This document shows positions 1-64,000 of a DNA stretch of 64,000 nucleotides, piece after piece. A program made the position numbers and the translations under genes. Origin of the DNA: an uncultured Alphaproteobacteria bacterium (GTDB taxonomy: Bacteria > Pseudomonadota > Alphaproteobacteria > HIMB59 > GCA-002718135); the NCBI GenBank assembly GCA_902525035.1, contig CABZFN010000003.1:70395-134394 (forward strand). The letters run 5' to 3'. Below the pieces are notes generated by a model. That model searched no databases, was not told the DNA's origin, and saw nothing but the letters and a program-made list of their open reading frames with translations. Each line of letters begins with the position of its first letter. The stretch's first letter is position 1.

Positions 1-1
1 T

Positions 2-1240
2 CATGCATGGTGTTCTATGCATGAAAAATTCGGAAGAATTGATTTTAAAGAAGTTTTAAACGGTGCAGAAAACTTTGCTAGAAATGGATTTCCTATTCAT
101 GAAGTTGAAGCTATTGCATGGAAAGAGAATGAAACAAAACTTAAAAAAAATCCTAATTCTAAAAGATTATTTTTAAATAAAAATCTAAGTTATAGTTTTG
201 GTGAAGTATTTAAAAATATTCCTTTAGCAAATACTTTAAGAGTCATCTCAAAAAATAAAATTAAAGGTTTTTATCAAAGTGAAATAACTAAGGACATGGT
301 CAAGACACTAAACACACTTGGAGGATTACATACAGAAGAAGATTTCTATAATCAAAAAACATTGTTTTCAAAAACAATTACAAATTCATATAGAAATTTA
401 AAGATCCATCAATGCCCTCTGAATAGTCCTGGATTAGTAGTCTTGATGATGATGGCAATGACTGAGAAATTAAACATCAAAAAATATAATCCTTTAAGTT
501 TTGAAAGATATCATCTTCAAGCTGAAATTTCAAAAATATGTTTTGAAGTTAAGGAAACAATATTTGGTGATCCTAATTTTAACAATATAAATATTAAAGA
601 TTATTTAAGTAATGAATACATAAGCTCTTTATGTTCTAGAATTAGTAAAAATAAAATTTACTCTTCAAAAAACGGCTATGTAACTTCTCACCCTGAAACA
701 ATATATTTAAGTGTTGTAGATAGAGATTTGAATTCAGTATCATTTATTAATTCAATATGTCATAGTTTTGGAAGTGGAATTACGAGCAATAAAACAGGAA
801 TTCTTTTTCAAAATAGAGGCGTAAATTTCAGATTAGAAGATGATCACCCAAACTCAATTAATGGTCAAAAAAGACCACTTCATACAATAATCCCAGGTCT
901 AATAACTAATAAGTACGATGAGACCTTGTATTCTTATGGGGTAATGGGAGGGCAATATCAACCTATTGGTCAATCTCATTTGATTCAAAATATAATCGAC
1001 TACAATATGTCAGTACAAGAAGGTTTAGACTTACCTAGAGCATTTGCTCTTAATGGCATATTAAATGTTGAAAATTCATTAGATGATAAAATTGTAAAAA
1101 AATTAGGGAATATTGGTCATAAAATTAAAATAAATAAAAATGCTATTGGTGGTGGTCAATGTATAAAAATAGATAGAAAAAAAGGAGTATTTATTGGGGG
1201 ATCAGATCCACGAAAGGATGGTATGGCAATTGGTTACTAA
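2..1240 (+). CDS. ggt: gamma-glutamyltransferase family protein, 5'-truncated by the window edge
   Basis: The frame is open from base 2. The small-subunit junction reads SHPE-T-IYLSVVD, aligning with the GGT autoprocessing/nucleophile Thr context (..TTHFSVVD). The C-terminal GGQYQPIGQ and GGSDPRKDG motifs are typical of GGT. Confidence 0.85.
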   Translation, partial: HAWCSMHEKFGRIDFKEVLNGAENFARNGFPIHEVEAIAWKENETKLKKNPNSKRLFLNKNLSYSFGEVFKNIPLANTLRVISKNKIKGFYQSEITKDMVKTLNTLGGLHTEEDFYNQKTLFSKTITNSYRNLKIHQCPLNSPGLVVLMMMAMTEKLNIKKYNPLSFERYHLQAEISKICFEVKETIFGDPNFNNINIKDYLSNEYISSLCSRISKNKIYSSKNGYVTSHPETIYLSVVDRDLNSVSFINSICHSFGSGITSNKTGILFQNRGVNFRLEDDHPNSINGQKRPLHTIIPGLITNKYDETLYSYGVMGGQYQPIGQSHLIQNIIDYNMSVQEGLDLPRAFALNGILNVENSLDDKIVKKLGNIGHKIKINKNAIGGGQCIKIDRKKGVFIGGSDPRKDGMAIGY

Positions 1241-1241
1241 T

Positions 1242-2279
1242 CTATACTTTCCCAAAAGTGTCATTATACTGACTATTTACTCTTACAAATGTGGTACACT
1301 TGCTAAGCTGTTTTAATGATGAGGCTCCAACATATGTACAACTACTTCTTACTCCTCCTAGAATATCTCTGATTGTACTATCTAACGAATTCTTCATTTG
1401 TATTTTAACTTTTTTTCCTTCAGATGATCTATAATTTGCCAGACCGCCATAATGTTTCTCATTAGCTTCTTCAGAGCTCGATCCATAAAATTCAATATAT
1501 TTACTTCCTTTCTCTTCAATTATGTCACCTCCACCCTCTTTATGTCCTGCTAACATTCCACCAAGCATAACAAAATCTGCGCCAGCACCAAATCCCTTTG
1601 CAACATCTCCAGGACATGTACACCCACCGTCAGCAATAATATGTGCTCCTAATCCATGTGCTGCATCAGCACATTCCATTACTGCACTTAGTTGTGGATA
1701 CCCTACTCCTGTTTGTATTCTAGTGGTACAGACACTACCAGGACCTATACCAACTTTAACAATGTCCGCTCCACTTAATACTAATTCCTGAGTCATATCT
1801 GCAGTTACAACATTACCTGCAATAATAGTTTTCTTTGGATATTTTTTTCTTACTTCAGAAACAAAATTACTAAAGTTTTCTGAATATCCATTTGCTACAT
1901 CAATACAGATAAATTTAAATTTTGGATATTTTTTTAAAATTGAATTTAATCTATTATAACTGTCTTTACCTGTACCGCAACTAAGAGCAATTGAATCAAA
2001 GAAAATATTTTTTTTATAAATAGTTCCTATTTTATTAATATCATGCTGTTTTGTTAGAGCAGTCATTAGTTTGTGAGAAGTTAGTTTTTTTGCAACATCT
2101 ATTTCACCAACGCCATCCATATTAGAAGCAATTATTGGAATTCCTTTCCACGATGATCTTGAATGTTTGAAGGTATATTTTCTATTCAAATCAACATCTT
2201 TCCTACTTTTTAAAGTACTTCTCTTTGGTCTAAAAAGGACATCTGAGTAGTCAAGTTTAATTTCTTCTTCTATTCTCAT
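1242..2279 (-). CDS. guaC: GMP reductase
   Basis: 345 aa. N-terminus [32 protein letters not shown] barrel with a GPGSVCTTR active-site Cys loop and no CBS insert, and the length fits GuaC. Confidence 0.9.
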
Positions 2280-2332
2280 AAATACATTCGCATATTTGTA
2301 TTAAATAATTTAAAAATTAAAACAAATATAAA

Positions 2333-3223
2333 TTGTTATCTATGAACTTAAATACGTTAATAAATGTAAATAAAAGAAAGTTTGATATTAAATTTAAAAA
2401 ACTTTTAAAAAATAAACTAGAAAAATCTAGTTTATCAAATGCAATGTTTTATGGCTCTATGAATGGAGGAAAAAGAATAAGACCATTTTTGGTAATGGAG
2501 TCTGCAAAAATAGCAAAAATTTCATCAAATGATGCCTTTATCATAGCTTCATGTATTGAATGTATACATTCTTACTCTTTAATTCATGATGATTTGCCAT
2601 CAATGGATAATGATGATTATAGAAGGGGCAAATTAAGTACACATAAAAAATTTAATGAAGCAACTGCAATTTTAGCAGGAGATGCTTTACATGATTTAGC
2701 TTTTGAATTGATTTCAGGAAATCTTAAAAATAAAAATGATATTTCTAGATTAATTTTAATAAATTATCTTTCTTTGTGTATTGGACATAAAGGATTAGCT
2801 CTTGGACAAGCTTTAGATTTAGAATTTGAAAATAAAAAGTTATCTAAAATAAAAATTTTAGATATGTATTCAAGAAAAACTGGCAAGTTATTTGAATTTT
2901 CTTTTTCTGCACCTTTTATATTAAAAGATAAAAGTAAAAAAGATATTCAATTTGCCAAAGATTATGGAATGTTATTTGGTTTAATATTTCAAGTGATAGA
3001 TGACTTAATTGATGAAATTGGAACTTTTAAAAAAATTGGGAAAACACCAGGTAAAGATATTGCGCAAGGTAAAAGTACTTTGCTAGAATTGATTGGTGAA
3101 AAACAAGTTACTGATTTTTGTAAGAATGAGATTAATAATTTTACAAGAAAACATAAAAAAAAATTAAACCAAAATCCAATACTTATAAAATTGCTTGAAT
3201 TTGGAATGAAAAGAGTTCTTTAA
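2333..3223 (+). CDS. ispA: polyprenyl (farnesyl/geranylgeranyl) diphosphate synthase
   Basis: First Asp-rich motif LIHDDLPSMDNDDYRRGK and second motif FQVIDDLID. The track start is TTG at 2333; an ATG at 2342 is an equally plausible start. Confidence 0.85.
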   Translation: MLSMNLNTLINVNKRKFDIKFKKLLKNKLEKSSLSNAMFYGSMNGGKRIRPFLVMESAKIAKISSNDAFIIASCIECIHSYSLIHDDLPSMDNDDYRRGKLSTHKKFNEATAILAGDALHDLAFELISGNLKNKNDISRLILINYLSLCIGHKGLALGQALDLEFENKKLSKIKILDMYSRKTGKLFEFSFSAPFILKDKSKKDIQFAKDYGMLFGLIFQVIDDLIDEIGTFKKIGKTPGKDIAQGKSTLLELIGEKQVTDFCKNEINNFTRKHKKKLNQNPILIKLLEFGMKRVL

Positions 3224-3672
3224 TAATGAACAATTTTTTTTGCAATATATAGACCTGAGGTAGCTGAAAGAGCTGTTAGTGAGCCTCCCCAAAACATGTC
3301 CACAAAAGTGACAGTTGGTGACCAACCTTTTACAACAGCCATATTTGTCAAGTTATACGTTCCGTATGCTACTAAGCCAAATATAAAACCCGTATAAACT
3401 GTTTTAAATATACTTTCAGAGTCCATACATGGCTGAATGACCACTAAAGCCATACCAAATACGTATAATATGTAAAAAAGAGCGGCTGCCCAAAGAACAG
3501 GTTTATCAGCGGGGCCAATAATCAATTCGCCGAGTAAGGGTCTATAAAAGGATTTTGTTGCGAAACTAAGCCATATTACATCAATGATCAAAAAGATTAT
3601 TGAGGCTAAAAGAGTAGCAACAAGAAAGCATTTAATCATAATATTTAGATATATCATATTATTTAATTTCAA
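3220..3672 (-). CDS. DUF2177 family integral membrane protein
   Basis: 150 aa with 4 predicted TM segments. Conserved stretch LVAYGTYNLTNMAVVKGWSPTVTFVDMFWGGSLTA matches my recollection of DUF2177. Confidence 0.7.
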   Translation of the reverse strand: MKLNNMIYLNIMIKCFLVATLLASIIFLIIDVIWLSFATKSFYRPLLGELIIGPADKPVLWAAALFYILYVFGMALVVIQPCMDSESIFKTVYTGFIFGLVAYGTYNLTNMAVVKGWSPTVTFVDMFWGGSLTALSATSGLYIAKKIVHY

Positions 3673-3693
3673 GAATATTTATATAAATATCTA

Positions 3694-3768
3694 TGGTGGG
3701 TGTGACAGGGATTGAACCTGTGACCCCTGCCGTGTCGAGGCAGTGCTCTACCGCTGAGCTACACACCC
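3694..3768 (-). tRNA. tRNA-Val (anticodon GAC), CCA encoded
   Basis: I folded the reverse complement by hand: GGGTGTG TA GCTC AGCGGTA GAGC A CTGCC TCGACAC GGCAG GGGTC ACAGG TTCAATC CCTGT CACACCC ACCA. It gives a perfect cloverleaf of 75 nt with discriminator A73. The anticodon loop is U-C-G-A-C-A-C. Confidence 0.9.
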
Positions 3769-3989
3769 AAGTAATTTTATTTTTAAAATAAACTAATTTG
3801 AAATATAATGACTTTTAAAGCTAAAGCAATAAATGAAAGCTTGTATGATATTTTTAAATTTTACTTAATTTAACCTTTTTTGATCATTAATTAAGTAAAT
3901 AAATTATAAACATATTGATCAATTTTTTATTAAATAATATTTAGAGTTTAGAATTATCCATACGATTGAATATTGACATTAGGAGATAA

Positions 3990-4490
3990 ATGAAGGTAAA
4001 AAAAAATAATTTTACAGAAAATGAAATCTCTAAAGCTCTAAAAATTTATAATTATTTTATTGAAAATTCATTCTCTAATTTTGAAGAAAAAAAATTATCT
4101 AAAATAACATTTAATTTATTATTAAAAAAAATTAAAAAAAATAAGTTACCATTTATTTTAGCAATTGAAGAACATAAAGTTATTGGATTGGCCTTTGTAA
4201 ATAAATTTAGAGAAAAAAGTGGATATAGATTTTCATATGAACATTCAATCTATGTAGATCCAGATTACATTAATAATGGTTATGGTAATAAAATATTAAA
4301 GGAACTTATTAAAATATGTAAAAAAATTACAAAGATTAAAAATTTAATAGCAGTGATTGGTGGAAAAAATAATTTTGCTTCTATAAAAATACATAAAAAT
4401 AATGGATTTCAATATATTGGCACTATAAAAAAAGCTGGTTTTAAAAACAATAAGTGGGTTGATTCGATTTATATGCAAAAAAGATTATGA
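3990..4490 (+). CDS. GNAT family N-acetyltransferase (phosphinothricin/methionine-sulfoximine acetyltransferase-like)
   Basis: 166 aa. Acetyl-CoA binding core GYGNKILKELI, followed by SIKIHKNNGFQYIGTIKKAGFKNNKWVDSIYMQK, which resembles the PAT subfamily C-terminus. Confidence 0.75.
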   Translation: MKVKKNNFTENEISKALKIYNYFIENSFSNFEEKKLSKITFNLLLKKIKKNKLPFILAIEEHKVIGLAFVNKFREKSGYRFSYEHSIYVDPDYINNGYGNKILKELIKICKKITKIKNLIAVIGGKNNFASIKIHKNNGFQYIGTIKKAGFKNNKWVDSIYMQKRL

Positions 4491-4951
4491 ACAAAGTAAA
4501 CACAAAGAATTTTAAAAAAACACTTAGTAAGTTTTCGACAGGAATTACTGTTGTATGTGTTAAAGATAATAATTCAATATATGGTAAAACTGTTAATTCA
4601 TTTAATTCTTTATCTCTTAATCCTCCCATGGTTCTGTTTTCTTTAGGTAATTACTCGTCTTCAATAAAACAGTTTTCAAAAACTAAATTTTTATCAATAA
4701 ACATTTTATCTAGTAAACAAAAAAAATTATCTGATAATTTTGCCTCAAGTATGCCTAAATTTGAAAATATAAAATTTATTGAAGGGAAAAATAAAACAGT
4801 AATTATACCCAATTGCATAGCAAATCTTGAATGTGAGCTAACGGATAAAATCAAAAAAGGTGATCACATAATATTTATATGTAAAATATTAGAGCTACAA
4901 TCTAACGATAAATTGAAACCACTTTTATATTTTAATTCAAAATATTTCTAG
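4487..4951 (+). CDS. flavin reductase-like (FMN-binding split-barrel) protein
   Basis: 154 aa. FSTGITVV...NSFNSLSLNPPMVLFSL pattern of the flavin reductase domain. ATGA overlap with the upstream GNAT gene. Confidence 0.7.
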   Translation: MNKVNTKNFKKTLSKFSTGITVVCVKDNNSIYGKTVNSFNSLSLNPPMVLFSLGNYSSSIKQFSKTKFLSINILSSKQKKLSDNFASSMPKFENIKFIEGKNKTVIIPNCIANLECELTDKIKKGDHIIFICKILELQSNDKLKPLLYFNSKYF

Positions 4952-6244
4952 GTGCTTAGAATTTTAAGATATCTAATTTTAATTTTTTTAATATCATCAG
5001 GATATTATTTGTTTATTTCTGAATACTTTGAAATATCAGAGAAAAATATTGTTGAGAAAGAAATTATAAAAAAAGAAATATTAGAAGATAAAAAAGAAAT
5101 TATTAAAGAAAAAAAAGAAGAAATAGCTTCGCCTAATATAAAAAAAAGTATTGATAAGGGACAATTTGTTGAAAAAAAAATTGAGATTTTACAAGGTGAT
5201 ACTTTTGTCTCTATTTTGGAAAATCTAAACTTTGAACAGAAAAAAATTTATGAAATTATAAGTAAGATAGAAGATTCTTTTGATTTAAAGAAAATCAAAA
5301 GTGGTGAAATCATAAGTATATTTGAAAATAATCTTGGTGAAATAAAAAAAATTGAATTTTTTAAAAACAATGAGACAATTATTTCTGTTAATTTAGATAA
5401 AGAAATAAATTTAAATATAAGAGAATTAACTAAGAATTCATTTTTAGAATCAAGAGAATATACAATTACTGAATCATTATTTACAGATGGTATTAAAAAT
5501 GGTGTGTCATCAGATATTCTAGTAAAAATTATACGCCTTTTTAGTTTTGATCTGGATTTTCAAAGAGATATTAGAGTCGATACAGTTGTTTCAATATCCT
5601 ATGAATTTGACGAAATAGTTGAAACTGGTAGACTAGAATATAACGATATAAAATATGCATCAATAATAATTGAAGGAAAAGAGTTAGAATATTTTAAATT
5701 TATAACAGATGATGGTTATGTTGATTATTTTAACAGAGAGGGAAAAAATGTTAAAAAATCAATTTTAAAAACACCTTTAGATGGTGCAAGAATTTCTTCA
5801 AATTTTGGTATGCGTAAACATCCTATCTTAGGTTTCAATAAAATGCATAAAGGTGTTGATTTTGCTGCGCCTACTGGAACACCAATTTATGCTGGAGGAA
5901 ATGGAATTGTTGAATATGTTGGAACGAATGGAGGATATGGAAAATATATTCGTATAAGGCATAATAATGGATATAAAACGGCTTATGCACATTTGTCAAA
6001 TTATAAGAAAGGTATTTCTAAAGGGATAAGAGTTAACCAAGGTGAAGTTATAGGCTATGTAGGTAGTACAGGAAATTCTACAGGGCCTCACCTTCATTAT
6101 GAAATTATTTATAAAAATAAACACATAAATCCGTTAAAACTAAAACTTCCTTCTGGAAGAATACTTGAGGGTAAGGAATTAGAAAAATTTAAAGTGGAAT
6201 ACAAAATAATTTATGCTGATCATTTGAGCATGTTATACGAATGA
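4952..6244 (+). CDS. M23 family peptidoglycan DD-metalloendopeptidase, membrane anchored
   Basis: N-terminal TM helix. C-terminal HKGVDFAAPTGTPIYA ... GSTGNSTGPHLHYE (HxxxD and HxH M23 motifs). GTG start. Confidence 0.85.
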   Translation: MLRILRYLILIFLISSGYYLFISEYFEISEKNIVEKEIIKKEILEDKKEIIKEKKEEIASPNIKKSIDKGQFVEKKIEILQGDTFVSILENLNFEQKKIYEIISKIEDSFDLKKIKSGEIISIFENNLGEIKKIEFFKNNETIISVNLDKEINLNIRELTKNSFLESREYTITESLFTDGIKNGVSSDILVKIIRLFSFDLDFQRDIRVDTVVSISYEFDEIVETGRLEYNDIKYASIIIEGKELEYFKFITDDGYVDYFNREGKNVKKSILKTPLDGARISSNFGMRKHPILGFNKMHKGVDFAAPTGTPIYAGGNGIVEYVGTNGGYGKYIRIRHNNGYKTAYAHLSNYKKGISKGIRVNQGEVIGYVGSTGNSTGPHLHYEIIYKNKHINPLKLKLPSGRILEGKELEKFKVEYKIIYADHLSMLYE

Positions 6245-6249
6245 TTAAT

Positions 6250-6657
6250 TTATTTATTGTGTTTTTTTTCTTTAGATGGTTCAGCTATAAATGGAATAGA
6301 TTCGATAGAATCATCTTCTACTTTTTCATTATCATTTACTTCGATAGTTTGATTATCAGTATCTGAAGTTTGTTCGTTTGAAGTACTTTGTTTTTGCTCA
6401 TCAAAATTTGTGTTTTCTTCAATATTAATGCCTAGCTCAACCATTATTCTGTAAAAGTGATCAGTAAATTGATAAAAGTATTCAGATTGAATTCTATCAC
6501 CTGATCTTGATGCTTCTTTAGCTAGTTTTAAGTACTTGTTATATTGCTGGGATACATTTCCTCTATTTCTATTATTGAAATTTTTATATCCACCGGGTTT
6601 TTTAAAACTGGTTCTTCTATTACTCTTATAAGCGGTTCTGCCGTTTTTTTTATACAT
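6250..6657 (-). CDS. DUF4167 domain protein
   Basis: 135 aa. Basic N-terminus, then QQYNKYLKLAKEASRSGDRIQSEYFYQFTDHFYRIM (the conserved DUF4167 core as I recall it) and an acidic tail. Confidence 0.7.
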   Translation of the reverse strand: MYKKNGRTAYKSNRRTSFKKPGGYKNFNNRNRGNVSQQYNKYLKLAKEASRSGDRIQSEYFYQFTDHFYRIMVELGINIEENTNFDEQKQSTSNEQTSDTDNQTIEVNDNEKVEDDSIESIPFIAEPSKEKKHNK

Positions 6658-6734
6658 ATTGTTTGGAAATTAAAAATTTTAATAAATTATTAATCTTTTT
6701 TAATAACTATACAGTTCATTTGATTTATTTCAAC

Positions 6735-7565
6735 TTATATCTTTGAAAAACTAAGGATTCTTTCGATTCCTTGAAGATCATTAACTATTTTATTTAAATA
6801 AAATCCAGCATTTTCAAATATTTCTTCACAAACTTGTCTCTGATTAATACCAATTTCACATATAAAATAAGCACTTTTATTCATTAAATTTTTTAGATTA
6901 TTTGAATATTCTCTGTAAAATTTCAACCCATCATCTCCTCCAACTAAAGCTAATTTAGGCTCAAAATTTTTAACTTCTGGATCTGAATTAATAAACTGTT
7001 CGTTTGTTAGGTATGGTGGATTAGATACAATCAAATCAAACTTGGAATTAATATTTTTAAAATCAATCATCTTAAGTTGAATTTGATTATAACAATTATG
7101 AATTTTTAAGTTTTTTTCTGCAACTTCTAATGCTTCTTTAGATATATCTATAGCCGTAATAGAAGCATTTTTAAATTCCTTTGCTAATGATATAGCTATG
7201 CAGCCTGATCCAGTACCAATATCTAATATTTTTAATTTAAGGTTTTTGTTTCTATAAATATTTAATGCTTCCTCAATTATTAATTCTGTTTCAGGACGTG
7301 GATCTAACACAAAATTATTTACATAAAAATCATTTTTCCAAAAAGATTTATTTTTAATAATTTTAGCTATTGGTTGTCTATTAATTCTTTTTTGAAGATA
7401 GGATTTAAATTTAACTATATCAATGTTGTCTACATTAAAATTACTTAAAATAATTTCATTATTTTTTTTTGAAGCGTGCTTTAGTAAAATTCTTAGGTCT
7501 AGTTCTGGATTACTTATATTTTGTTGTTTTAATTTAGTTAAACTCTCTTTAATTAAATTATTCAT
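6735..7565 (-). CDS. prmC: peptide chain release factor N5-glutamine methyltransferase
   Basis: SAM motif [12 protein letters not shown] and catalytic NPPY. Lies immediately downstream of prfA with an 8-nt overlap. Confidence 0.9.
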
Positions 7566-8634
7566 TTTTTATATTTGCTAGCTTTGTACTTTCTTCTGCA
7601 GCAATTAAAGGATTTATTAACTCATCTATTTTACCCTCAAGTATTTCTGACAGGTTATATAATGTAAGATTTATTCTATGATCAGAAACTCTTCCTTGAG
7701 GAAAATTATAGGTTCTTATTCTTTCAGATCTATCTCCAGAACCTACTTGATTTTTTCTTTGCTCAGATCTTTCTTTATTTTTTTCTTGTATTTGATTGTC
7801 TAATAATCTTGATCGTAAAATCTTCAAAGCTTTTGCTTTATTTTTATGTTGAGATTTTTCATCTTGTTGAGAAACTACTATACCAGTAGGAATGTGTGTT
7901 ATTCTTACTGCACTATCAGTAGTGTTGACAGATTGTCCTCCTGGTCCACTTGATCTAAAAACATCAATTCTTAGATCTTTATCAAGAACTTCAATATCAA
8001 CTTCTTCAGCTTCAGGTAGAACTGCTACAGTAGCAGCTGATGTATGCACTCTTCCACTACTTTCAGTAGTTGGAATCCTTTGCACTCTATGAACACCAGA
8101 TTCGAATTTTAGTTTCGAAAAAACATTTATCCCTGAAATATTACAAATAGCCTCCTTCACTCCTTTAAGACCTGTTTCTGATATTGATAGAATATCAAAT
8201 TTCCATGAATTTAAATCGGCATATCTCTGATACATATTTAATAAATCAGAAGCAAAAAGGGATGCTTCATCACCTCCAGTACCAGCTCTGATTTCTAAAA
8301 TTGAATTTTTAGAGTCATTTTCGTCTTTTGGTATAAGTAACTTTAATAATTCCTGTTCAAGATCTTTGAGTTGATTTTTTTTTTCAATGAGTTCTGATTC
8401 AGCTATTTTACTAATTTCTAAATCATTATCTTTTACTAAATGATTAAGATTTAATATATCTTTTTGTAAATTATTGTATTCTTGAATTTTTTCTACGATT
8501 GGTCGGAGTTCTGAATATTCTCTATTTAATTTAATTAATCCATTTGAGTCAATATCGTTCATATTATTTAATAAATTTTCAATTAATTTAAATTTTTCTA
8601 AAATTATTGAAAATTGTTTATCTAGATTTATCAT
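7558..8634 (-). CDS. prfA: peptide chain release factor 1
   Basis: 358 aa. [11 protein letters not shown] (GGQ) motif and a PxT-type tripeptide region (RIPTTES). Confidence 0.95.
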
Positions 8635-9862
8635 TCAAATGATTAAGTATTTGATTAAGTTTTAATTCTTTTTGTTCTCCAGTCATTAAATTTTTAATAG
8701 TAAAAAAATCACCATTGAACTCATTTTCTCCAATAATAATTAAATATGATGCTGAAGATGTATTTGCTTTTGTAAATGATTTTTTTAAATTGTATTTATA
8801 ATTCCAGTAATATGAAATTCTATTTTCAAATAAATATTTTTGTAGATAAAGAAAATAATCTGTAAATTTTTCATTTGTTACTGCAATATGAATAGTTGAG
8901 TTTATTTTTTTTTCGGACTCCATTAATAATGCAATTCTTTCAATACCTGCGGCCCATCCAATACCAGGTATATCAGGCCCGCCTAATACTTTTATTAAAC
9001 CATCATATCTTCCACCACCTAGTAATGTATTTTGACTTCCTAAATTATCTGATTTGTATTCAAAAACTGTATTACAATAATAATCAAGACCTCTAACGAG
9101 ATTAGCATTTTCTTCAAAATCAATTTCTAGTATATTTAATGATCTTTTTAGATCTTCGTAGTGCTTTTTAGCTTCATCAATTAAGTATTCATATATTTTT
9201 GGTGCAGAAAGTGAAATTTCAACATCTTCCTCATTTTTTGAATCTAATATTCTTAATGGGTTTGTTTCAATTTTTTTAATGCTCTCTTCTGATAGTTTTT
9301 TTTTATGGGTATTAAAATATTTTGTAAGACTTTTTTTAAAATCAATTAACGTTTTTTTATCTCCTAAAGAATTAATATGAAGTTTTATTTTAGATTTAGG
9401 TAAAAGTTCGTTTAGAATATTATTTGACAGTGAAATTAACTCAACATCAGCAAGAAAATCTTTTGTTCCAAGTATTTCAAAATTAATTTGATTAAATTGT
9501 CTATATCTACCTTTTTGTGGCCTTTCCCTTCTAAACATTGGCCCAATTCCAAAAATTTTTAATGGAAGATCGTTTAAGAGATTATTAGTAATAGCCGCTC
9601 TAATCATAGGCGTTGTGTACTCAGGTCGTAATGTTAAATATTCATTATTTCTGTCTTCAAATGAATACATTTCTTTCAAGACAACATCAGAATGTTCACC
9701 AAGAGGTTTTGCAAATAAATCACTAAATTCAAAAATTGGTGTCTGGATTTCTTTATATTCTTTAAAAGTAGCGTTTTTAGAAACAATATTAGAAATAAAG
9801 TTAAATTTATCTATTTCTTCTCCAAATATATCATGTGTGCCTCTTACCGATCTTAATTTCAT
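8618..9862 (-). CDS. hisS: histidine--tRNA ligase
   Basis: 414 aa. Class II motifs: [48 protein letters not shown]. Confidence 0.9.
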
Positions 9863-9863
9863 A

Positions 9864-10961
9864 TTAATTACTAAGTTCTATTTCTTTAGTTTTTTTTCTA
9901 ATTAGATCTTCAAGATAATTTTCTAAATCAACATTTTTTACAACATTATTTTTTTTACCATCAAGATAAATCATATGTGTATCATTTCCACCACCAGTTA
10001 TTCCAATATTGGTCATAGTTGCTTCACCTGGACCATTAACAACACATCCAATTATTGACACTGTTATAGGTGTGGAAATATCATCTAATTTTTTTTCTAA
10101 GTTTTTTACAGTTTTTATTACTTCAAATTGTTGTCTAGCACATGAAGGGCATGATATAATTTTCACACCTCTATTCCTTAATCCTAAGCTTTTTAAGATT
10201 TCAAAACCAACTCTTACCTCTTCCTCTGGCTCATCTGATAATGATATTCTAATTGTATCACCTATTCCTCTCAAAAGTAAATTTCCAACTCCAATTGAAG
10301 ATTTAATTGAACCTGTTCTTTTTCCTCCTGCCTCTGTAATACCTAAATGCAATGGATAATCACATAATTCAGCTAATTGCTCATACGCTTTTATAGACAT
10401 AAATATATCTGAAGATTTCACACTGATTTTAAAATTAGTGAAATCATTATCTTCAAGTATCTTTATATTTAATTTAGCACTTTCAACTAAGGCTTCTGGA
10501 TTAGGTTCAGAAAATTTTTCTAAAATTTGTTTTTCTAAACTTCCTGCATTAACACCTACTCTAATTGAACAATTATTATCTTTTGCAGCTTTGATAACTT
10601 CTTTTATTCTTTCAATACTCCCAATGTTACCAGGATTAATTCTAATGCAAGAAGCACCATTGTTTGCTGCTTCAATACCTCTTTTGTAATGAAAATGTAT
10701 GTCAGCAATTATAGGCACAGGGCTATGTTTCACAATTTCTTTTAAAGAATCAGAAGATTCTTTATCTGGAACAGAAACGCGAACTAGATCAACTCCAAGT
10801 TTTGCAGATCTTTCTATTTGAGCAATAGTATCTTTGGCATTGGAAGTCAGAGTATTTGTCATTGTTTGGACTGCAATTTGATTATTACCACCAATACTTA
10901 CATTTCCAACTTTAATAACGCGCGTCTTTCTTCTATTAATTTGTTGATACGGTCTTAGCAT
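9864..10961 (-). CDS. ispG: 4-hydroxy-3-methylbut-2-en-1-yl diphosphate synthase (flavodoxin)
   Basis: 365 aa. [14 protein letters not shown] and ISCPSCARQ ... [10 protein letters not shown] Fe-S cysteine motifs. Confidence 0.95.
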
Positions 10962-10965
10962 TTAT

Positions 10966-11751
10966 TTAGTTAGTAAAATCTTTATATAAAATAAAAGAAT
11001 CTAATATATCGCCGTATTTACCAATTTTACCTCTTACCTCACCATCTATAAGTACTAAAATATTCCCAGCATTTCCTGCTGTAATATTATAATTTAATTT
11101 AATTTCATATGAAAATTCTTCATCTTTATCCATTAATTTACTTAAAACAATATTATCTGCTTCATCTCTAAGTTGAAGCCAAGTTGGATTTAACATTTTT
11201 AATGTAGCAACTGTTGTAATATCTTCATCAAACTCAATAGATGCTATAGCACTAGAGTTATTTATCAAAACATTTTTATTAACATCATTACTTTCAGATT
11301 TGGTGTCGAAAGTGTTAGCTTTTTCTACGATAGGTTCTAAACTTTCAGGTATATCTGGAATTAAAGCAAAGTTAATTTCATTATCATTTTGATCAACGAA
11401 TAAAAAGTAAAATGAAGTGAATACAACCATGATTATAGAAGCAGCAAAAAATTTTTCTATTTTAAAAAAATTGTTTTCTACTATTGGGGTAATATTATTT
11501 TTCTCTTCCTTAATATTAAATGATATTTGATCTTTAAATTTTTTAATAATTGTATCAGTATCTAATTCTAGAAAGTTTGAATAAGATCTTAGATGCCCAA
11601 TATTGAAAATAATATCTTCATTGTTTTTAATTTTATCGTTTTCAAGATCAAAAATAATTCTTTTAGAAATTTTTAACTCTATTGATATATCGATAATTGA
11701 AAGATTTTTGGAGTTTCTTTCAAAAGATAAAATTTGACCTACTGTTTTCAT
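10966..11751 (-). CDS. RodZ-like cytoskeleton protein (HTH domain + TM + DUF4115-like C-terminus)
   Basis: N-terminal XRE-type HTH (LSIIDISIELKISKRII), a central TM helix and a C-terminal beta domain. It sits directly upstream of ispG on the same strand (4-nt gap); rodZ and ispG are adjacent in many proteobacteria. Confidence 0.6.
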   Translation of the reverse strand: MKTVGQILSFERNSKNLSIIDISIELKISKRIIFDLENDKIKNNEDIIFNIGHLRSYSNFLELDTDTIIKKFKDQISFNIKEEKNNITPIVENNFFKIEKFFAASIIMVVFTSFYFLFVDQNDNEINFALIPDIPESLEPIVEKANTFDTKSESNDVNKNVLINNSSAIASIEFDEDITTVATLKMLNPTWLQLRDEADNIVLSKLMDKDEEFSYEIKLNYNITAGNAGNILVLIDGEVRGKIGKYGDILDSFILYKDFTN

Positions 11752-12963
11752 TTAATTTCCTAGATTATATGCCTCATGTAGAGATTTTACAGCAATTTTT
11801 GTAAATTTTTTATTAATTAAGACACTTATCTTTATTTCTGATGTCGAGATAGCTAATATATTAATTGAATTATCAGCTAAAGTTGTGAACATTTTCTTTG
11901 CTACTCCAGATTGAGACATCATCCCCATACCAATTACCGAAATTTTAGAAATATTGGTATCGGCTTCAATAGATTCAAAATCAATTAAATTTTGATTTTC
12001 TTCTAATAATTTTTTAGTATTTTTAATTTCACTGTTTGGAATAGTGAAAGTAATATTTGCAGTTACACCATCTTGAGATGTATTCTGCACAATCATATCT
12101 ACGTTAATATTATTATTAGCTAACAATCCAAAAATTTTCGCGGATATACCAGGTTTATCAGCAATACCAGATAAAGTTAATTTTGATTCATTGTTACTAA
12201 AGCTCACTCCACTTACAATTTCTTTTTCAATTAATTTATTTTCATCTACAACAAGAGTACCACTTTGTTTTGTAATTGAAGAAAGCACTTGTAATGTAAG
12301 ATTATTTTTCATCGCTAATTCGACAGATCGAGTATGAAGTACTTTTGTTCCAGTAGACGACATTTCTAACATTTCTTCGAATGCTAATTTATCAATTTTT
12401 TTAGCTTTGGGTTCCAGATTTGGATCAGTTGAATAAACACCATCAACATCTGTGTAGATATCACATCTATCAGCATCGACAGCAGCTGCAACAGCAACTG
12501 CAGTTGTATCAGAACCACCTCTTCCTAATGATGTAATCTTTCCCTCTATATCGACGCCTTGAAATCCAGCAACTACTAAAACATCATAATCATTTAGATA
12601 TTTATTAATTCTAACTTTATCTATGTTTAAGATTTTAGCTTTCTGATGGTTGTTGTTTGTTATAATTGGGATTTGCCATCCGAGTAATGGAATAGATTTA
12701 ATATTTCTTTTTTTTAAAATAGCCGAAAGAAGTCCAACTGAAACAGCTTCACCAGATGTTAAAATTAAATCGTTTTCAATAATCTCATTTGACTCAATTT
12801 CATCTATATATTCTTGCATTTTATTTGTTACGCCTGACATTGCGGATAAAACAACAATTAATTTTTTATCATTTAGTTGCTTTTCAACAATATTTGCAAC
12901 ATTATTGATTTTATCGATACTACCAACAGAAGTACCACCAAATTTCATTACTATAAGTTTCAT
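11752..12963 (-). CDS. lysC: aspartate kinase
   Basis: 403 aa. KFGGTSV, GRGGSDTTA, and two C-terminal ACT domains. Confidence 0.9.
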   Translation of the reverse strand: MKLIVMKFGGTSVGSIDKINNVANIVEKQLNDKKLIVVLSAMSGVTNKMQEYIDEIESNEIIENDLILTSGEAVSVGLLSAILKKRNIKSIPLLGWQIPIITNNNHQKAKILNIDKVRINKYLNDYDVLVVAGFQGVDIEGKITSLGRGGSDTTAVAVAAAVDADRCDIYTDVDGVYSTDPNLEPKAKKIDKLAFEEMLEMSSTGTKVLHTRSVELAMKNNLTLQVLSSITKQSGTLVVDENKLIEKEIVSGVSFSNNESKLTLSGIADKPGISAKIFGLLANNNINVDMIVQNTSQDGVTANITFTIPNSEIKNTKKLLEENQNLIDFESIEADTNISKISVIGMGMMSQSGVAKKMFTTLADNSINILAISTSEIKISVLINKKFTKIAVKSLHEAYNLGN

Positions 12964-13026
12964 TGACTTAAATGTTTTTTAAATTATTTCAGCTATTATA
13001 ATTATTGTATCTAACAAACAAGTTTT

Positions 13027-13734
13027 ATGATGAATATAAAATCAAAAAATGAAGAATTTACCTTTTTTAATCAACTTTCAGATGAATGGTGGAATGAAAA
13101 TGGAAAATTTAAGATTCTTCATCAAATCAAAAGTCATAGAATGACTTATATTCTAGATCAAATTGGAAATAGGGAAATTAAAAATTTAAAAATACTGGAT
13201 GTAGGTTGTGGAGGAGGAATTATTTGTGAACCACTAGCAAGGCTAGGCGCCAAAGTTACTGGAATAGATTTTGCTCCAAATAATATCAGTGCTGCTAAAA
13301 TACATTCCATAAAAAATAAACTTAAAATTAATTATATTCATAAAGATGTTGAAAAGTCAAAATTAGATGGAAAATTTGATTTAATACTAATGTTTGAAGT
13401 TTTAGAACATTTAGATGATTGGAAAAAAACTATTAAAAAGATAAAAAAAAATTTAAATAAAAATGGTATAATTATAATTTCCACAATTAATAGAAACTCA
13501 CTTTCTAAATTATTTGCGATTAGTATTGCTGAAAATATTCTTAAATGGATACCTAAAGGAACACATGATTATAATAAATTAATTAAACCTGAAGAATTAA
13601 AAAAAACTTTGACACTAGAAAATTTTCATTTTAAAAATATTAAAGGTCTTGTTTTTGATCCATTAAGCGGAGAATGGAAATTATCAAAAAACTTTATGGT
13701 TAATTATTTTTGTACTGCAAATTCAATTAATTAG
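13027..13734 (+). CDS. ubiG: bifunctional 3-demethylubiquinol / 2-polyprenyl-6-hydroxyphenol O-methyltransferase
   Basis: 235 aa. FNQLSDEWWNENGKFKILH, SAM motif ILDVGCGGGIICE, and the GTHDYNKLIKPEEL C-terminal motif of UbiG/Coq3. Confidence 0.85.
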   Translation: MMNIKSKNEEFTFFNQLSDEWWNENGKFKILHQIKSHRMTYILDQIGNREIKNLKILDVGCGGGIICEPLARLGAKVTGIDFAPNNISAAKIHSIKNKLKINYIHKDVEKSKLDGKFDLILMFEVLEHLDDWKKTIKKIKKNLNKNGIIIISTINRNSLSKLFAISIAENILKWIPKGTHDYNKLIKPEELKKTLTLENFHFKNIKGLVFDPLSGEWKLSKNFMVNYFCTANSIN

Positions 13735-14140
13735 TTTTTTTTGTTGAAAAAGGTAACGGTAGTAGATCAATATCTTCATCTATTAGTTCTTTAGTTTGTT
13801 CAATTGAAGCTTCACCATAAATTGCACGTTCCTTCGTTTCACCGTATTTAATTTTTTTTGCTTCTTCAGTAAATTTATCACCAACGTAGTCAAATTCTTT
13901 TTCTATAATTTTTTTTAGCCTTTTAACATTAGAAGCAATTGATTTATTACTTTTAGAAATTTTTGAATTTGATTTTTTGGCTACATTTGGTGCCATTAAA
14001 CCTTTTTTTATGTGAATACTATTACAGGAAGGACAAGACACTAACCCTTTTTTAATTTGCTTAATATAGTCTTGTGTATTTTCAAACCATCCTTCGAAAG
14101 AAAAATCACAATCTGAACAAGAAAGATTAAATACAATCAT
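13727..14140 (-). CDS. DUF1178 family zinc-ribbon protein
   Basis: 137 aa. N-terminal MIVFNLSCSDCDFSFEGWF plus a CPSC pair, followed by a basic linker. Confidence 0.7.
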   Translation of the reverse strand: MIVFNLSCSDCDFSFEGWFENTQDYIKQIKKGLVSCPSCNSIHIKKGLMAPNVAKKSNSKISKSNKSIASNVKRLKKIIEKEFDYVGDKFTEEAKKIKYGETKERAIYGEASIEQTKELIDEDIDLLPLPFSTKKTN

Positions 14141-14145
14141 GTGTA

Positions 14146-14628
14146 TTATATCGTTTTATCTAGCTTTTTTTCAATATCAAAATCAACATCATCAGACTCT
14201 AATTGCATAATTAATGAATTTTTTGGGAAATTTAAATTACAAACTGTTCCTTTAGATAAAGTTACACCCATCATTGGCTTTAAGCTGACATTAATATATT
14301 TTTGAGTATTTAGATTTAAAATATCAATCTTTACAAGTTCTTTAAAAACAATAAGAAGCAAATTTTTATTTAGTTTCAATTTTAATTTAGATTTAGGGTT
14401 TTTAAAAAAAGATAATTTAAAAATTAGATTTTTCTCAAGAACATTTATATCTTCCGCTAAAGCAACATTTGAATTCTGCATTTGCAGATTTTTTAAATTA
14501 ATTTGATCTTTTCTATTTAAGATTTTTTCTTTCAATATTTCTAAAAAAGTGGTTCCATAAATTTTTTTATTAATAATTTCAGATTCTTCTTTAATTATTT
14601 CAACTATCTCTTTAAGAATAATATCCAT
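14146..14628 (-). CDS. hypothetical protein (no family recognised)
   Basis: 160-aa ORF in a gene-dense run, 5 nt from its neighbour. It has no signal peptide and no motif I can name. The coding call rests on length and context only. Confidence 0.5.
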   Translation of the reverse strand: MDIILKEIVEIIKEESEIINKKIYGTTFLEILKEKILNRKDQINLKNLQMQNSNVALAEDINVLEKNLIFKLSFFKNPKSKLKLKLNKNLLLIVFKELVKIDILNLNTQKYINVSLKPMMGVTLSKGTVCNLNFPKNSLIMQLESDDVDFDIEKKLDKTI

Positions 14629-14655
14629 AATTACTTTTTATACTTTATAAAAAAA

Positions 14656-15432
14656 ATGATAAACAAAAAATATCTTAAACTATTAAGATCTAAAGATAGA
14701 AAATATGGAGAAAACTTTATTTATAATGAAATAAGTAAAAATATAATTGATTCCTTAGATATTTTGAAAGTTCCTTTTAATAATATTTTACAATTTGGCA
14801 TTAATGATAATTTAGTTAATAATTATCTTAAGGAAAAATTTCCATCTTGTTCTATAACAAGCGCTGACATCGATATATCACTTTTTCCCAAAAAGACAGA
14901 TCAAAAATTTATAGAAATTGATTTGGACAATTTACAGATTGAGGATAATAAATTTGATTTGATTTTTAGTAATTTTTTTATTCAATTATCATCTAATTTT
15001 GAGAAATTGATAGAAAAAATTTTTCAAAACCTAAATTCAAATGGATTATTTGTAGCAACCATTCCTGACACTGAAAATATTTATCAGCTTGTAAATTCAA
15101 TGTATGAAACTGATAATATTTTATATGGAGGAATGTATCAGAGAATTAATCCAATTTTAGATAAGAATGATATTTTTAAAATACTTAAAAAATATAATTT
15201 TGATGCACCTCTAATAAATACTAATAATTTCACCATAGAATATTCAGTTTTTAAAAAACTACTTGATGACGTAAGATTTTTAAACTTACCCTATGCAGGT
15301 TATGATAAAAGAAATTATTTTGAGCATAAGAAATACTTTGTTTATTTGGAAGAACAATTTAGAAAAAAATATTATAAAGATAATTTTAATCTTGATATAT
15401 ATTATGGTACGATTTGTGCTTGGAAAAAATAA
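14656..15432 (+). CDS. class I SAM-dependent methyltransferase (BioC/NDUFAF5-like)
   Basis: 258 aa. The methyltransferase fold is suggested by ILQFG...(motif I, degenerate) and DLIFSNFFIQL (post-II). The assignment is weak and made by overall pattern. Confidence 0.6.
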   Translation: MINKKYLKLLRSKDRKYGENFIYNEISKNIIDSLDILKVPFNNILQFGINDNLVNNYLKEKFPSCSITSADIDISLFPKKTDQKFIEIDLDNLQIEDNKFDLIFSNFFIQLSSNFEKLIEKIFQNLNSNGLFVATIPDTENIYQLVNSMYETDNILYGGMYQRINPILDKNDIFKILKKYNFDAPLINTNNFTIEYSVFKKLLDDVRFLNLPYAGYDKRNYFEHKKYFVYLEEQFRKKYYKDNFNLDIYYGTICAWKK

Positions 15433-15434
15433 AA

Positions 15435-16646
15435 TTAAGATCTGTAATCAGCATTAATCTTTAAATATTCAAGGGTTAGATCATTTCCATAAACTGTGTG
15501 TGAAAACTTACCCAAATTTAATTTAACATTAATGTCTATTATTTTATTTTTCACATAATGATTTAGTTTTTTAATATTTATTTTTTTACTTATTGAGCCA
15601 TTTTCACATACAACATTATTTCCAAATAAAACTATAATTTTGTTTTGATTAATTTTTTCTTCAGTTTTGCCAATCGCCATTATTACTCTGCCCCAATTTG
15701 CATCTTCTCCTGCAATAGCTGTTTTTACCAAAGGAGAATTTGCAATACTAAATGCTATTTTTTTTGCTTGATGTTTTGTTCTTGCGTTAAAAATATTTAC
15801 TTTTATTAATTTTGAAACTCCTTCTCCATCTTTTATTACCTGAAGAGATAGATCATGCATTAAATCATGTATTTTATTATTTAAAATTTTAAAATTTTTT
15901 TTATGTAAATTTATCTTTTTATTACCAACTGAGAACATCATTAAAGTATCACTAGTTGAAGTGTCGCTATCAACGGTTATTGAGTTAAATGTATTTTCTA
16001 AGTTATTTTTAATAAGTCTAGTCATTAATTGTTTTGAAGTTTCACATTCAATAAAAATATAAACCAACATTGTTCCCATATTTGGTTGTATCATTCCTGA
16101 TCCTTTTGCTATTCCATAAATTTTAAATGATTTTTTGTCTAACTTAATATTTTTAATTGATACCTTTGGGAAAGTATCTGTTGTCATAATTGCCTTAGCG
16201 CTTTCAAGTAAACTTTTTTTATTTCTGGAATTTATTTTTTCAAATTTATTTATTATTAAATTAGGATTAAATTTTTCACCTATTACACCAGTAGATGATA
16301 CTAATACTTCATTAGATTTACATTTAATTTTTTTTGTTAATGCTTGTACATATTTATTGATTATTTTAAGACCATCTTTACCAGTATGCGCATTCGCATT
16401 ACCTGCATTCACAACTAACGCTTTAACCTTACCTTTGTTATTTTGTTTATCCCAAATTATAGGGGCTGAAGGTGTTGATGTTTTAGAATAAACACAACAC
16501 ACATTTATAATTTTATTAAAAATTATTAATAAAAGATCTTTATCTTTTTTTTTAAATCCAGCATTAAAAGTATATATATTTAGGCCACTAGGATTAAAAT
16601 CTTTGATTTTTTTTGGCTTAAATATTGAAATCATTTTATTGACCAT
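15435..16646 (-). CDS. argJ: bifunctional ornithine acetyltransferase / N-acetylglutamate synthase
   Basis: 403 aa. MTTDTFPK, KGSGMIQPNMGTMLVY (autoprocessing Thr context), DGEG, ANWGR. Confidence 0.9.
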   Translation of the reverse strand: MVNKMISIFKPKKIKDFNPSGLNIYTFNAGFKKKDKDLLLIIFNKIINVCCVYSKTSTPSAPIIWDKQNNKGKVKALVVNAGNANAHTGKDGLKIINKYVQALTKKIKCKSNEVLVSSTGVIGEKFNPNLIINKFEKINSRNKKSLLESAKAIMTTDTFPKVSIKNIKLDKKSFKIYGIAKGSGMIQPNMGTMLVYIFIECETSKQLMTRLIKNNLENTFNSITVDSDTSTSDTLMMFSVGNKKINLHKKNFKILNNKIHDLMHDLSLQVIKDGEGVSKLIKVNIFNARTKHQAKKIAFSIANSPLVKTAIAGEDANWGRVIMAIGKTEEKINQNKIIVLFGNNVVCENGSISKKINIKKLNHYVKNKIIDINVKLNLGKFSHTVYGNDLTLEYLKINADYRS

Positions 16647-16710
16647 ATTTTAGCTTAAATTCCTTTGTAGAAGAAATATTTTTCATATATTAGTTGCCAC
16701 TTATCATAAC

Positions 16711-19227
16711 ATGATTAATATTGTTAATAAATTATTTGGTTCTATTAAATCTAATTCACTTAAAAAATATGCAAGTTTTGTAGAGAAAGTAAATAAACTG
16801 GAAGAAGAAATTTCTAATCTTTCTGATCAAGAATTAAAAGATAAAACAAATTACTTTAAAAATAAATTTAATGCAACTGGGTCAATCACTAAATCATTAC
16901 CAGAAATATTTTCAGTAGTTAGAGAGACATCAAAAAGAACATTAAATATGAGACACTATGATGTTCAAATAATAGGTGGAATGGTCTTATACGAAAACAA
17001 GATAACTGAAATGAAAACAGGAGAAGGAAAAACATTGGTCGCTACTCTAGCTGCTTATGCAAATGCTATAGAAAACTTATCGGTACATATTATTACAGTT
17101 AATGATTATCTAGCAAAAAGAGATGCAGAATGGATGGGTCAAATATTTAATTTTCTTGGTCTTAGTGTTGGCTGTGTAACTTCGGAAACACATCATGAAG
17201 AAAGGTCTAATCAATACGATGCAGATATTGTGTATGCAACCAATAATGAGATAGGATTTGATTACTTAAGAGATAATTTGAAAAACGATTACAATAACTT
17301 ATGTTTTAAAAAAAATGCATTTGCCATAGTTGATGAAGTTGATAGTATTTTAATTGATGAAGCCAGAACACCTCTTGTTATTTCTGCTGAATCAAATTCT
17401 GATACAGATTTGTTTCCAAAAATAGATAAAATTGTAAAAATTTTAAGAGAAAATGATTTTGAAATTAATGAAGAAAGTAAAAGTATTTTACTTACTACAG
17501 AGGGAATGGAATTTTGTGAAAAATTATTGAAAGAAAATGGAATTATTACAGAAGGTACACTTCAGGATTTAGGAAATATGGTTTTGAATCATAATATAAT
17601 CCAAGCGCTTAGAGCACATCATTTATTTATAAAAGATAAAGATTACATAATTAAAGATAGAAGTGTAGTCATTATTGATGAGTTAACTGGACGGGCCATG
17701 GAAGGTAGAAGATATGGTGATGGCTTGCATCAAGCTATAGAAGCAAAAGAAAATTTAGCGATCCAAAAAGAAAATCAAACTATTGCTTCTGTTACATATC
17801 AAAATTTTTTTAGGACATATTATCGTCTAAGTGGGATGACAGGAACTGCCACAACAGAAGCGAAGGAATTTGAAAGTATATATAATTTGGAGGTTGTTGA
17901 AATTCCTCCTAATATTAAAGTAAATCGTCTTGATAAAAATGATCAAATTTACATGACAAAAAGAGAAAAATACAATGCTGTGTTAGATCTTGTTAAGTCA
18001 AGAAATAAAATCGATCAACCAATACTAATAGGAACTACATCAGTAGAAAATTCAATAAAGATATCTGATTTATTAAAAAGAGAAAATCTAAAGCATAATA
18101 TTCTAAATGCTAAAAATCATATGAGTGAAGCAAAAATTATTGAAGAAGCTGGAATGCCTGGCAATATAACTATTTCAACTAATATGGCGGGAAGAGGTAC
18201 TGATATTAAATTGGGAAATGGAGATGATAATTTAAAAAGAGAAGCAATTGCATCAGGTGGTTTGCTAATAATTGGTACAGAAAGACACGAAAGTCGAAGA
18301 ATAGATAATCAATTAAGAGGTAGATCAGGAAGGCAAGGAGATATTGGTGAAAGTATTTTTTTTCTATCATTAGAAGATGATCTAATGAGAATATTTGGAG
18401 CAAAAACGCTAGAAAATGTATTATCAAAATTAGGTCTTAAAGATGGTGAAGTTATAACACATTCAATGATTACAAAATCTTTAGAAAGAGCTCAACAAAA
18501 AGTTGAAAGTCATAATTTTGATATGAGAAAACAAATTTTAAAATTTGATGATATTTTAAATGATCAAAGAAAAATAATCTATCAGAATAGAAGGGAAATC
18601 CTTAATACAAGTGATCAATCTAAAATCATTGAAGATATGATCTCTGACTATGTTGATTATTTGATAGAACTTACTATCCCTCCAAAAAAATATTCTTATG
18701 AATGGGATGCAAACTTATTAACAGAAAAGGTTAAGGAAATATTTAACATAATGATACCTACCTTAAAATGGTTTGAAGAAGAAGGTGTTGATGATGAAGA
18801 GATTAAAAAAAGGTTGTTAGATGAAATAAATCAAAAATATAATGAGAAACAAAATCAATATTCTGTTGAATTATTTAAATTTGCAGAAAAAAGAGTAATG
18901 CTATTTCAAATTGATAAAGATTGGAGAGATCACTTGGCAGCAATGGACTCTTTACGAGGTAGTGTTAATTTAAGAGCAATGGGAGGTAAAGATCCATTTT
19001 ATGAATACAAAAAAGAATCATTTGACTATTTTGATGAAATGCTTTCTAACCAAAATGAGAGGGTATTAAAAACTTTATTTAATATAAAGTTAGTTAACGA
19101 TAACAATAATAATACTACAAATAAGAAAAAAGCAGAACCAAGAAGGATAATTACTAAAAAAATTGGGAGAAATGAACCTTGTCCCTGCGGTTCAGGTAAG
19201 AAATACAAACAATGTCATGGTAGTTAA
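16711..19227 (+). CDS. secA: preprotein translocase ATPase SecA
   Basis: 838 aa. MKTGEGKT Walker [16 protein letters not shown], and the C-terminal zinc site [14 protein letters not shown]. Confidence 0.97.
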
Positions 19228-20162
19228 ATATCAGAAGTGATATTTAAATATTTTTGTTTTCTAATTTGGACTAATTCATTTATAGAAGTTTTTTGCAATT
19301 CTTTAAGAAGATTAATTATCTTATCTTTTAAAATTTCTGATTGTTTTAAAGGATGTCTATGCGCACCTCCATAAGGTTCTGGAATTATATCATCTATGAT
19401 GTTAAATTTTTTACAATCAGTTGATGTTAACTTTAAGGTCTTTGCAGCTTCCTTTGAAAATTCTGTATTTCTCCATAAAATCGAAGCACAACCTTCCGGA
19501 GAAATTACTGAATAAATTGAATGTTCTAACATTAAAACTCTATCAGAAGTAGCTATTCCAATTGCTCCTCCAGACCCCCCTTCTCCAATTATTATTGATA
19601 TTGTTGGTATTTTGGTTTTTAAAAAATGAAGTATTGCAGATGCAATAGATTCTGATTGTCCTCTTTCCTCAGCATCTTTTCCTGGAAAAGCACCAGCAGT
19701 ATCAACAAATGATATTAGTGGTAATTTAAATTTTTCTGCTAATTTTAACAACCTTTGAGCTTTCCTATACCCTTCTGGCTTAGCCATTCCAAAGTTATGC
19801 TTAATTCTTGTTTCCATAGTATTACCTTTTTCAGTTCCAATAAAAAAAACTGAAAGACTATCAATTTTAGCCATTCCTCCTACTATAGCATTATCATCTG
19901 CATATTTTTTATCACCATGTAGGAAGACTATATCATCAAAAATATTATTAATGTAATCTAGTGTGTGCGGTCTTTCACCATGTCGTGATACTTGAACTTT
20001 TTGCCAGGGATCTAAACTTGAATAAATTTTTTTATATAACTCATTTTTTTCTTTATTTAATTTGTTGATTTTATCAAAATTAAGATCTTTGTTATTGTTT
20101 AATTGAGTTAATAGGATTTCAATTTTTTCAATTTCATTTTCAAATTCAAAATATTTGATCAT
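19224..20162 (-). CDS. accA: acetyl-CoA carboxylase carboxyltransferase alpha subunit
   Basis: 312 aa. [26 protein letters not shown]. Confidence 0.95.
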
Positions 20163-21919
20163 AAAATGAAATTATAACTTTTAAATATCTCTAAAACTAA
20201 ATTTCTAAAAAGTACTCCATCATTAAATTTTAAATAACCTGTAAGAATTAGTTTTAAATGTTCTGGATGTAATGCATTCCAGTTTTTACCATTTAAAGAA
20301 ATTAATGAATAAAAAAGAAATTTTTCATAATCATTGTTTATAATACTTTCATTGATTTCATTTAACAGAAAAAATGATAGCATTGATCTTTCATCAAAAA
20401 TATTATCAAAATTAATACTTGTATCAAATTTTAAATCTAAATTCATTACGTCCTTAATCACAAATAATAACTCAGCATTTTGATTATACTTTTCGTCAGT
20501 ATAATTTTCTAGAGTTAAATTCATAGAATTTATGAACGAATTTAAATCATTAGAGGAATATATATCTAACAAGATTCTAGTAAAGATACTTTTAGAGTCA
20601 ACTTGCTTTGCATTTTCATATAATTCTATCCACTCTAAAGCATTTTGAAAGTTATTATTAAATATATATGCAGAAGCTATTTGAGGTCCATAAATTATAT
20701 TTTCTGAAGTAGCCTCAATGGAGCTCAACATATTAATTGATAATTTATAAGCTATTTCTTCTAGATTATTTTTTTTTGCATAATCCCAAAATTTAATCAA
20801 AATATTTAATCTATCATTAGGAAAAATTTGAATATTTACTAGTTGAAATAAAAAGGCCATACTTATTTCTTTATTATCTATAAAGGAGTCTATTGTTTTT
20901 TGAGGATTACTAAATTGATCTGAATTAAAGTCAGCTGACATATATAATGCTGCTAAACTATCCACTGTAATAAATTTTTCTAAAAAACTATTATTAGCTG
21001 CTTTAATTCTTAAATCAATTGGTGAAGCTTGATTTAAAATTATTGGAATTGATAAATTTTTTTTATCCAGTTCATAAAACGAATCAGAAAAGGGTAGTTC
21101 CGCAATCCTTGTCATAGCACTATAAAGAAATATTAATTCAGTATTAATTTCATAATCTTTAATTTCTTCATCGATAGGTTGTAACTCTGAGGAATTAGAT
21201 ATTATTGAAAACAAATATTGATAATAAGTATCTAAATTTTTCTCTGATTCTATCAAAATTGAATTTAATAATTTAGCTTCAGATTGGTTATTATTTAAAA
21301 TTAAACAAAATATATCAAGCTTCTCTAAAAAGAAAAAATCTAATTTCATATTTAAATTTAATTCTTCTTTAAAGTTGCATGCTTCATTCAATTGAAAAGT
21401 TGATAACAGGTAATTTAATTTTACCATGGTATAGAAATTAAAATTTTTATCATTACTTAGATCATGTTTGTCTATTAATTCAAAAGATTTATTTATTAGA
21501 CCAATTGATTTGAAATAGTTAACAATAATGAAAAAAATTTGCTTATCTTTGTCAGTTTCTAAATTTAATTGTAAATCTTCTAAAACTTGATTAATTTGTA
21601 TTTGTAAAGATTTAGATGTAATTTTTTGAAGATTTGCAAAATAGTTTTCGAGATCATTTATTTCGCTATTAAAAATGAAATTATTTTTACTAATTTCAAT
21701 TTGTTTTACCTCAACCTCATTAGATTGAGTTTCATTTATTTCACCTAAAATTTCAGCTTCTTCATCAGTTTGTTCTTTTTCAATAATATTTTCTAATACC
21801 ATTTGATCAAGACTCTTATTTTCATGTAAATTAATCACCTCAACTTCACTATTATCTTCTTCATTTGCAAAAATGGAGTTTGTAAATAATATAAAAAAGA
21901 ATAAAAAAATTAATCTCAT
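20159..21919 (-). CDS. secreted protein of unknown function (predicted all-alpha)
   Basis: 586 aa. Sec signal peptide MRLIFLFFFILFTNSIFA/NEED, an acidic N-terminal region, then a long N/L/I/F-rich helical-looking body. ATGA overlaps at both ends (with accA and with the 42-codon ORF). Confidence 0.6.
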   Translation of the reverse strand: MRLIFLFFFILFTNSIFANEEDNSEVEVINLHENKSLDQMVLENIIEKEQTDEEAEILGEINETQSNEVEVKQIEISKNNFIFNSEINDLENYFANLQKITSKSLQIQINQVLEDLQLNLETDKDKQIFFIIVNYFKSIGLINKSFELIDKHDLSNDKNFNFYTMVKLNYLLSTFQLNEACNFKEELNLNMKLDFFFLEKLDIFCLILNNNQSEAKLLNSILIESEKNLDTYYQYLFSIISNSSELQPIDEEIKDYEINTELIFLYSAMTRIAELPFSDSFYELDKKNLSIPIILNQASPIDLRIKAANNSFLEKFITVDSLAALYMSADFNSDQFSNPQKTIDSFIDNKEISMAFLFQLVNIQIFPNDRLNILIKFWDYAKKNNLEEIAYKLSINMLSSIEATSENIIYGPQIASAYIFNNNFQNALEWIELYENAKQVDSKSIFTRILLDIYSSNDLNSFINSMNLTLENYTDEKYNQNAELLFVIKDVMNLDLKFDTSINFDNIFDERSMLSFFLLNEINESIINNDYEKFLFYSLISLNGKNWNALHPEHLKLILTGYLKFNDGVLFRNLVLEIFKSYNFIL

Positions 21920-22044
21920 TTTAGATTTAGTGTATATTTTTCAGTAATAATTGCTGAAGGTGATGGAATTTCAATCATGTAAAGTGTTAATAAAACGATG
22001 ATTGTTAGTATTAGAAAAAAATATATAATGTACGAGTTTTTCAT
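21916..22044 (-). CDS. candidate small membrane protein (42 aa), not in the supplied ORF track
   Basis: My hand translation of the minus strand gives MKNSYIIYFFLILTIIVLLTLYMIEIPSPSAIITEKYTLNLK*. It has an ATG start and one TM helix, and its TGA stop overlaps the ATG of the 586-aa gene (A-ATG-A). It fills more than half (129 of 224 nt) of an otherwise anomalous gap. Confidence 0.4.
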   Translation of the reverse strand: MKNSYIIYFFLILTIIVLLTLYMIEIPSPSAIITEKYTLNLK

Positions 22045-22143
22045 ATATGCTATTAAAAAAATTATTAATATATGTTTTTACCATTTTTTTAAGTTTTTTC
22101 TAATTCCAACAAAAATTTGTCAAGAATAAGAAATAATTGTTAT

Positions 22144-22680
22144 ATGTATGATCTAACTAAGATTAAAAAGAGAAATATTTGTATTATGGGGCTAATGGGC
22201 TCAGGTAAATCCATAATTGGCAAAGATTTAAGCAAACATCTTAAATTAAAATTCTATGATACTGATAAAGAAATTGAACTGAAAACTAAAAAAAGTATTA
22301 GTACAATTTTTGAAGAAAAAGGAGAGTCATATTTTAGGAATATTGAAGAACAGATTTGTACTGAATTATTAACTGAAGATAATTGTGTGATATCCTTAGG
22401 GGGTGGAAGTATAATAAACCGAGAGATTAGAAAAGTAATTAAACGAAATTCTTTTTCAATTTATTTACATGTTACGTTGAATAATTTAGTAAATAGACTT
22501 AAATCTTCAAATAAAAGACCTTTATTAAATAAAACTTTTAACAGAAGTAAAACTCTAGAAAATATTTATAAGGATAGACGAAAATTTTATGAAAAAGCTG
22601 ATTTTATCGTAAATAATAATGATAATAAATTTAATACATTAGAAATAATTAAATCTGAACTTAGGTTATATGAAAACTAA
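22144..22680 (+). CDS. aroK: shikimate kinase
   Basis: KKRNICIMGLMGSGKS aligns with the EKRNIFLVGPMGAGKS N-terminus of AroK. I prefer the ATG at 22144 over the track's TTG at 22117. Confidence 0.85.
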   Translation: MYDLTKIKKRNICIMGLMGSGKSIIGKDLSKHLKLKFYDTDKEIELKTKKSISTIFEEKGESYFRNIEEQICTELLTEDNCVISLGGGSIINREIRKVIKRNSFSIYLHVTLNNLVNRLKSSNKRPLLNKTFNRSKTLENIYKDRRKFYEKADFIVNNNDNKFNTLEIIKSELRLYEN

Positions 22681-23737
22681 ATTAGTTATTAATAATAAAA
22701 AGTTAAAAACTTCAATATTAATTAAAAAAAATTATATTTCTAAATTTATTGAAGTCATTTCGAAAAAAAATGAGAGGGTATTTTGTATTTTAGATTCAAA
22801 AATTAAAATTGATTTAGAATTTAGTAAACAAAAAAACATAAAAATTTTTACTATTCAATCTGGAGAGAACATAAAAACTTTTAATGGATACAAAAATCTA
22901 TCTGATAAACTTATTAAAAATAATGCGAATAGAAAATCTGTAGTTATTGCTATAGGAGGAGGTACTCTAGGTGATTTGGTTGGATTTGTTGCAAGTACTT
23001 TATTAAGAGGACTTGAGTTTTATCTTATACCTACAACACTTTTGTCTCAAGTAGATAGCTCAATTGGAGGCAAAAATGGAATCAATACTATTTATGGAAA
23101 AAATTTAATTGGAACCTTCTATCAACCAAAAAAAGTATTGATTGATATTTCTGTGTTAAATACTTTGTCAAAAAAAGAGATAAAATCAGGGTATGCAGAA
23201 ATTATAAAACATGCTTTGATTAAAGATTATTCTTTTTTTTGTTGGCTAGAAGAGAATACTAATAAACTACTTAATTTAGATAAATCTATATTGGAAAAAG
23301 CAATTTATAAATCAATAATGATTAAGCTTTTTTATGTTAAAAATGATGAAAAAGAATCTTTAATAAACAGCAAATCAAGAGCAATGTTAAATTTTGGACA
23401 TACAATTGGTCACGCTATTGAGAGTCACTATAAATACAAGAAATTTAATCATGGTGAAGCAATTTCTATAGGCATGATAGCTGAAGCAAAGATATCTAAT
23501 TATCTTGGTCTTTTATCCTCAAATGAATTGAGAAGAATAATTTCACATTTTAAAAAATATAGACTTAAAGTAAATGATAATATATTGAAGAATAAAATTA
23601 TAATAAAAAAAATAATTAAAGATAAGAAAAATTTTCAAAATACTATTAATTTCTCACTAATAGATAAAATTGGCAGTTCAATTTTTTATAAAAAATTAGA
23701 TAAGAGCAAAGTTTATAACATTTTACAAAATATATAA
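22670..23737 (+). CDS. aroB: 3-dehydroquinate synthase
   Basis: 355 aa. GGGTLGDLVGFVAS, DSSIGGKNGIN, NFGHTIGHAIE. 11-nt overlap with aroK. Confidence 0.9.
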   Translation: MKTKLVINNKKLKTSILIKKNYISKFIEVISKKNERVFCILDSKIKIDLEFSKQKNIKIFTIQSGENIKTFNGYKNLSDKLIKNNANRKSVVIAIGGGTLGDLVGFVASTLLRGLEFYLIPTTLLSQVDSSIGGKNGINTIYGKNLIGTFYQPKKVLIDISVLNTLSKKEIKSGYAEIIKHALIKDYSFFCWLEENTNKLLNLDKSILEKAIYKSIMIKLFYVKNDEKESLINSKSRAMLNFGHTIGHAIESHYKYKKFNHGEAISIGMIAEAKISNYLGLLSSNELRRIISHFKKYRLKVNDNILKNKIIIKKIIKDKKNFQNTINFSLIDKIGSSIFYKKLDKSKVYNILQNI

Positions 23738-24985
23738 ATGACAAGTATATTTCTTCTTTTCTTACTTATTTTCCTTATAGTTTTATCAGGGTTTTTATCA
23801 GGGTCTGAAACTGCAATAACTGCAACTTCTAAAGCAAGAATTCTTTATAAGAAAAAAAAGGGGAGTAAAAGAGCTAAATACGTGCTTGAATTACTAGATA
23901 AGAAAGACAATGTAATATCAACCTTACTTCTATCAAATAACTTAGTTAACATTCTAGCATCATCTCTGGCAACGGCATTTTTCTATGATCTTTTTGGTGT
24001 GGAGGGTATTTTTTATGCAACCCTACTAATGACAGTTGTAATTGTAATATTTGCTGAAGTTCTTCCTAAAACTTATGCAATTAATAGGCCAAACAGGACT
24101 GCATTATTAATTTCTCCTATTATTTATTATTTAAATAAAATTTTATTTATTTTTGTATTTGTAATTAATTTAATTGTTAGGTTAATTTTTAGAAAAAATG
24201 ATAATGATATAAAAAATAATGATCTCCAATCAGAAGAAGAATTAAAAGGTGTTATTGATCTTTATAAGACTTCAAATCCAGACTATGAACAAGAAAAGGA
24301 CATGCTCCAAAGTATACTACAACTTAACGATATAACAGTTGAAGAAATTTTTACTCATAGAAAAAATATTTACTCTATAGATTCTTCTTTAACTACAAAA
24401 GAAATCATAAATAAAATAAATAAATCTAGATATACACGTATTCCATTTTGGAAAGATAATCCTGAAAATATAATAGGTTTATTAAATGTTAGGACTTTAA
24501 ATATTGACTTAAAAAATCATAATGAATCCAAGGAAATTATTTTTGATAAAATCTCTAATCCATGGTTTGTTCCTGAAACTACAAACCTATTAGAACAATT
24601 AGTTGAATTTAAAAAAAGAAAAGAACACTTGGCATTTGTTGTAGATGAATTTGGTGAACTACTTGGGTTAATTACATTAGAAGATATTATAGAAGAAATA
24701 GTAGGTGAAATTGTGGATGAAATTGATGTACCTGAAAATGATTTCAAGCTAAATAATTATGGAAAGGTTGTAATTAATGGAGAAAAAAATATTAGAGATT
24801 TATACAAAAGTTTTGATTTAGACCCACCAGAAATTGAGTCATCTACAATAGCTGGCTATATTTTAGATATGTCAAAAAAAATACCTTCATATGGAGAATT
24901 ATTTAAAGATAATTTTTTTACTTACAAAATTTTATCACATTCAAAAAAACAAATATCTAAGGTTGAAATTTCAAAAATCAATTAA
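23738..24985 (+). CDS. HlyC/CorC (CNNM) family transporter: DUF21 + CBS pair + CorC_HlyC
   Basis: 415 aa. N-terminal 4-TM DUF21 (SGSETAITA), CBS region, then C-terminal GYILD...P..GE. Confidence 0.85.
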   Translation: MTSIFLLFLLIFLIVLSGFLSGSETAITATSKARILYKKKKGSKRAKYVLELLDKKDNVISTLLLSNNLVNILASSLATAFFYDLFGVEGIFYATLLMTVVIVIFAEVLPKTYAINRPNRTALLISPIIYYLNKILFIFVFVINLIVRLIFRKNDNDIKNNDLQSEEELKGVIDLYKTSNPDYEQEKDMLQSILQLNDITVEEIFTHRKNIYSIDSSLTTKEIINKINKSRYTRIPFWKDNPENIIGLLNVRTLNIDLKNHNESKEIIFDKISNPWFVPETTNLLEQLVEFKKRKEHLAFVVDEFGELLGLITLEDIIEEIVGEIVDEIDVPENDFKLNNYGKVVINGEKNIRDLYKSFDLDPPEIESSTIAGYILDMSKKIPSYGELFKDNFFTYKILSHSKKQISKVEISKIN

Positions 24986-25232
24986 TTTTAATTTCTAAAG
25001 AATGTAGACTACTTTTAAATTCTTCTTCAAGTAAACTATTGATAATCCTATGAATATTTAATCTATTAAATGTGCAATTATCTTTTTTCGTCAAGATGAT
25101 CTTAATATGAGTTTCGTCACTGCCGGTAAAATTATTGTGCCCTTTATGCAAATTTGAATTGTCAATAATTTCTAATAAAAAATTATCAAATTTATTTGAT
25201 AATATTTTATCAATTCTTTGCTTACGATTCAT
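24978..25232 (-). CDS. bolA: BolA family protein
   Basis: 84 aa. NLHKGH motif with FNRLNIHRIIN. Confidence 0.85.
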   Translation of the reverse strand: MNRKQRIDKILSNKFDNFLLEIIDNSNLHKGHNNFTGSDETHIKIILTKKDNCTFNRLNIHRIINSLLEEEFKSSLHSLEIKIN

Positions 25233-25255
25233 TATTTTTAAACTATATATTACTT

Positions 25256-25843
25256 GTGGGTAAACATAAAATAGATATTAATAAAAATACTCTATCTTGG
25301 GAAAAAACTTTTTTTAGGAAATGTGACAAGAATGATTGTAATAATGAAGGTAAGTTTAAAGCACCGAAATCAAGAGTTTTGTTAAATCAATATTATTATT
25401 TTTGCATGGAACATATTAAGGAATACAACAAATCATGGGATTTTTATAAAGGATTATCTGTTAATGAAATTGAGAATTCAATGAGAGAAGATATCATTTG
25501 GAACAGGCCATCATGGCCATTAAAGGGGAATTATCACAAAGTCATGGATCAAATTAACAATTTTTTTAATGAAGAAATGAATGATTTAAATCCAAATGAA
25601 AGAGATAACAATTACTTCAGAAATAAGCTGGTTGATGAAAATCTTACAAAAGAAGAAAATAAAGCTCTATCGTTATTCAATCTAGATCTTCCTTTGACAT
25701 TGGATAAAATTAAAAAAACTTACAAAAAACTAGTGAAAATATTTCACCCTGATGTAAATGGTAACGATAAAAAAGCAGAAGAAAAGTTTAAAGAAATAAA
25801 TAACTCATACAGAATACTTTTAAAAAAATTTAAAAATGACTAA
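25256..25843 (+). CDS. J-domain protein with N-terminal Cys-rich region
   Basis: C-terminal J domain KKTYKKLVKIFHPDVNGNDKKAEEKFKEINNSYRILL (HPD). N-terminal C..C...FC..H region. No ATG is available. The TTG at 25196 would overlap the bolA 5' end by 37 nt, so I prefer the GTG at 25256. Confidence 0.65.
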   Translation: MGKHKIDINKNTLSWEKTFFRKCDKNDCNNEGKFKAPKSRVLLNQYYYFCMEHIKEYNKSWDFYKGLSVNEIENSMREDIIWNRPSWPLKGNYHKVMDQINNFFNEEMNDLNPNERDNNYFRNKLVDENLTKEENKALSLFNLDLPLTLDKIKKTYKKLVKIFHPDVNGNDKKAEEKFKEINNSYRILLKKFKND

Positions 25844-26819
25844 TAAAAAAAATATAGAGATCTCACCAAGCATCAAAATTGACCCCAAAGAATTATTTGG
25901 TGTTTCCTGTGAGTTTGATATTTATAAATTTAAAGAAAAGAGTGAACATGTCCCGGAAATAGATCAAACATATATTTTTGATCCAGCTACAACTCTTTCA
26001 ATACTTGCTGGATTTTCTTCTAATAGAAGAGTGCTGATTCAAGGATACCATGGTACTGGTAAATCTACTCATATCGAACAGGTAGCTGCTAGGCTTAATT
26101 GGCCATGTATAAGAATTAATCTAGACAGTCACATCAGCAGAATAGATTTGATCGGCAAAGACGCCATTATACTTCAAGATAATAAACAAGTGACTGAGTT
26201 CCAAGACGGCATACTTCCTTGGTCTTACAAAAATCCTGTAGCTTTAGTATTTGATGAATATGATGCAGGTAGACCTGATGTAATGTTTGTTATCCAGCGT
26301 ATTTTAGAATCTGAAGGTAAATTAACTCTACTAGACCAATCAAGAGTGATTAAACCTCACAAATACTTTAGGTTGTTTGCTACAGCAAATACTGTTGGAC
26401 TTGGTGACACATCTGGTTTGTATCATGGTACTCAACAAATAAACCAAGGACAAATGGATAGATGGAATATTGTTTCAACTTTGAATTACCTTAGTAATGA
26501 CCAAGAAATAAATATTATCTTGAGTAAAGTAAAAAAACTTAATAATAAGGATGGTAAAGACATTGTTAAATCTATGGTAGCTACTGCAGATCTTTCAAGA
26601 TCAGGATTTATTAATGGCGATATTTCAACTGTTATGAGCCCTAGAACTGTTTTGACTTGGGCAGAAAATTATCTCCTATTCGATGATATAGAATATTCTT
26701 TTAAACTATCTTTTTTAAATAGATGTGATGAAATGGAGAGGTCTATCTTACAGGAATATTTTCAAAGGTCGTTTGGAATAGATATTACTGATGCTAAGGT
26801 AGTTAATGTCAAAGAATAA
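25836..26819 (+). CDS. cobS: CobS-type AAA+ ATPase (MoxR-like; annotated 'cobaltochelatase subunit CobS' in relatives)
   Basis: 327 aa. Walker [10 protein letters not shown] and Walker B ALVFDEYD. Paired with a downstream vWA protein. Confidence 0.85.
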
Positions 26820-28587
26820 TGAAATTATTGAAGATTTTAAAAAGTCTTTAAGTGCAACAATAAAATCTATAGGAAAAAAAGAGGATATAGAAATAAATTT
26901 TGTTAAAGAAAATTCCTCCATTATTGGTAACACTATAAACTTAACAGAACCAACAATTGAAAATTTTAATAATAATCTAGAATATTTAAGAGCTGAAGCG
27001 GACTCTTTTGCGCTTGAATTTAGATTACATTCAAAAGACATACATCGAAATTTCTTAAATAAAGATGAGTTGTCAAATGAGCTAATTAATGTTTTAGAAC
27101 TGGCTCGAGTAGAAGCTATTGGTAGTAGTGAATTCAAGGGAATACAAAAAAATTTAAAAAATAAGTATATTAGAGATCTTAAGATTGGAAATACAAAAAA
27201 AGACCAAAATTTATTAATAAAAGCTTTTAAAAACGTTGCATTTGAAGAAATTGTTGGAATAAATTTAGGAGATAGTAATAGTAGTTTTAAAAATATTGTA
27301 AAAGAAAAATTAAAAAAAAATTATTCAAATTTTTTTGAAGATTTAAAAAAATATCTACATGATCAGGAAAAATATACATCTACATTAGTTGAAAAATTAA
27401 ATGAACTTGGATTACTAAATAAAAGTGAAAACAATACCCAGACTGATGATATTAATCAAAACGATGAAGATCAAGAAAATGAAAATGAAAATAATGATGA
27501 TCAAAAAAATGATGAACAAACTGAGTCAAACATTGAAATGCAAACAAGCGAGACAACGGTTGAGCAGTCTGTCTCATTAGAAGAAAATGATGATATGGGA
27601 GAAGAAAGTGGGGATACAGAACTAGATTATTTGCAAGATAAAAAAATTTTTGAAAGTTCAGAAAGTTATAAAGTTTATGATTATAATTTTGATGAGATTA
27701 TTAATGCTGAAGAGCTTTGTGATATTAAAGAGTTAGAAAAACTAAGAAGAAATCTTGATCAACAAGTGTTTTCTTTTCAGCCATTAATTGTTAAAATTGC
27801 CAACAGACTTCAAAGAAAACTTTTAGCACAGCAAAATCGTCATTGGGATTTTAATATGGAAGAGGGTTTTCTTGATACATCAAGATTAGCTAAAATAATT
27901 GCTAATCCAAATAACAAATTGAGCTACAAAATAGAAAGGGAAATTGAATTTAAAGATACTATTGTTAGCCTTCTAATTGATAATTCTGGTTCAATGAGAG
28001 GCAGACCAATTACTGTTGCAGCACTGTGTTCAGATATTTTGGCAAAAACATTGGAAAGATGCTTGATTAAATCTGAAATATTAGGATTCACAACAAAAGC
28101 TTGGAAGGGAGGTAACTCAAGAGAAAAATGGATTAAAAATGGAAAGCCTTCTAATCCGGGAAGGTTAAATGATCTAAGACATATTATCTATAAATCTGCA
28201 GACTCACCATGGAGGAGATCAAAGAAAAATTTGGGATTATTATTAAAAGAGGGAATTTTGAAAGAAAACGTCGACGGAGAAGCTTTATCATGGGCATATA
28301 ATAGATTATCTATTCGAAAGGAAAAAAGAAAAATTCTTATTGTTATAAGTGATGGTGCACCGGTTGATGATTCAACACTTTCTGTAAATCCAGGAAATTA
28401 TTTAGAAAAAAGTTTGAGAGATACAATTGGTGAAATTGAAAAAAAGGATGAAGTTGAATTAATTGCTATAGGAATTGGGCATGATGTTTCAAGATACTAT
28501 AGTAAGGCTGTAACAATAATGGATGTCGATCAGTTAGGTGAGGTATTACTGAATCAATTATCTACTACTTTTCATTTAGATAATTAA
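26806..28587 (+). CDS. cobT: CobT-type von Willebrand factor A protein
   Basis: 593 aa. Central acidic low-complexity linker. C-terminal v[16 protein letters not shown] ... [10 protein letters not shown]. 14-nt overlap with cobS. Confidence 0.85.
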
Positions 28588-29798
28588 GAATTTAACCATT
28601 TCTTTTTTGCATTATCAAAATCATTATTCTCAATTGAATTTCTAATTTCCTTCATAAGATTATTCATAAAATATATATTATGATTAGTCAGAAGTTGTAA
28701 CCCTAGTAATTCTTGTGCAGAAAAAAGATGATATAAATATGCCAGAGTAAAGTTCTTACAAGTATAGCAATTACATTCTTCATCTATTGGTTTTAAATTA
28801 TTTTTATATTTAACATTTTTTAAGTTTATTTTTCCCTGTTTACCTTTTACTAAAGCTGATCCATGTCTGGCAATTCTTGTTGGGTTTACACAATCAAAAG
28901 TATCGATTCCATGTGCAACAAAATCCCATATATCCCTTGGATCGCCAATACCTAATAAATGTACTGGACGAGTATTATCTAATTTAGAAGAAGTAAAATG
29001 AACTATATCTTTCATTTCATCTTTATTTGATCCTAAACTTCCACCAATAGCAATCCCAAAAGTGTTGACTTTTTTTGTGTTAAATTCAATGCTTTCTTCT
29101 CTTAAATCTCTATAAATCCCTCCTTGAATAATCCCATACATTTCTTGTCTACCAGCTGAGCCATTTTTAGGATTATAATTAAGTTTAGAGTTAAATGCAT
29201 TGATGGATCTTAAAGACCATCTATGACTTCTTAACATAGATTCAGATGTATATGTTTTATCTACATTATAAGGAGTGCATTCATCAAATACTAAGATGAA
29301 ATCTGCTCCAAGATTTCTTTGAACCTCTATTGATTTTTCAGGAGATAACATATGAGTAGAACCATCTATATAAGACTTGAACAATGCGCCCTCTTCATTC
29401 AAATTTATTAATGTTTTTTTATTTTTTGAATTTGTTTTTCGTCCTTTTATTTCATCAGCAACTGAGCCATGTCCAAGAGAAAAAATTTGAAATCCACCAC
29501 TATCTGTTAACATAGGTCCATTCCAACCCGTAAATTTATGAAGACCTCCATGTTGAGCTATTAGTTCACTACCTGGCTGAAGCATTAAATGGTATGTATT
29601 GGATAGTATAATTTGTGTATTATTTTTTTTTGCTTCAAGAGTAGAAAAAGATTTTAGTGCAGCTTTTGTTGCACAAAAAATAAATGCTGGAGTTTCAATA
29701 TCACCATGTGGTGTAGAAATTTTTCCTGTTCTTGCTTTATCATTTATATTTGTTTTCTTAACTTTCCAAGAAAAGTTATTCATTAGTTTTTGGGACAA
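28584..29798 (-). CDS. tgt: queuine/preQ1 tRNA-ribosyltransferase
   Basis: 404 aa. [19 protein letters not shown], and the zinc site CNCYTC ... H. Confidence 0.92.
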
Positions 29799-30516
29799 AA
29801 AACTTAGCTATATAAATAAAAGGAGTGTCAAGTAGGGCTATAAATATTCTAAGAAGATAAGTTCCTAAAATATAAATCATTATGACATTATACACACTTA
29901 CTGGTTCAGGATTTAATAAGATCCAAGCAAAAATACTAAAGACAGTGTTATCAACCAAAGAGGAGATAATTGTAGATAAATTGTTTCTTAACCAGAGAGA
30001 CTTGCCTAATATAGCTTGTTTCAAATAGTTATAGAACCAAACATCAAAATATTGGCTTATTAAATATGCTATCATACTAGCTATGAAAAATCTTGTCATA
30101 GGAGTAAATACATTTGATAAACTCTCTTGTACCCAATCTGCATCTGATGGTTGAAAACCAATAGTAATTACCATTAACAAAGTCATAAATAAGAATGCAC
30201 TGAAACCGATTAAAATGTTAATTCTAGCTTTTTCCTTGCCATAATATTCAGATAAAATATCAGTACATAAAAATGTTGATGCAAAAAGAATAGTTCCTAA
30301 TGCTACCGGTTCGGGTGAATAAAAAAAGTCTACTGTTTTTAAAACTTGAATATTTCCTGCAATTACAGCTAGAGCAGAGTAGATAAAAATTCCTATATAT
30401 CCAAATATTCTTAAAAAAATAAGAATAGAAATAAAACAAAAAAGTAGCATTATGAACCACATTAGTTCAGTGCTGAGGGTATTAAGTATTGTTGTTAATT
30501 CAAAGAAAAATCCCAT
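29776..30516 (-). CDS. yhhQ: queuosine-precursor transporter (YhhQ/DUF165, VUT family)
   Basis: 246 aa, about 6 TM. Conserved LVDNTVFSIFAW-type motif near the C-terminus. Sits directly upstream of tgt, and the two genes overlap. Confidence 0.8.
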   Translation of the reverse strand: MGFFFELTTILNTLSTELMWFIMLLFCFISILIFLRIFGYIGIFIYSALAVIAGNIQVLKTVDFFYSPEPVALGTILFASTFLCTDILSEYYGKEKARINILIGFSAFLFMTLLMVITIGFQPSDADWVQESLSNVFTPMTRFFIASMIAYLISQYFDVWFYNYLKQAILGKSLWLRNNLSTIISSLVDNTVFSIFAWILLNPEPVSVYNVIMIYILGTYLLRIFIALLDTPFIYIAKFFVPKTNE

Positions 30517-30524
30517 TACGAAAT

Positions 30525-30806
30525 TTAATTAGATTTTGAGAGAATAGTTTTTTTTAATTTTTTAGCTTTTAATGGTAATTTAGAATTAGGTGTATTAATT
30601 AGAAATTCATCTAAACCACCTTTTTTTTCAACTGTTCGAATTGTACTAACAGCAACTTTCAATTGAAATTTTTGACCTAAAACTTCACTAACAAAAGTTA
30701 TATTCTGAAGATTTGGTTTAAAACGTCTTTTTGTTCTATTTTTAGCATGACTAACGTTATTACCAGTTTGAAAGGATTTTCCAGTTAATTCACATCGCAT
30801 CGACAT
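30525..30806 (-). CDS. rpmB: 50S ribosomal protein L28
   Basis: RCELTGKSFQTGNNVSHAKNRTKRRFKPNLQ. Confidence 0.9.
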   Translation of the reverse strand: MSMRCELTGKSFQTGNNVSHAKNRTKRRFKPNLQNITFVSEVLGQKFQLKVAVSTIRTVEKKGGLDEFLINTPNSKLPLKAKKLKKTILSKSN

Positions 30807-30849
30807 ATTGAAGATGCATGTAAATATAAATATTACTTTGTCAAGTATT

Positions 30850-31686
30850 CTAAATAGTAAATTTATCTATGATATAAGTTGGGGTTATTTGATGATTTTT
30901 AATTAAATTATTTATTTTATTTAAATCTTTATGGATACCAGATTTAACTAAAACACTTTCTATTTCAAAATTATTAGCTCCTTGAATATCATGGAATAAT
31001 GAGTCTCCAATAGCTAATGTTCTTTTTTTTTCTAAATTAATTTTATTAGTGGTTTCAGCGTATATGCTTACATCAGGCTTACCTTTTATAATAACATTTC
31101 CACCCATTTTTTTGTATATTTCACCAATAGCACCCATACAAAAGACATTATTTTTACTGTTAGTTTCAACAGTTTCAAAGTCAGGGTTTGCACAATACAT
31201 TGTTATTTCTTTTTTATAAGCTACCTCTAATAATGGAATGTAGTCAATAGGCTCTAAATTAATAAAAGGAGTACAAGCTAATATTAAATCTGCTTCTTCT
31301 ATTTTTTCTACAAAATTAAAATTTAAACCATCTCTAAAATCTAGACCATCCTCTTTTTCTTCATCATAAATATGAAAACAATTTTTTCTATTTTTATCAT
31401 CCAAAAAATTTTTTTTAAGTAATTGCCAAATCATTTCTCCACTTGTCACTGTATTTATAAAAGAATTTTTTTTAAAACCAAGTTTTGGCAATCTATCTAT
31501 AGATGATTTTGATCTTTTTGATGAATTTGAAATTATAAACAAATTTTTATTATTATTATTAAGAATATTTATAGTATTAAAAGCATAATCGTATCCAAAT
31601 GCTCCATCATGCATTACGCCCCATTGATCAATTATAAAATTGTCATAATCAAAGATAATTTCTTCAATGGATTTGATTTCTTTCAC
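30850..31686 (-). CDS. HAD superfamily hydrolase, subfamily IIA (TIGR01459-like)
   Basis: 278 aa. Motif I is IIDQWGVMHDG, a variant of DxDGV. It also has ISNSSK and GDSLFHDIQGA. Confidence 0.75.
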   Translation of the reverse strand: MKEIKSIEEIIFDYDNFIIDQWGVMHDGAFGYDYAFNTINILNNNNKNLFIISNSSKRSKSSIDRLPKLGFKKNSFINTVTSGEMIWQLLKKNFLDDKNRKNCFHIYDEEKEDGLDFRDGLNFNFVEKIEEADLILACTPFINLEPIDYIPLLEVAYKKEITMYCANPDFETVETNSKNNVFCMGAIGEIYKKMGGNVIIKGKPDVSIYAETTNKINLEKKRTLAIGDSLFHDIQGANNFEIESVLVKSGIHKDLNKINNLIKNHQITPTYIIDKFTI

Positions 31687-31688
31687 TG

Positions 31689-32744
31689 CTATACTGATTT
31701 TCCAATAACTTCAGATATATTTTTATACCCATCTGTTTTAGTAAGGTCAATCAAGTCACTTTTCATTCTATTTATTAAATTTGGACCAGAATAAACTAAA
31801 GCTGTATATAATTGAACCAAAGAAGCACCGGATTTAATTTTTTCATAGCAGTCCTTTCCACTTGAAATACCCCCTACTCCTATTAGAGGTATTTGACCAT
31901 TTGTTAAATGATACATTTTTTTCAAAATTATATTTGATTTATCATACAGAGGCTTACCACTTAAACCGCCTTTTTTTCCTTTGTTTAAAGAAATTAAATT
32001 GCTCTCTCTTTTTATAGTGCTATTTGTAAGTATCAATCCATCTATGTTATTAGCTAAGGAAATTAAAGCTATATCTCTTAGTTGATCTTCATTTAAATCA
32101 GGTGAAATTTTAATTAATATTGGCTTGTTATTAATATTTTTTATTTCATCTCTTTTATCTATAATTTTTTTAATTAATTTTTCTATCTTTCCTCTCAATT
32201 GTAAATCCCTCAAACCTTCAGTATTTGGTGAAGATATATTTATAGTAATATAGCTTGCAAAATTGCCTAACTCTTCTAAACCCATTAGATAATCATCAAT
32301 AGCTTCACTTGAATTTTTATTTTTTCCAATATTAACTCCTACAATCTTATTATTTAAGTAAGATTTTTGATGTTTAATTAAATTTTTTTTTATTTTTTTA
32401 ATACCCTTATTATTAAAACCTAAACTATTGATGATGGCTTTATCTTCACTTAATCTAAATACTCTAGGTTTAGAATTACCACTTTGAGGTTGTGGAGTAA
32501 TTGTACCAACTTCAAGAAAACCAAAACCAAATGAAAACATGGAATGCATCACTTCAGCATTTTTGTCAAAACCTGCAGCGAGTCCAATAGGATTTGGAAA
32601 ATCTAAACCCATTAAATGTTGTGAAAGAATAGAGTCCTCAATATTTTTTTGTCTTAGTTTGAAATATTTTAAAAAATTTATTGTAATATTATGGGATAAC
32701 TCAGGAGGAAATAATCTTAATATTTTTAATGAACTATTGTACAA
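31689..32744 (-). CDS. pyrD: dihydroorotate dehydrogenase (quinone), class 2
   Basis: 351 aa. GLAAGFDKNAE, EVGTITP, NISSPNT, GVGGI. Confidence 0.92.
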   Translation of the reverse strand: MYNSSLKILRLFPPELSHNITINFLKYFKLRQKNIEDSILSQHLMGLDFPNPIGLAAGFDKNAEVMHSMFSFGFGFLEVGTITPQPQSGNSKPRVFRLSEDKAIINSLGFNNKGIKKIKKNLIKHQKSYLNNKIVGVNIGKNKNSSEAIDDYLMGLEELGNFASYITINISSPNTEGLRDLQLRGKIEKLIKKIIDKRDEIKNINNKPILIKISPDLNEDQLRDIALISLANNIDGLILTNSTIKRESNLISLNKGKKGGLSGKPLYDKSNIILKKMYHLTNGQIPLIGVGGISSGKDCYEKIKSGASLVQLYTALVYSGPNLINRMKSDLIDLTKTDGYKNISEVIGKSV

Positions 32745-32748
32745 TAAG

Positions 32749-34332
32749 TTAATTATCTATTAATTTTTTTAGATAATCAATAGTTTCTCTTAAACCAAAT
32801 AATTTAAAAAATGATCCTAGTCTAGGGCCTTGGTCCTGACCAAGCATAACTTGATATACAAGTTTAAAAAAATCTTTTAAGTTTTCAAATTTATGCTTTT
32901 TTCCAACTTCGTATAATAATGTTTGAATATCTTCAGATGAACTATTTTCATTAATATCATTTTCTAATACATTAATAATATCAATAAATACTTCTTTATT
33001 ACTACTATCAATCTCTAAAAATTTCTTTTTAGGCAAAATAAAATCTTCATAGTAATTTAGTGCAAAGTCTATGAGACGGTCAAATTCAGGGTTGTTATCA
33101 GCGTTAATTTGATCATCATATTTATTAATAAAAGACCAAATTACTTTTTTATCTTTAGAATTAGAAACGTTTACTAGGTTAGTTAAAGTATTGAAGTTTA
33201 TTTCTGATTTAAATTTTTTTGGTTTTCCGGAATGAATATGCCAAATTGGATTATCATACTGTTTATTTTTATCTAATTTTGAATAAGAATTATAATGAGC
33301 AAGATAATCATCTACAGTTTTAGGAATTACATCAAAGTGAAGTTTCTTTGCTGATTTTGGTTTTTGGAACATATAGAGTGCAAGACTCTCAGGAGATGCG
33401 TAACGCAGCCACTCATCTACACTAATACCATTTCCAACTGACTTAGAAATTTTTTCACCTTTTTCATCTAAAAACATTTCATAAATTAGATTAGTTGGTG
33501 GTTTTTTATTTAATGCTCTACAAATCTTGGATCCTAAATCAACACTTTCTGTAAGATCTTTACCACACATTTCATAATCAACATCAAACGACATCCATCT
33601 CATTGCCCAATCGACTTTCCACTGTAACTTACATTTTCCATTAATTACTTCTGTTTCAACTAACTTGTTTAAAGATGGATCTTTGTAAATAATTGTTTTT
33701 GAATCCATTTTATATTCTTCAATTTTTACTTGAAGAACCTCACCTGAGTTTTCACTTATTGGAAGAAATGGGCTATAAGTTTCTTTTCTCTCTGCTCTTA
33801 AGGTAGGTAAAATAATATCTAATATTTTTGAATAGTTTTCAAATATACTTAATATTGTTTCATTAAAATCTCCATTTTGATATTTTTCTGTTGAGCTAAC
33901 AAACTCATAGTCGAAATTAAATTCACCTAAAAAACTTCTAAGTTTTGCATTATTATGATGCCCAAAACTTTCAAATTTACCAAATGGATCTGGTATAGAA
34001 GTAAGTGGCTTACCTATAAATTTTTCTAACATTTCTTTATTTGGAACATTTTCAGGAACTTTTCTTAATCCATCCATATCATCAGAAAATGTGATCAGTT
34101 TAGTTGGGCAGTCTATTATAGAGCTAAATGCATTTTTTACCATTGATGTTCTTACAACTTCACCAAAAGTTCCAATATGAGGTAAACCTGAAGGGCCGTA
34201 ACCAGTTTCTAGTAATACATATCCCTTAGATGGAATTTTAAAATTTTGTAAACCACCATTTTTTTTAATGATTTGTAATGCTTCTTTAAAAGGCCAAGCT
34301 TTTAAGGATTGTACTAGTTCTTGATCAATCAT
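32749..34332 (-). CDS. lysK: lysine--tRNA ligase, class I
   Basis: 527 aa. HIGT (HIGH-type) motif in PSGLPHIGTFGE and KISKS (KMSKS-type) in GEKISKSVGNG. The length and layout are those of class I LysRS. Confidence 0.88.
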   Translation of the reverse strand: MIDQELVQSLKAWPFKEALQIIKKNGGLQNFKIPSKGYVLLETGYGPSGLPHIGTFGEVVRTSMVKNAFSSIIDCPTKLITFSDDMDGLRKVPENVPNKEMLEKFIGKPLTSIPDPFGKFESFGHHNNAKLRSFLGEFNFDYEFVSSTEKYQNGDFNETILSIFENYSKILDIILPTLRAERKETYSPFLPISENSGEVLQVKIEEYKMDSKTIIYKDPSLNKLVETEVINGKCKLQWKVDWAMRWMSFDVDYEMCGKDLTESVDLGSKICRALNKKPPTNLIYEMFLDEKGEKISKSVGNGISVDEWLRYASPESLALYMFQKPKSAKKLHFDVIPKTVDDYLAHYNSYSKLDKNKQYDNPIWHIHSGKPKKFKSEINFNTLTNLVNVSNSKDKKVIWSFINKYDDQINADNNPEFDRLIDFALNYYEDFILPKKKFLEIDSSNKEVFIDIINVLENDINENSSSEDIQTLLYEVGKKHKFENLKDFFKLVYQVMLGQDQGPRLGSFFKLFGLRETIDYLKKLIDN

Positions 34333-34786
34333 TTAATTTTGCTCTAATTCTAATTTTTTTACCCAATAACAATTTTAATGAATTTGTGAAATTAAAAATT
34401 TCAGTTCCTAATTTATTAAATAATTCATTTTCTAAATCTAGAATATTATTAATAATATTATTAATTAAATCATTCCCTGCTGCAGTTAGAATTAAACTAT
34501 CAGATCTTTTATCTTGTGGTTGTTGTTTAGATATTAATTTCTTTTCTTCTAGTTTGGAAACACGTAAACTAACAACTGATCTATCAATAGATGCATTTTT
34601 ACATATATCCTGTTGAGTAATATTTATGTTTTGTTGCTGTAATAAATAAATTGTCTCGAGAATAAGATATTCATTTAATGTGATTTGACTCTCTTTTAAT
34701 TTATGTCTTACTTTAGATTGCCATAAGTTTGATGTTTGCCAAATTAATAATGCTAATCTATTCTCATTTAGAGAAGTATCTGCCAT
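34325..34786 (-). CDS. MarR family transcriptional regulator
   Basis: 153 aa. Winged-helix core ITLNEYLILETIY ... ITQQDICKNASIDRSVVSLRVSKLEEKKLISK. 8-nt overlap with lysK. Confidence 0.8.
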   Translation of the reverse strand: MADTSLNENRLALLIWQTSNLWQSKVRHKLKESQITLNEYLILETIYLLQQQNINITQQDICKNASIDRSVVSLRVSKLEEKKLISKQQPQDKRSDSLILTAAGNDLINNIINNILDLENELFNKLGTEIFNFTNSLKLLLGKKIRIRAKLND

Positions 34787-34792
34787 TGTTTT

Positions 34793-34815
34793 TATACAAA
34801 CTGTTTGTATACAAA
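34793..34815. promoter_or_regulatory. candidate operator: overlapping palindromes TATACAAAC-T-GTTTGTATA and TTTGTATACAAA
   Basis: A perfect 9-bp inverted repeat with a 1-nt spacer lies at 34793-34811. It overlaps a perfect 12-bp palindrome at 34804-34815. The element begins 7 nt upstream of the MarR start codon, in the 48-nt gap after the ferredoxin gene. Confidence 0.35.
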
Positions 34816-34834
34816 TTAATAATTTTTGTCAATA

Positions 34835-35146
34835 CTATTCTGGTGCAATTTCTATCACTAAACCATCAAGCTCTTCAGAAAGATCAATTTGACAAGATAA
34901 TCTGGAATTATTTTTAACATCAAAAGCTTGATCAAGCATAGATTCTTCATCATCATCCATATTTTTCAGCTTATTTGTCCATTTTTCATCAATATAAACA
35001 TGACAGGTAGCACAAGCACAACATCCTCCACACGAAGCTTCAATATCGAAGCCATTATCTCTAAGCGTTTCCATTAATGTAAAATTACAATCATATTCAA
35101 TTTCAGACTTTTTACCTGATCTATCTGTGATTATTAACTTTGGCAT
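34835..35146 (-). CDS. [2Fe-2S] ferredoxin, adrenodoxin/putidaredoxin (vertebrate) type
   Basis: 103 aa. Cys spacing C-x5-C-x2-C-x36-C, counted by hand in SCGGCCACATCH...LSCQI. Confidence 0.85.
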   Translation of the reverse strand: MPKLIITDRSGKKSEIEYDCNFTLMETLRDNGFDIEASCGGCCACATCHVYIDEKWTNKLKNMDDDEESMLDQAFDVKNNSRLSCQIDLSEELDGLVIEIAPE

Positions 35147-36156
35147 TAAACGCCTAGTTTTTTCTGAAGTTCTTTGGAAGATGTTGTGTATCTAAAAATG
35201 TTTTTCTTATCAGGAAAGCAATACTTGAATACTTCTTGAGCCATTAAGGCAGACTCGTGAAATCCTGATAGAATAAGCTTAAGTTTTCCTGGATACCAAT
35301 TTATGTCACCAATCGCAAAGATTGATGGTGAAGAAGTTTCAAATTTTTCAGTGTCCACCTTAATTAAGTTCTCGTGTAAGTTTAAACCCCATTCAGCAAT
35401 TGGACCTAGTTCCATTTTTAAGCCAAAAAATGGCAAAAGGTAATCTACTTCAATTTTTGATCTTTCATTATCGTTTTCGTATTCAAGCATTATTTTGCTA
35501 TCTTGAATCTTTGAAATCTTTTTTATTTGGCCTTTTAAAAATTTAATTTTTCCTTTTGTTTCTAATTCTTGCATTTTTGAAACAGAATCCGGTGCTGCCC
35601 TAAACTCTTTTCTTCTATGTATTAGAGTTACATTGGAATCCTTAGATAATTCATTTGTCCAATCCAAAGCAGAATCCCCTCCTCCCGCAATTAAGAGTTT
35701 TTTATCCTTAAATATTATTTTGTCTCGAATTGCGTAAAAAACATTTTTGTTTTCGAAATTCTCAATATTCTCAATTGGAGGTTTTCGAGGTACAAAGCTT
35801 CCTGCTCCTGCGGCTATAACAATACATTTTGCTTCAACTTTTATGCCTATATTGGTCTCTACGATCCAACCATATTCTGTTTTAGCAATTTTCTCAACTT
35901 GTTGGTTAAGATGAAATTTAGGTTTAAACGGGTTTATCTGCTTAATTAACTCGTCAGTTAATTGTTGTCCTGTTACAACTGGTCTTGATGGAATATCATA
36001 AATTGGTTTTTCTGGGTACAATTCAGCGCACTGACCTCCAACCTTATCTAAATTGTCAACTAAATGACAATTTATGTTTAAGAGACCTAATTCAAATACA
36101 GCAAATAATCCTACCGGACCTGCACCTATAATTACTACATCAGTTTTTTCAGTCAT
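35146..36156 (-). CDS. ferredoxin--NADP(+) reductase, thioredoxin-reductase-like type
   Basis: 336 aa. DVVIIGAGPVGLFA (FAD), LIAGGGDSALDW (NADPH), FAIGDI. There is no CxxC redox pair, as in TrxR-like FNRs. TAATG 1-nt overlap with the ferredoxin gene. Confidence 0.85.
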   Translation of the reverse strand: MTEKTDVVIIGAGPVGLFAVFELGLLNINCHLVDNLDKVGGQCAELYPEKPIYDIPSRPVVTGQQLTDELIKQINPFKPKFHLNQQVEKIAKTEYGWIVETNIGIKVEAKCIVIAAGAGSFVPRKPPIENIENFENKNVFYAIRDKIIFKDKKLLIAGGGDSALDWTNELSKDSNVTLIHRRKEFRAAPDSVSKMQELETKGKIKFLKGQIKKISKIQDSKIMLEYENDNERSKIEVDYLLPFFGLKMELGPIAEWGLNLHENLIKVDTEKFETSSPSIFAIGDINWYPGKLKLILSGFHESALMAQEVFKYCFPDKKNIFRYTTSSKELQKKLGV

Positions 36157-36209
36157 ATGTGAAAAATAACAACTTTTTTTATTATTTCTAGGGATTATAT
36201 ATATTCTGT

Positions 36210-37265
36210 ATGAATTACGCTAATACCTCAAAATATTATAATCCAGCGATTTATATATGGCTATTAACAATAACCGCAATGGTTTTGTTAATTATAGTAA
36301 TTGGAGGTCTAACAAGATTAACCGACTCTGGACTTTCTATGACCGACTGGCGTCCAATTTTAGGTATAGTTCCACCAATGAGTTTAGAAAGTTGGTTGGT
36401 TGTATTTGAAATGTATAAACAAACACCAGAATACAAAATAGTTAACAAAAATATGACGTTAAATGAGTTTAAATATATTTTTTGGTGGGAGTGGTTTCAT
36501 AGAATATTTGCAAGAACCATTGGAGTTGTCTTTTTAATACCTTTAGTTTACTTCAGTTTTAAAAAACAAATTCAATTTTCACTCTATATAAGGCTTGGTA
36601 CTGTCTTTTTGTTTGGTTTGTTTCAAGCAGTTATTGGATGGTGGATGGTAAAGAGTGGTTTGACTGAAAATCCTTATGTAAGCCCTTATAGACTTACTTT
36701 TCATCTTTTAAATGCTCTTATAATTTTTTCTATATTATTATGGATAGCAATGGATTACAGGTATTCTTCAAATATAAGTTTTTTATCTAATCCAAAAACA
36801 ATTGAATTTTATATTTTAATTGCTGTAATCTTAATATTTATTACTATTGCAACAGGTGGATTTATGGCAGGAACCAATTCTGGACAATCTTTTAATACTT
36901 TTCCACTAATGAATGGAAAAATTATACCTGATGACTATGTGATTGATGATTTAGGTATTTATAATATTTTTGAAAATACAGTTGCAATAAATTTTAACCA
37001 CCGCTGGTTATCAATATTTGTTTTTTTTTATATCCTATTTGTATGTTTTAGATTTATTAAATTTGATAATAAAAATGTTTCTAGTTATCTAGTTTACTTG
37101 GTTATATTTTTTCTCACTTTACAAGTTATTTTAGGAATTATCACACTTTTAAGCAATGTTTATTTACCAGTCGCAAGTTTACATCAGACTAATTCAATTT
37201 TGTTATTATCAACTTTATTAATTAGTTATCATCAAATTAAAATTAGAAAGGTTAAGAATGTCTAA
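36210..37265 (+). CDS. ctaA: heme A synthase (COX15/CtaA family)
   Basis: 351 aa, 8 TM. GGLTRLTDSGLSMTDW, EFKYIFWWEWFHR, HR/HQ His ligands in both halves. Confidence 0.88.
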   Translation: MNYANTSKYYNPAIYIWLLTITAMVLLIIVIGGLTRLTDSGLSMTDWRPILGIVPPMSLESWLVVFEMYKQTPEYKIVNKNMTLNEFKYIFWWEWFHRIFARTIGVVFLIPLVYFSFKKQIQFSLYIRLGTVFLFGLFQAVIGWWMVKSGLTENPYVSPYRLTFHLLNALIIFSILLWIAMDYRYSSNISFLSNPKTIEFYILIAVILIFITIATGGFMAGTNSGQSFNTFPLMNGKIIPDDYVIDDLGIYNIFENTVAINFNHRWLSIFVFFYILFVCFRFIKFDNKNVSSYLVYLVIFFLTLQVILGIITLLSNVYLPVASLHQTNSILLLSTLLISYHQIKIRKVKNV

Positions 37266-37983
37266 CAAAAATATATTTGTCTTTGGAGGAACAGGTTCTA
37301 TTGGAAAATCATTATCAAAAAAACTTAAGAGTAATAACTATGATCCAGTAATTATTTCTAGAAATGAGACAGAATTAAAACAATTATCAGAGGAAATTGG
37401 TTGCGAATATAAAGTTTGTGATGTTTTAGATTTTGATAAAGTTAGAAGTATTTCTGAAGAATACAAAGATCGATTATGCGGTATTGCTTTTTGTGTTGGT
37501 TCTATAAATTTAAAACCTCTCAAAATGACTAAAGATGAAGATTTTATTGATTCTTTTAAGATAAATACACTTAGTGCAATAAATGCAATTAAGTTTAATC
37601 AAGAAACTTTAGCTAAAAATACCGGTAGTATTCTACTTTATTCAACTATAGCTGTTAAACAGGGTTTTACTAATCACACAATAGTCTCTACTGCAAAAGG
37701 TGCTATTGAAGGGCTTACTTTAAGCTTAGCTGCAGAATTTGCTCCAAAAATTAAAGTTAATTGTATTGCGCCAAGTTTAACTGACGCAAAAATGACACAA
37801 AAGTTGATTAGTAATGAAACTATTAAGAAAGCAATTGAAAATATGCATCCTCTACCTAAAATTGGATCTGGTGATGATTTCTCTGATATTGGAAGTTTTC
37901 TATTAAGTGATAAAAATAGTTGGATTACTGGACAAATATTTCATATAGATGGGGGAAGATCATCATTAAGAATTAAATCGTGA
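37258..37983 (+). CDS. SDR family protein lacking the canonical YxxxK tyrosine
   Basis: 241 aa. FVFGGTGSIGKSL Rossmann motif. At the expected catalytic position it reads NHTIVSTAK, with V in place of Y. 8-nt overlap with ctaA. Confidence 0.75.
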   Translation: MSNKNIFVFGGTGSIGKSLSKKLKSNNYDPVIISRNETELKQLSEEIGCEYKVCDVLDFDKVRSISEEYKDRLCGIAFCVGSINLKPLKMTKDEDFIDSFKINTLSAINAIKFNQETLAKNTGSILLYSTIAVKQGFTNHTIVSTAKGAIEGLTLSLAAEFAPKIKVNCIAPSLTDAKMTQKLISNETIKKAIENMHPLPKIGSGDDFSDIGSFLLSDKNSWITGQIFHIDGGRSSLRIKS

Positions 37984-38663
37984 AATATATCTTTATAATT
38001 TGTTTATCAGTTTTTTCTTTTAGTGTTTTTTGTCAACCATTTCCTATACCAGAAGATAATGAAGTAAGTTACGATGTTATTAGAAAAAAGAAAAATATTG
38101 GAAGCTTAATATCAAAATTTATAGAAAATGAAGACAGTATAGTTGTGCATTCAGTCTTAAAGATAAATGTTAAAGTTTTATTTATTCCAGCATACAAATT
38201 TTTTCAAGAAACTAAAGAAACATGGACAAATGGAGAATTTGTATCAATAGATGGATTTACAGATTTTGAAGATGATAGGGAATACAAAATAATTGGAAAT
38301 GATAAAGATAATTTTTTCATTGCTAGTGGTATGGATGGGCAAATAAAATTAGACAAAAATATAGTACCATTAAACTATTGGAATCCTGAAATGTTAAAAG
38401 AAAAAGAGGTATTTGACACTCAAAAGGGTATTGTGAGAACAATAGAAGTAGAGCAACTTGAAGATGAAAAAATTAAAATCAATGACATTGAAATATTAGC
38501 TAATAAGTATCTTTTCAATGCATCAAAAAACCCAAAAGATAAAGGACCATTTCCAGAATATACACTTTGGTATTTTGAAAAAGAACTCATGAAAATGGAA
38601 TTCAAAAACCCTAATGATAAAAAAAATATTATAACAATAATTCGTAATGATTGGAGTCAATAG
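37980..38663 (+). CDS. exported protein of unknown function
   Basis: 227 aa. GTG start in a GTGA overlap. Signal peptide MKYIFIICLSVFSFSVFC. The mature part looks beta-rich and has no motif I can name. Confidence 0.55.
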   Translation: MKYIFIICLSVFSFSVFCQPFPIPEDNEVSYDVIRKKKNIGSLISKFIENEDSIVVHSVLKINVKVLFIPAYKFFQETKETWTNGEFVSIDGFTDFEDDREYKIIGNDKDNFFIASGMDGQIKLDKNIVPLNYWNPEMLKEKEVFDTQKGIVRTIEVEQLEDEKIKINDIEILANKYLFNASKNPKDKGPFPEYTLWYFEKELMKMEFKNPNDKKNIITIIRNDWSQ

Positions 38664-39422
38664 TTGCAAACTATATGGATTACCGGTGGATCTTCAGGTA
38701 TTGGTTTTGCTACAGCAAAAGAATTTATAGGTAATAATTGGCAAGTTGTAATTTCTTCAAGTAATAAAATAAAACTTGAATCTGCAAAAAAAAAGTTAGA
38801 ACTAAATAATCATAAAAATTTAGTTCATGCTATTGTGTGTGATATTTCTTCTAAAAATAATGTTGATGAAACGATTAATTCTATAGAAAAAAATATTGGT
38901 AAAATTGATATAGCATTATTAAATGCATCAGCTTATAGTCCAAACAAAAATCAAATATTTGATATTGCAAACTACGAATTACTAGTTGATGTAAATATCA
39001 AAGGCACTTTGTATTGTGTTAACAAATTAAAAGATGTTATGAAAAATAGAAATAATACGATAGCTATAATTTCTTCACCATTGGGATATAGAGGTTGGCC
39101 AACAGCAGGGGCATATGGTATTTCTAAGGCAGCACAATTAAGCTTGAGTGAGAGCTTGTATTTTGATTTTAAAAAGTTGAACATTAACGTTAGAGTTATA
39201 TGTCCAGGTTTTATTGATACTGAAGCAACCAAGAAAAATAGCTTCAAAATGCCTTTTTTAAAAAGTGCTGAATATGCAGGAAAAAAAATATTTGATAGAC
39301 TAACTAAAGGTAAAGAATTTGAAATAATTTTTCCCTATTTTATTGTATATTTTTTTAAATTTACAAGGATATTACCTTACAAAATATATTTTTATATTTG
39401 GAAAAAATTAGGGAATTTCTAG
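38664..39422 (+). CDS. classical SDR family oxidoreductase
   Basis: 252 aa. TGGSSGIGFA, NASA (NNAG variant), catalytic S...YGISK. TTG start directly abutting the previous stop. Confidence 0.8.
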   Translation: MQTIWITGGSSGIGFATAKEFIGNNWQVVISSSNKIKLESAKKKLELNNHKNLVHAIVCDISSKNNVDETINSIEKNIGKIDIALLNASAYSPNKNQIFDIANYELLVDVNIKGTLYCVNKLKDVMKNRNNTIAIISSPLGYRGWPTAGAYGISKAAQLSLSESLYFDFKKLNINVRVICPGFIDTEATKKNSFKMPFLKSAEYAGKKIFDRLTKGKEFEIIFPYFIVYFFKFTRILPYKIYFYIWKKLGNF

Positions 39423-40504
39423 TTTAGTTCACCAATATAAATTCCAAGACCTTGAGCTACTCTGATTAAAGGATCATTTTTTTGAACTGTTTTTGAATAT
39501 CCAGCAACTTGACTAAGCAATAAATCTCGTACACCTCTGTCTTTCCACACAACTACTCTATTAAATTTTTTCTTAGCTATTAAATCAACAGCATAAACTC
39601 CAAAAGCACTTGCGATCAAACGATCTCTGTGAGTTGGTTGAGCACCTCGTTGAACATGCCCAAGCACTGTTACTCTTGTCTCAGAATCTGTTATTTTATA
39701 AATTTCATCACCAAGATAATTTCCAATCCCTCCAAGGCGGACCTCTCCATCAACATATTTCACTGTAGCTTTTTTACCGTTTTCTTTTTTTACAGCTTCT
39801 GCAACAACAATTAATGCATGATTTCTTCCTTTAGATCTAAGAGTTTCAATATGATCAGCGATGGATTTTATTGAATATTGAATCTCAGGAATCAAAATAA
39901 CATCTGCTCCTCCCGCAATTCCTGCATTCAAAGCAATGTGGCCTGCATCTCTACCCATCACTTCTAAAATCATAACTCTTCTGTGGCTTGCCGCAGTTGG
40001 TTGAAGCATATCTAAAGCATTTGTTGCTACGTCAACTGCAGTATCATATCCTATAGATAGTTCGTTATGCTTTACATCATTATCAATAGTCTTTGGAATA
40101 CCTACAAAATTTATATTTCCTTTTTTTGTAATACTTTGAAGAATTTTCAAACTTCCATCTCCCCCAATACCTATTAGTGCATCTATTCCTAATTTTTTAA
40201 AACCTTCTATAACTAAATCAGATGAATCAATTTTTTTTCCATTCCTTATAATTTTTTTAAAAGGGTTACCTTTGTTATTTGATCCCAAAAAAGTTCCACC
40301 CATTCTCATTAAGCTGCCTTCAAAATTTTGTGGATCTAATTTGATAACGTCCAGTGGTTCTTTTAACAAGCCTAATGTTCCATCCTTAATTCCATAAACT
40401 TCCCAATTGTACTTATTATGTGCTCTTAATGTAACTGCTCTAATTACTGCATTTAAACCTGCACAATCTCCACCACTTGTTAAAATAGCTATTTTTTTTA
40501 CCAC
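39419..40504 (-). CDS. pfk: 6-phosphofructokinase (PFK-A family; phosphoryl donor unresolved)
   Basis: 361 aa. TSGGDCAGLNA, IGGDGS, GIPKTIDND, MGRDAG. Confidence 0.9.
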   Translation of the reverse strand: MVKKIAILTSGGDCAGLNAVIRAVTLRAHNKYNWEVYGIKDGTLGLLKEPLDVIKLDPQNFEGSLMRMGGTFLGSNNKGNPFKKIIRNGKKIDSSDLVIEGFKKLGIDALIGIGGDGSLKILQSITKKGNINFVGIPKTIDNDVKHNELSIGYDTAVDVATNALDMLQPTAASHRRVMILEVMGRDAGHIALNAGIAGGADVILIPEIQYSIKSIADHIETLRSKGRNHALIVVAEAVKKENGKKATVKYVDGEVRLGGIGNYLGDEIYKITDSETRVTVLGHVQRGAQPTHRDRLIASAFGVYAVDLIAKKKFNRVVVWKDRGVRDLLLSQVAGYSKTVQKNDPLIRVAQGLGIYIGELN

Positions 40505-40548
40505 AGGGCGTTTATATACTATTATTATATTTTTACTTATTTATTTTC

Positions 40549-40749
40549 ATGGATGACATAAACAAACTTATAGAAATTTTAAAAAATTTTGAACAAGAAC
40601 ATAGAGATCTTGATGAAATACTTATTAGACTTCAAGAAAAAAATACTGTAGATTTTTTGCAAATTCAAAGATTAAAAAAAAGAAAATTAATCCTAAAAGA
40701 TAAAATATTAGAAATTCAAAATAAATTAGAGCCTGATAGTATAGCTTAA
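40549..40749 (+). CDS. DUF465 (YdcH-like) small coiled-coil protein
   Basis: 66 aa. LQIQRLKKRKLILKDKI pattern typical of DUF465. Confidence 0.65.
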   Translation: MDDINKLIEILKNFEQEHRDLDEILIRLQEKNTVDFLQIQRLKKRKLILKDKILEIQNKLEPDSIA

Positions 40750-41363
40750 GCTAAAAAACTTTTTAAAAATTTAGGAGTATTATCCTTAATAAAAGATATT
40801 CTTTCCTTAATTTTTGGAATTTTTGATATTTTCTTAAGATTTTTATCGATATTTTCTTCAACGTCCTTCATTTCTTTTGAAAAAAAGACGAATAATGCAT
40901 TAGTATAAACTCCTGATAAAATAAGTCTTTTTGTATAAAAATTAAAATCTGTTGAATTATCTCCAGCTAAATACCACATTGTATTTACTGAATTATATAA
41001 ACTCTTTTTGGATATTTTATTATTTGTGGGCAGCAATAGATGGTTGAAGGTTTTTTTATAAAATTCTTTATCTTCATTTAATATATCAAATCGTAATAAT
41101 AATATTTTTTTTATTCTTTTGTTAATTGGAAAATTAATTAAGTTAATTTTTTTTAATTTAAATTCAAGTTTTTCATTAATATTTTGTAGAGCATATTTTA
41201 ATAAATCTTTATACCCATCTGGAAAAAAAAAGAATAAATCATTTTTTTCTATGTTTTGTTTTTGTAATTTTGAAAATATTTCTGATGACCAACCTTCAAT
41301 TGATACAATTTTTTTTGCTTTTTTTAGAATATCTTCTTTTTTTTTATTTTCTGTTTTGTTCAT
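40746..41363 (-). CDS. COQ9-like / 'rpsU-divergently transcribed' family protein
   Basis: 205 aa. The helical, TetR-like fold pattern and the location near a divergent rpsU match the alphaproteobacterial COQ9 homologue family. The assignment is from memory of that family, not from a motif. Confidence 0.55.
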   Translation of the reverse strand: MNKTENKKKEDILKKAKKIVSIEGWSSEIFSKLQKQNIEKNDLFFFFPDGYKDLLKYALQNINEKLEFKLKKINLINFPINKRIKKILLLRFDILNEDKEFYKKTFNHLLLPTNNKISKKSLYNSVNTMWYLAGDNSTDFNFYTKRLILSGVYTNALFVFFSKEMKDVEENIDKNLKKISKIPKIKERISFIKDNTPKFLKSFLA

Positions 41364-41874
41364 TTTTCCAATATGTAGTTATTTCTTTTTCAAAACCAAA
41401 AGCATTTTTATGTGCTAAGCGTGATGTATACAAAATGCCGTTTAAATGGTCTACTTCATGTTGTACTACCCTTGCATGTAAGCCTTCAACTTCATTTTCG
41501 ATTACTTTACCATCAAGATCAAATCCTGAATATTTAATTTTTTTAAATCTTCTAACTAAACCTTGCATGCCTGGAATTGATAAACAACCTTCCCAATCAT
41601 CCTCAGTTTCTTTTTCCATGGGTGTAAAACTAGGATTTATTAATGGTGTTATCTCAATTTTATCTTTCTCTTCATTATCTGGATTACGAAATACGATTAT
41701 TTTTTTTGAAATATGTACTTGGGGTGCTGCTAAACCTATACCGTTATAGTCAAGCATTGTTTCAGACATATCATAAACTATTTTTTTTAAAGAATCTGAT
41801 GAGAATTCATTTATCTCAGAACATTCTTTAAGCAAGATGGGGTGACCGATTTTTGATATTTTGAGAATAGACAC
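41344..41874 (-). CDS. def: peptide deformylase
   Basis: 176 aa. GIGLAAPQ, EGCLSIPG, HEVDHLNG. Confidence 0.93.
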   Translation of the reverse strand: MSILKISKIGHPILLKECSEINEFSSDSLKKIVYDMSETMLDYNGIGLAAPQVHISKKIIVFRNPDNEEKDKIEITPLINPSFTPMEKETEDDWEGCLSIPGMQGLVRRFKKIKYSGFDLDGKVIENEVEGLHARVVQHEVDHLNGILYTSRLAHKNAFGFEKEITTYWKNEQNRK

Positions 41875-41968
41875 ATGATAGATATAAGTATTTTTTCTAA
41901 TATACCAATAGATTAATTCAATATATCCGTTTGCAAATAATATGAGTTTATGTTACTAGCCGGATCCA

Positions 41969-42166
41969 ATGACACTTTTTGTGAATGTAAAAGATAATAA
42001 CGTAGAACAAGCAATTAGGGCGTTAAAAAAGAAAATGCAGCGAGAAGGTTTGTATAAAGAAATGAAACTACGTAAACACTATGAAAAACCTTGTTTGAAA
42101 CGAGCTAGAGAAAAAGAAGAAAATATTAGAAGAGCAAGGAAATCTGCAAAAAGAAATAACGATTAA
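41969..42166 (+). CDS. rpsU: 30S ribosomal protein S21
   Basis: [37 protein letters not shown]. An in-frame GTG at 41981 is an alternative start. Confidence 0.9.
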
Positions 42167-43557
42167 GCAGAAAGACTTTTTACGATATCCTCACACATTT
42201 TTTTAGCATCTCCAAAAAGCATAGTCGTGTTATCTCTATAAAACAATTCATTATCAACACCGGAATAACCAGTTGCCATTGAACGTTTTACAAATAAAAC
42301 ACTCTGAGATTTTTCTACATCTAAAATAGGCATACCAAAAATAGGAGAGGACTCATCTGTTTTTGCAGCTGGATTTGTTACATCATTCGCCCCAATAACA
42401 AAAGAAACCTCTGTCATAGGGAAATCATGATTAATTTCATCTAGCTCCAGAACTTCTTCATAAGGAACATTCGCTTCAGCTAATAAAACATTCATATGAC
42501 CTGGCATTCTTCCTGCAACTGGGTGTATTGCATATCTTACTTCTATTCCTTCTTTTTTTAATATATCACCCATTTCTCTTAAAGCATGTTGAGCTTGCGC
42601 TACAGCCATTCCATATCCTGGTACAATAATTACAGAGTCTGCATTTTTCATTATATATGCCGCATCCTCTGCATTACCTTGTTTAACAATTTTGTCTGAG
42701 TTATCCTTACTAGCGCTAGTATCTTGCTCGCCACCAAAACCTCCTAGAACAACATTAATAATGGATCTATTCATCCCTTTACTCATTATATAACTCAATA
42801 TTGCACCAGATGCTCCAACAAGAGCACCAGTTATAATTAAGAGATTATTACTTAGGGTAAATCCTATGCCACAAGCTGCCCAACCTGAATAAGAGTTTAA
42901 CATAGAAACGACAACTGGCATGTCAGCTCCACCAATAGGAATTACTACAAGAAATCCTAGTAATATTGAAACAATAACAATTGTCCAAAAGATTGTTGGA
43001 GATTGATTAATTACAAATAATACAATCAAGAAAATAATAAGAAGAAAAATTAGTGCATTTATAAGATGCTGGAACTTAAATACTATTGGCTTTCCTGAAA
43101 TTGTACCTTGTAATTTTCCAAAAGCTAAAACTGAACCAGAGAAAGTAATAGCGCCAATAAATGTTCCAATACTCATTTCAACTAAACTAGCAGTTTTTAT
43201 CGAACCAACTTTTCCAATACTAAAAGCTACGGGATCATAGAATGCAGCAGCAGCAACAAATACAGCAGCTAAACCTACTAAGCTATGAAATGCCGCTACC
43301 AATTGAGGTAATGCTGTCATCTCAATTCTTAGAGCAATAAATGAACCTATAGCACCACCAATAAGTATCGCGGCACCAATTTCATAATAACTAAGAACTG
43401 ATTTGAACATTAGCGTTGTGAACACCGCTATAATCATTCCAATAACACCAAAAATGTTTCCCATTCTTGAAGACTCAGGGTGAGATAAACCTCTTAGAGC
43501 AAAGATAAATAATAACGCAGAAATTAAATATAATATCGCAACCATGTTATAAGACAT
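42163..43557 (-). CDS. pntB: NAD(P) transhydrogenase subunit beta
   Basis: 464 aa. Multi-TM N-terminus. C-terminal dIII domain with [12 protein letters not shown] and IGANDVTNP. Confidence 0.95.
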
Positions 43558-43874
43558 TATTCTTTTTCCTTTGTTTTTTTTGTTTTTTTCTTAAACATTG
43601 AAAGCATTCTATATGTTACTAAGAAACCTCCAAAAATATTAACTGAAGCTAATACAACACCAATTAATCCAAAAATTTTTGAAGTATCAAAACCTTGCGG
43701 ACCGGCTGCCAATATTGCCCCAACAATAATTACACTTGATATTGCATTTGTTACACCCATCAATGGACTATGTAATGCAGGAGTGACTGACCAAACTACA
43801 TAATAACCAATAATACAAGCTAAGAAAAATACTGTTAGTCCAATAACAAAAACATCTGAAGAATGTGCTTCCAT
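43557..43874 (-). CDS. pntAB: NAD(P) transhydrogenase subunit alpha part 2 (membrane)
   Basis: 105 aa, 3-4 [20 protein letters not shown]. Confidence 0.9.
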
Positions 43875-43875
43875 A

Positions 43876-44997
43876 TTATTTAAATTGCTCCAATCTTACA
43901 TCCCCATCATGCGTTAACAAAACAGAATTAATTATTTCATCATCAAAATCAAAATTTATTTTTTTATTTTCTTTATCAATTAATAAACTTAAAAAGTTAG
44001 AAATATTTTTAGCATACAGTGCTGATGCATCTTTAGCTACTCTTCCAGGAACATTGCCATAACCAACGATTTTTACTCCATTATGCAAAACTATTTCATT
44101 CATTTTACTTAAAGGACAATTACCACCAGCTTCCACAGCCAAATCAATTACTACTGAACCTGGTATCATCGAAGAAACCATGTCTTCTGTAATTAAAACT
44201 GGAGCTTTTTTCCCAGGAATAAGAGCTGTACAAATTACTATATCTTGTTTTGAAACTGTTTCAGCTATCAATTGAGCTTGTTTTTTCTTATAATCTTCAC
44301 TCATTTCCTTTGCATAACCACCTGCGGTTTCAGCATTTTGAGCTTCATCATCTTCAACCATTATGAATTTTCCACCAAGACTTTCAACTTGCTCCTTAGT
44401 TGCTGCTCTTACATCGGTGGCAGAAACTACAGCGCCAAGTCTTTTTGCTGTTGCAATAGCTTGTAAACCAGCAACTCCTACACCAAGTATCATAACTTTT
44501 GCTGGATTTACTCTTCCGGCAGCAGTCATCATCATTGGAAAAGCTTTTCCAAATTGCTCCGCTGCATCAATGACACTTCTATACCCAGCTAAGTTAGCTT
44601 GGGATGATAAAACATCCATACTTTGTGCTCTGCTTATTCTAGGAATTAATTCCATACAGCATGATGATATTTTGTTTTTGTTTAAGTTAGAAAATTCAGA
44701 TTTATTTTCATATGGGTTTAAAATTCCAATAAGTAATGAATTACTTTTTAAGTTATTTATGTCATCAGTGCTTGGCATTCTAACACATAAACAAACATCA
44801 GCCTTCAAACATTCTGATCTAGTAACAATTTTTGCTCCAGCTTCCTCATAATTTGAATTTTGATATCCTGAAGTTTCTCCAGCTCCATTTTCAATTATAA
44901 CTTCAAAACCCAATCTAGAAAAAAGCTTAACAGATTCAGGGGAGATTGAGACTCTTGTCTCATTGTTATCATTTTCTTTAATAGCAGATAAGAGCAT
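43876..44997 (-). CDS. pntAA: NAD(P) transhydrogenase subunit alpha part 1 (dI, AlaDH/PNT fold)
   Basis: 373 aa. [26 protein letters not shown]. The split-alpha organisation matches Rhodospirillum-type enzymes. Confidence 0.93.
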
Positions 44998-45003
44998 GAG
45001 TTC

Positions 45004-46350
45004 TTATATTGATAGGTTCTCTAATTTTAAAGCTTTTTGTTGATTTTCCATTAATTTTTTTGAGTTAAAATCCTCAATGAGTTCATGGAATATTCTATAC
45101 CAATTAACTTCAGCTTTTAAATGCATAAAAACAGAACCTAAGCCTACTGCTGCTCTATCCATAAAGACAAATTCTTTTGGAGGTTTAACACCTCCTAACT
45201 TTTTGAGCTCTTGATGAACCTCTGATGCAATTTTTGCTCCATATATACCACTATCACTTTCTTGTATTTTTTGAACTTTATCTTCTATCAAAGGTGAATA
45301 TAAAAAACCTGCCCATTTATTTAATACTTTTAATTTCTCTTTGGTAATATCTGTGAATCCCCATTGTTCATAAGCATGAACTGCCTTTGAATTATCTTTT
45401 TCTTGAAGAGCAAAATATAAGTCAATAACACCTTGAATGAAATTGCCATTAAAAATTCTCATACAACCAAAATCATAAATATTAATGCTAAGATCTTTTT
45501 TTTGTACAGAATAATTTCCTAAATGTGGATCTCCATGAAGCACGCCGTATTCAAAGAATGGTTTATACCACGCTTTATACATATTAGATGCTAATGTATT
45601 TCTTGTTTCTTTAGGAGATTTTTTAAAATTCAAAATAGGCTCACCATCAAGCCAACTCATAGTTAGCAATCTCTTTGTAGATAATTTATCATAGGTTTTT
45701 GGAACATGAACAAAATTTATATTTGAAAATATATTTCTAAATACAGCCATTAACTTTTTCTCTCTTTCGTAATCTAGCTCTTCTTTAAGTCTGTCTGTGA
45801 TTTCTTTGTATACTTCATCAGTTTTGATCGCTTTATTATAAGACTGATAAATTGAAAAAATCATTTTTAATTGGGAAAGATCAGCACTAACTGCTGAGGC
45901 CATGTCAGGGTATTGTAGTTTGCAAGCAACAATCTCATCATTTTTTGTTTTTGCTTTATGAACTTGTCCTAGGGAAGCAGCTCTTGTTGCTTCTTTATCA
46001 AACTCAATAAAATTCTTTTGCCAGTCCTGCTTTAATTCTGCAGCCATTCTTCTTTTAACAAACAACCAACCCATTGGCGGAGCATTAGACTGTAAATGCA
46101 TAAGCTCTTGCGCGTACTCATCAGGAAGTAAGTCAGGTATAGTTGCTGATAATTGTGCCACTTTCATTAATGGCCCTTTAATACTTCCAAGAGCAGCTCT
46201 TATTTCTGAAGCATGTTTTTCTTTATCTAACTTAACACCTAAATATCTTTGACTTGCAAGTTTAGTGGCTAATTTTCCCACAACACCACCAACTTTCGCA
46301 TACCTGGTAAGTTGCTTTGTTAGAGATTTTGCTTCTTTATCTTTCATCAA
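45004..46350 (-). CDS. ABC1/UbiB-family atypical kinase
   Basis: 448 aa. AASLGQVHKAK...VACKLQYPDM and HGDPHLGN. Confidence 0.85.
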   Translation of the reverse strand: MMKDKEAKSLTKQLTRYAKVGGVVGKLATKLASQRYLGVKLDKEKHASEIRAALGSIKGPLMKVAQLSATIPDLLPDEYAQELMHLQSNAPPMGWLFVKRRMAAELKQDWQKNFIEFDKEATRAASLGQVHKAKTKNDEIVACKLQYPDMASAVSADLSQLKMIFSIYQSYNKAIKTDEVYKEITDRLKEELDYEREKKLMAVFRNIFSNINFVHVPKTYDKLSTKRLLTMSWLDGEPILNFKKSPKETRNTLASNMYKAWYKPFFEYGVLHGDPHLGNYSVQKKDLSINIYDFGCMRIFNGNFIQGVIDLYFALQEKDNSKAVHAYEQWGFTDITKEKLKVLNKWAGFLYSPLIEDKVQKIQESDSGIYGAKIASEVHQELKKLGGVKPPKEFVFMDRAAVGLGSVFMHLKAEVNWYRIFHELIEDFNSKKLMENQQKALKLENLSI

Positions 46351-46352
46351 TT

Positions 46353-48149
46353 TTATTCTTCTAATTGGTCAATCAAATTCTCAATAACATTAACTCCTTT
46401 TTGCCAGAAATCTTTATTTTTCGGATTTAACCCAAAAGGCTTTAATAGTTTATCATATGTATCACTTCCACCGCTCTCTAACAAAGTAATGTATTTGTCT
46501 TCAAATTGAGGGAGTTTGTTTTCGTAAACGTTAAAAAGAGAATTAACAAGACAATCACCAAAAGCATATGCATAAACATAGAATGGTGAATGAATAAAAT
46601 GAGGTATGTAGCTCCAGAAATATTTGTAATCATCATTAAGTTTTATTGAAGATCCTAAGCTTTTCTTTTGAACATCAATCCAAATTTCACAAATCTCGTC
46701 AACACTTAATTCTTTGATTTTTCTTTGATGATGAATACGTTTTTCAAATTCAAAAAATGCAATCTGCCTCACAACAGTGTTTAGCATATCTTCGACTTTG
46801 TTTGCTAAAAGCCCCTTACGTTCATTTTCTTTTGTTGTAATAGATAAAAGAGATTTAAAAGTTAACATTTCGCCAAAAACACTTGCAGTTTCAGCAAGGG
46901 TTAACGGTGTTGAAGAATTAAAATAAGTTTGTTTTTGTCCTGCTAAATATTGATGAATTCCGTGCCCTAGTTCATGAGCAAGAGTTGCTATATCTCTTGC
47001 TTTACCCTGATAATTTACAAGTATAAATGGATGAGCTGATGGAACAGTTGAAGCAGCAAAAGCGCCAGGAGATTTTCCCGGGATTACTGGAGCATGTATC
47101 CATGAATTTTCAAAAAATTTATTTACAATATTTCCTGCTCTCTTATCAAAATTTGAATAAGCATTAGATACAATTTGTCTTGCATCTTTCCAGGAATAAA
47201 TACTCTGTGATTGAAAAGGAAGAGGTGCATTTCTGTCCCAATACATTAAAGGTTTCTTTTTTAGCCATTTAGATTTTATTTTATAATAACGATGAGCAAT
47301 TTTTGGATAATTTTCTTTTATTGTTTCAGTTAAAGCTTCTACAACTTCATCTTCAACAACATTAGATAAATTTCTTGAACTGACTGGATTTGGCAATCCT
47401 CTCCATTTATCATTGATTGATTTGTCTTTTGCAAGATTATTAGTAATAGATGCAAACAAACTAATGTTATCCTTTAAAACAGCAGATACTACCTCAGCTG
47501 CTTTTTTACGATTTGATTCTTTTTTATCAGAAAGAAAATTAAATATTTCAGCACTAGATAAATTTTTTCCCTTAAAGGGAAATTTTAGAGATGCAATTGT
47601 ATCATCAAATAGTCTGATCCAGGCTGATCTAGAAGTAATACTTTTTTCTTGGAGTAATTTTTCTGTTTTAACATCTAATTGATAAGGTTTGAATTTTCGA
47701 ATATTTTTTATCCAGTTTTTGTAAATCTCTAGTTTTTTATCAGCATAAATTTTTTTTAAATTTTTTTCAGAAATTTCATTTATCTCAAGACTAAAGAAGA
47801 CAATTGAGGAGGCAATATTAGTTATTTGCTCCTGCATTTGTTGATAAAAAATTTTATTTTTTTCATTGTTACCATCCTCTGCAACTAATAAATGTGCATA
47901 AGACATAATTTTATCTATTTTTATATCAATATCCTCTAATTCAATAATGGCTTTTAAGAGTTGATTAGAACTAATCTTGATAATTTTGGATGCGTATTTT
48001 TTCTCAAATTTTTTAGTTGATATTCTGAGCTTATTTAAATCATTATAGAGCTTCTTGGCTTTTGGCGATTCATATAAGTCCTTTAAATTCCAAATTGGTA
48101 GTTTGCCAAGGGTATTTTTTGTTGAATTTTGATAATTTTTTTGTTTCAT
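46353..48149 (-). CDS. pepF: M3B family oligoendopeptidase F
   Basis: 598 aa. HELGHGIH zinc motif with a downstream E ligand. Confidence 0.88.
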   Translation of the reverse strand: MKQKNYQNSTKNTLGKLPIWNLKDLYESPKAKKLYNDLNKLRISTKKFEKKYASKIIKISSNQLLKAIIELEDIDIKIDKIMSYAHLLVAEDGNNEKNKIFYQQMQEQITNIASSIVFFSLEINEISEKNLKKIYADKKLEIYKNWIKNIRKFKPYQLDVKTEKLLQEKSITSRSAWIRLFDDTIASLKFPFKGKNLSSAEIFNFLSDKKESNRKKAAEVVSAVLKDNISLFASITNNLAKDKSINDKWRGLPNPVSSRNLSNVVEDEVVEALTETIKENYPKIAHRYYKIKSKWLKKKPLMYWDRNAPLPFQSQSIYSWKDARQIVSNAYSNFDKRAGNIVNKFFENSWIHAPVIPGKSPGAFAASTVPSAHPFILVNYQGKARDIATLAHELGHGIHQYLAGQKQTYFNSSTPLTLAETASVFGEMLTFKSLLSITTKENERKGLLANKVEDMLNTVVRQIAFFEFEKRIHHQRKIKELSVDEICEIWIDVQKKSLGSSIKLNDDYKYFWSYIPHFIHSPFYVYAYAFGDCLVNSLFNVYENKLPQFEDKYITLLESGGSDTYDKLLKPFGLNPKNKDFWQKGVNVIENLIDQLEE

Positions 48150-48205
48150 ATTTTACTATTTCGATATAGGTCTAATATCAGAGCTTTGTAGGGAGGATAG
48201 AAAGC

Positions 48206-50008
48206 ATGATTGTTAATTTTGACGAATTTAATAGCATACCGGGTATATTTTATCATCAAGCAAATGATCTAAAAGATCAACCATATTTATGGAAGAAAGA
48301 GAATGATAAATATGTTTCTTTAAGCTGGTCACAAGTAAAAGAACAAGTTGAAAGTTTAGCAACATACTTAAAAGATCTAGGAATTTTAGAGGGAGATAGA
48401 GTATTAATTTTATCTGAAAATAGGCCTGAATGGCAAATCAGTGATTTAGCAATAATGTCCATAGGAGCAATTTCAGTGCCTGCTTATACAACAAGCACAA
48501 CCAATGACTATAAATATATTATTGAGCAATCTGGTGCTAGATGTGCCATCGTATCATCTCACGAGTTAATGAAAAAAGTTCTACCTGCAATAGAAAAAAT
48601 TTCACATTGTCAAAATGTAATAAAAATCAATGATGATAATGAAACTTATACAGAAATAGTAAATATTTTATCATACAGTAAAATTATAAATGACAATTTA
48701 GAAAAAAGTAAAAATTCTAATGAAATAGAAGAATTATCAAAAAATTTTAAAAGAAAAGATACAGCATGTATTATTTATACATCTGGCACTGGAGGCAATC
48801 CTAAGGGAGTGATGTTAAGTCATGGAGCTATGCTGAGAAACTGTGCTTCCTGTGATAAATTACTTGAGAGTCTAACCAGTGATTTAACAAAAGAAATTAG
48901 ATATTTATCATGGTTGCCATTATCTCATTCATATGAGCATACTCTACAATTTTTAGAAATGGGGCAAGGTGCACAAATCTATTACGCTGAAAGTATAGAT
49001 AAATTATTAGTAAATATGGCTGAGGCTGCACCACATTTTATGACAGCTGTTCCAAGGTTTTATGACTCTTTACACACTCGTATTTCACAAGGTCTAAAAA
49101 ACCAAAGTAAATTAAGTCAACGCTTCTTTGCAATTACATTAAATCTAGGAAATAAAAAATATTTTGGTGAACAGATGAGCTTCTCTGAAAGATTTATGAA
49201 TGGATTGATGGATAGGATAGTAAGAAAAAAAGTTAAGAAAAGATTTGGTGGAAGTCTAAGAGCATTGATATCAGGAGGTGCAGCACTAAATTTTGAAGTT
49301 GGATTATACCTAAGTGCACTTGGCCTTCCATTACTTCAAGGCTACGGACAAACTGAAACTGCTCCTGTTATTTCTGCAAACCCTCCTGAAAAAATTAAAC
49401 TAGATACTGTTGGAAAAGTTCTTCAAGGAAATGAAGTGAAAATTTCTGAAGATGGGGAAATTTTAGCTCGTGGTGAACTAATTATGAATGGTTATTGGAA
49501 TGATCCTGAGTCAACTAATAAAACTATAATTGATGGGTGGGTTCATACAGGTGATATTGGTGAATTTGATGAAGAAGATTATTTAAAGATAACGGATAGG
49601 AAAAAAGATATTATTGTAAATGCTGGTGGAGATAATATTTCTCCTTCAAGAATAGAGGCAAAACTAGATATTGAACCTGAAATTGCTCAATCAATGTTGT
49701 ATGGAGATTTCAAAAATTACCTAGTTGCAATCCTTGTGCCTAATAAAGATTTAGCTTTAGAATGGGCAAAAGAAAATGATGTTGAGAGCGATTTAAAAAA
49801 AATAATTCAAGATTCTTCATTTAATAAAAAAATAAAAGAAGTTATAGATAAAATCAATAAAAGCCTTTCTAGTATTGAACAAATAAGAAAATTTATTTTA
49901 ATTGATCACGAGTTTACAATTGAAAACAATATGATGACTCCTTCCATGAAAGTAAGAAGGTTTAAAGTAAAAGAGATGTATGGAGAAAGTTTAGAGAAAC
50001 TATATTAA
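48206..50008 (+). CDS. long-chain fatty acid--CoA ligase (AMP-forming)
   Basis: 600 aa. IIYTSGTGGNPKGVMLSH, GYGQTE, TGDIG. Good SD (AGGGAGGA) upstream. Confidence 0.88.
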   Translation: MIVNFDEFNSIPGIFYHQANDLKDQPYLWKKENDKYVSLSWSQVKEQVESLATYLKDLGILEGDRVLILSENRPEWQISDLAIMSIGAISVPAYTTSTTNDYKYIIEQSGARCAIVSSHELMKKVLPAIEKISHCQNVIKINDDNETYTEIVNILSYSKIINDNLEKSKNSNEIEELSKNFKRKDTACIIYTSGTGGNPKGVMLSHGAMLRNCASCDKLLESLTSDLTKEIRYLSWLPLSHSYEHTLQFLEMGQGAQIYYAESIDKLLVNMAEAAPHFMTAVPRFYDSLHTRISQGLKNQSKLSQRFFAITLNLGNKKYFGEQMSFSERFMNGLMDRIVRKKVKKRFGGSLRALISGGAALNFEVGLYLSALGLPLLQGYGQTETAPVISANPPEKIKLDTVGKVLQGNEVKISEDGEILARGELIMNGYWNDPESTNKTIIDGWVHTGDIGEFDEEDYLKITDRKKDIIVNAGGDNISPSRIEAKLDIEPEIAQSMLYGDFKNYLVAILVPNKDLALEWAKENDVESDLKKIIQDSSFNKKIKEVIDKINKSLSSIEQIRKFILIDHEFTIENNMMTPSMKVRRFKVKEMYGESLEKLY

Positions 50009-50295
50009 GTTTCTCCTTTATCAAATTTTTCTTTTTGTTCAGGAATGATTTCTTTTTGAAATCTTGTTTTCCACTCTGAGTATGGCATACCATAGATCAT
50101 TTCTCGGGCTTCATCGTATGAAATAGAAATATTTTTCTTCTCTGCAGCACTAACATACCATTTTGAAAGACAGTTTCTGCAAAAACCTGACAAATTCATT
50201 AAATCAATATTTTGAACATCAGTTCTATTTTTTAGATGATGAATCAATCTTTCTGCAACATCAGCAAGTAAATCTCTATCAAAGTTTTTGGACAT
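50005..50295 (-). CDS. DUF1244 domain protein
   Basis: 96 aa. LSGFCRNCLSKWY core. Confidence 0.7.
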   Translation of the reverse strand: MSKNFDRDLLADVAERLIHHLKNRTDVQNIDLMNLSGFCRNCLSKWYVSAAEKKNISISYDEAREMIYGMPYSEWKTRFQKEIIPEQKEKFDKGET

Positions 50296-50348
50296 ATTAC
50301 GTAAATAAATTATATAAATCTTTTTTTGTGTTATATATATAATAATTA

Positions 50349-51785
50349 ATGAAACGTAACAGAAAAGCTAAAATTTTAGCTACACTAGGACCTGCATCAT
50401 CAGATAAAAAAATAATAGAAGACTTATTTGTTGCAGGATGTGATGTTTTTAGATTAAATTTTTCACATGGTGATTTAGAGAGTCATAGAAAAAATTATGA
50501 AAATATTAGATCTCTTGAAGAAAAACATAATCATGCATCATGCATATTAGCTGACTTACAAGGACCCAAATTAAGAGTGGGTACATTTAAAAATACAAAA
50601 GAAAATTTAGTCAAAGGTCAAAGTTTTGTATTAGATCTTTCAAGTGAGCCTGGAGATAATAATAGAGTTAACTTTCCTCATGGAGAGATTTATGATTTTT
50701 TAACACCTAATTCTATTTTATTAGTAAATGATGGAAGGATTAGATTACAAGTTGTTGAACAAAAAAAAGATAGTTTGATTACAGAAGTTTTAAATGATGC
50801 TGAAATCTCAAATAATAAAGGTGTTAATATTCCTGATGTTATTCTTCCTATAGACGCCCTTACTAAAAAAGATGAATCTGATCTTATGAAAGCATTAGAT
50901 ATGGGAGTTGATTGGGTTGCACTTTCCTTCGTGCAACAAGCAGAGGATATACACAAACTAAAAAAAATAATTAACAACAAAGCACTCGTGATGGCAAAAA
51001 TTGAAAAACCATCAGCAGTAAAAAATATTGATGATATTATAAATGCTGCAGATGGTATTATGATAGCGAGAGGTGATTTAGGTGTTGAAATGCCAACAGA
51101 ACAAGTTCCTATAGTTCAAAAAAATATTATTAAAAGATGTAGACATTTTGGTAAGCCAGTAATTGTTGCTACTCAGATGCTTGAAAGTATGATTGAAAAT
51201 CTTGTTCCAACTAGAGCTGAAGCATCTGATGTTGCTAATGCTATTTATGATGGAACAGATGCAGTAATGTTATCTGGAGAATCGGCTGTAGGAGCGCATC
51301 CTCTTGAAGTAGTAAAAACAATGAATAAAATTATAGAAAATGTTGAGAATGATAAAAATAATTATGATTTACAAATAATTAAGGAAAATATTGATGATGT
51401 TGATAATACAGATGCAATAACTTTAGCAGCTTATTCAATTGCAAAAAAATCAGATGCAAAAGCAATTATTACATTTTCTCTTAGTGGAAGAACAACTACT
51501 AGAATGGCTAGAGAAAGAGCGCCGGTTCAAATTGTTGGATTATCTCCAAATATTATTACTACAAGAAAAATGCAATTATATTGGGGGGTAAACTCTTGTC
51601 ATACGCAAGAGGATGCTCAAAATGCTCAAGACATGGTTAATATTGCATGTAGAATTGCAAAAAATAAAAAATTAGTACAGCCAGGAGATAACGTTGTTAT
51701 TTCAGCTGGTGTTCCATTTGGAAGTGCTGGTACTACTAATCTACTTAGATTGGCTGAAATAATCGCTAATACAGATCTTAAGTAA
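50349..51785 (+). CDS. pyk: pyruvate kinase
   Basis: 478 aa. RKAKILATLGPAS, FRLNFSHG, MIARGDLGVEM, MLSGESA. Confidence 0.95.
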   Translation: MKRNRKAKILATLGPASSDKKIIEDLFVAGCDVFRLNFSHGDLESHRKNYENIRSLEEKHNHASCILADLQGPKLRVGTFKNTKENLVKGQSFVLDLSSEPGDNNRVNFPHGEIYDFLTPNSILLVNDGRIRLQVVEQKKDSLITEVLNDAEISNNKGVNIPDVILPIDALTKKDESDLMKALDMGVDWVALSFVQQAEDIHKLKKIINNKALVMAKIEKPSAVKNIDDIINAADGIMIARGDLGVEMPTEQVPIVQKNIIKRCRHFGKPVIVATQMLESMIENLVPTRAEASDVANAIYDGTDAVMLSGESAVGAHPLEVVKTMNKIIENVENDKNNYDLQIIKENIDDVDNTDAITLAAYSIAKKSDAKAIITFSLSGRTTTRMARERAPVQIVGLSPNIITTRKMQLYWGVNSCHTQEDAQNAQDMVNIACRIAKNKKLVQPGDNVVISAGVPFGSAGTTNLLRLAEIIANTDLK

Positions 51786-52980
51786 GTTTATTGCAAGCTT
51801 CTTTAATTCTGTTGCACGCATCTTCGAGAACTGCATCACTAGTTGCATAAGATAATCTAAAATAAGGTGACAATCCAAATGCTGCTCCATGAACTCCTGC
51901 AACACCTTGATCCTCTAAAAGATAGGTCATGAAATCTTCATCATTAGAGATTTGACTTCCATTAAGTGTCTTCTTTCCGATTATGCCTTCACAATTAGGA
52001 TAGACGTAAAAAGCCCCTTCTGGTTTTTGGCATGTAATCCCGTCGATATTATTTAATTTATTCAATACTAAATCTCTGCGTTTTAAGAACTTTTCATTAT
52101 GTTCTTTTATAAAATCCTGAGGACCACTTATTGCTTCCACAGCAGCTGCCATTGTAATTGAAGAAGTTGATGTTGTACTTTGCGATTGTATTTTGTTCAT
52201 GGCAGCAATAATCTCTTTTGGAGCCCCACAATACCCAAGCCTCCATCCTGTCATACAATATGATTTTGAAACACCATTAAGTGTCAAACATCTTTCTTTT
52301 AATGAAGGCTCAATAGATGCAAGAGTATGGAATTCTAGTTCGTCATAAATAATTTTTTCGTAGATATCATCACACATTATAAGAACATTAGGATATTTTT
52401 TTAGGATATGTGCTAAATCTTCTAACTCTTTTTTTGAATAAACTGAACCAGTTGGATTGCTAGGACTATTTAACATCAACCATTTTGTGTTGGAGTTAAT
52501 ATTTTTATCTAGTTGTTCCGGAGTAATCTTAAAGTTCTGTGATTGAGGACATTCAACTATGACGGGCTTACCTTCTGCTAATAAAACTATATCTGGATAA
52601 CTAACCCAGAAAGGAGCTGTTATTATGACCTCATCTCCTGGATTAATTGTTGCCATCATAGCATTATAGATAATATGTTTCCCACCGACACCACATATGA
52701 TTTCATCTAATTGATAATTTATATTATTATCTTCCCTAAATTTTCTTTGAATTGCTTTTTGTAATTCAGGCGTCCCTTTGCCTGGCACATATTTAGTTTT
52801 ACCCTCTTCCATCGCTTTACTAGCTGCATCTCTTATGTTTTTTGGCGTATTAAAATCTGGTTCACCTGCTGCAAGAACAATTACATCCTTACCTTCATCC
52901 TTTAAAGCCTTAGCTTTAATATTAATACCCACTGTCATTGAAGGCTTAATTTTACTTAGTCTATCTGCAACAAAATTCAT
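51778..52980 (-). CDS. aspartate/aromatic aminotransferase (PLP fold type I)
   Basis: 400 aa. NSPSNPTG, SKSYCMTGWRLGY (Schiff-base Lys). Confidence 0.9.
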   Translation of the reverse strand: MNFVADRLSKIKPSMTVGINIKAKALKDEGKDVIVLAAGEPDFNTPKNIRDAASKAMEEGKTKYVPGKGTPELQKAIQRKFREDNNINYQLDEIICGVGGKHIIYNAMMATINPGDEVIITAPFWVSYPDIVLLAEGKPVIVECPQSQNFKITPEQLDKNINSNTKWLMLNSPSNPTGSVYSKKELEDLAHILKKYPNVLIMCDDIYEKIIYDELEFHTLASIEPSLKERCLTLNGVSKSYCMTGWRLGYCGAPKEIIAAMNKIQSQSTTSTSSITMAAAVEAISGPQDFIKEHNEKFLKRRDLVLNKLNNIDGITCQKPEGAFYVYPNCEGIIGKKTLNGSQISNDEDFMTYLLEDQGVAGVHGAAFGLSPYFRLSYATSDAVLEDACNRIKEACNKLT

Positions 52981-53790
52981 TTAAATTATAAAATGTTCAA
53001 TAATTAGACTAGCACAAGTTAACAACAAAAAAATAGCAAAAATTTTTCTTAATACTAACTTATCTATATTTGTTGAAACTTTTGCACCAATTCCAGCAGT
53101 AATTATACTAGTTATAGATATAAAAAAAACTATTACAATGTTTACGAAACCTAATGAATAAGTAGGAAGATTATTGATATTTGATCCAGTATACATGAAT
53201 GTTAATGCTCCAGGAAAAGCAATCAGAAATCCAAAAACAGCAGATGTACCAACTGCTTCGTGAATTTTTTTTGAAAACATTGTTAAAGTAGGAACACTAA
53301 AACTCCCTCCTCCAATTCCAATTATTGAAGATAAAAAACCAATAGAAGAGCTTATTAAAAAATTAATTATGTTAGATGAAGGTAAATCATTACTTACAAT
53401 TATAGGATTTTGTTGAAAGAGCATATTTAATGAAATTAAAAATGCCAAAATAACAAAAAGAATAACTAAACTCTGCCCTGATATAGAGCTTGCTGAAAAC
53501 GAACCTACAATTGATCCAATAATTATTCCAATTGCCCATTTTTTTACAATTATCAAATTTGTATTCTTAAGTTTAATATGTGATCTTATTGATGAAATTG
53601 ATGTAAAACAAATCACTCCCAGAGATGATGCTACAGCAACATGCATTACTATATCAGAGTTATAACCTAGATTAAGTAAAATAAAATATGTTACAGGAAC
53701 TATTATTATTCCACCTCCAACTCCTAACAAACCTGCAATGAAACCAGAAATTAGTCCTGTTAATAAAAAAATAAATACTATTGAAGTCAA
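52981..53790 (-). CDS. TauE/SafE family sulfite/anion exporter
   Basis: 269 aa, about 8 TM. Duplicated GVGGG / GIGGG 4-TM repeat. Confidence 0.8.
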   Translation of the reverse strand: MTSIVFIFLLTGLISGFIAGLLGVGGGIIIVPVTYFILLNLGYNSDIVMHVAVASSLGVICFTSISSIRSHIKLKNTNLIIVKKWAIGIIIGSIVGSFSASSISGQSLVILFVILAFLISLNMLFQQNPIIVSNDLPSSNIINFLISSSIGFLSSIIGIGGGSFSVPTLTMFSKKIHEAVGTSAVFGFLIAFPGALTFMYTGSNINNLPTYSLGFVNIVIVFFISITSIITAGIGAKVSTNIDKLVLRKIFAIFLLLTCASLIIEHFII

Positions 53791-53855
53791 ATAAATTTCC
53801 GTATTTTAAGTTTTATTAATGTAGTAAACAATTTAATATAAAAGTAAATAAGACT

Positions 53856-54983
53856 ATGAAACATGTACATTGGATAGGAACAGGATTATCTTCTATACCT
53901 GGAATTAGAAGATTAGCTAAAAATTTAGATAATCTTACAGTATGGAATAGAACATTAGATAAAGCTTTAAAGAGTATTGATCATGTAGATAAAAATAATG
54001 TGAATGCAAAACAGTTTGATATTGATTTATTATTTAATGAAACAAAACCAGGTGATATTGTTATTTCTCAACTTCCGGCAAACAAACATATAGAAATAGC
54101 TGAGCTTTGTTTAAAACATAAATGTCATTTTGCATCTACAAGTTACCTTAATCCAGAAATAAATGCGCTGAATACAGATGTTAAAAAAGATAATTTAGTA
54201 TTTATAAATGAGGTTGGTTTAGACCCAGGTATCGATCATTTTTTTTCTCATTTACTTGTTACTGATCTAAAAAAAATCTCGACTAAAAAAATAGAAGTAA
54301 TATATGAATCATATTGTGGTGGTTTCCCCGCAATTCCGAATGATTTTAAATATAAATTTAGTTGGTCACCTGCTGGAGTAATTAAAGCCTTAAATAATGA
54401 TGCAAAGTATATAACAAAAGGTAAAATAAATACTGTCACTCCTTATAAATCTATTAGTTCTTACTCAATATCTGGTGAAAATTTTGAAGCTTATCCAAAT
54501 AGAGATTCAACACCTTATGTAAGTGAATACTTGTTTGATGAGAGATGGAAAATAAAAGAATTTGTTAGAGGTACTTTGCGACTTGGTGGTTGGAAAGAGG
54601 CATGGCGAGATATCTTTTCAATGCTTGAAAATGGATCGGATAATATAGAAGCTGACATAAATCAAAAAAGTGAAGAATTGTTAAAAGATAATAAATATCT
54701 GCTAGATGAAGAGGATCGAGTTGTACTTTCTGTAAAACTTAAAGCTTTTGAAAAAAATCATAAAATTTTTGATAGTTCTTATTTTTTAGATGAAAAAGGT
54801 AGTGGTGAAAATACTGCAATGGGTAAACTTGTATCAATAACTTTATCAGCTGCTATTGATCTAATTATGGATAATAAAATTGACTATGGTGTAACAACTG
54901 CACCACATAAAACAGAAAATATAATGTATTTTTTTAAAATTTTAAAAGATCATAAAATTAATATCCAACAAGAGAATGGATAA
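53856..54983 (+). CDS. saccharopine dehydrogenase family protein (Lys9/SDH-like, glutamate-forming type)
   Basis: 375 aa. N-terminal Rossmann VHWIGTGLSS and the GLDPGIDH motif of the Sacchrp_dh family. Confidence 0.8.
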   Translation: MKHVHWIGTGLSSIPGIRRLAKNLDNLTVWNRTLDKALKSIDHVDKNNVNAKQFDIDLLFNETKPGDIVISQLPANKHIEIAELCLKHKCHFASTSYLNPEINALNTDVKKDNLVFINEVGLDPGIDHFFSHLLVTDLKKISTKKIEVIYESYCGGFPAIPNDFKYKFSWSPAGVIKALNNDAKYITKGKINTVTPYKSISSYSISGENFEAYPNRDSTPYVSEYLFDERWKIKEFVRGTLRLGGWKEAWRDIFSMLENGSDNIEADINQKSEELLKDNKYLLDEEDRVVLSVKLKAFEKNHKIFDSSYFLDEKGSGENTAMGKLVSITLSAAIDLIMDNKIDYGVTTAPHKTENIMYFFKILKDHKINIQQENG

Positions 54984-56205
54984 TCTATTAACCTATATTG
55001 GTATTGTTAGAGAGTCTAGAAATGATGAAAATAGAACTCCTATAGTTCCAATACATATTAAATATATCAAAGAAAATAATCCAAATATTAATTTTATCAT
55101 TCAACCTTCAGATAATAGATGTTTTTCTGATAAAGAATATGAATTATCTGGTGCTAAAATTAGCGAAGATTTACAAAAATGCTCAGTAATATTTGGGGTT
55201 AAAGAAATTGATCCAAATTTTTTAATTAATAATAAAACATATCTTTTTTTTTCTCACACCTTCAAAATTAATAAAGATCAAAAATATATTGAAGAAAAGA
55301 AGGAAGAATTACTATTATCGATATTAAATAAAAAAGTGAAGTTAATTGATTATGAAAATATTAGGGATAAAAAAAATAATAGATGTTTAGGTTTTGGAAG
55401 ATTTGCAGGTATTGTTGGTTGTTATAATACTTTAAATTTATTTCTTAAAAGACTTGGAAAACAATCTCTTGCTAGTGCTTATAAAATAAATGATTATAAA
55501 AGACTTGTTTTAAATTTAAAAAATTTATATTTTCCTAAGACTAAAATTCTAGTTACTGGTGATGGAAGAGTTTCAAAAGGAGTCATTGAACTTTTAAATC
55601 AAACAAATATTAAAGAAGTGTCAAAAAAAGATTTTTTAGATAAAAAATTTGATGAACCTATTTTCTGTAATTTAGAAACTAGAGATTATATGATCAATAA
55701 TTATTCCAATGATTTTAACCTTGAGCATTTTATTAAAAATCCAAGAGAGTATTCTAGCTCTGCATTACAATATTTAAAAAAAACTAATATATTTATAAGT
55801 GCACATTATTGGGACCCATCTTCTCCAAAAATATTTGAGAATGAAGATATAAAAGATTTATTAAATTTAAATATTGTTGGAGATATTACTTGTGATATTA
55901 ATGGTTCTGTCCCAACTACAATTCGATCAACAACAATTGATAGTCCAAATTATTGGATCGATAGAAAAAATTTAAAGGAAATTGAACAAAATAATGATGG
56001 TATTGCTATAATGGCAGTTGATAATTTACCATCTGAATTACCTCGGGATTCAAGTACTGAATTTAGTGAAGGAATAATAAATGAAGTTCTTCCTTATTTA
56101 TTAAAAGAAGATGATGGAAGAATATTAAATGGAACTATAACAGCTGAAGGTAGTTTTTTAGAAAAGTACAATTATTTAAATAATTATATTGATATTAATG
56201 AATAA
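54976..56205 (+). CDS. lysine-ketoglutarate reductase-like protein (AlaDH/PNT fold, Lys1/LKR-like)
   Basis: 409 aa. IGIVRESRNDENRTPIVP matches the LKR/AlaDH N-terminal signature, followed by the Rossmann ILVTGDGRVSKG. 8-nt overlap with the upstream SDH gene. Confidence 0.75.
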   Translation: MDNLLTYIGIVRESRNDENRTPIVPIHIKYIKENNPNINFIIQPSDNRCFSDKEYELSGAKISEDLQKCSVIFGVKEIDPNFLINNKTYLFFSHTFKINKDQKYIEEKKEELLLSILNKKVKLIDYENIRDKKNNRCLGFGRFAGIVGCYNTLNLFLKRLGKQSLASAYKINDYKRLVLNLKNLYFPKTKILVTGDGRVSKGVIELLNQTNIKEVSKKDFLDKKFDEPIFCNLETRDYMINNYSNDFNLEHFIKNPREYSSSALQYLKKTNIFISAHYWDPSSPKIFENEDIKDLLNLNIVGDITCDINGSVPTTIRSTTIDSPNYWIDRKNLKEIEQNNDGIAIMAVDNLPSELPRDSSTEFSEGIINEVLPYLLKEDDGRILNGTITAEGSFLEKYNYLNNYIDINE

Positions 56206-58252
56206 AGTAGAAAAAAAACATTATCACTCCTCGGAAATCACAACACCTTTTAAAATTGTAAGTGATTTTAATCCAAGTGGTGACCAGCCTGAAGCGATTA
56301 GAAGTATTGTTAAAAGTCTAAATGAAGGAGAGCAAGAACAAGTTCTCTTAGGTGTCACTGGATCAGGTAAAACTTTTACTATGGCTAAAGTAATTGAAAA
56401 AGTTCAAAAACCAACTTTAATAATGGCCCCAAATAAAACATTAGCAGCACAGCTTTATGGGGAGATGAAAAATTTATTTCCAAATAATGCCGTCGAATAC
56501 TTTGTTAGTTATTACGATTATTATACACCTGAAGCATATGTTCCAAGATCTGATACATATATTGAAAAAGAATCATCAATAAATGAACAAATTGATCGCT
56601 TAAGACATTCAGCTACAAGATCTCTAGTGGAAAGAAGAGATACAATTATAGTTGCTTCAGTGTCTTGTATTTATGGTATTGGTTCAGTTGATGCTTATTC
56701 TTCAATGTCATTTACCTTAGAAAAAAATCAATCACTAAGCCGAGATATTATCATTAGAAAGCTGGTAGAACTTTTATACAAACGACGTGATATGGATTTT
56801 AAAAGAGGTAGTTTTAGAGCTAAAGGAGATATTTTAGAAATTTTCCCTTCTCATTATGAAGATATTTCTTGGAAATTATCTATGTTTGGTGATGATATAG
56901 AAAGTATATCTCAAGTAGATCCACTTACAGGAGAAAAACTAGGTGAGCTTGAACAAATACGAATATTTGCAAACTCTCATTATGTAACTCCAAAACCAAC
57001 AATAAAAAAAGCAATTACAATGATTAAGACAGATTTAAAAAAACAATTAGAAATTTTTGAGAAAGAAAAAAAATATTTAGAGAGACAAAGATTGGATGAA
57101 AGAACGACATTTGACTTAGAAATGATGGAAACTACTGGTAGTTGTAATGGTATTGAAAATTATTCTAGATATTTATCAGGAAGAAGTCCTGGTGAACCTC
57201 CACCAACACTTTATGAATATATACCAGAAGATTCACTATTATTTATTGATGAAAGCCATCAGACATGTGGCCAAATAGCTGGAATGTATAAAGGAGATTT
57301 TTCAAGAAAATCAACTTTGGCTCAATATGGTTTTAGACTACCAAGTTGTGTTGATAATAGGCCTTTAAAAAGAGAGGAATGGGATGCAATGCGACCTCAA
57401 ACTATATTTGTAAGCGCAACCCCAGGAGATTATGAACTTGAAAAGACAGGCGGAACGTTTGTAGAGCAAGTAATTAGACCTACTGGTTTGATTGATCCAC
57501 CAATTGAAATAAGGCCTACTAAACATCAAATTGATAACTTAATTGATGAATGTAAAAAAACGATTGATAAAGGTCATCGAGTTCTCATAACTACACTAAC
57601 TAAAAAAATGGCCGAGGATCTGACAGAATATATTAATGAAGAAGGATTAAAAGTACGATATCTTCATTCAGACATTGATACATTAGAAAGAATAGAAATA
57701 ATCAGAGACTTAAGGCTTGGAGTTTTTAATATACTAGTTGGGATTAATCTTCTTAGAGAAGGTTTAGATATTCCCGAATGTGCTTTAATGGCAATTTTAG
57801 ATGCTGATAAAGAAGGATACCTTCGTTCCAGAACTAGCTTAATACAGACTATAGGAAGAGCTGCAAGAAATGTTGAAAGTAAGGTGTTAATGTATGCTGA
57901 TAACATAACTACTAGCATGAAAGAAGCAATGGAAGAAACAGATAGAAGAAGATCTAAACAACTTGAATATAATGAAATTAATAAGATAACACCTGTTAGT
58001 ATAAAAAAGAATATTCAAGAAATAATTGAGAATACTGCTGAACAAGATCATGTTACTGTTGAAATTGATAATGCTAAAGAATTAGTTGGAAAAGATCTAA
58101 ATAGACATATTAAAAATTTAGAGAAAAAAATGAATGAATTTGCTTCAAAACTTGAATTTGAAGATGCAGCAAGATTACGAGATGAAATCAATAGATTAAA
58201 AGCAAAAGAAGTGGGTCTTTCTAATAAAGTTTTGCAGTTTAAAAAGAATTAA
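56198..58252 (+). CDS. uvrB: excinuclease ABC subunit B
   Basis: GVTGSGKTFT Walker A, DESH, and a C-terminal UVR domain (FEDAARLRDEI). The ATG at 56198 (ATGAATAA overlap with the previous stop) is preferred over the TTG at 56189. Confidence 0.97.
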   Translation: MNKVEKKHYHSSEITTPFKIVSDFNPSGDQPEAIRSIVKSLNEGEQEQVLLGVTGSGKTFTMAKVIEKVQKPTLIMAPNKTLAAQLYGEMKNLFPNNAVEYFVSYYDYYTPEAYVPRSDTYIEKESSINEQIDRLRHSATRSLVERRDTIIVASVSCIYGIGSVDAYSSMSFTLEKNQSLSRDIIIRKLVELLYKRRDMDFKRGSFRAKGDILEIFPSHYEDISWKLSMFGDDIESISQVDPLTGEKLGELEQIRIFANSHYVTPKPTIKKAITMIKTDLKKQLEIFEKEKKYLERQRLDERTTFDLEMMETTGSCNGIENYSRYLSGRSPGEPPPTLYEYIPEDSLLFIDESHQTCGQIAGMYKGDFSRKSTLAQYGFRLPSCVDNRPLKREEWDAMRPQTIFVSATPGDYELEKTGGTFVEQVIRPTGLIDPPIEIRPTKHQIDNLIDECKKTIDKGHRVLITTLTKKMAEDLTEYINEEGLKVRYLHSDIDTLERIEIIRDLRLGVFNILVGINLLREGLDIPECALMAILDADKEGYLRSRTSLIQTIGRAARNVESKVLMYADNITTSMKEAMEETDRRRSKQLEYNEINKITPVSIKKNIQEIIENTAEQDHVTVEIDNAKELVGKDLNRHIKNLEKKMNEFASKLEFEDAARLRDEINRLKAKEVGLSNKVLQFKKN

Positions 58253-59256
58253 TGGATATTGTATTTTCAGAAACTAACCAAACTGGAATCATTAAACTAA
58301 ATCGTCCTAAAGCTTTAAATGCTCTAAATTTAGAAATGGCAAAAAAATTCCATGACAAATTATTAGAATGGGAAGAAAAAGATAATATCTTAAGAGTATT
58401 GTTATTTGGAGAAGGTAAACATTTTTGTGCAGGAGGTGATGTAAAATCTCTTGTTCTTGCTGGAAAAGAAAACTCTTTAAAACATGATTTTTTTAAAATT
58501 GAGTATAAACTTAATTATTTAATAAGCCAATTTAGTAAAGAATTTCTTTCAGTTTGGAATGGTGTAGTGATGGGAGGCGGGGCTGGTTTATCAATTTATG
58601 GTGACCACAGATTGGCAACAGACAATTCAAAATTTGCAATGCCAGAATCTGCCATTGGTTTTTTTCCAGATGTTGGTGGAAGTTATTTTTTATCAAATCT
58701 TCCAGGTAATATTGGTAAATATATTGGTTTAACGGGGGAGGTTTTAGGCTTAAATGAATTAATTTTTTTTGGATTAGCAACACACTACTTTAGAAGTAAT
58801 AAAATAGAAGATGTTAAAGAAAATTTTATTGCAAGAGGAGAAATTTCACATGATAATTTTGAAGTAGAGAATGATACGTATCTAATTAAAAATATGAATT
58901 TAATAAATGAAATATTCAATGGAAATATTAAAACAATCATATCAAATTTAAAAAGTCATAACTCAGAGTTTTCAAAAAAAATTTTAGATATTCTTTTAAT
59001 TAAATGTCCAATGAGTCTTGCGATAAGTACTAAACTTATAGATGATGCAAAAGGTAAATCGTTAAAAGAATGTTTAGAAACTGAATTTCAATTAAGTCAA
59101 AAAGTAGTATACCGTAGTGACTTTGATAATGGAGTAAATTCTGTACTAATTTCAAAAGATCATAATCCTCTTTGGGAGCCATCAAAAATAGATGAAATAA
59201 ATATAGAAGATCTAGATTTTTATTTTGAAACTCATACTGAAAATCTTTATCTATAA
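58252..59256 (+). CDS. 3-hydroxyisobutyryl-CoA hydrolase (crotonase superfamily)
   Basis: 334 aa. FCAGGDV, VVMGGGAGLS, AMPESAIGFFPDVGGSYFL. Confidence 0.85.
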   Translation: MDIVFSETNQTGIIKLNRPKALNALNLEMAKKFHDKLLEWEEKDNILRVLLFGEGKHFCAGGDVKSLVLAGKENSLKHDFFKIEYKLNYLISQFSKEFLSVWNGVVMGGGAGLSIYGDHRLATDNSKFAMPESAIGFFPDVGGSYFLSNLPGNIGKYIGLTGEVLGLNELIFFGLATHYFRSNKIEDVKENFIARGEISHDNFEVENDTYLIKNMNLINEIFNGNIKTIISNLKSHNSEFSKKILDILLIKCPMSLAISTKLIDDAKGKSLKECLETEFQLSQKVVYRSDFDNGVNSVLISKDHNPLWEPSKIDEINIEDLDFYFETHTENLYL

Positions 59257-59264
59257 AATTACAA

Positions 59265-61712
59265 ATGAGTAATAAAATTCCCACTTCTGCTAAAGTAGTT
59301 GTAATAGGTGGTGGTATAGCTGGATGTTCTGTAGCTTATCATTTAGCAAAATTTGGATGGAAAGATGTGATCTTGCTAGAAAGAGATCAATTAACTTCTG
59401 GAACTACTTGGCATGCAGCAGGACTGATTGGTCAGATTGGTGCATCAGCTACCATTACAAAACTTAGAAATTATTCGTTAAATTTATATAAAGACCTAGA
59501 AAAAGAAACAGGATTGGCAACAGGTTTAAAGCAAAACGGCTCTTTAACTATTGCAACAACTAATGATCGATTAGAAGAATTAAAAAGACAAGCTACTTTT
59601 GCTCAAAGATTTAATATAGAAGTTAATGAATTAGAAAAAAATCATATTAAGGATATTTATTCTCTTATAAATACTGATGATGTTGTTGGTGGAATATTTA
59701 TTCCAAAAGATGGTCAAGCAGATCCTGTTGGTATAACAAATGTTCTTGCTAAATCCGCAAAAATTAATGGTGCTCAAATATTTGAACATTGTTCTGTAAA
59801 TAAAATCCTTACTAAAAATGGATCAATAGAAGGTGTAGATACAAAACATGGAAAAATTAAATGTGAGTATATCGTTCTAGCATCTGGAATGTGGTCAAGG
59901 CAGATAGGAAATGATATTAATGTTAGTATACCTCTATATCCAAATGAACACTTCTATGTATTAAGTGAGCCATTAAAAGAAATTTCTAAATCACTTCCAG
60001 TTCTTAGAGATTACAATAACTGCTTATATCTTAAAGAAGATGCTGGAAAAATTTTAGTAGGAATTTTTGAGCCTAAAGCTAAACCTGCATTTACTGATAC
60101 GTATAAAGTGCCCAATGATTTTTCTTTTGGAGAACTACCTGAAGATTTTGATCATTTTGAACCACATTTAAAAAATGCTATGAAAAGAATACCCGCTCTT
60201 GAAAATGTAGGTATAAGAAAATTCTTTAACGGTCCTGAAGCTTTTACTCCAGATACAAATTATCTTTTAGGAGAAACACCAGAAGTAAAAAACTTTTATG
60301 TTTGTTGTGGATTTAATAGTATTGGTATTCAGAGTGCTGGTGGTGCAGGTAAAGTAACTGCAGAATGGATGATGAACGGTGAGGTTAATGATGATCTTTA
60401 CTCCTTAGATATTTCAAGATTTGAAAAATTTCACTCTGAGACAAAATTTATAACTGAAAGAGTTACTGAGTCATTGGGAGATTTATATGCAATGCACTGG
60501 CCTTACAAACAACATAAATCTTCGAGAAATATTAAACTACTTCCTTTTCATAATGATTTGAAAAAAGAAGGAGCGTGCTTTGGTGAAGTGGCCGGTTTTG
60601 AAAGACCGATGTGGTATGCTCTAAATGGTAAGAAACCAGAATATGAGTATAGTTATGGCTATCAAAATTGGTATGACGCAGCAAAGTATGAAACAATAAA
60701 CACAAGAAAAAACGCTGGTTTATTTGACTTAAGTGCCTTTGCAAAATTTGAAATTAAGGGAGACGCTGCCTTCAACGATCTTCAACGATTATGCTGTAAT
60801 AATATTAAAAATTATCCCGGTAATACAACTTACACGCAAATGCTTAATTCAAATGGTGGCATTGTTGCTGATTTGACAGTTACTTGTATTGATACTAATT
60901 CTTTTCGTATTGTAACGGGTTCATCTGTGAGAGAACATGATAAAAAACATATTTCGGAAAATTTAAGTAAAAACACAACTTTAATTGATGTCACTGAAAG
61001 TTTAGCTTGCTTTGGTGTTTTTGGTCCTAAGAGTAGAGAAATTCTAACAGAAATATTTGGAGAACATTTTTCAAACGACAAGTTTAAATTTGGAACTGCT
61101 AAAGAAATATCATTGAAAAATAATAAATTAATCTTCCAAAGATTATCTTTTGTTGGTGAACTTGGTTGGGAAATTTATGTTCCTATAAATAAATCTAGAG
61201 AAATTTATTTAGAGTTAGTTAAAGTTGGAGAAAAATATAACCTTTCGCATGCTGGTGCCCATGCACTAGATATTATGAGAATGGAAAAGGGATATTTACA
61301 TTGGGGTCATGATATTTCTCCAGCTGAAAACCCTTTTGAAGCTGGATTAGAATTAACTGTTAAATTAAATAAAAAAACAGATTTTATAGGTAAAGAAGCT
61401 TTAAAAATAAAGAATAGTATTAAAAAGAAACAACTAACAAATTTTGTTTTAGAAAAATCTACGCCAGGAAATCCGCTCTTATTACATGATGAGCCTATTT
61501 ATTATAAAAATAAAATTGTAGGGGAAACAACTTCTAGTAATTATTCATTTTGTTATAATAAAAATATGGTTTTTGGATACATAGATTCAGAAATAGATTT
61601 AAAAAAATTAAATGGAAGTAATTTTGAAGTTGAAGTTGCTAAAAATAAATATGTTATGTCTGTTCAATTTAATCCATTACATGATCCTGAAAATAATTTT
61701 ACAAAAATATAG
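59265..61712 (+). CDS. dimethylglycine/sarcosine dehydrogenase family protein (DAO FAD domain fused to GcvT folate domain)
   Basis: 815 aa. VVVIGGGIAGCS FAD motif, with the covalent-flavin His context TSGTTWHAAG. C-terminal aminomethyltransferase fold. Confidence 0.88.
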   Translation: MSNKIPTSAKVVVIGGGIAGCSVAYHLAKFGWKDVILLERDQLTSGTTWHAAGLIGQIGASATITKLRNYSLNLYKDLEKETGLATGLKQNGSLTIATTNDRLEELKRQATFAQRFNIEVNELEKNHIKDIYSLINTDDVVGGIFIPKDGQADPVGITNVLAKSAKINGAQIFEHCSVNKILTKNGSIEGVDTKHGKIKCEYIVLASGMWSRQIGNDINVSIPLYPNEHFYVLSEPLKEISKSLPVLRDYNNCLYLKEDAGKILVGIFEPKAKPAFTDTYKVPNDFSFGELPEDFDHFEPHLKNAMKRIPALENVGIRKFFNGPEAFTPDTNYLLGETPEVKNFYVCCGFNSIGIQSAGGAGKVTAEWMMNGEVNDDLYSLDISRFEKFHSETKFITERVTESLGDLYAMHWPYKQHKSSRNIKLLPFHNDLKKEGACFGEVAGFERPMWYALNGKKPEYEYSYGYQNWYDAAKYETINTRKNAGLFDLSAFAKFEIKGDAAFNDLQRLCCNNIKNYPGNTTYTQMLNSNGGIVADLTVTCIDTNSFRIVTGSSVREHDKKHISENLSKNTTLIDVTESLACFGVFGPKSREILTEIFGEHFSNDKFKFGTAKEISLKNNKLIFQRLSFVGELGWEIYVPINKSREIYLELVKVGEKYNLSHAGAHALDIMRMEKGYLHWGHDISPAENPFEAGLELTVKLNKKTDFIGKEALKIKNSIKKKQLTNFVLEKSTPGNPLLLHDEPIYYKNKIVGETTSSNYSFCYNKNMVFGYIDSEIDLKKLNGSNFEVEVAKNKYVMSVQFNPLHDPENNFTKI

Positions 61713-61730
61713 TTTTTTACGATCTAATAT

Positions 61731-62609
61731 ATGAAAAAAATTAGATTATTTATTTCTATAGTAGTAATTATATTAATAATTTTATCTATCTTTATTTATA
61801 TTTTTCTAAATAATTTTGAAAAAGAAAAAATAATTAGTAAAATCGAGAAGAAATTTGAAATTAAAATTAATGAAAAAAATAAAACTAAAATAAATATTTT
61901 TCCAATTGTAAAGCTTAACACAAACTTAGAAATTAAAGATTACAAAAATAATTTATACTTTGATAATATTAGAATTGATATTTCTCAGCCCGTATTTCAA
62001 GTTTCAGGAAATTTAAATATTCTAATTGATAATTTGAATATTAAAAATATTAATTTTAGTGAAGTAAATATTAATGGAAAAGTAAATTATATTGAAAATT
62101 ATCTTAAATATAGTGATAATTTAGAAAATTTATTTGACTCAATTTATAAAATTAATGGTAAAATAACTTTAGAAACAACTAATGAAGAAAAATTTCTTAT
62201 TTCATTTTTAAAATTATTCTTTGAAAAATTAGAAAATCAAAAAAATCAAAAATTTGCATTTTCTAAATTAATAAATGCTTTTGGTAATGAAAGTTCTAAT
62301 TTTAAAGGCGCAATAAATAAAAATAAAAATATTTTAGAAACTAGCAAAATAGAAATTAGTAATAAAAACAATAGAATTCTTATAAAAGGAAAATACAATT
62401 ACATTAATAATTTTATGGATATTATTTTAAACTTATCTCAGAATAATGAAATATATTTAACTACTTTGATAAAAGGAAACTTAAATAATCCTAATATAAG
62501 TTTTGATAAAAATTCTAAATTTTTTCAAAATTTAAACTCAAATGAAAATAATATAATTGAAGAAAGCGTCATTCAATTTTTAAATAATTTTTTTGATTTC
62601 AATGATTGA
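61731..62609 (+). CDS. membrane-anchored N/K/I-rich protein, possibly a miniature AsmA-like protein
   Basis: 292 aa with an N-terminal TM anchor. The start (INIFPIVKLNTNLEIKDYK..) and end (ILIKGKYNYINNFMDIILNL..GNLNNPNISFD) resemble the AsmA N- and C-terminal signatures. This is pattern resemblance only. Confidence 0.5.
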   Translation: MKKIRLFISIVVIILIILSIFIYIFLNNFEKEKIISKIEKKFEIKINEKNKTKINIFPIVKLNTNLEIKDYKNNLYFDNIRIDISQPVFQVSGNLNILIDNLNIKNINFSEVNINGKVNYIENYLKYSDNLENLFDSIYKINGKITLETTNEEKFLISFLKLFFEKLENQKNQKFAFSKLINAFGNESSNFKGAINKNKNILETSKIEISNKNNRILIKGKYNYINNFMDIILNLSQNNEIYLTTLIKGNLNNPNISFDKNSKFFQNLNSNENNIIEESVIQFLNNFFDFND

Positions 62610-63540
62610 CTTATTAAATATAGTTAGCAGTGTGTTTGGATATATCCTTTTTGGGTTTTTTGTAAATAAATTACAAATACTTCCAAAAAAATATATTGAT
62701 TATTTTGATTTTACAGGTTTTAACATTCTTTTACCTTTAGCTTTAATTATATATTTTTGGCAAGTCTCATTTCCTCAAATTAATTCTATTGGCCTGATTA
62801 TCTCATTTTTTGCTTCAGGTATTTTTATATCCATGACTGGATTTTTAATTAGCAAACAATTTTTAAATTTTAAAACAGATGACTCTGCACTTTTTGGATT
62901 AGCTGCTTGTTTTGGTAACACAGTAGCAATGGGAATACCTCTTATGTATGCAGTTTTGGGTCCAATAAATACAATTCCTTATATGATATTAGTTTTTTTT
63001 CATGGTATTGTTCATTTTAGCTATACTGTTATTATAATAGAAGTTTATAGAAATAGACAAAAAACCATTGTCGAAATTTTTTATCAAATATTATTAGGTA
63101 TAATTAAAAATATTGTACTTTTTGGAATGATAATTGGAATCATTCTTAATTACTCTAATCTTATTGTTCCATCTATTATGAAAGAGCCTTTAGATATTTT
63201 TGTAAACCTTGCTCTTCCAATGGTTCTCATTTCTTTAGGTCTTGCATTAGGAAATTTTAAAATTAGAGAAAATATTTATGGTGCAATACTATTAACTATC
63301 TTAAAAAATTTTATTCACCCTATAATTGCATTTTGTTTAGCGAATTTTATACTAGAGCTTGATAATCTCTTGATAATTATAGTTACTATGGCCGCAGCTT
63401 TACCAAGTGGGTCTCAATCGTATTATTTTGCATACAGATATAATTCACTAAAAGCTGTAGTTTCTTCAAATGTGGTATTAAGTACTTTTGTTAGTTTTTT
63501 TACACTGTCATTATTGTTAGTATTTTTTGATATCACGTAG
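62593..63540 (+). CDS. AEC (auxin efflux carrier) family transporter
   Basis: 315 aa, about 10 TM. FGNTVAMGIPL and AALPSGSQSY motifs. Confidence 0.8.
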   Translation: MISMIDLLNIVSSVFGYILFGFFVNKLQILPKKYIDYFDFTGFNILLPLALIIYFWQVSFPQINSIGLIISFFASGIFISMTGFLISKQFLNFKTDDSALFGLAACFGNTVAMGIPLMYAVLGPINTIPYMILVFFHGIVHFSYTVIIIEVYRNRQKTIVEIFYQILLGIIKNIVLFGMIIGIILNYSNLIVPSIMKEPLDIFVNLALPMVLISLGLALGNFKIRENIYGAILLTILKNFIHPIIAFCLANFILELDNLLIIIVTMAAALPSGSQSYYFAYRYNSLKAVVSSNVVLSTFVSFFTLSLLLVFFDIT

Positions 63541-64000
63541 ATTGAGAAAGAAACGATTGTATTCTCTCTTTTTTATCCATAGTTTTTACACTAAAAGGAA
63601 AAATCTCTAGCATCTTATCATATACATCAATTGCCTGTTGAAACTGACCCTGATGAATAAAAATTAAACCCATTCCATCTAGAGCACCAAAATGTCTTGG
63701 TTCTAATTCAAGAGTTTTAATGATGTCTTGCATAGATTGATCAAAATTACCCATCATGAAGTGAACTGTAGCTCTTTTATTCCAACCTTCTGCAAAATTA
63801 GGATCTTCTTCAATTAAATTATTAAAAAATCTAATTGCTAGTGGATAATTTCTTAAATTCATAGCTTGAATACCCTTCTCAAAATATTCAATTACTTTTG
63901 GATCATCAACTTCATACCATATATTCCAAATGTCAGATATCAAATCTCTTATTTCATCCTGATTTTCAGTCTCATTTAATTTTTTAAACAAATTATTTAG
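63533..64000 (-). CDS. tetratricopeptide-repeat protein, probably 5'-truncated by the window edge
   Basis: TPR units (NYPLAIRFFNNLIEEDPNFAEGWNKRA ...). The frame stays open upstream of the track's TTG at 63991 to the end of the window. Confidence 0.7.
   Translation of the reverse strand, partial: LNNLFKKLNETENQDEIRDLISDIWNIWYEVDDPKVIEYFEKGIQAMNLRNYPLAIRFFNNLIEEDPNFAEGWNKRATVHFMMGNFDQSMQDIIKTLELEPRHFGALDGMGLIFIHQGQFQQAIDVYDKMLEIFPFSVKTMDKKERIQSFLSQST

Follow-up and report, generated by a model that had tools for sequence, protein, structure and literature searches.

A type-2 heme A synthase gene (ctaA) stands back to back with a gene pair for a thioredoxin-reductase-like ferredoxin-NADP+ reductase (fnr) and an adrenodoxin-type [2Fe-2S] ferredoxin (fdx) in the window, by which we mean the whole 64-kb stretch of DNA that was analysed. 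Linkage of fnr to fdx extends across the class Alphaproteobacteria, and linkage of ctaA to the pair is found in three or four deep lineages. Heme A is needed by aa3-type cytochrome c oxidases, and its synthase uses up O2 and reducing equivalents. The fnr-fdx pair is a plausible, though unproven, candidate electron donor for bacterial CtaA, and support for a functional link between ctaA and fnr-fdx is weak to moderate. If the ferredoxin and its reductase do feed CtaA, a defined three-protein reconstitution system would follow, its components taken from an organism that ranks among the ocean's most abundant, and the Cox15-ferredoxin partnership would predate mitochondria, the reductase having been swapped later. 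If they do not, the locus would consist of three unremarkable housekeeping genes within a compact genome.

Gene identities at the ctaA locus

The ctaA gene (36210-37265, plus strand; 351 aa) was identified from its open reading frame and from a match to PF02628 (COX15-CtaA) that aligns residues 16-336 with profile positions 2-321/322 (E=3.5e-103). The product is a full-length, eight-TM protein, with the TMs judged by sequence alone, and carries four conserved histidines at positions 97, 165, 264 and 325. Because it has a single cysteine, at position 279, and lacks cysteine pairs in the extracytoplasmic loops, it is assigned to the type-2 (class D) heme A synthases, following the published classification (PMC12808453), as a homologue of Cox15. 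The sequence is divergent and AT-biased, and it scores 259.9 bits against the NCBIfam alphaproteobacterial heme A synthase model NF045570, under the cut-off of 550, with an alignment that still runs end to end.

The fnr gene (35146-36156, minus strand; 336 aa) encodes a homodimer-type reductase that has the two Rossmann domains of the low-Mr thioredoxin-reductase fold and a Pfam Pyr_redox_2 match (E=1.4e-25). Its best solved relative is 5YGQ, the TrxR-type FNR of R. palustris (RPA3954; 415 bits, E=1e-123, 59% identity), followed by 3AB1, 3LZW and 2ZBW at 190-235 bits, as against at most 79 bits for true thioredoxin reductases. The CxxC redox-active disulfide is absent (cysteines are found only at 30, 43, 111 and 313), and the score against the thioredoxin reductase model TIGR01292 is 115.6, under the cut-off of 343. 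The re-face tyrosine is conserved, with FRYTTSS aligned to FQYTTSS of 5YGQ; in the R. palustris enzyme (RpFNR) this C-terminal aromatic, Tyr328, stacks on the re-face of the FAD (PMC9137726). The enzyme thus belongs to the TrxR-like FNR class and not to the adrenodoxin-reductase class of Arh1, as the first-pass annotation had proposed.

The fdx gene (34835-35146, minus strand; 103 aa) encodes an adrenodoxin/putidaredoxin-type ferredoxin, with cluster ligands C39-x5-C45-x2-C48-x36-C85 set in a Fer2 fold (Pfam Fer2, E=8e-11) and an acidic stretch, MDDDEESMLD. Comparison with the PDB gave 39 solved relatives of this type, the best being R. palustris 3HUI, Arx 3LXF, FdVI 1E9M and putidaredoxin. 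Mitochondrial proteins are closer (Yah1, 74 bits; Etp1, 66 bits) than the E. coli ISC ferredoxin (52 bits), and the score of 64.8 bits against the ISC-system ferredoxin equivalog TIGR02007 falls under its cut-off of 132.1. No isc or suf genes lie near the locus. The next gene after fdx on its strand encodes a regulator of the MarR family.

On the minus strand, the fnr stop codon TAA (35148-35146) and the fdx start codon ATG (35146-35144) share base 35146, giving a one-base overlap that reads TAATG (35144-35148). A spacer of 53 bp (36157-36209) separates fnr from ctaA; SAR11-type loci share this spacer, with the core TAGAAATAATAAAAAAAGTTGTTATTT, even at the divergent loci L008 and L009. The overlap, the 53-bp gap, the cysteine spacing and the three gene identities all agree with what the first-pass annotation had read from the sequence, the identities now being backed by Pfam and, for fnr and fdx, by PDB relatives. 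Rfam and tRNA scans of the 64-kb window gave a sole match, a tRNA-Val at 3694-3768, and none near the locus.

Linkage of fnr, fdx and ctaA across Alphaproteobacteria

We surveyed 80 FNR loci, one genome per species, comprising nine SAR11-type and 71 non-SAR11 loci. The FNR protein search itself returned SAR11 variants only, at 83% identity or more, and wider diversity came from scanning genomes and from aligning two sequences. Adjacency of fnr and fdx is near-universal across Alphaproteobacteria, being found at 59 of the 71 non-SAR11 loci. The order of the two genes differs, with fdx preceding fnr in Hyphomicrobiales and Parvibaculum and fnr preceding fdx in SAR11, Rhodospirillales and Micavibrio-like lineages, and the linkage has outlived this rearrangement. 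Loci L001-L009, L023, L024, L028, L040 and L045 likewise have short fnr-to-fdx junctions, of 2-11 bp.

These observations argue that the two proteins form a conserved predicted electron-donor couple. The competing idea that they are not a working couple, with FNR serving another acceptor and the ferredoxin reduced otherwise, draws on the exceptions and on the biochemistry of the R. palustris proteins: of the 52 loci that could be evaluated in full, 10 have no fdx next to fnr, Caulobacterales and two Micavibrio loci among them, and RpFNR has low reactivity in vitro with the neighbouring 2Fe-2S ferredoxin RPA3956 (PMC9137726). The potentials of RpFNR are favourable for reduction of ferredoxin by NADPH (PMC9137726). 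In R. palustris, as at the present locus, fnr and fdx lie close together, and RPA3956 (PuxB, 3HUI) is the best solved match to our ferredoxin; the Hyphomicrobiales arrangement differs in its reversed order (fdx then fnr), in the lack of a nearby ctaA and in the slow FNR-ferredoxin reaction seen in vitro. PuxB is reportedly a weak partner of the P450 CYP199A2. Adjacency across both gene orders, and junctions that in many lineages are short enough to allow coupled translation, make the absence of a working couple very improbable, and reduction of this ferredoxin by FNR in vivo would be expected.

The first-pass annotation had left it possible that the divergent placement of ctaA was peculiar to this genome. 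Instead, ctaA lies divergently beside fnr-fdx at all nine SAR11-type loci and at 15 of the 71 others (24/80 in all; 14/62 among non-SAR11 loci whose upstream sequence extends for 2.5 kb or more). The non-SAR11 examples belong to Micavibrio-like lineages, Thalassobaculaceae and one Rhodospirillaceae lineage. Most alphaproteobacterial loci hold fnr and fdx together without ctaA, and none of the Hyphomicrobiales, Parvibaculum or Caulobacterales loci, which keep fnr mostly with fdx, has ctaA within 10 kb. The spacer between ctaA and fnr measures 51-55 bp at SAR11-type loci, down to 55% CtaA identity. In five Micavibrio loci it is estimated at 33-85 bp, and in Thalassobaculaceae and L024 at 238-277 bp. 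The orientation of ctaA is identical in every linked locus, and the spread of the linkage fits a single ancestral arrangement rather than repeated independent assembly.

This pattern also bears on whether the linkage reflects inherited gene order only, with the FNR-ferredoxin couple serving clients elsewhere (Fe-S cluster assembly, for instance, or further enzymes that depend on ferredoxin) and CtaA, encoded by a mere ancestral neighbour, receiving no electrons. In the ctaA-linked non-SAR11 lineages, usg and groES-groEL stand beside the pair as often as ctaA does (14 loci each), and since these redox-unrelated genes are kept equally often, block inheritance accounts for much of the pattern. 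The uniform orientation is what one ancestral block would give, running from ctaA and the divergent fnr-fdx to usg (on the opposite strand) and groESL. Persistence of fnr-fdx without ctaA in most lineages and the essentiality of the homologous FdVI in R. capsulatus (PMC10936413) fit the same account, and a breakpoint within a very short spacer holding two promoters would probably be deleterious, a consideration in favour of passive retention. Against this, SAR11 dropped the rest of the block and all other flanks but still has ctaA at 51-55 bp; the neighbourhood of fnr-fdx encodes no other client; and the mitochondrial precedent offers a direct functional reason for a link between ctaA and a ferredoxin. 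Inheritance of gene order without electron transfer is therefore a serious possibility, but one that we regard as somewhat improbable. None of the other SAR11 flanking genes (lysS, marR, SDR genes, DUF6134, pfk, pyrD) is conserved at non-SAR11 loci.

Among the recurrent neighbours of fnr-fdx, ctaA is the sole plausible redox client. P450, Rieske oxygenase, suf/isc and lipA genes do not recur in these neighbourhoods, and a P450 gene occurs in none of them. Hpt, Usg, GT4, AIM24, DUF2332 and an unclassified membrane protein were considered as clients and rejected, since none is a ferredoxin client by Pfam and NCBIfam.

Seen from ctaA, the association is rare. The usual neighbours of type-2 ctaA are rplM/rpsI/argC or an M32 carboxypeptidase gene, and a published synteny table has a PF07992 neighbour in 7 of 962 stored type-2 heme A synthase rows, as against rpsI in 241; that the normal place of ctaA is elsewhere again fits inherited order. 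PF00970 (Fpr-type reductase) likewise appears in seven rows of the table. An independent link of ctaA to Fpr-type reductases was rejected: at the one locus inspected, in Falsirhodobacter, the reductase is part of a cluster for sulfite reductase that lies a few genes off. The Paracoccus ctaA locus has no reductase nearby.

Spacing and regulatory signals between ctaA and fnr

The first-pass annotation had taken the 53-bp spacer to point to a shared divergent promoter region. This argument loses its force, as such spacing is the default in this genome: across the 13 divergent gene pairs of the window the median spacer is 56 bp, with exactly 53 bp in three of them, and at the 37 co-directional junctions the median gap is 0 bp. 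Spacing within the genome is thus uninformative, and signal beyond chance comes only from comparison with other genomes.

Such comparison bears on a further explanation, in which a compact control region co-expresses ctaA and the NADPH-ferredoxin system, for instance as oxygen or redox state changes, while the proteins act in separate pathways. The spacer is conserved across SAR11-type loci, L008 and L009 included, and holds an AAATAA-N12-TTATTT inverted repeat; in Micavibrio a conserved TTGACA...TATAAC element abuts the ctaA start codon; and the MarR-family gene on the fdx strand could supply a regulator. However, the SAR11 and Micavibrio spacers have no motif in common, the MarR gene is confined to SAR11-type loci, and inverted repeats come easily in an AT-rich genome. 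A promoter and terminator scan of 34200-37400 was uninformative, with 14 promoter-like sites, fewer than the 18.5 expected in shuffled sequence. The Fur/Irr/IscR regulons of P. ubique are minimal, and the locus goes unmentioned in that iron-regulon study (PMC1698941). Coordinated promoters may well lie in the spacer, but we consider co-regulation without direct partnership improbable.

CtaA as a candidate client of the ferredoxin

In the chain that we propose, electrons from NADPH would enter the FAD of the TrxR-like FNR and leave it one at a time for the adrenodoxin-type [2Fe-2S] ferredoxin. FNR and ferredoxin would together act as a housekeeping donor with several clients, of which the type-2 heme A synthase is probably one, and the back-to-back position of ctaA would be an old alphaproteobacterial arrangement retained by SAR11. 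CtaA is a credible candidate client mainly because of the mitochondrial precedent; we put this reading a little short of an even chance, and transfer from the ferredoxin to CtaA stays conditional upon it. In yeast, Cox15 requires a ferredoxin and a ferredoxin reductase (PMC13213658, PMC7140478), and a review of bacterial oxidase assembly names no donor for CtaA (PMC9145763). The reviews searched likewise name no donor for a bacterial heme A synthase, and a genetically known donor is found in mitochondria only.

The proposed chain would mirror the mitochondrial route from Arh1 to Yah1 to Cox15, with a reductase of another structural class. Both systems combine a type-2 synthase homologue, an adrenodoxin-type [2Fe-2S] ferredoxin and an NADPH-dependent flavoprotein reductase (Arh1-Yah1/FDX-Cox15 in mitochondria). 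They differ in that the mitochondrial reductase is of the adrenodoxin-reductase class, whereas the putative chain here includes a TrxR-like FNR and is encoded by divergently transcribed genes. In S. pombe, Etp1 fuses Cox15 to the ferredoxin, whereas the synthase and ferredoxin genes here are linked but separate. A bolder extension sees in the locus a remnant of the alphaproteobacterial arrangement from which the mitochondrial Cox15-ferredoxin partnership descends, in which the ferredoxin was the dedicated type-2 donor before endosymbiosis and the TrxR-like FNR was the first reductase, its place being taken in eukaryotes by Arh1/adrenodoxin reductase. We regard this as rather unlikely; if true, the missing electron donor of bacterial type-2 CtaA would be named.

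The reading of the first-pass annotation is supported in part: its gene identities and reductase class are right and the arrangement is conserved beyond this genome, whereas the spacer argument is lost, inherited gene order accounts for much of the linkage and the association is rare when viewed from ctaA. The predicted topology of CtaA also counts against its being a direct client. Its heme-ligand histidines probably sit at the periplasmic ends of TM2, TM4, TM6 and TM8, which would place them far from a cytoplasmic ferredoxin.

Other members of the ferredoxin family give further context. R. capsulatus FdVI (fdxE, 1E9M; 85 bits) is growth-essential, and its proposed role in Fe-S cluster biogenesis points to clients besides CtaA. 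R. capsulatus is not known to have an aa3 oxidase, a point for which a literature search gave no confirmation, and together with the essentiality of FdVI this suggests that the family has another essential role. Class I P450 systems differ from the present locus in using another reductase class, and a P450 gene is absent from all surveyed neighbourhoods here, but the chain of putidaredoxin reductase, putidaredoxin and P450cam shares the ferredoxin fold and the same logic of electron flow, from NAD(P)H through a flavoprotein and a [2Fe-2S] protein to a heme enzyme.

Identity and layout of the three genes

The window carries fdx (34835-35146, minus strand, 103 aa) and FNR (35146-36156, minus strand, 336 aa), encoding a ferredoxin and a ferredoxin-NADP reductase, back-to-back with the heme A synthase gene ctaA (36210-37265, plus strand, 351 aa). 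This layout from the first-pass annotation holds up in the ORF table and in the raw sequence, including a minus-strand TAATG overlap in which the FNR stop TAA (35148-35146) and the fdx ATG (35146-35144) have one base in common, and a divergent FNR/ctaA spacer of 53 bp (36157-36209). The spacer had been read as a sign of special linkage, and that reading falls away against the window's own baseline. In a greedy set of 65 non-overlapping ORFs, which takes up about 98% of the window, the spacers of the 13 divergent pairs range from -37 to 317 bp (median 56 bp, and exactly 53 bp in three pairs), and the median gap at the 37 co-directional junctions is 0 bp. By these medians, fdx, FNR and ctaA do not stand out within their own genome, whether by the 53-bp spacer or by the one-base overlap. 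A promoter scan at the locus gave fewer sites than in shuffled sequence, and Rfam and ARAGORN scans gave no match near it.

Each of the three proteins is an ordinary member of a known family. The fdx product matches Pfam Fer2 (E=8e-11), with the cluster motif C39-x5-C45-x2-C48-x36-C85, and scores under the ISC-ferredoxin equivalog cut-off (64.8 versus 132 bits). Its best solved relatives are R. palustris 3HUI (97 bits), Novosphingobium Arx 3LXF, R. capsulatus FdVI 1E9M and putidaredoxin; further solved ferredoxins include yeast Yah1 (74 bits), S. pombe Etp1 (66), human FDX2 (62) and E. coli Fdx (52). The protein in 3HUI, PuxB, is a weak supporter of the P450 CYP199A2, and Etp1, whose ferredoxin domain is the 2WLB found in our structure search, is a Cox15-ferredoxin fusion. 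An acidic stretch, MDDDEESMLD, matches by position the partner-binding region of adrenodoxin-type ferredoxins. The reductase is 59% identical (415 bits) to the R. palustris TrxR-type FNR 5YGQ, lacks a CxxC motif and preserves the flavin-covering C-terminal Tyr. The ctaA product gives an end-to-end COX15-CtaA match (E=3.5e-103) and, judged by its one cysteine and four conserved histidines, is type 2 (class D) in the scheme summarised in PMC12808453. It falls under the NCBIfam equivalog cut-off (260 versus 550 bits), a shortfall that we attribute to divergent sequence at 27.7% G+C.

Several smaller features surround these genes. The spacer 36157-36209 contains an inverted repeat, AAATAA-N12-TTATTT, and is almost unchanged across seven SAR11-type loci (L001-L007); its core, TAGAAATA(A/G)TAA(A/T)AAAAGTTG(T/A)TATTT, is kept in the divergent SAR11-type loci L008 and L009. 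A MarR-family gene (34325-34786, minus strand), conserved in SAR11-type loci only, lies on the fdx strand with its start 48 bp past fdx and overlaps the class I lysS start by 8 bp; its product is a candidate regulator of the FNR/ctaA spacer. At 37258-39422 on the plus strand, an SDR gene whose start overlaps the ctaA stop by 8 bp, DUF6134 and a second SDR gene follow ctaA, and the four form a tight co-directional array in SAR11-type loci only. Genes for a DUF465 protein, a COQ9-domain protein (40746-41363, minus strand), peptide deformylase and NAD(P) transhydrogenase pntB (42163-43557, minus strand) follow within 7 kb (40549-44997); an enzyme that makes NADPH and an accessory protein of ubiquinone biosynthesis are thus encoded close to the NADPH-dependent FNR.

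The reductase and ferredoxin across genomes

A protein search with FNR returned close SAR11 variants only. A genome scan with the window FNR aligned with the R. palustris sequence (one genome per species, 10-kb flanks) yielded 80 loci, nine SAR11-type (28-29% G+C) and 71 from other lineages, in which homologues of ten window proteins were placed by tblastn and all ORFs within 6 kb of FNR were clustered. fdx lies within the flanks in 59 of the 71 non-SAR11 loci (42/52 where both flanks are evaluable) and is on the FNR strand in every locus with both. It precedes FNR in Hyphomicrobiales and Parvibaculum, the PuxB-like branch, and follows it, often 2-11 bp apart, in SAR11, Rhodospirillales and Micavibrio-like genomes. 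Because the link has outlasted this change of gene order, there is good evidence that FNR and fdx form a functional couple, and we consider it highly probable that their products are cognate.

Among the recurrent FNR neighbours, genes for an Hpt-domain protein and for a large coiled-coil protein occur in Hyphomicrobiales; the others are groES-groEL and genes for a Usg-like protein, a GT4 glycosyltransferase, AIM24, DUF2332 and a membrane protein that is unclassified. P450, Rieske oxygenase, Fe-S assembly and lipoate genes are not recurrent near FNR in the surveyed loci. The Hpt-domain protein (PF01627) accompanies fdx-FNR in 21 loci, mainly Hyphomicrobiales, and in L021 its gene (8957-9388) immediately precedes fdx in the same orientation; the coiled-coil protein is frequent near fdx-FNR in Hpt-carrying loci. 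Two ferredoxin paralogues adjoin one FNR in the Parvibaculum-like L038 and L053, one on each side, and in L057 and L071 (Thalassobaculaceae/Rhodospirillaceae), both downstream.

The ctaA link and inherited gene order

The adjacency described in the first-pass annotation recurs beyond this genome. ctaA sits upstream of FNR and on the other strand in 9/9 SAR11-type loci (gaps 51-55 bp), even at 55-58% CtaA identity, and in 15 of the 71 others (14/62 among loci whose upstream sequence reaches at least 2.5 kb). These fifteen comprise eleven Micavibrio-like, two Thalassobaculaceae, one Rhodospirillaceae and one Inquilinaceae locus, the last with ctaA 5 kb from FNR; estimated non-SAR11 gaps run from 33 to about 1000 bp. 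None of the Hyphomicrobiales, Parvibaculum or Caulobacterales loci surveyed has ctaA within 10 kb of FNR. In a neighbour-joining tree of FNR, ctaA-bearing loci belong to SAR11, to a group of Thalassobaculaceae/Rhodospirillaceae and to several branches of Micavibrio-like genomes, and a large Hyphomicrobiales/Parvibaculum clade holds none. The orientation of ctaA to FNR is identical in every case, and the simplest reading is that a single ancestral arrangement persisted in early-branching orders and disappeared from crown orders. NCBI taxonomy places Micavibrio (L022, L026 and others) in Bdellovibrionota; its FNR, ferredoxin and CtaA cluster among those of alphaproteobacteria.

The arrangement extends further on the other flank. 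In 14 non-SAR11 loci each, fdx is followed by a Usg-like gene (PF06233, on the opposite strand) and by groES-groEL (among L015, L022, L023, L026, L031, L036, L041, L045, L049, L052, L054, L055, L057, L059, L068 and L071); L015, L023, L045 and L049 retain groES and/or groEL but not ctaA. It follows that the ancestral block was wider: ctaA divergent from FNR-(membrane protein)-fdx, then usg on the opposite strand, then groESL. Outside SAR11, ctaA retention is no higher than that of the chaperonin genes, which have no redox logic yet are retained as often. SAR11 has kept ctaA and lost usg, groESL and every other neighbour, and the 64-kb window gave no match to usg or groESL. In short, one of the couple's two flanks has outlasted very deep divergence. 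We take the SAR11 retention of ctaA as weak to moderate evidence for a functional link, roughly a two-fold shift in the odds and well short of proof; the genomic support for this link is partly explained by inherited gene order. By tblastn, lysS, marR, the two SDR genes, DUF6134, pfk and pyrD have no orthologue in the 71 non-SAR11 loci; SDR-family matches in L028 and L039 were weak (about 25% identity) and were rejected.

Seen from ctaA, type-2 heme A synthase genes mostly adjoin rplM/rpsI, argC, agmatinase, GNAT and chain-length-determinant genes, in a synteny study that does not discuss ferredoxins (PMC12808453, 2026). In the accessible part of its Supplementary Table 6, the 962 type-2 rows contain rpsI at least 241 times, PF07992 at least 7, K04755 (2Fe-2S ferredoxin) at least 3 and PF00111 at least 2. 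The readable PF07992 rows comprise three SAR11-type genomes with neighbours identical to the window's, Micavibrio aeruginosavorus ARL-13, and one MAG with PF07992 beside sulfite-reduction genes (DUF934/DUF2849/sirohaem). The ctaA/fnr/fdx neighbours are already present, without comment, in this accessible part, and our literature search found no paper that discusses the bacterial association. In Paracoccus and Falsirhodobacter an M32 carboxypeptidase gene comes next after ctaA. The Falsirhodobacter Fpr-type reductase was rejected as a ctaA partner: on the F. algicola plasmid NZ_CP047290.1 (L082) it belongs to a cobA-DUF2849-sulfite reductase-cysH-DUF934-fnr cluster (1433-6232), a few genes from ctaA. 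Since it is a member of that cluster, no second, independent ctaA-reductase association was found in Paracoccus, Falsirhodobacter or the accessible part of the table. Together with the MAG row, the Falsirhodobacter cluster suggests a role for FNRs of either class in assimilatory sulfite reduction in some alphaproteobacteria.

A possible electron donor for CtaA

Yeast Cox15 requires mitochondrial ferredoxin and ferredoxin reductase, with O2 as oxidant (PMC13213658; PMC7140478). A review of bacterial oxidase assembly names CtaA and CtaB, gives no electron donor and states that the list of assembly proteins is still incomplete (PMC9145763). The first-pass annotation proposed the trio as a bacterial counterpart of the Arh1-Yah1-Cox15 chain; the putative system would work alike, but its reductase is of another class, which places it outside that chain. 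NADPH would reduce the FAD of the homodimeric TrxR-like FNR, which would pass electrons in single steps to the [2Fe-2S] ferredoxin. The ferredoxin would supply several clients, among them CtaA, whose heme b would pass electrons for O2 activation at bound heme O. The redox potentials of the R. palustris FNR favour ferredoxin reduction by NADPH, and it shows "low reactivity" with the neighbouring 2Fe-2S ferredoxin RPA3956 (PMC9137726). We put CtaA forward as a client only tentatively, at slightly less than an even chance; the case draws mainly on the mitochondrial precedent, combined with partial synteny. The trio is less a surprise than a lead that can be put to the test.

The predicted position of the hemes is a difficulty for this electron transfer. 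His97, His165, His264 and His325 each appear to begin a helix after an extracytoplasmic loop, so the hemes would sit near the periplasm, a long way from a ferredoxin in the cytoplasm. Matrix-located Yah1 and Cox15 pose the same distance problem in mitochondria. R. capsulatus is not known to have oxidases other than those of the cbb3 and quinol types. FdVI, of the same family as the fdx product, could not be deleted there (PMC10936413); if the species indeed has no other oxidases, the family serves an essential function that does not involve heme A.

In Micavibrio-like loci a polytopic, roughly 270-aa membrane protein, without a match in Pfam and NCBIfam searches, is encoded between FNR and fdx (L033, 3690-4487, where its gene overlaps fdx by 4 bp; L022, L026, L036, L041, L052, L054, L055, L059 and L068). 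ctaA is divergent to FNR in all ten of these loci. The protein could be an extra component of the ctaA/FNR/fdx unit and, as speculation, an adaptor between ferredoxin and CtaA. Similar ORFs occur in L051 (2209-3066) and L067 (5643-6476).
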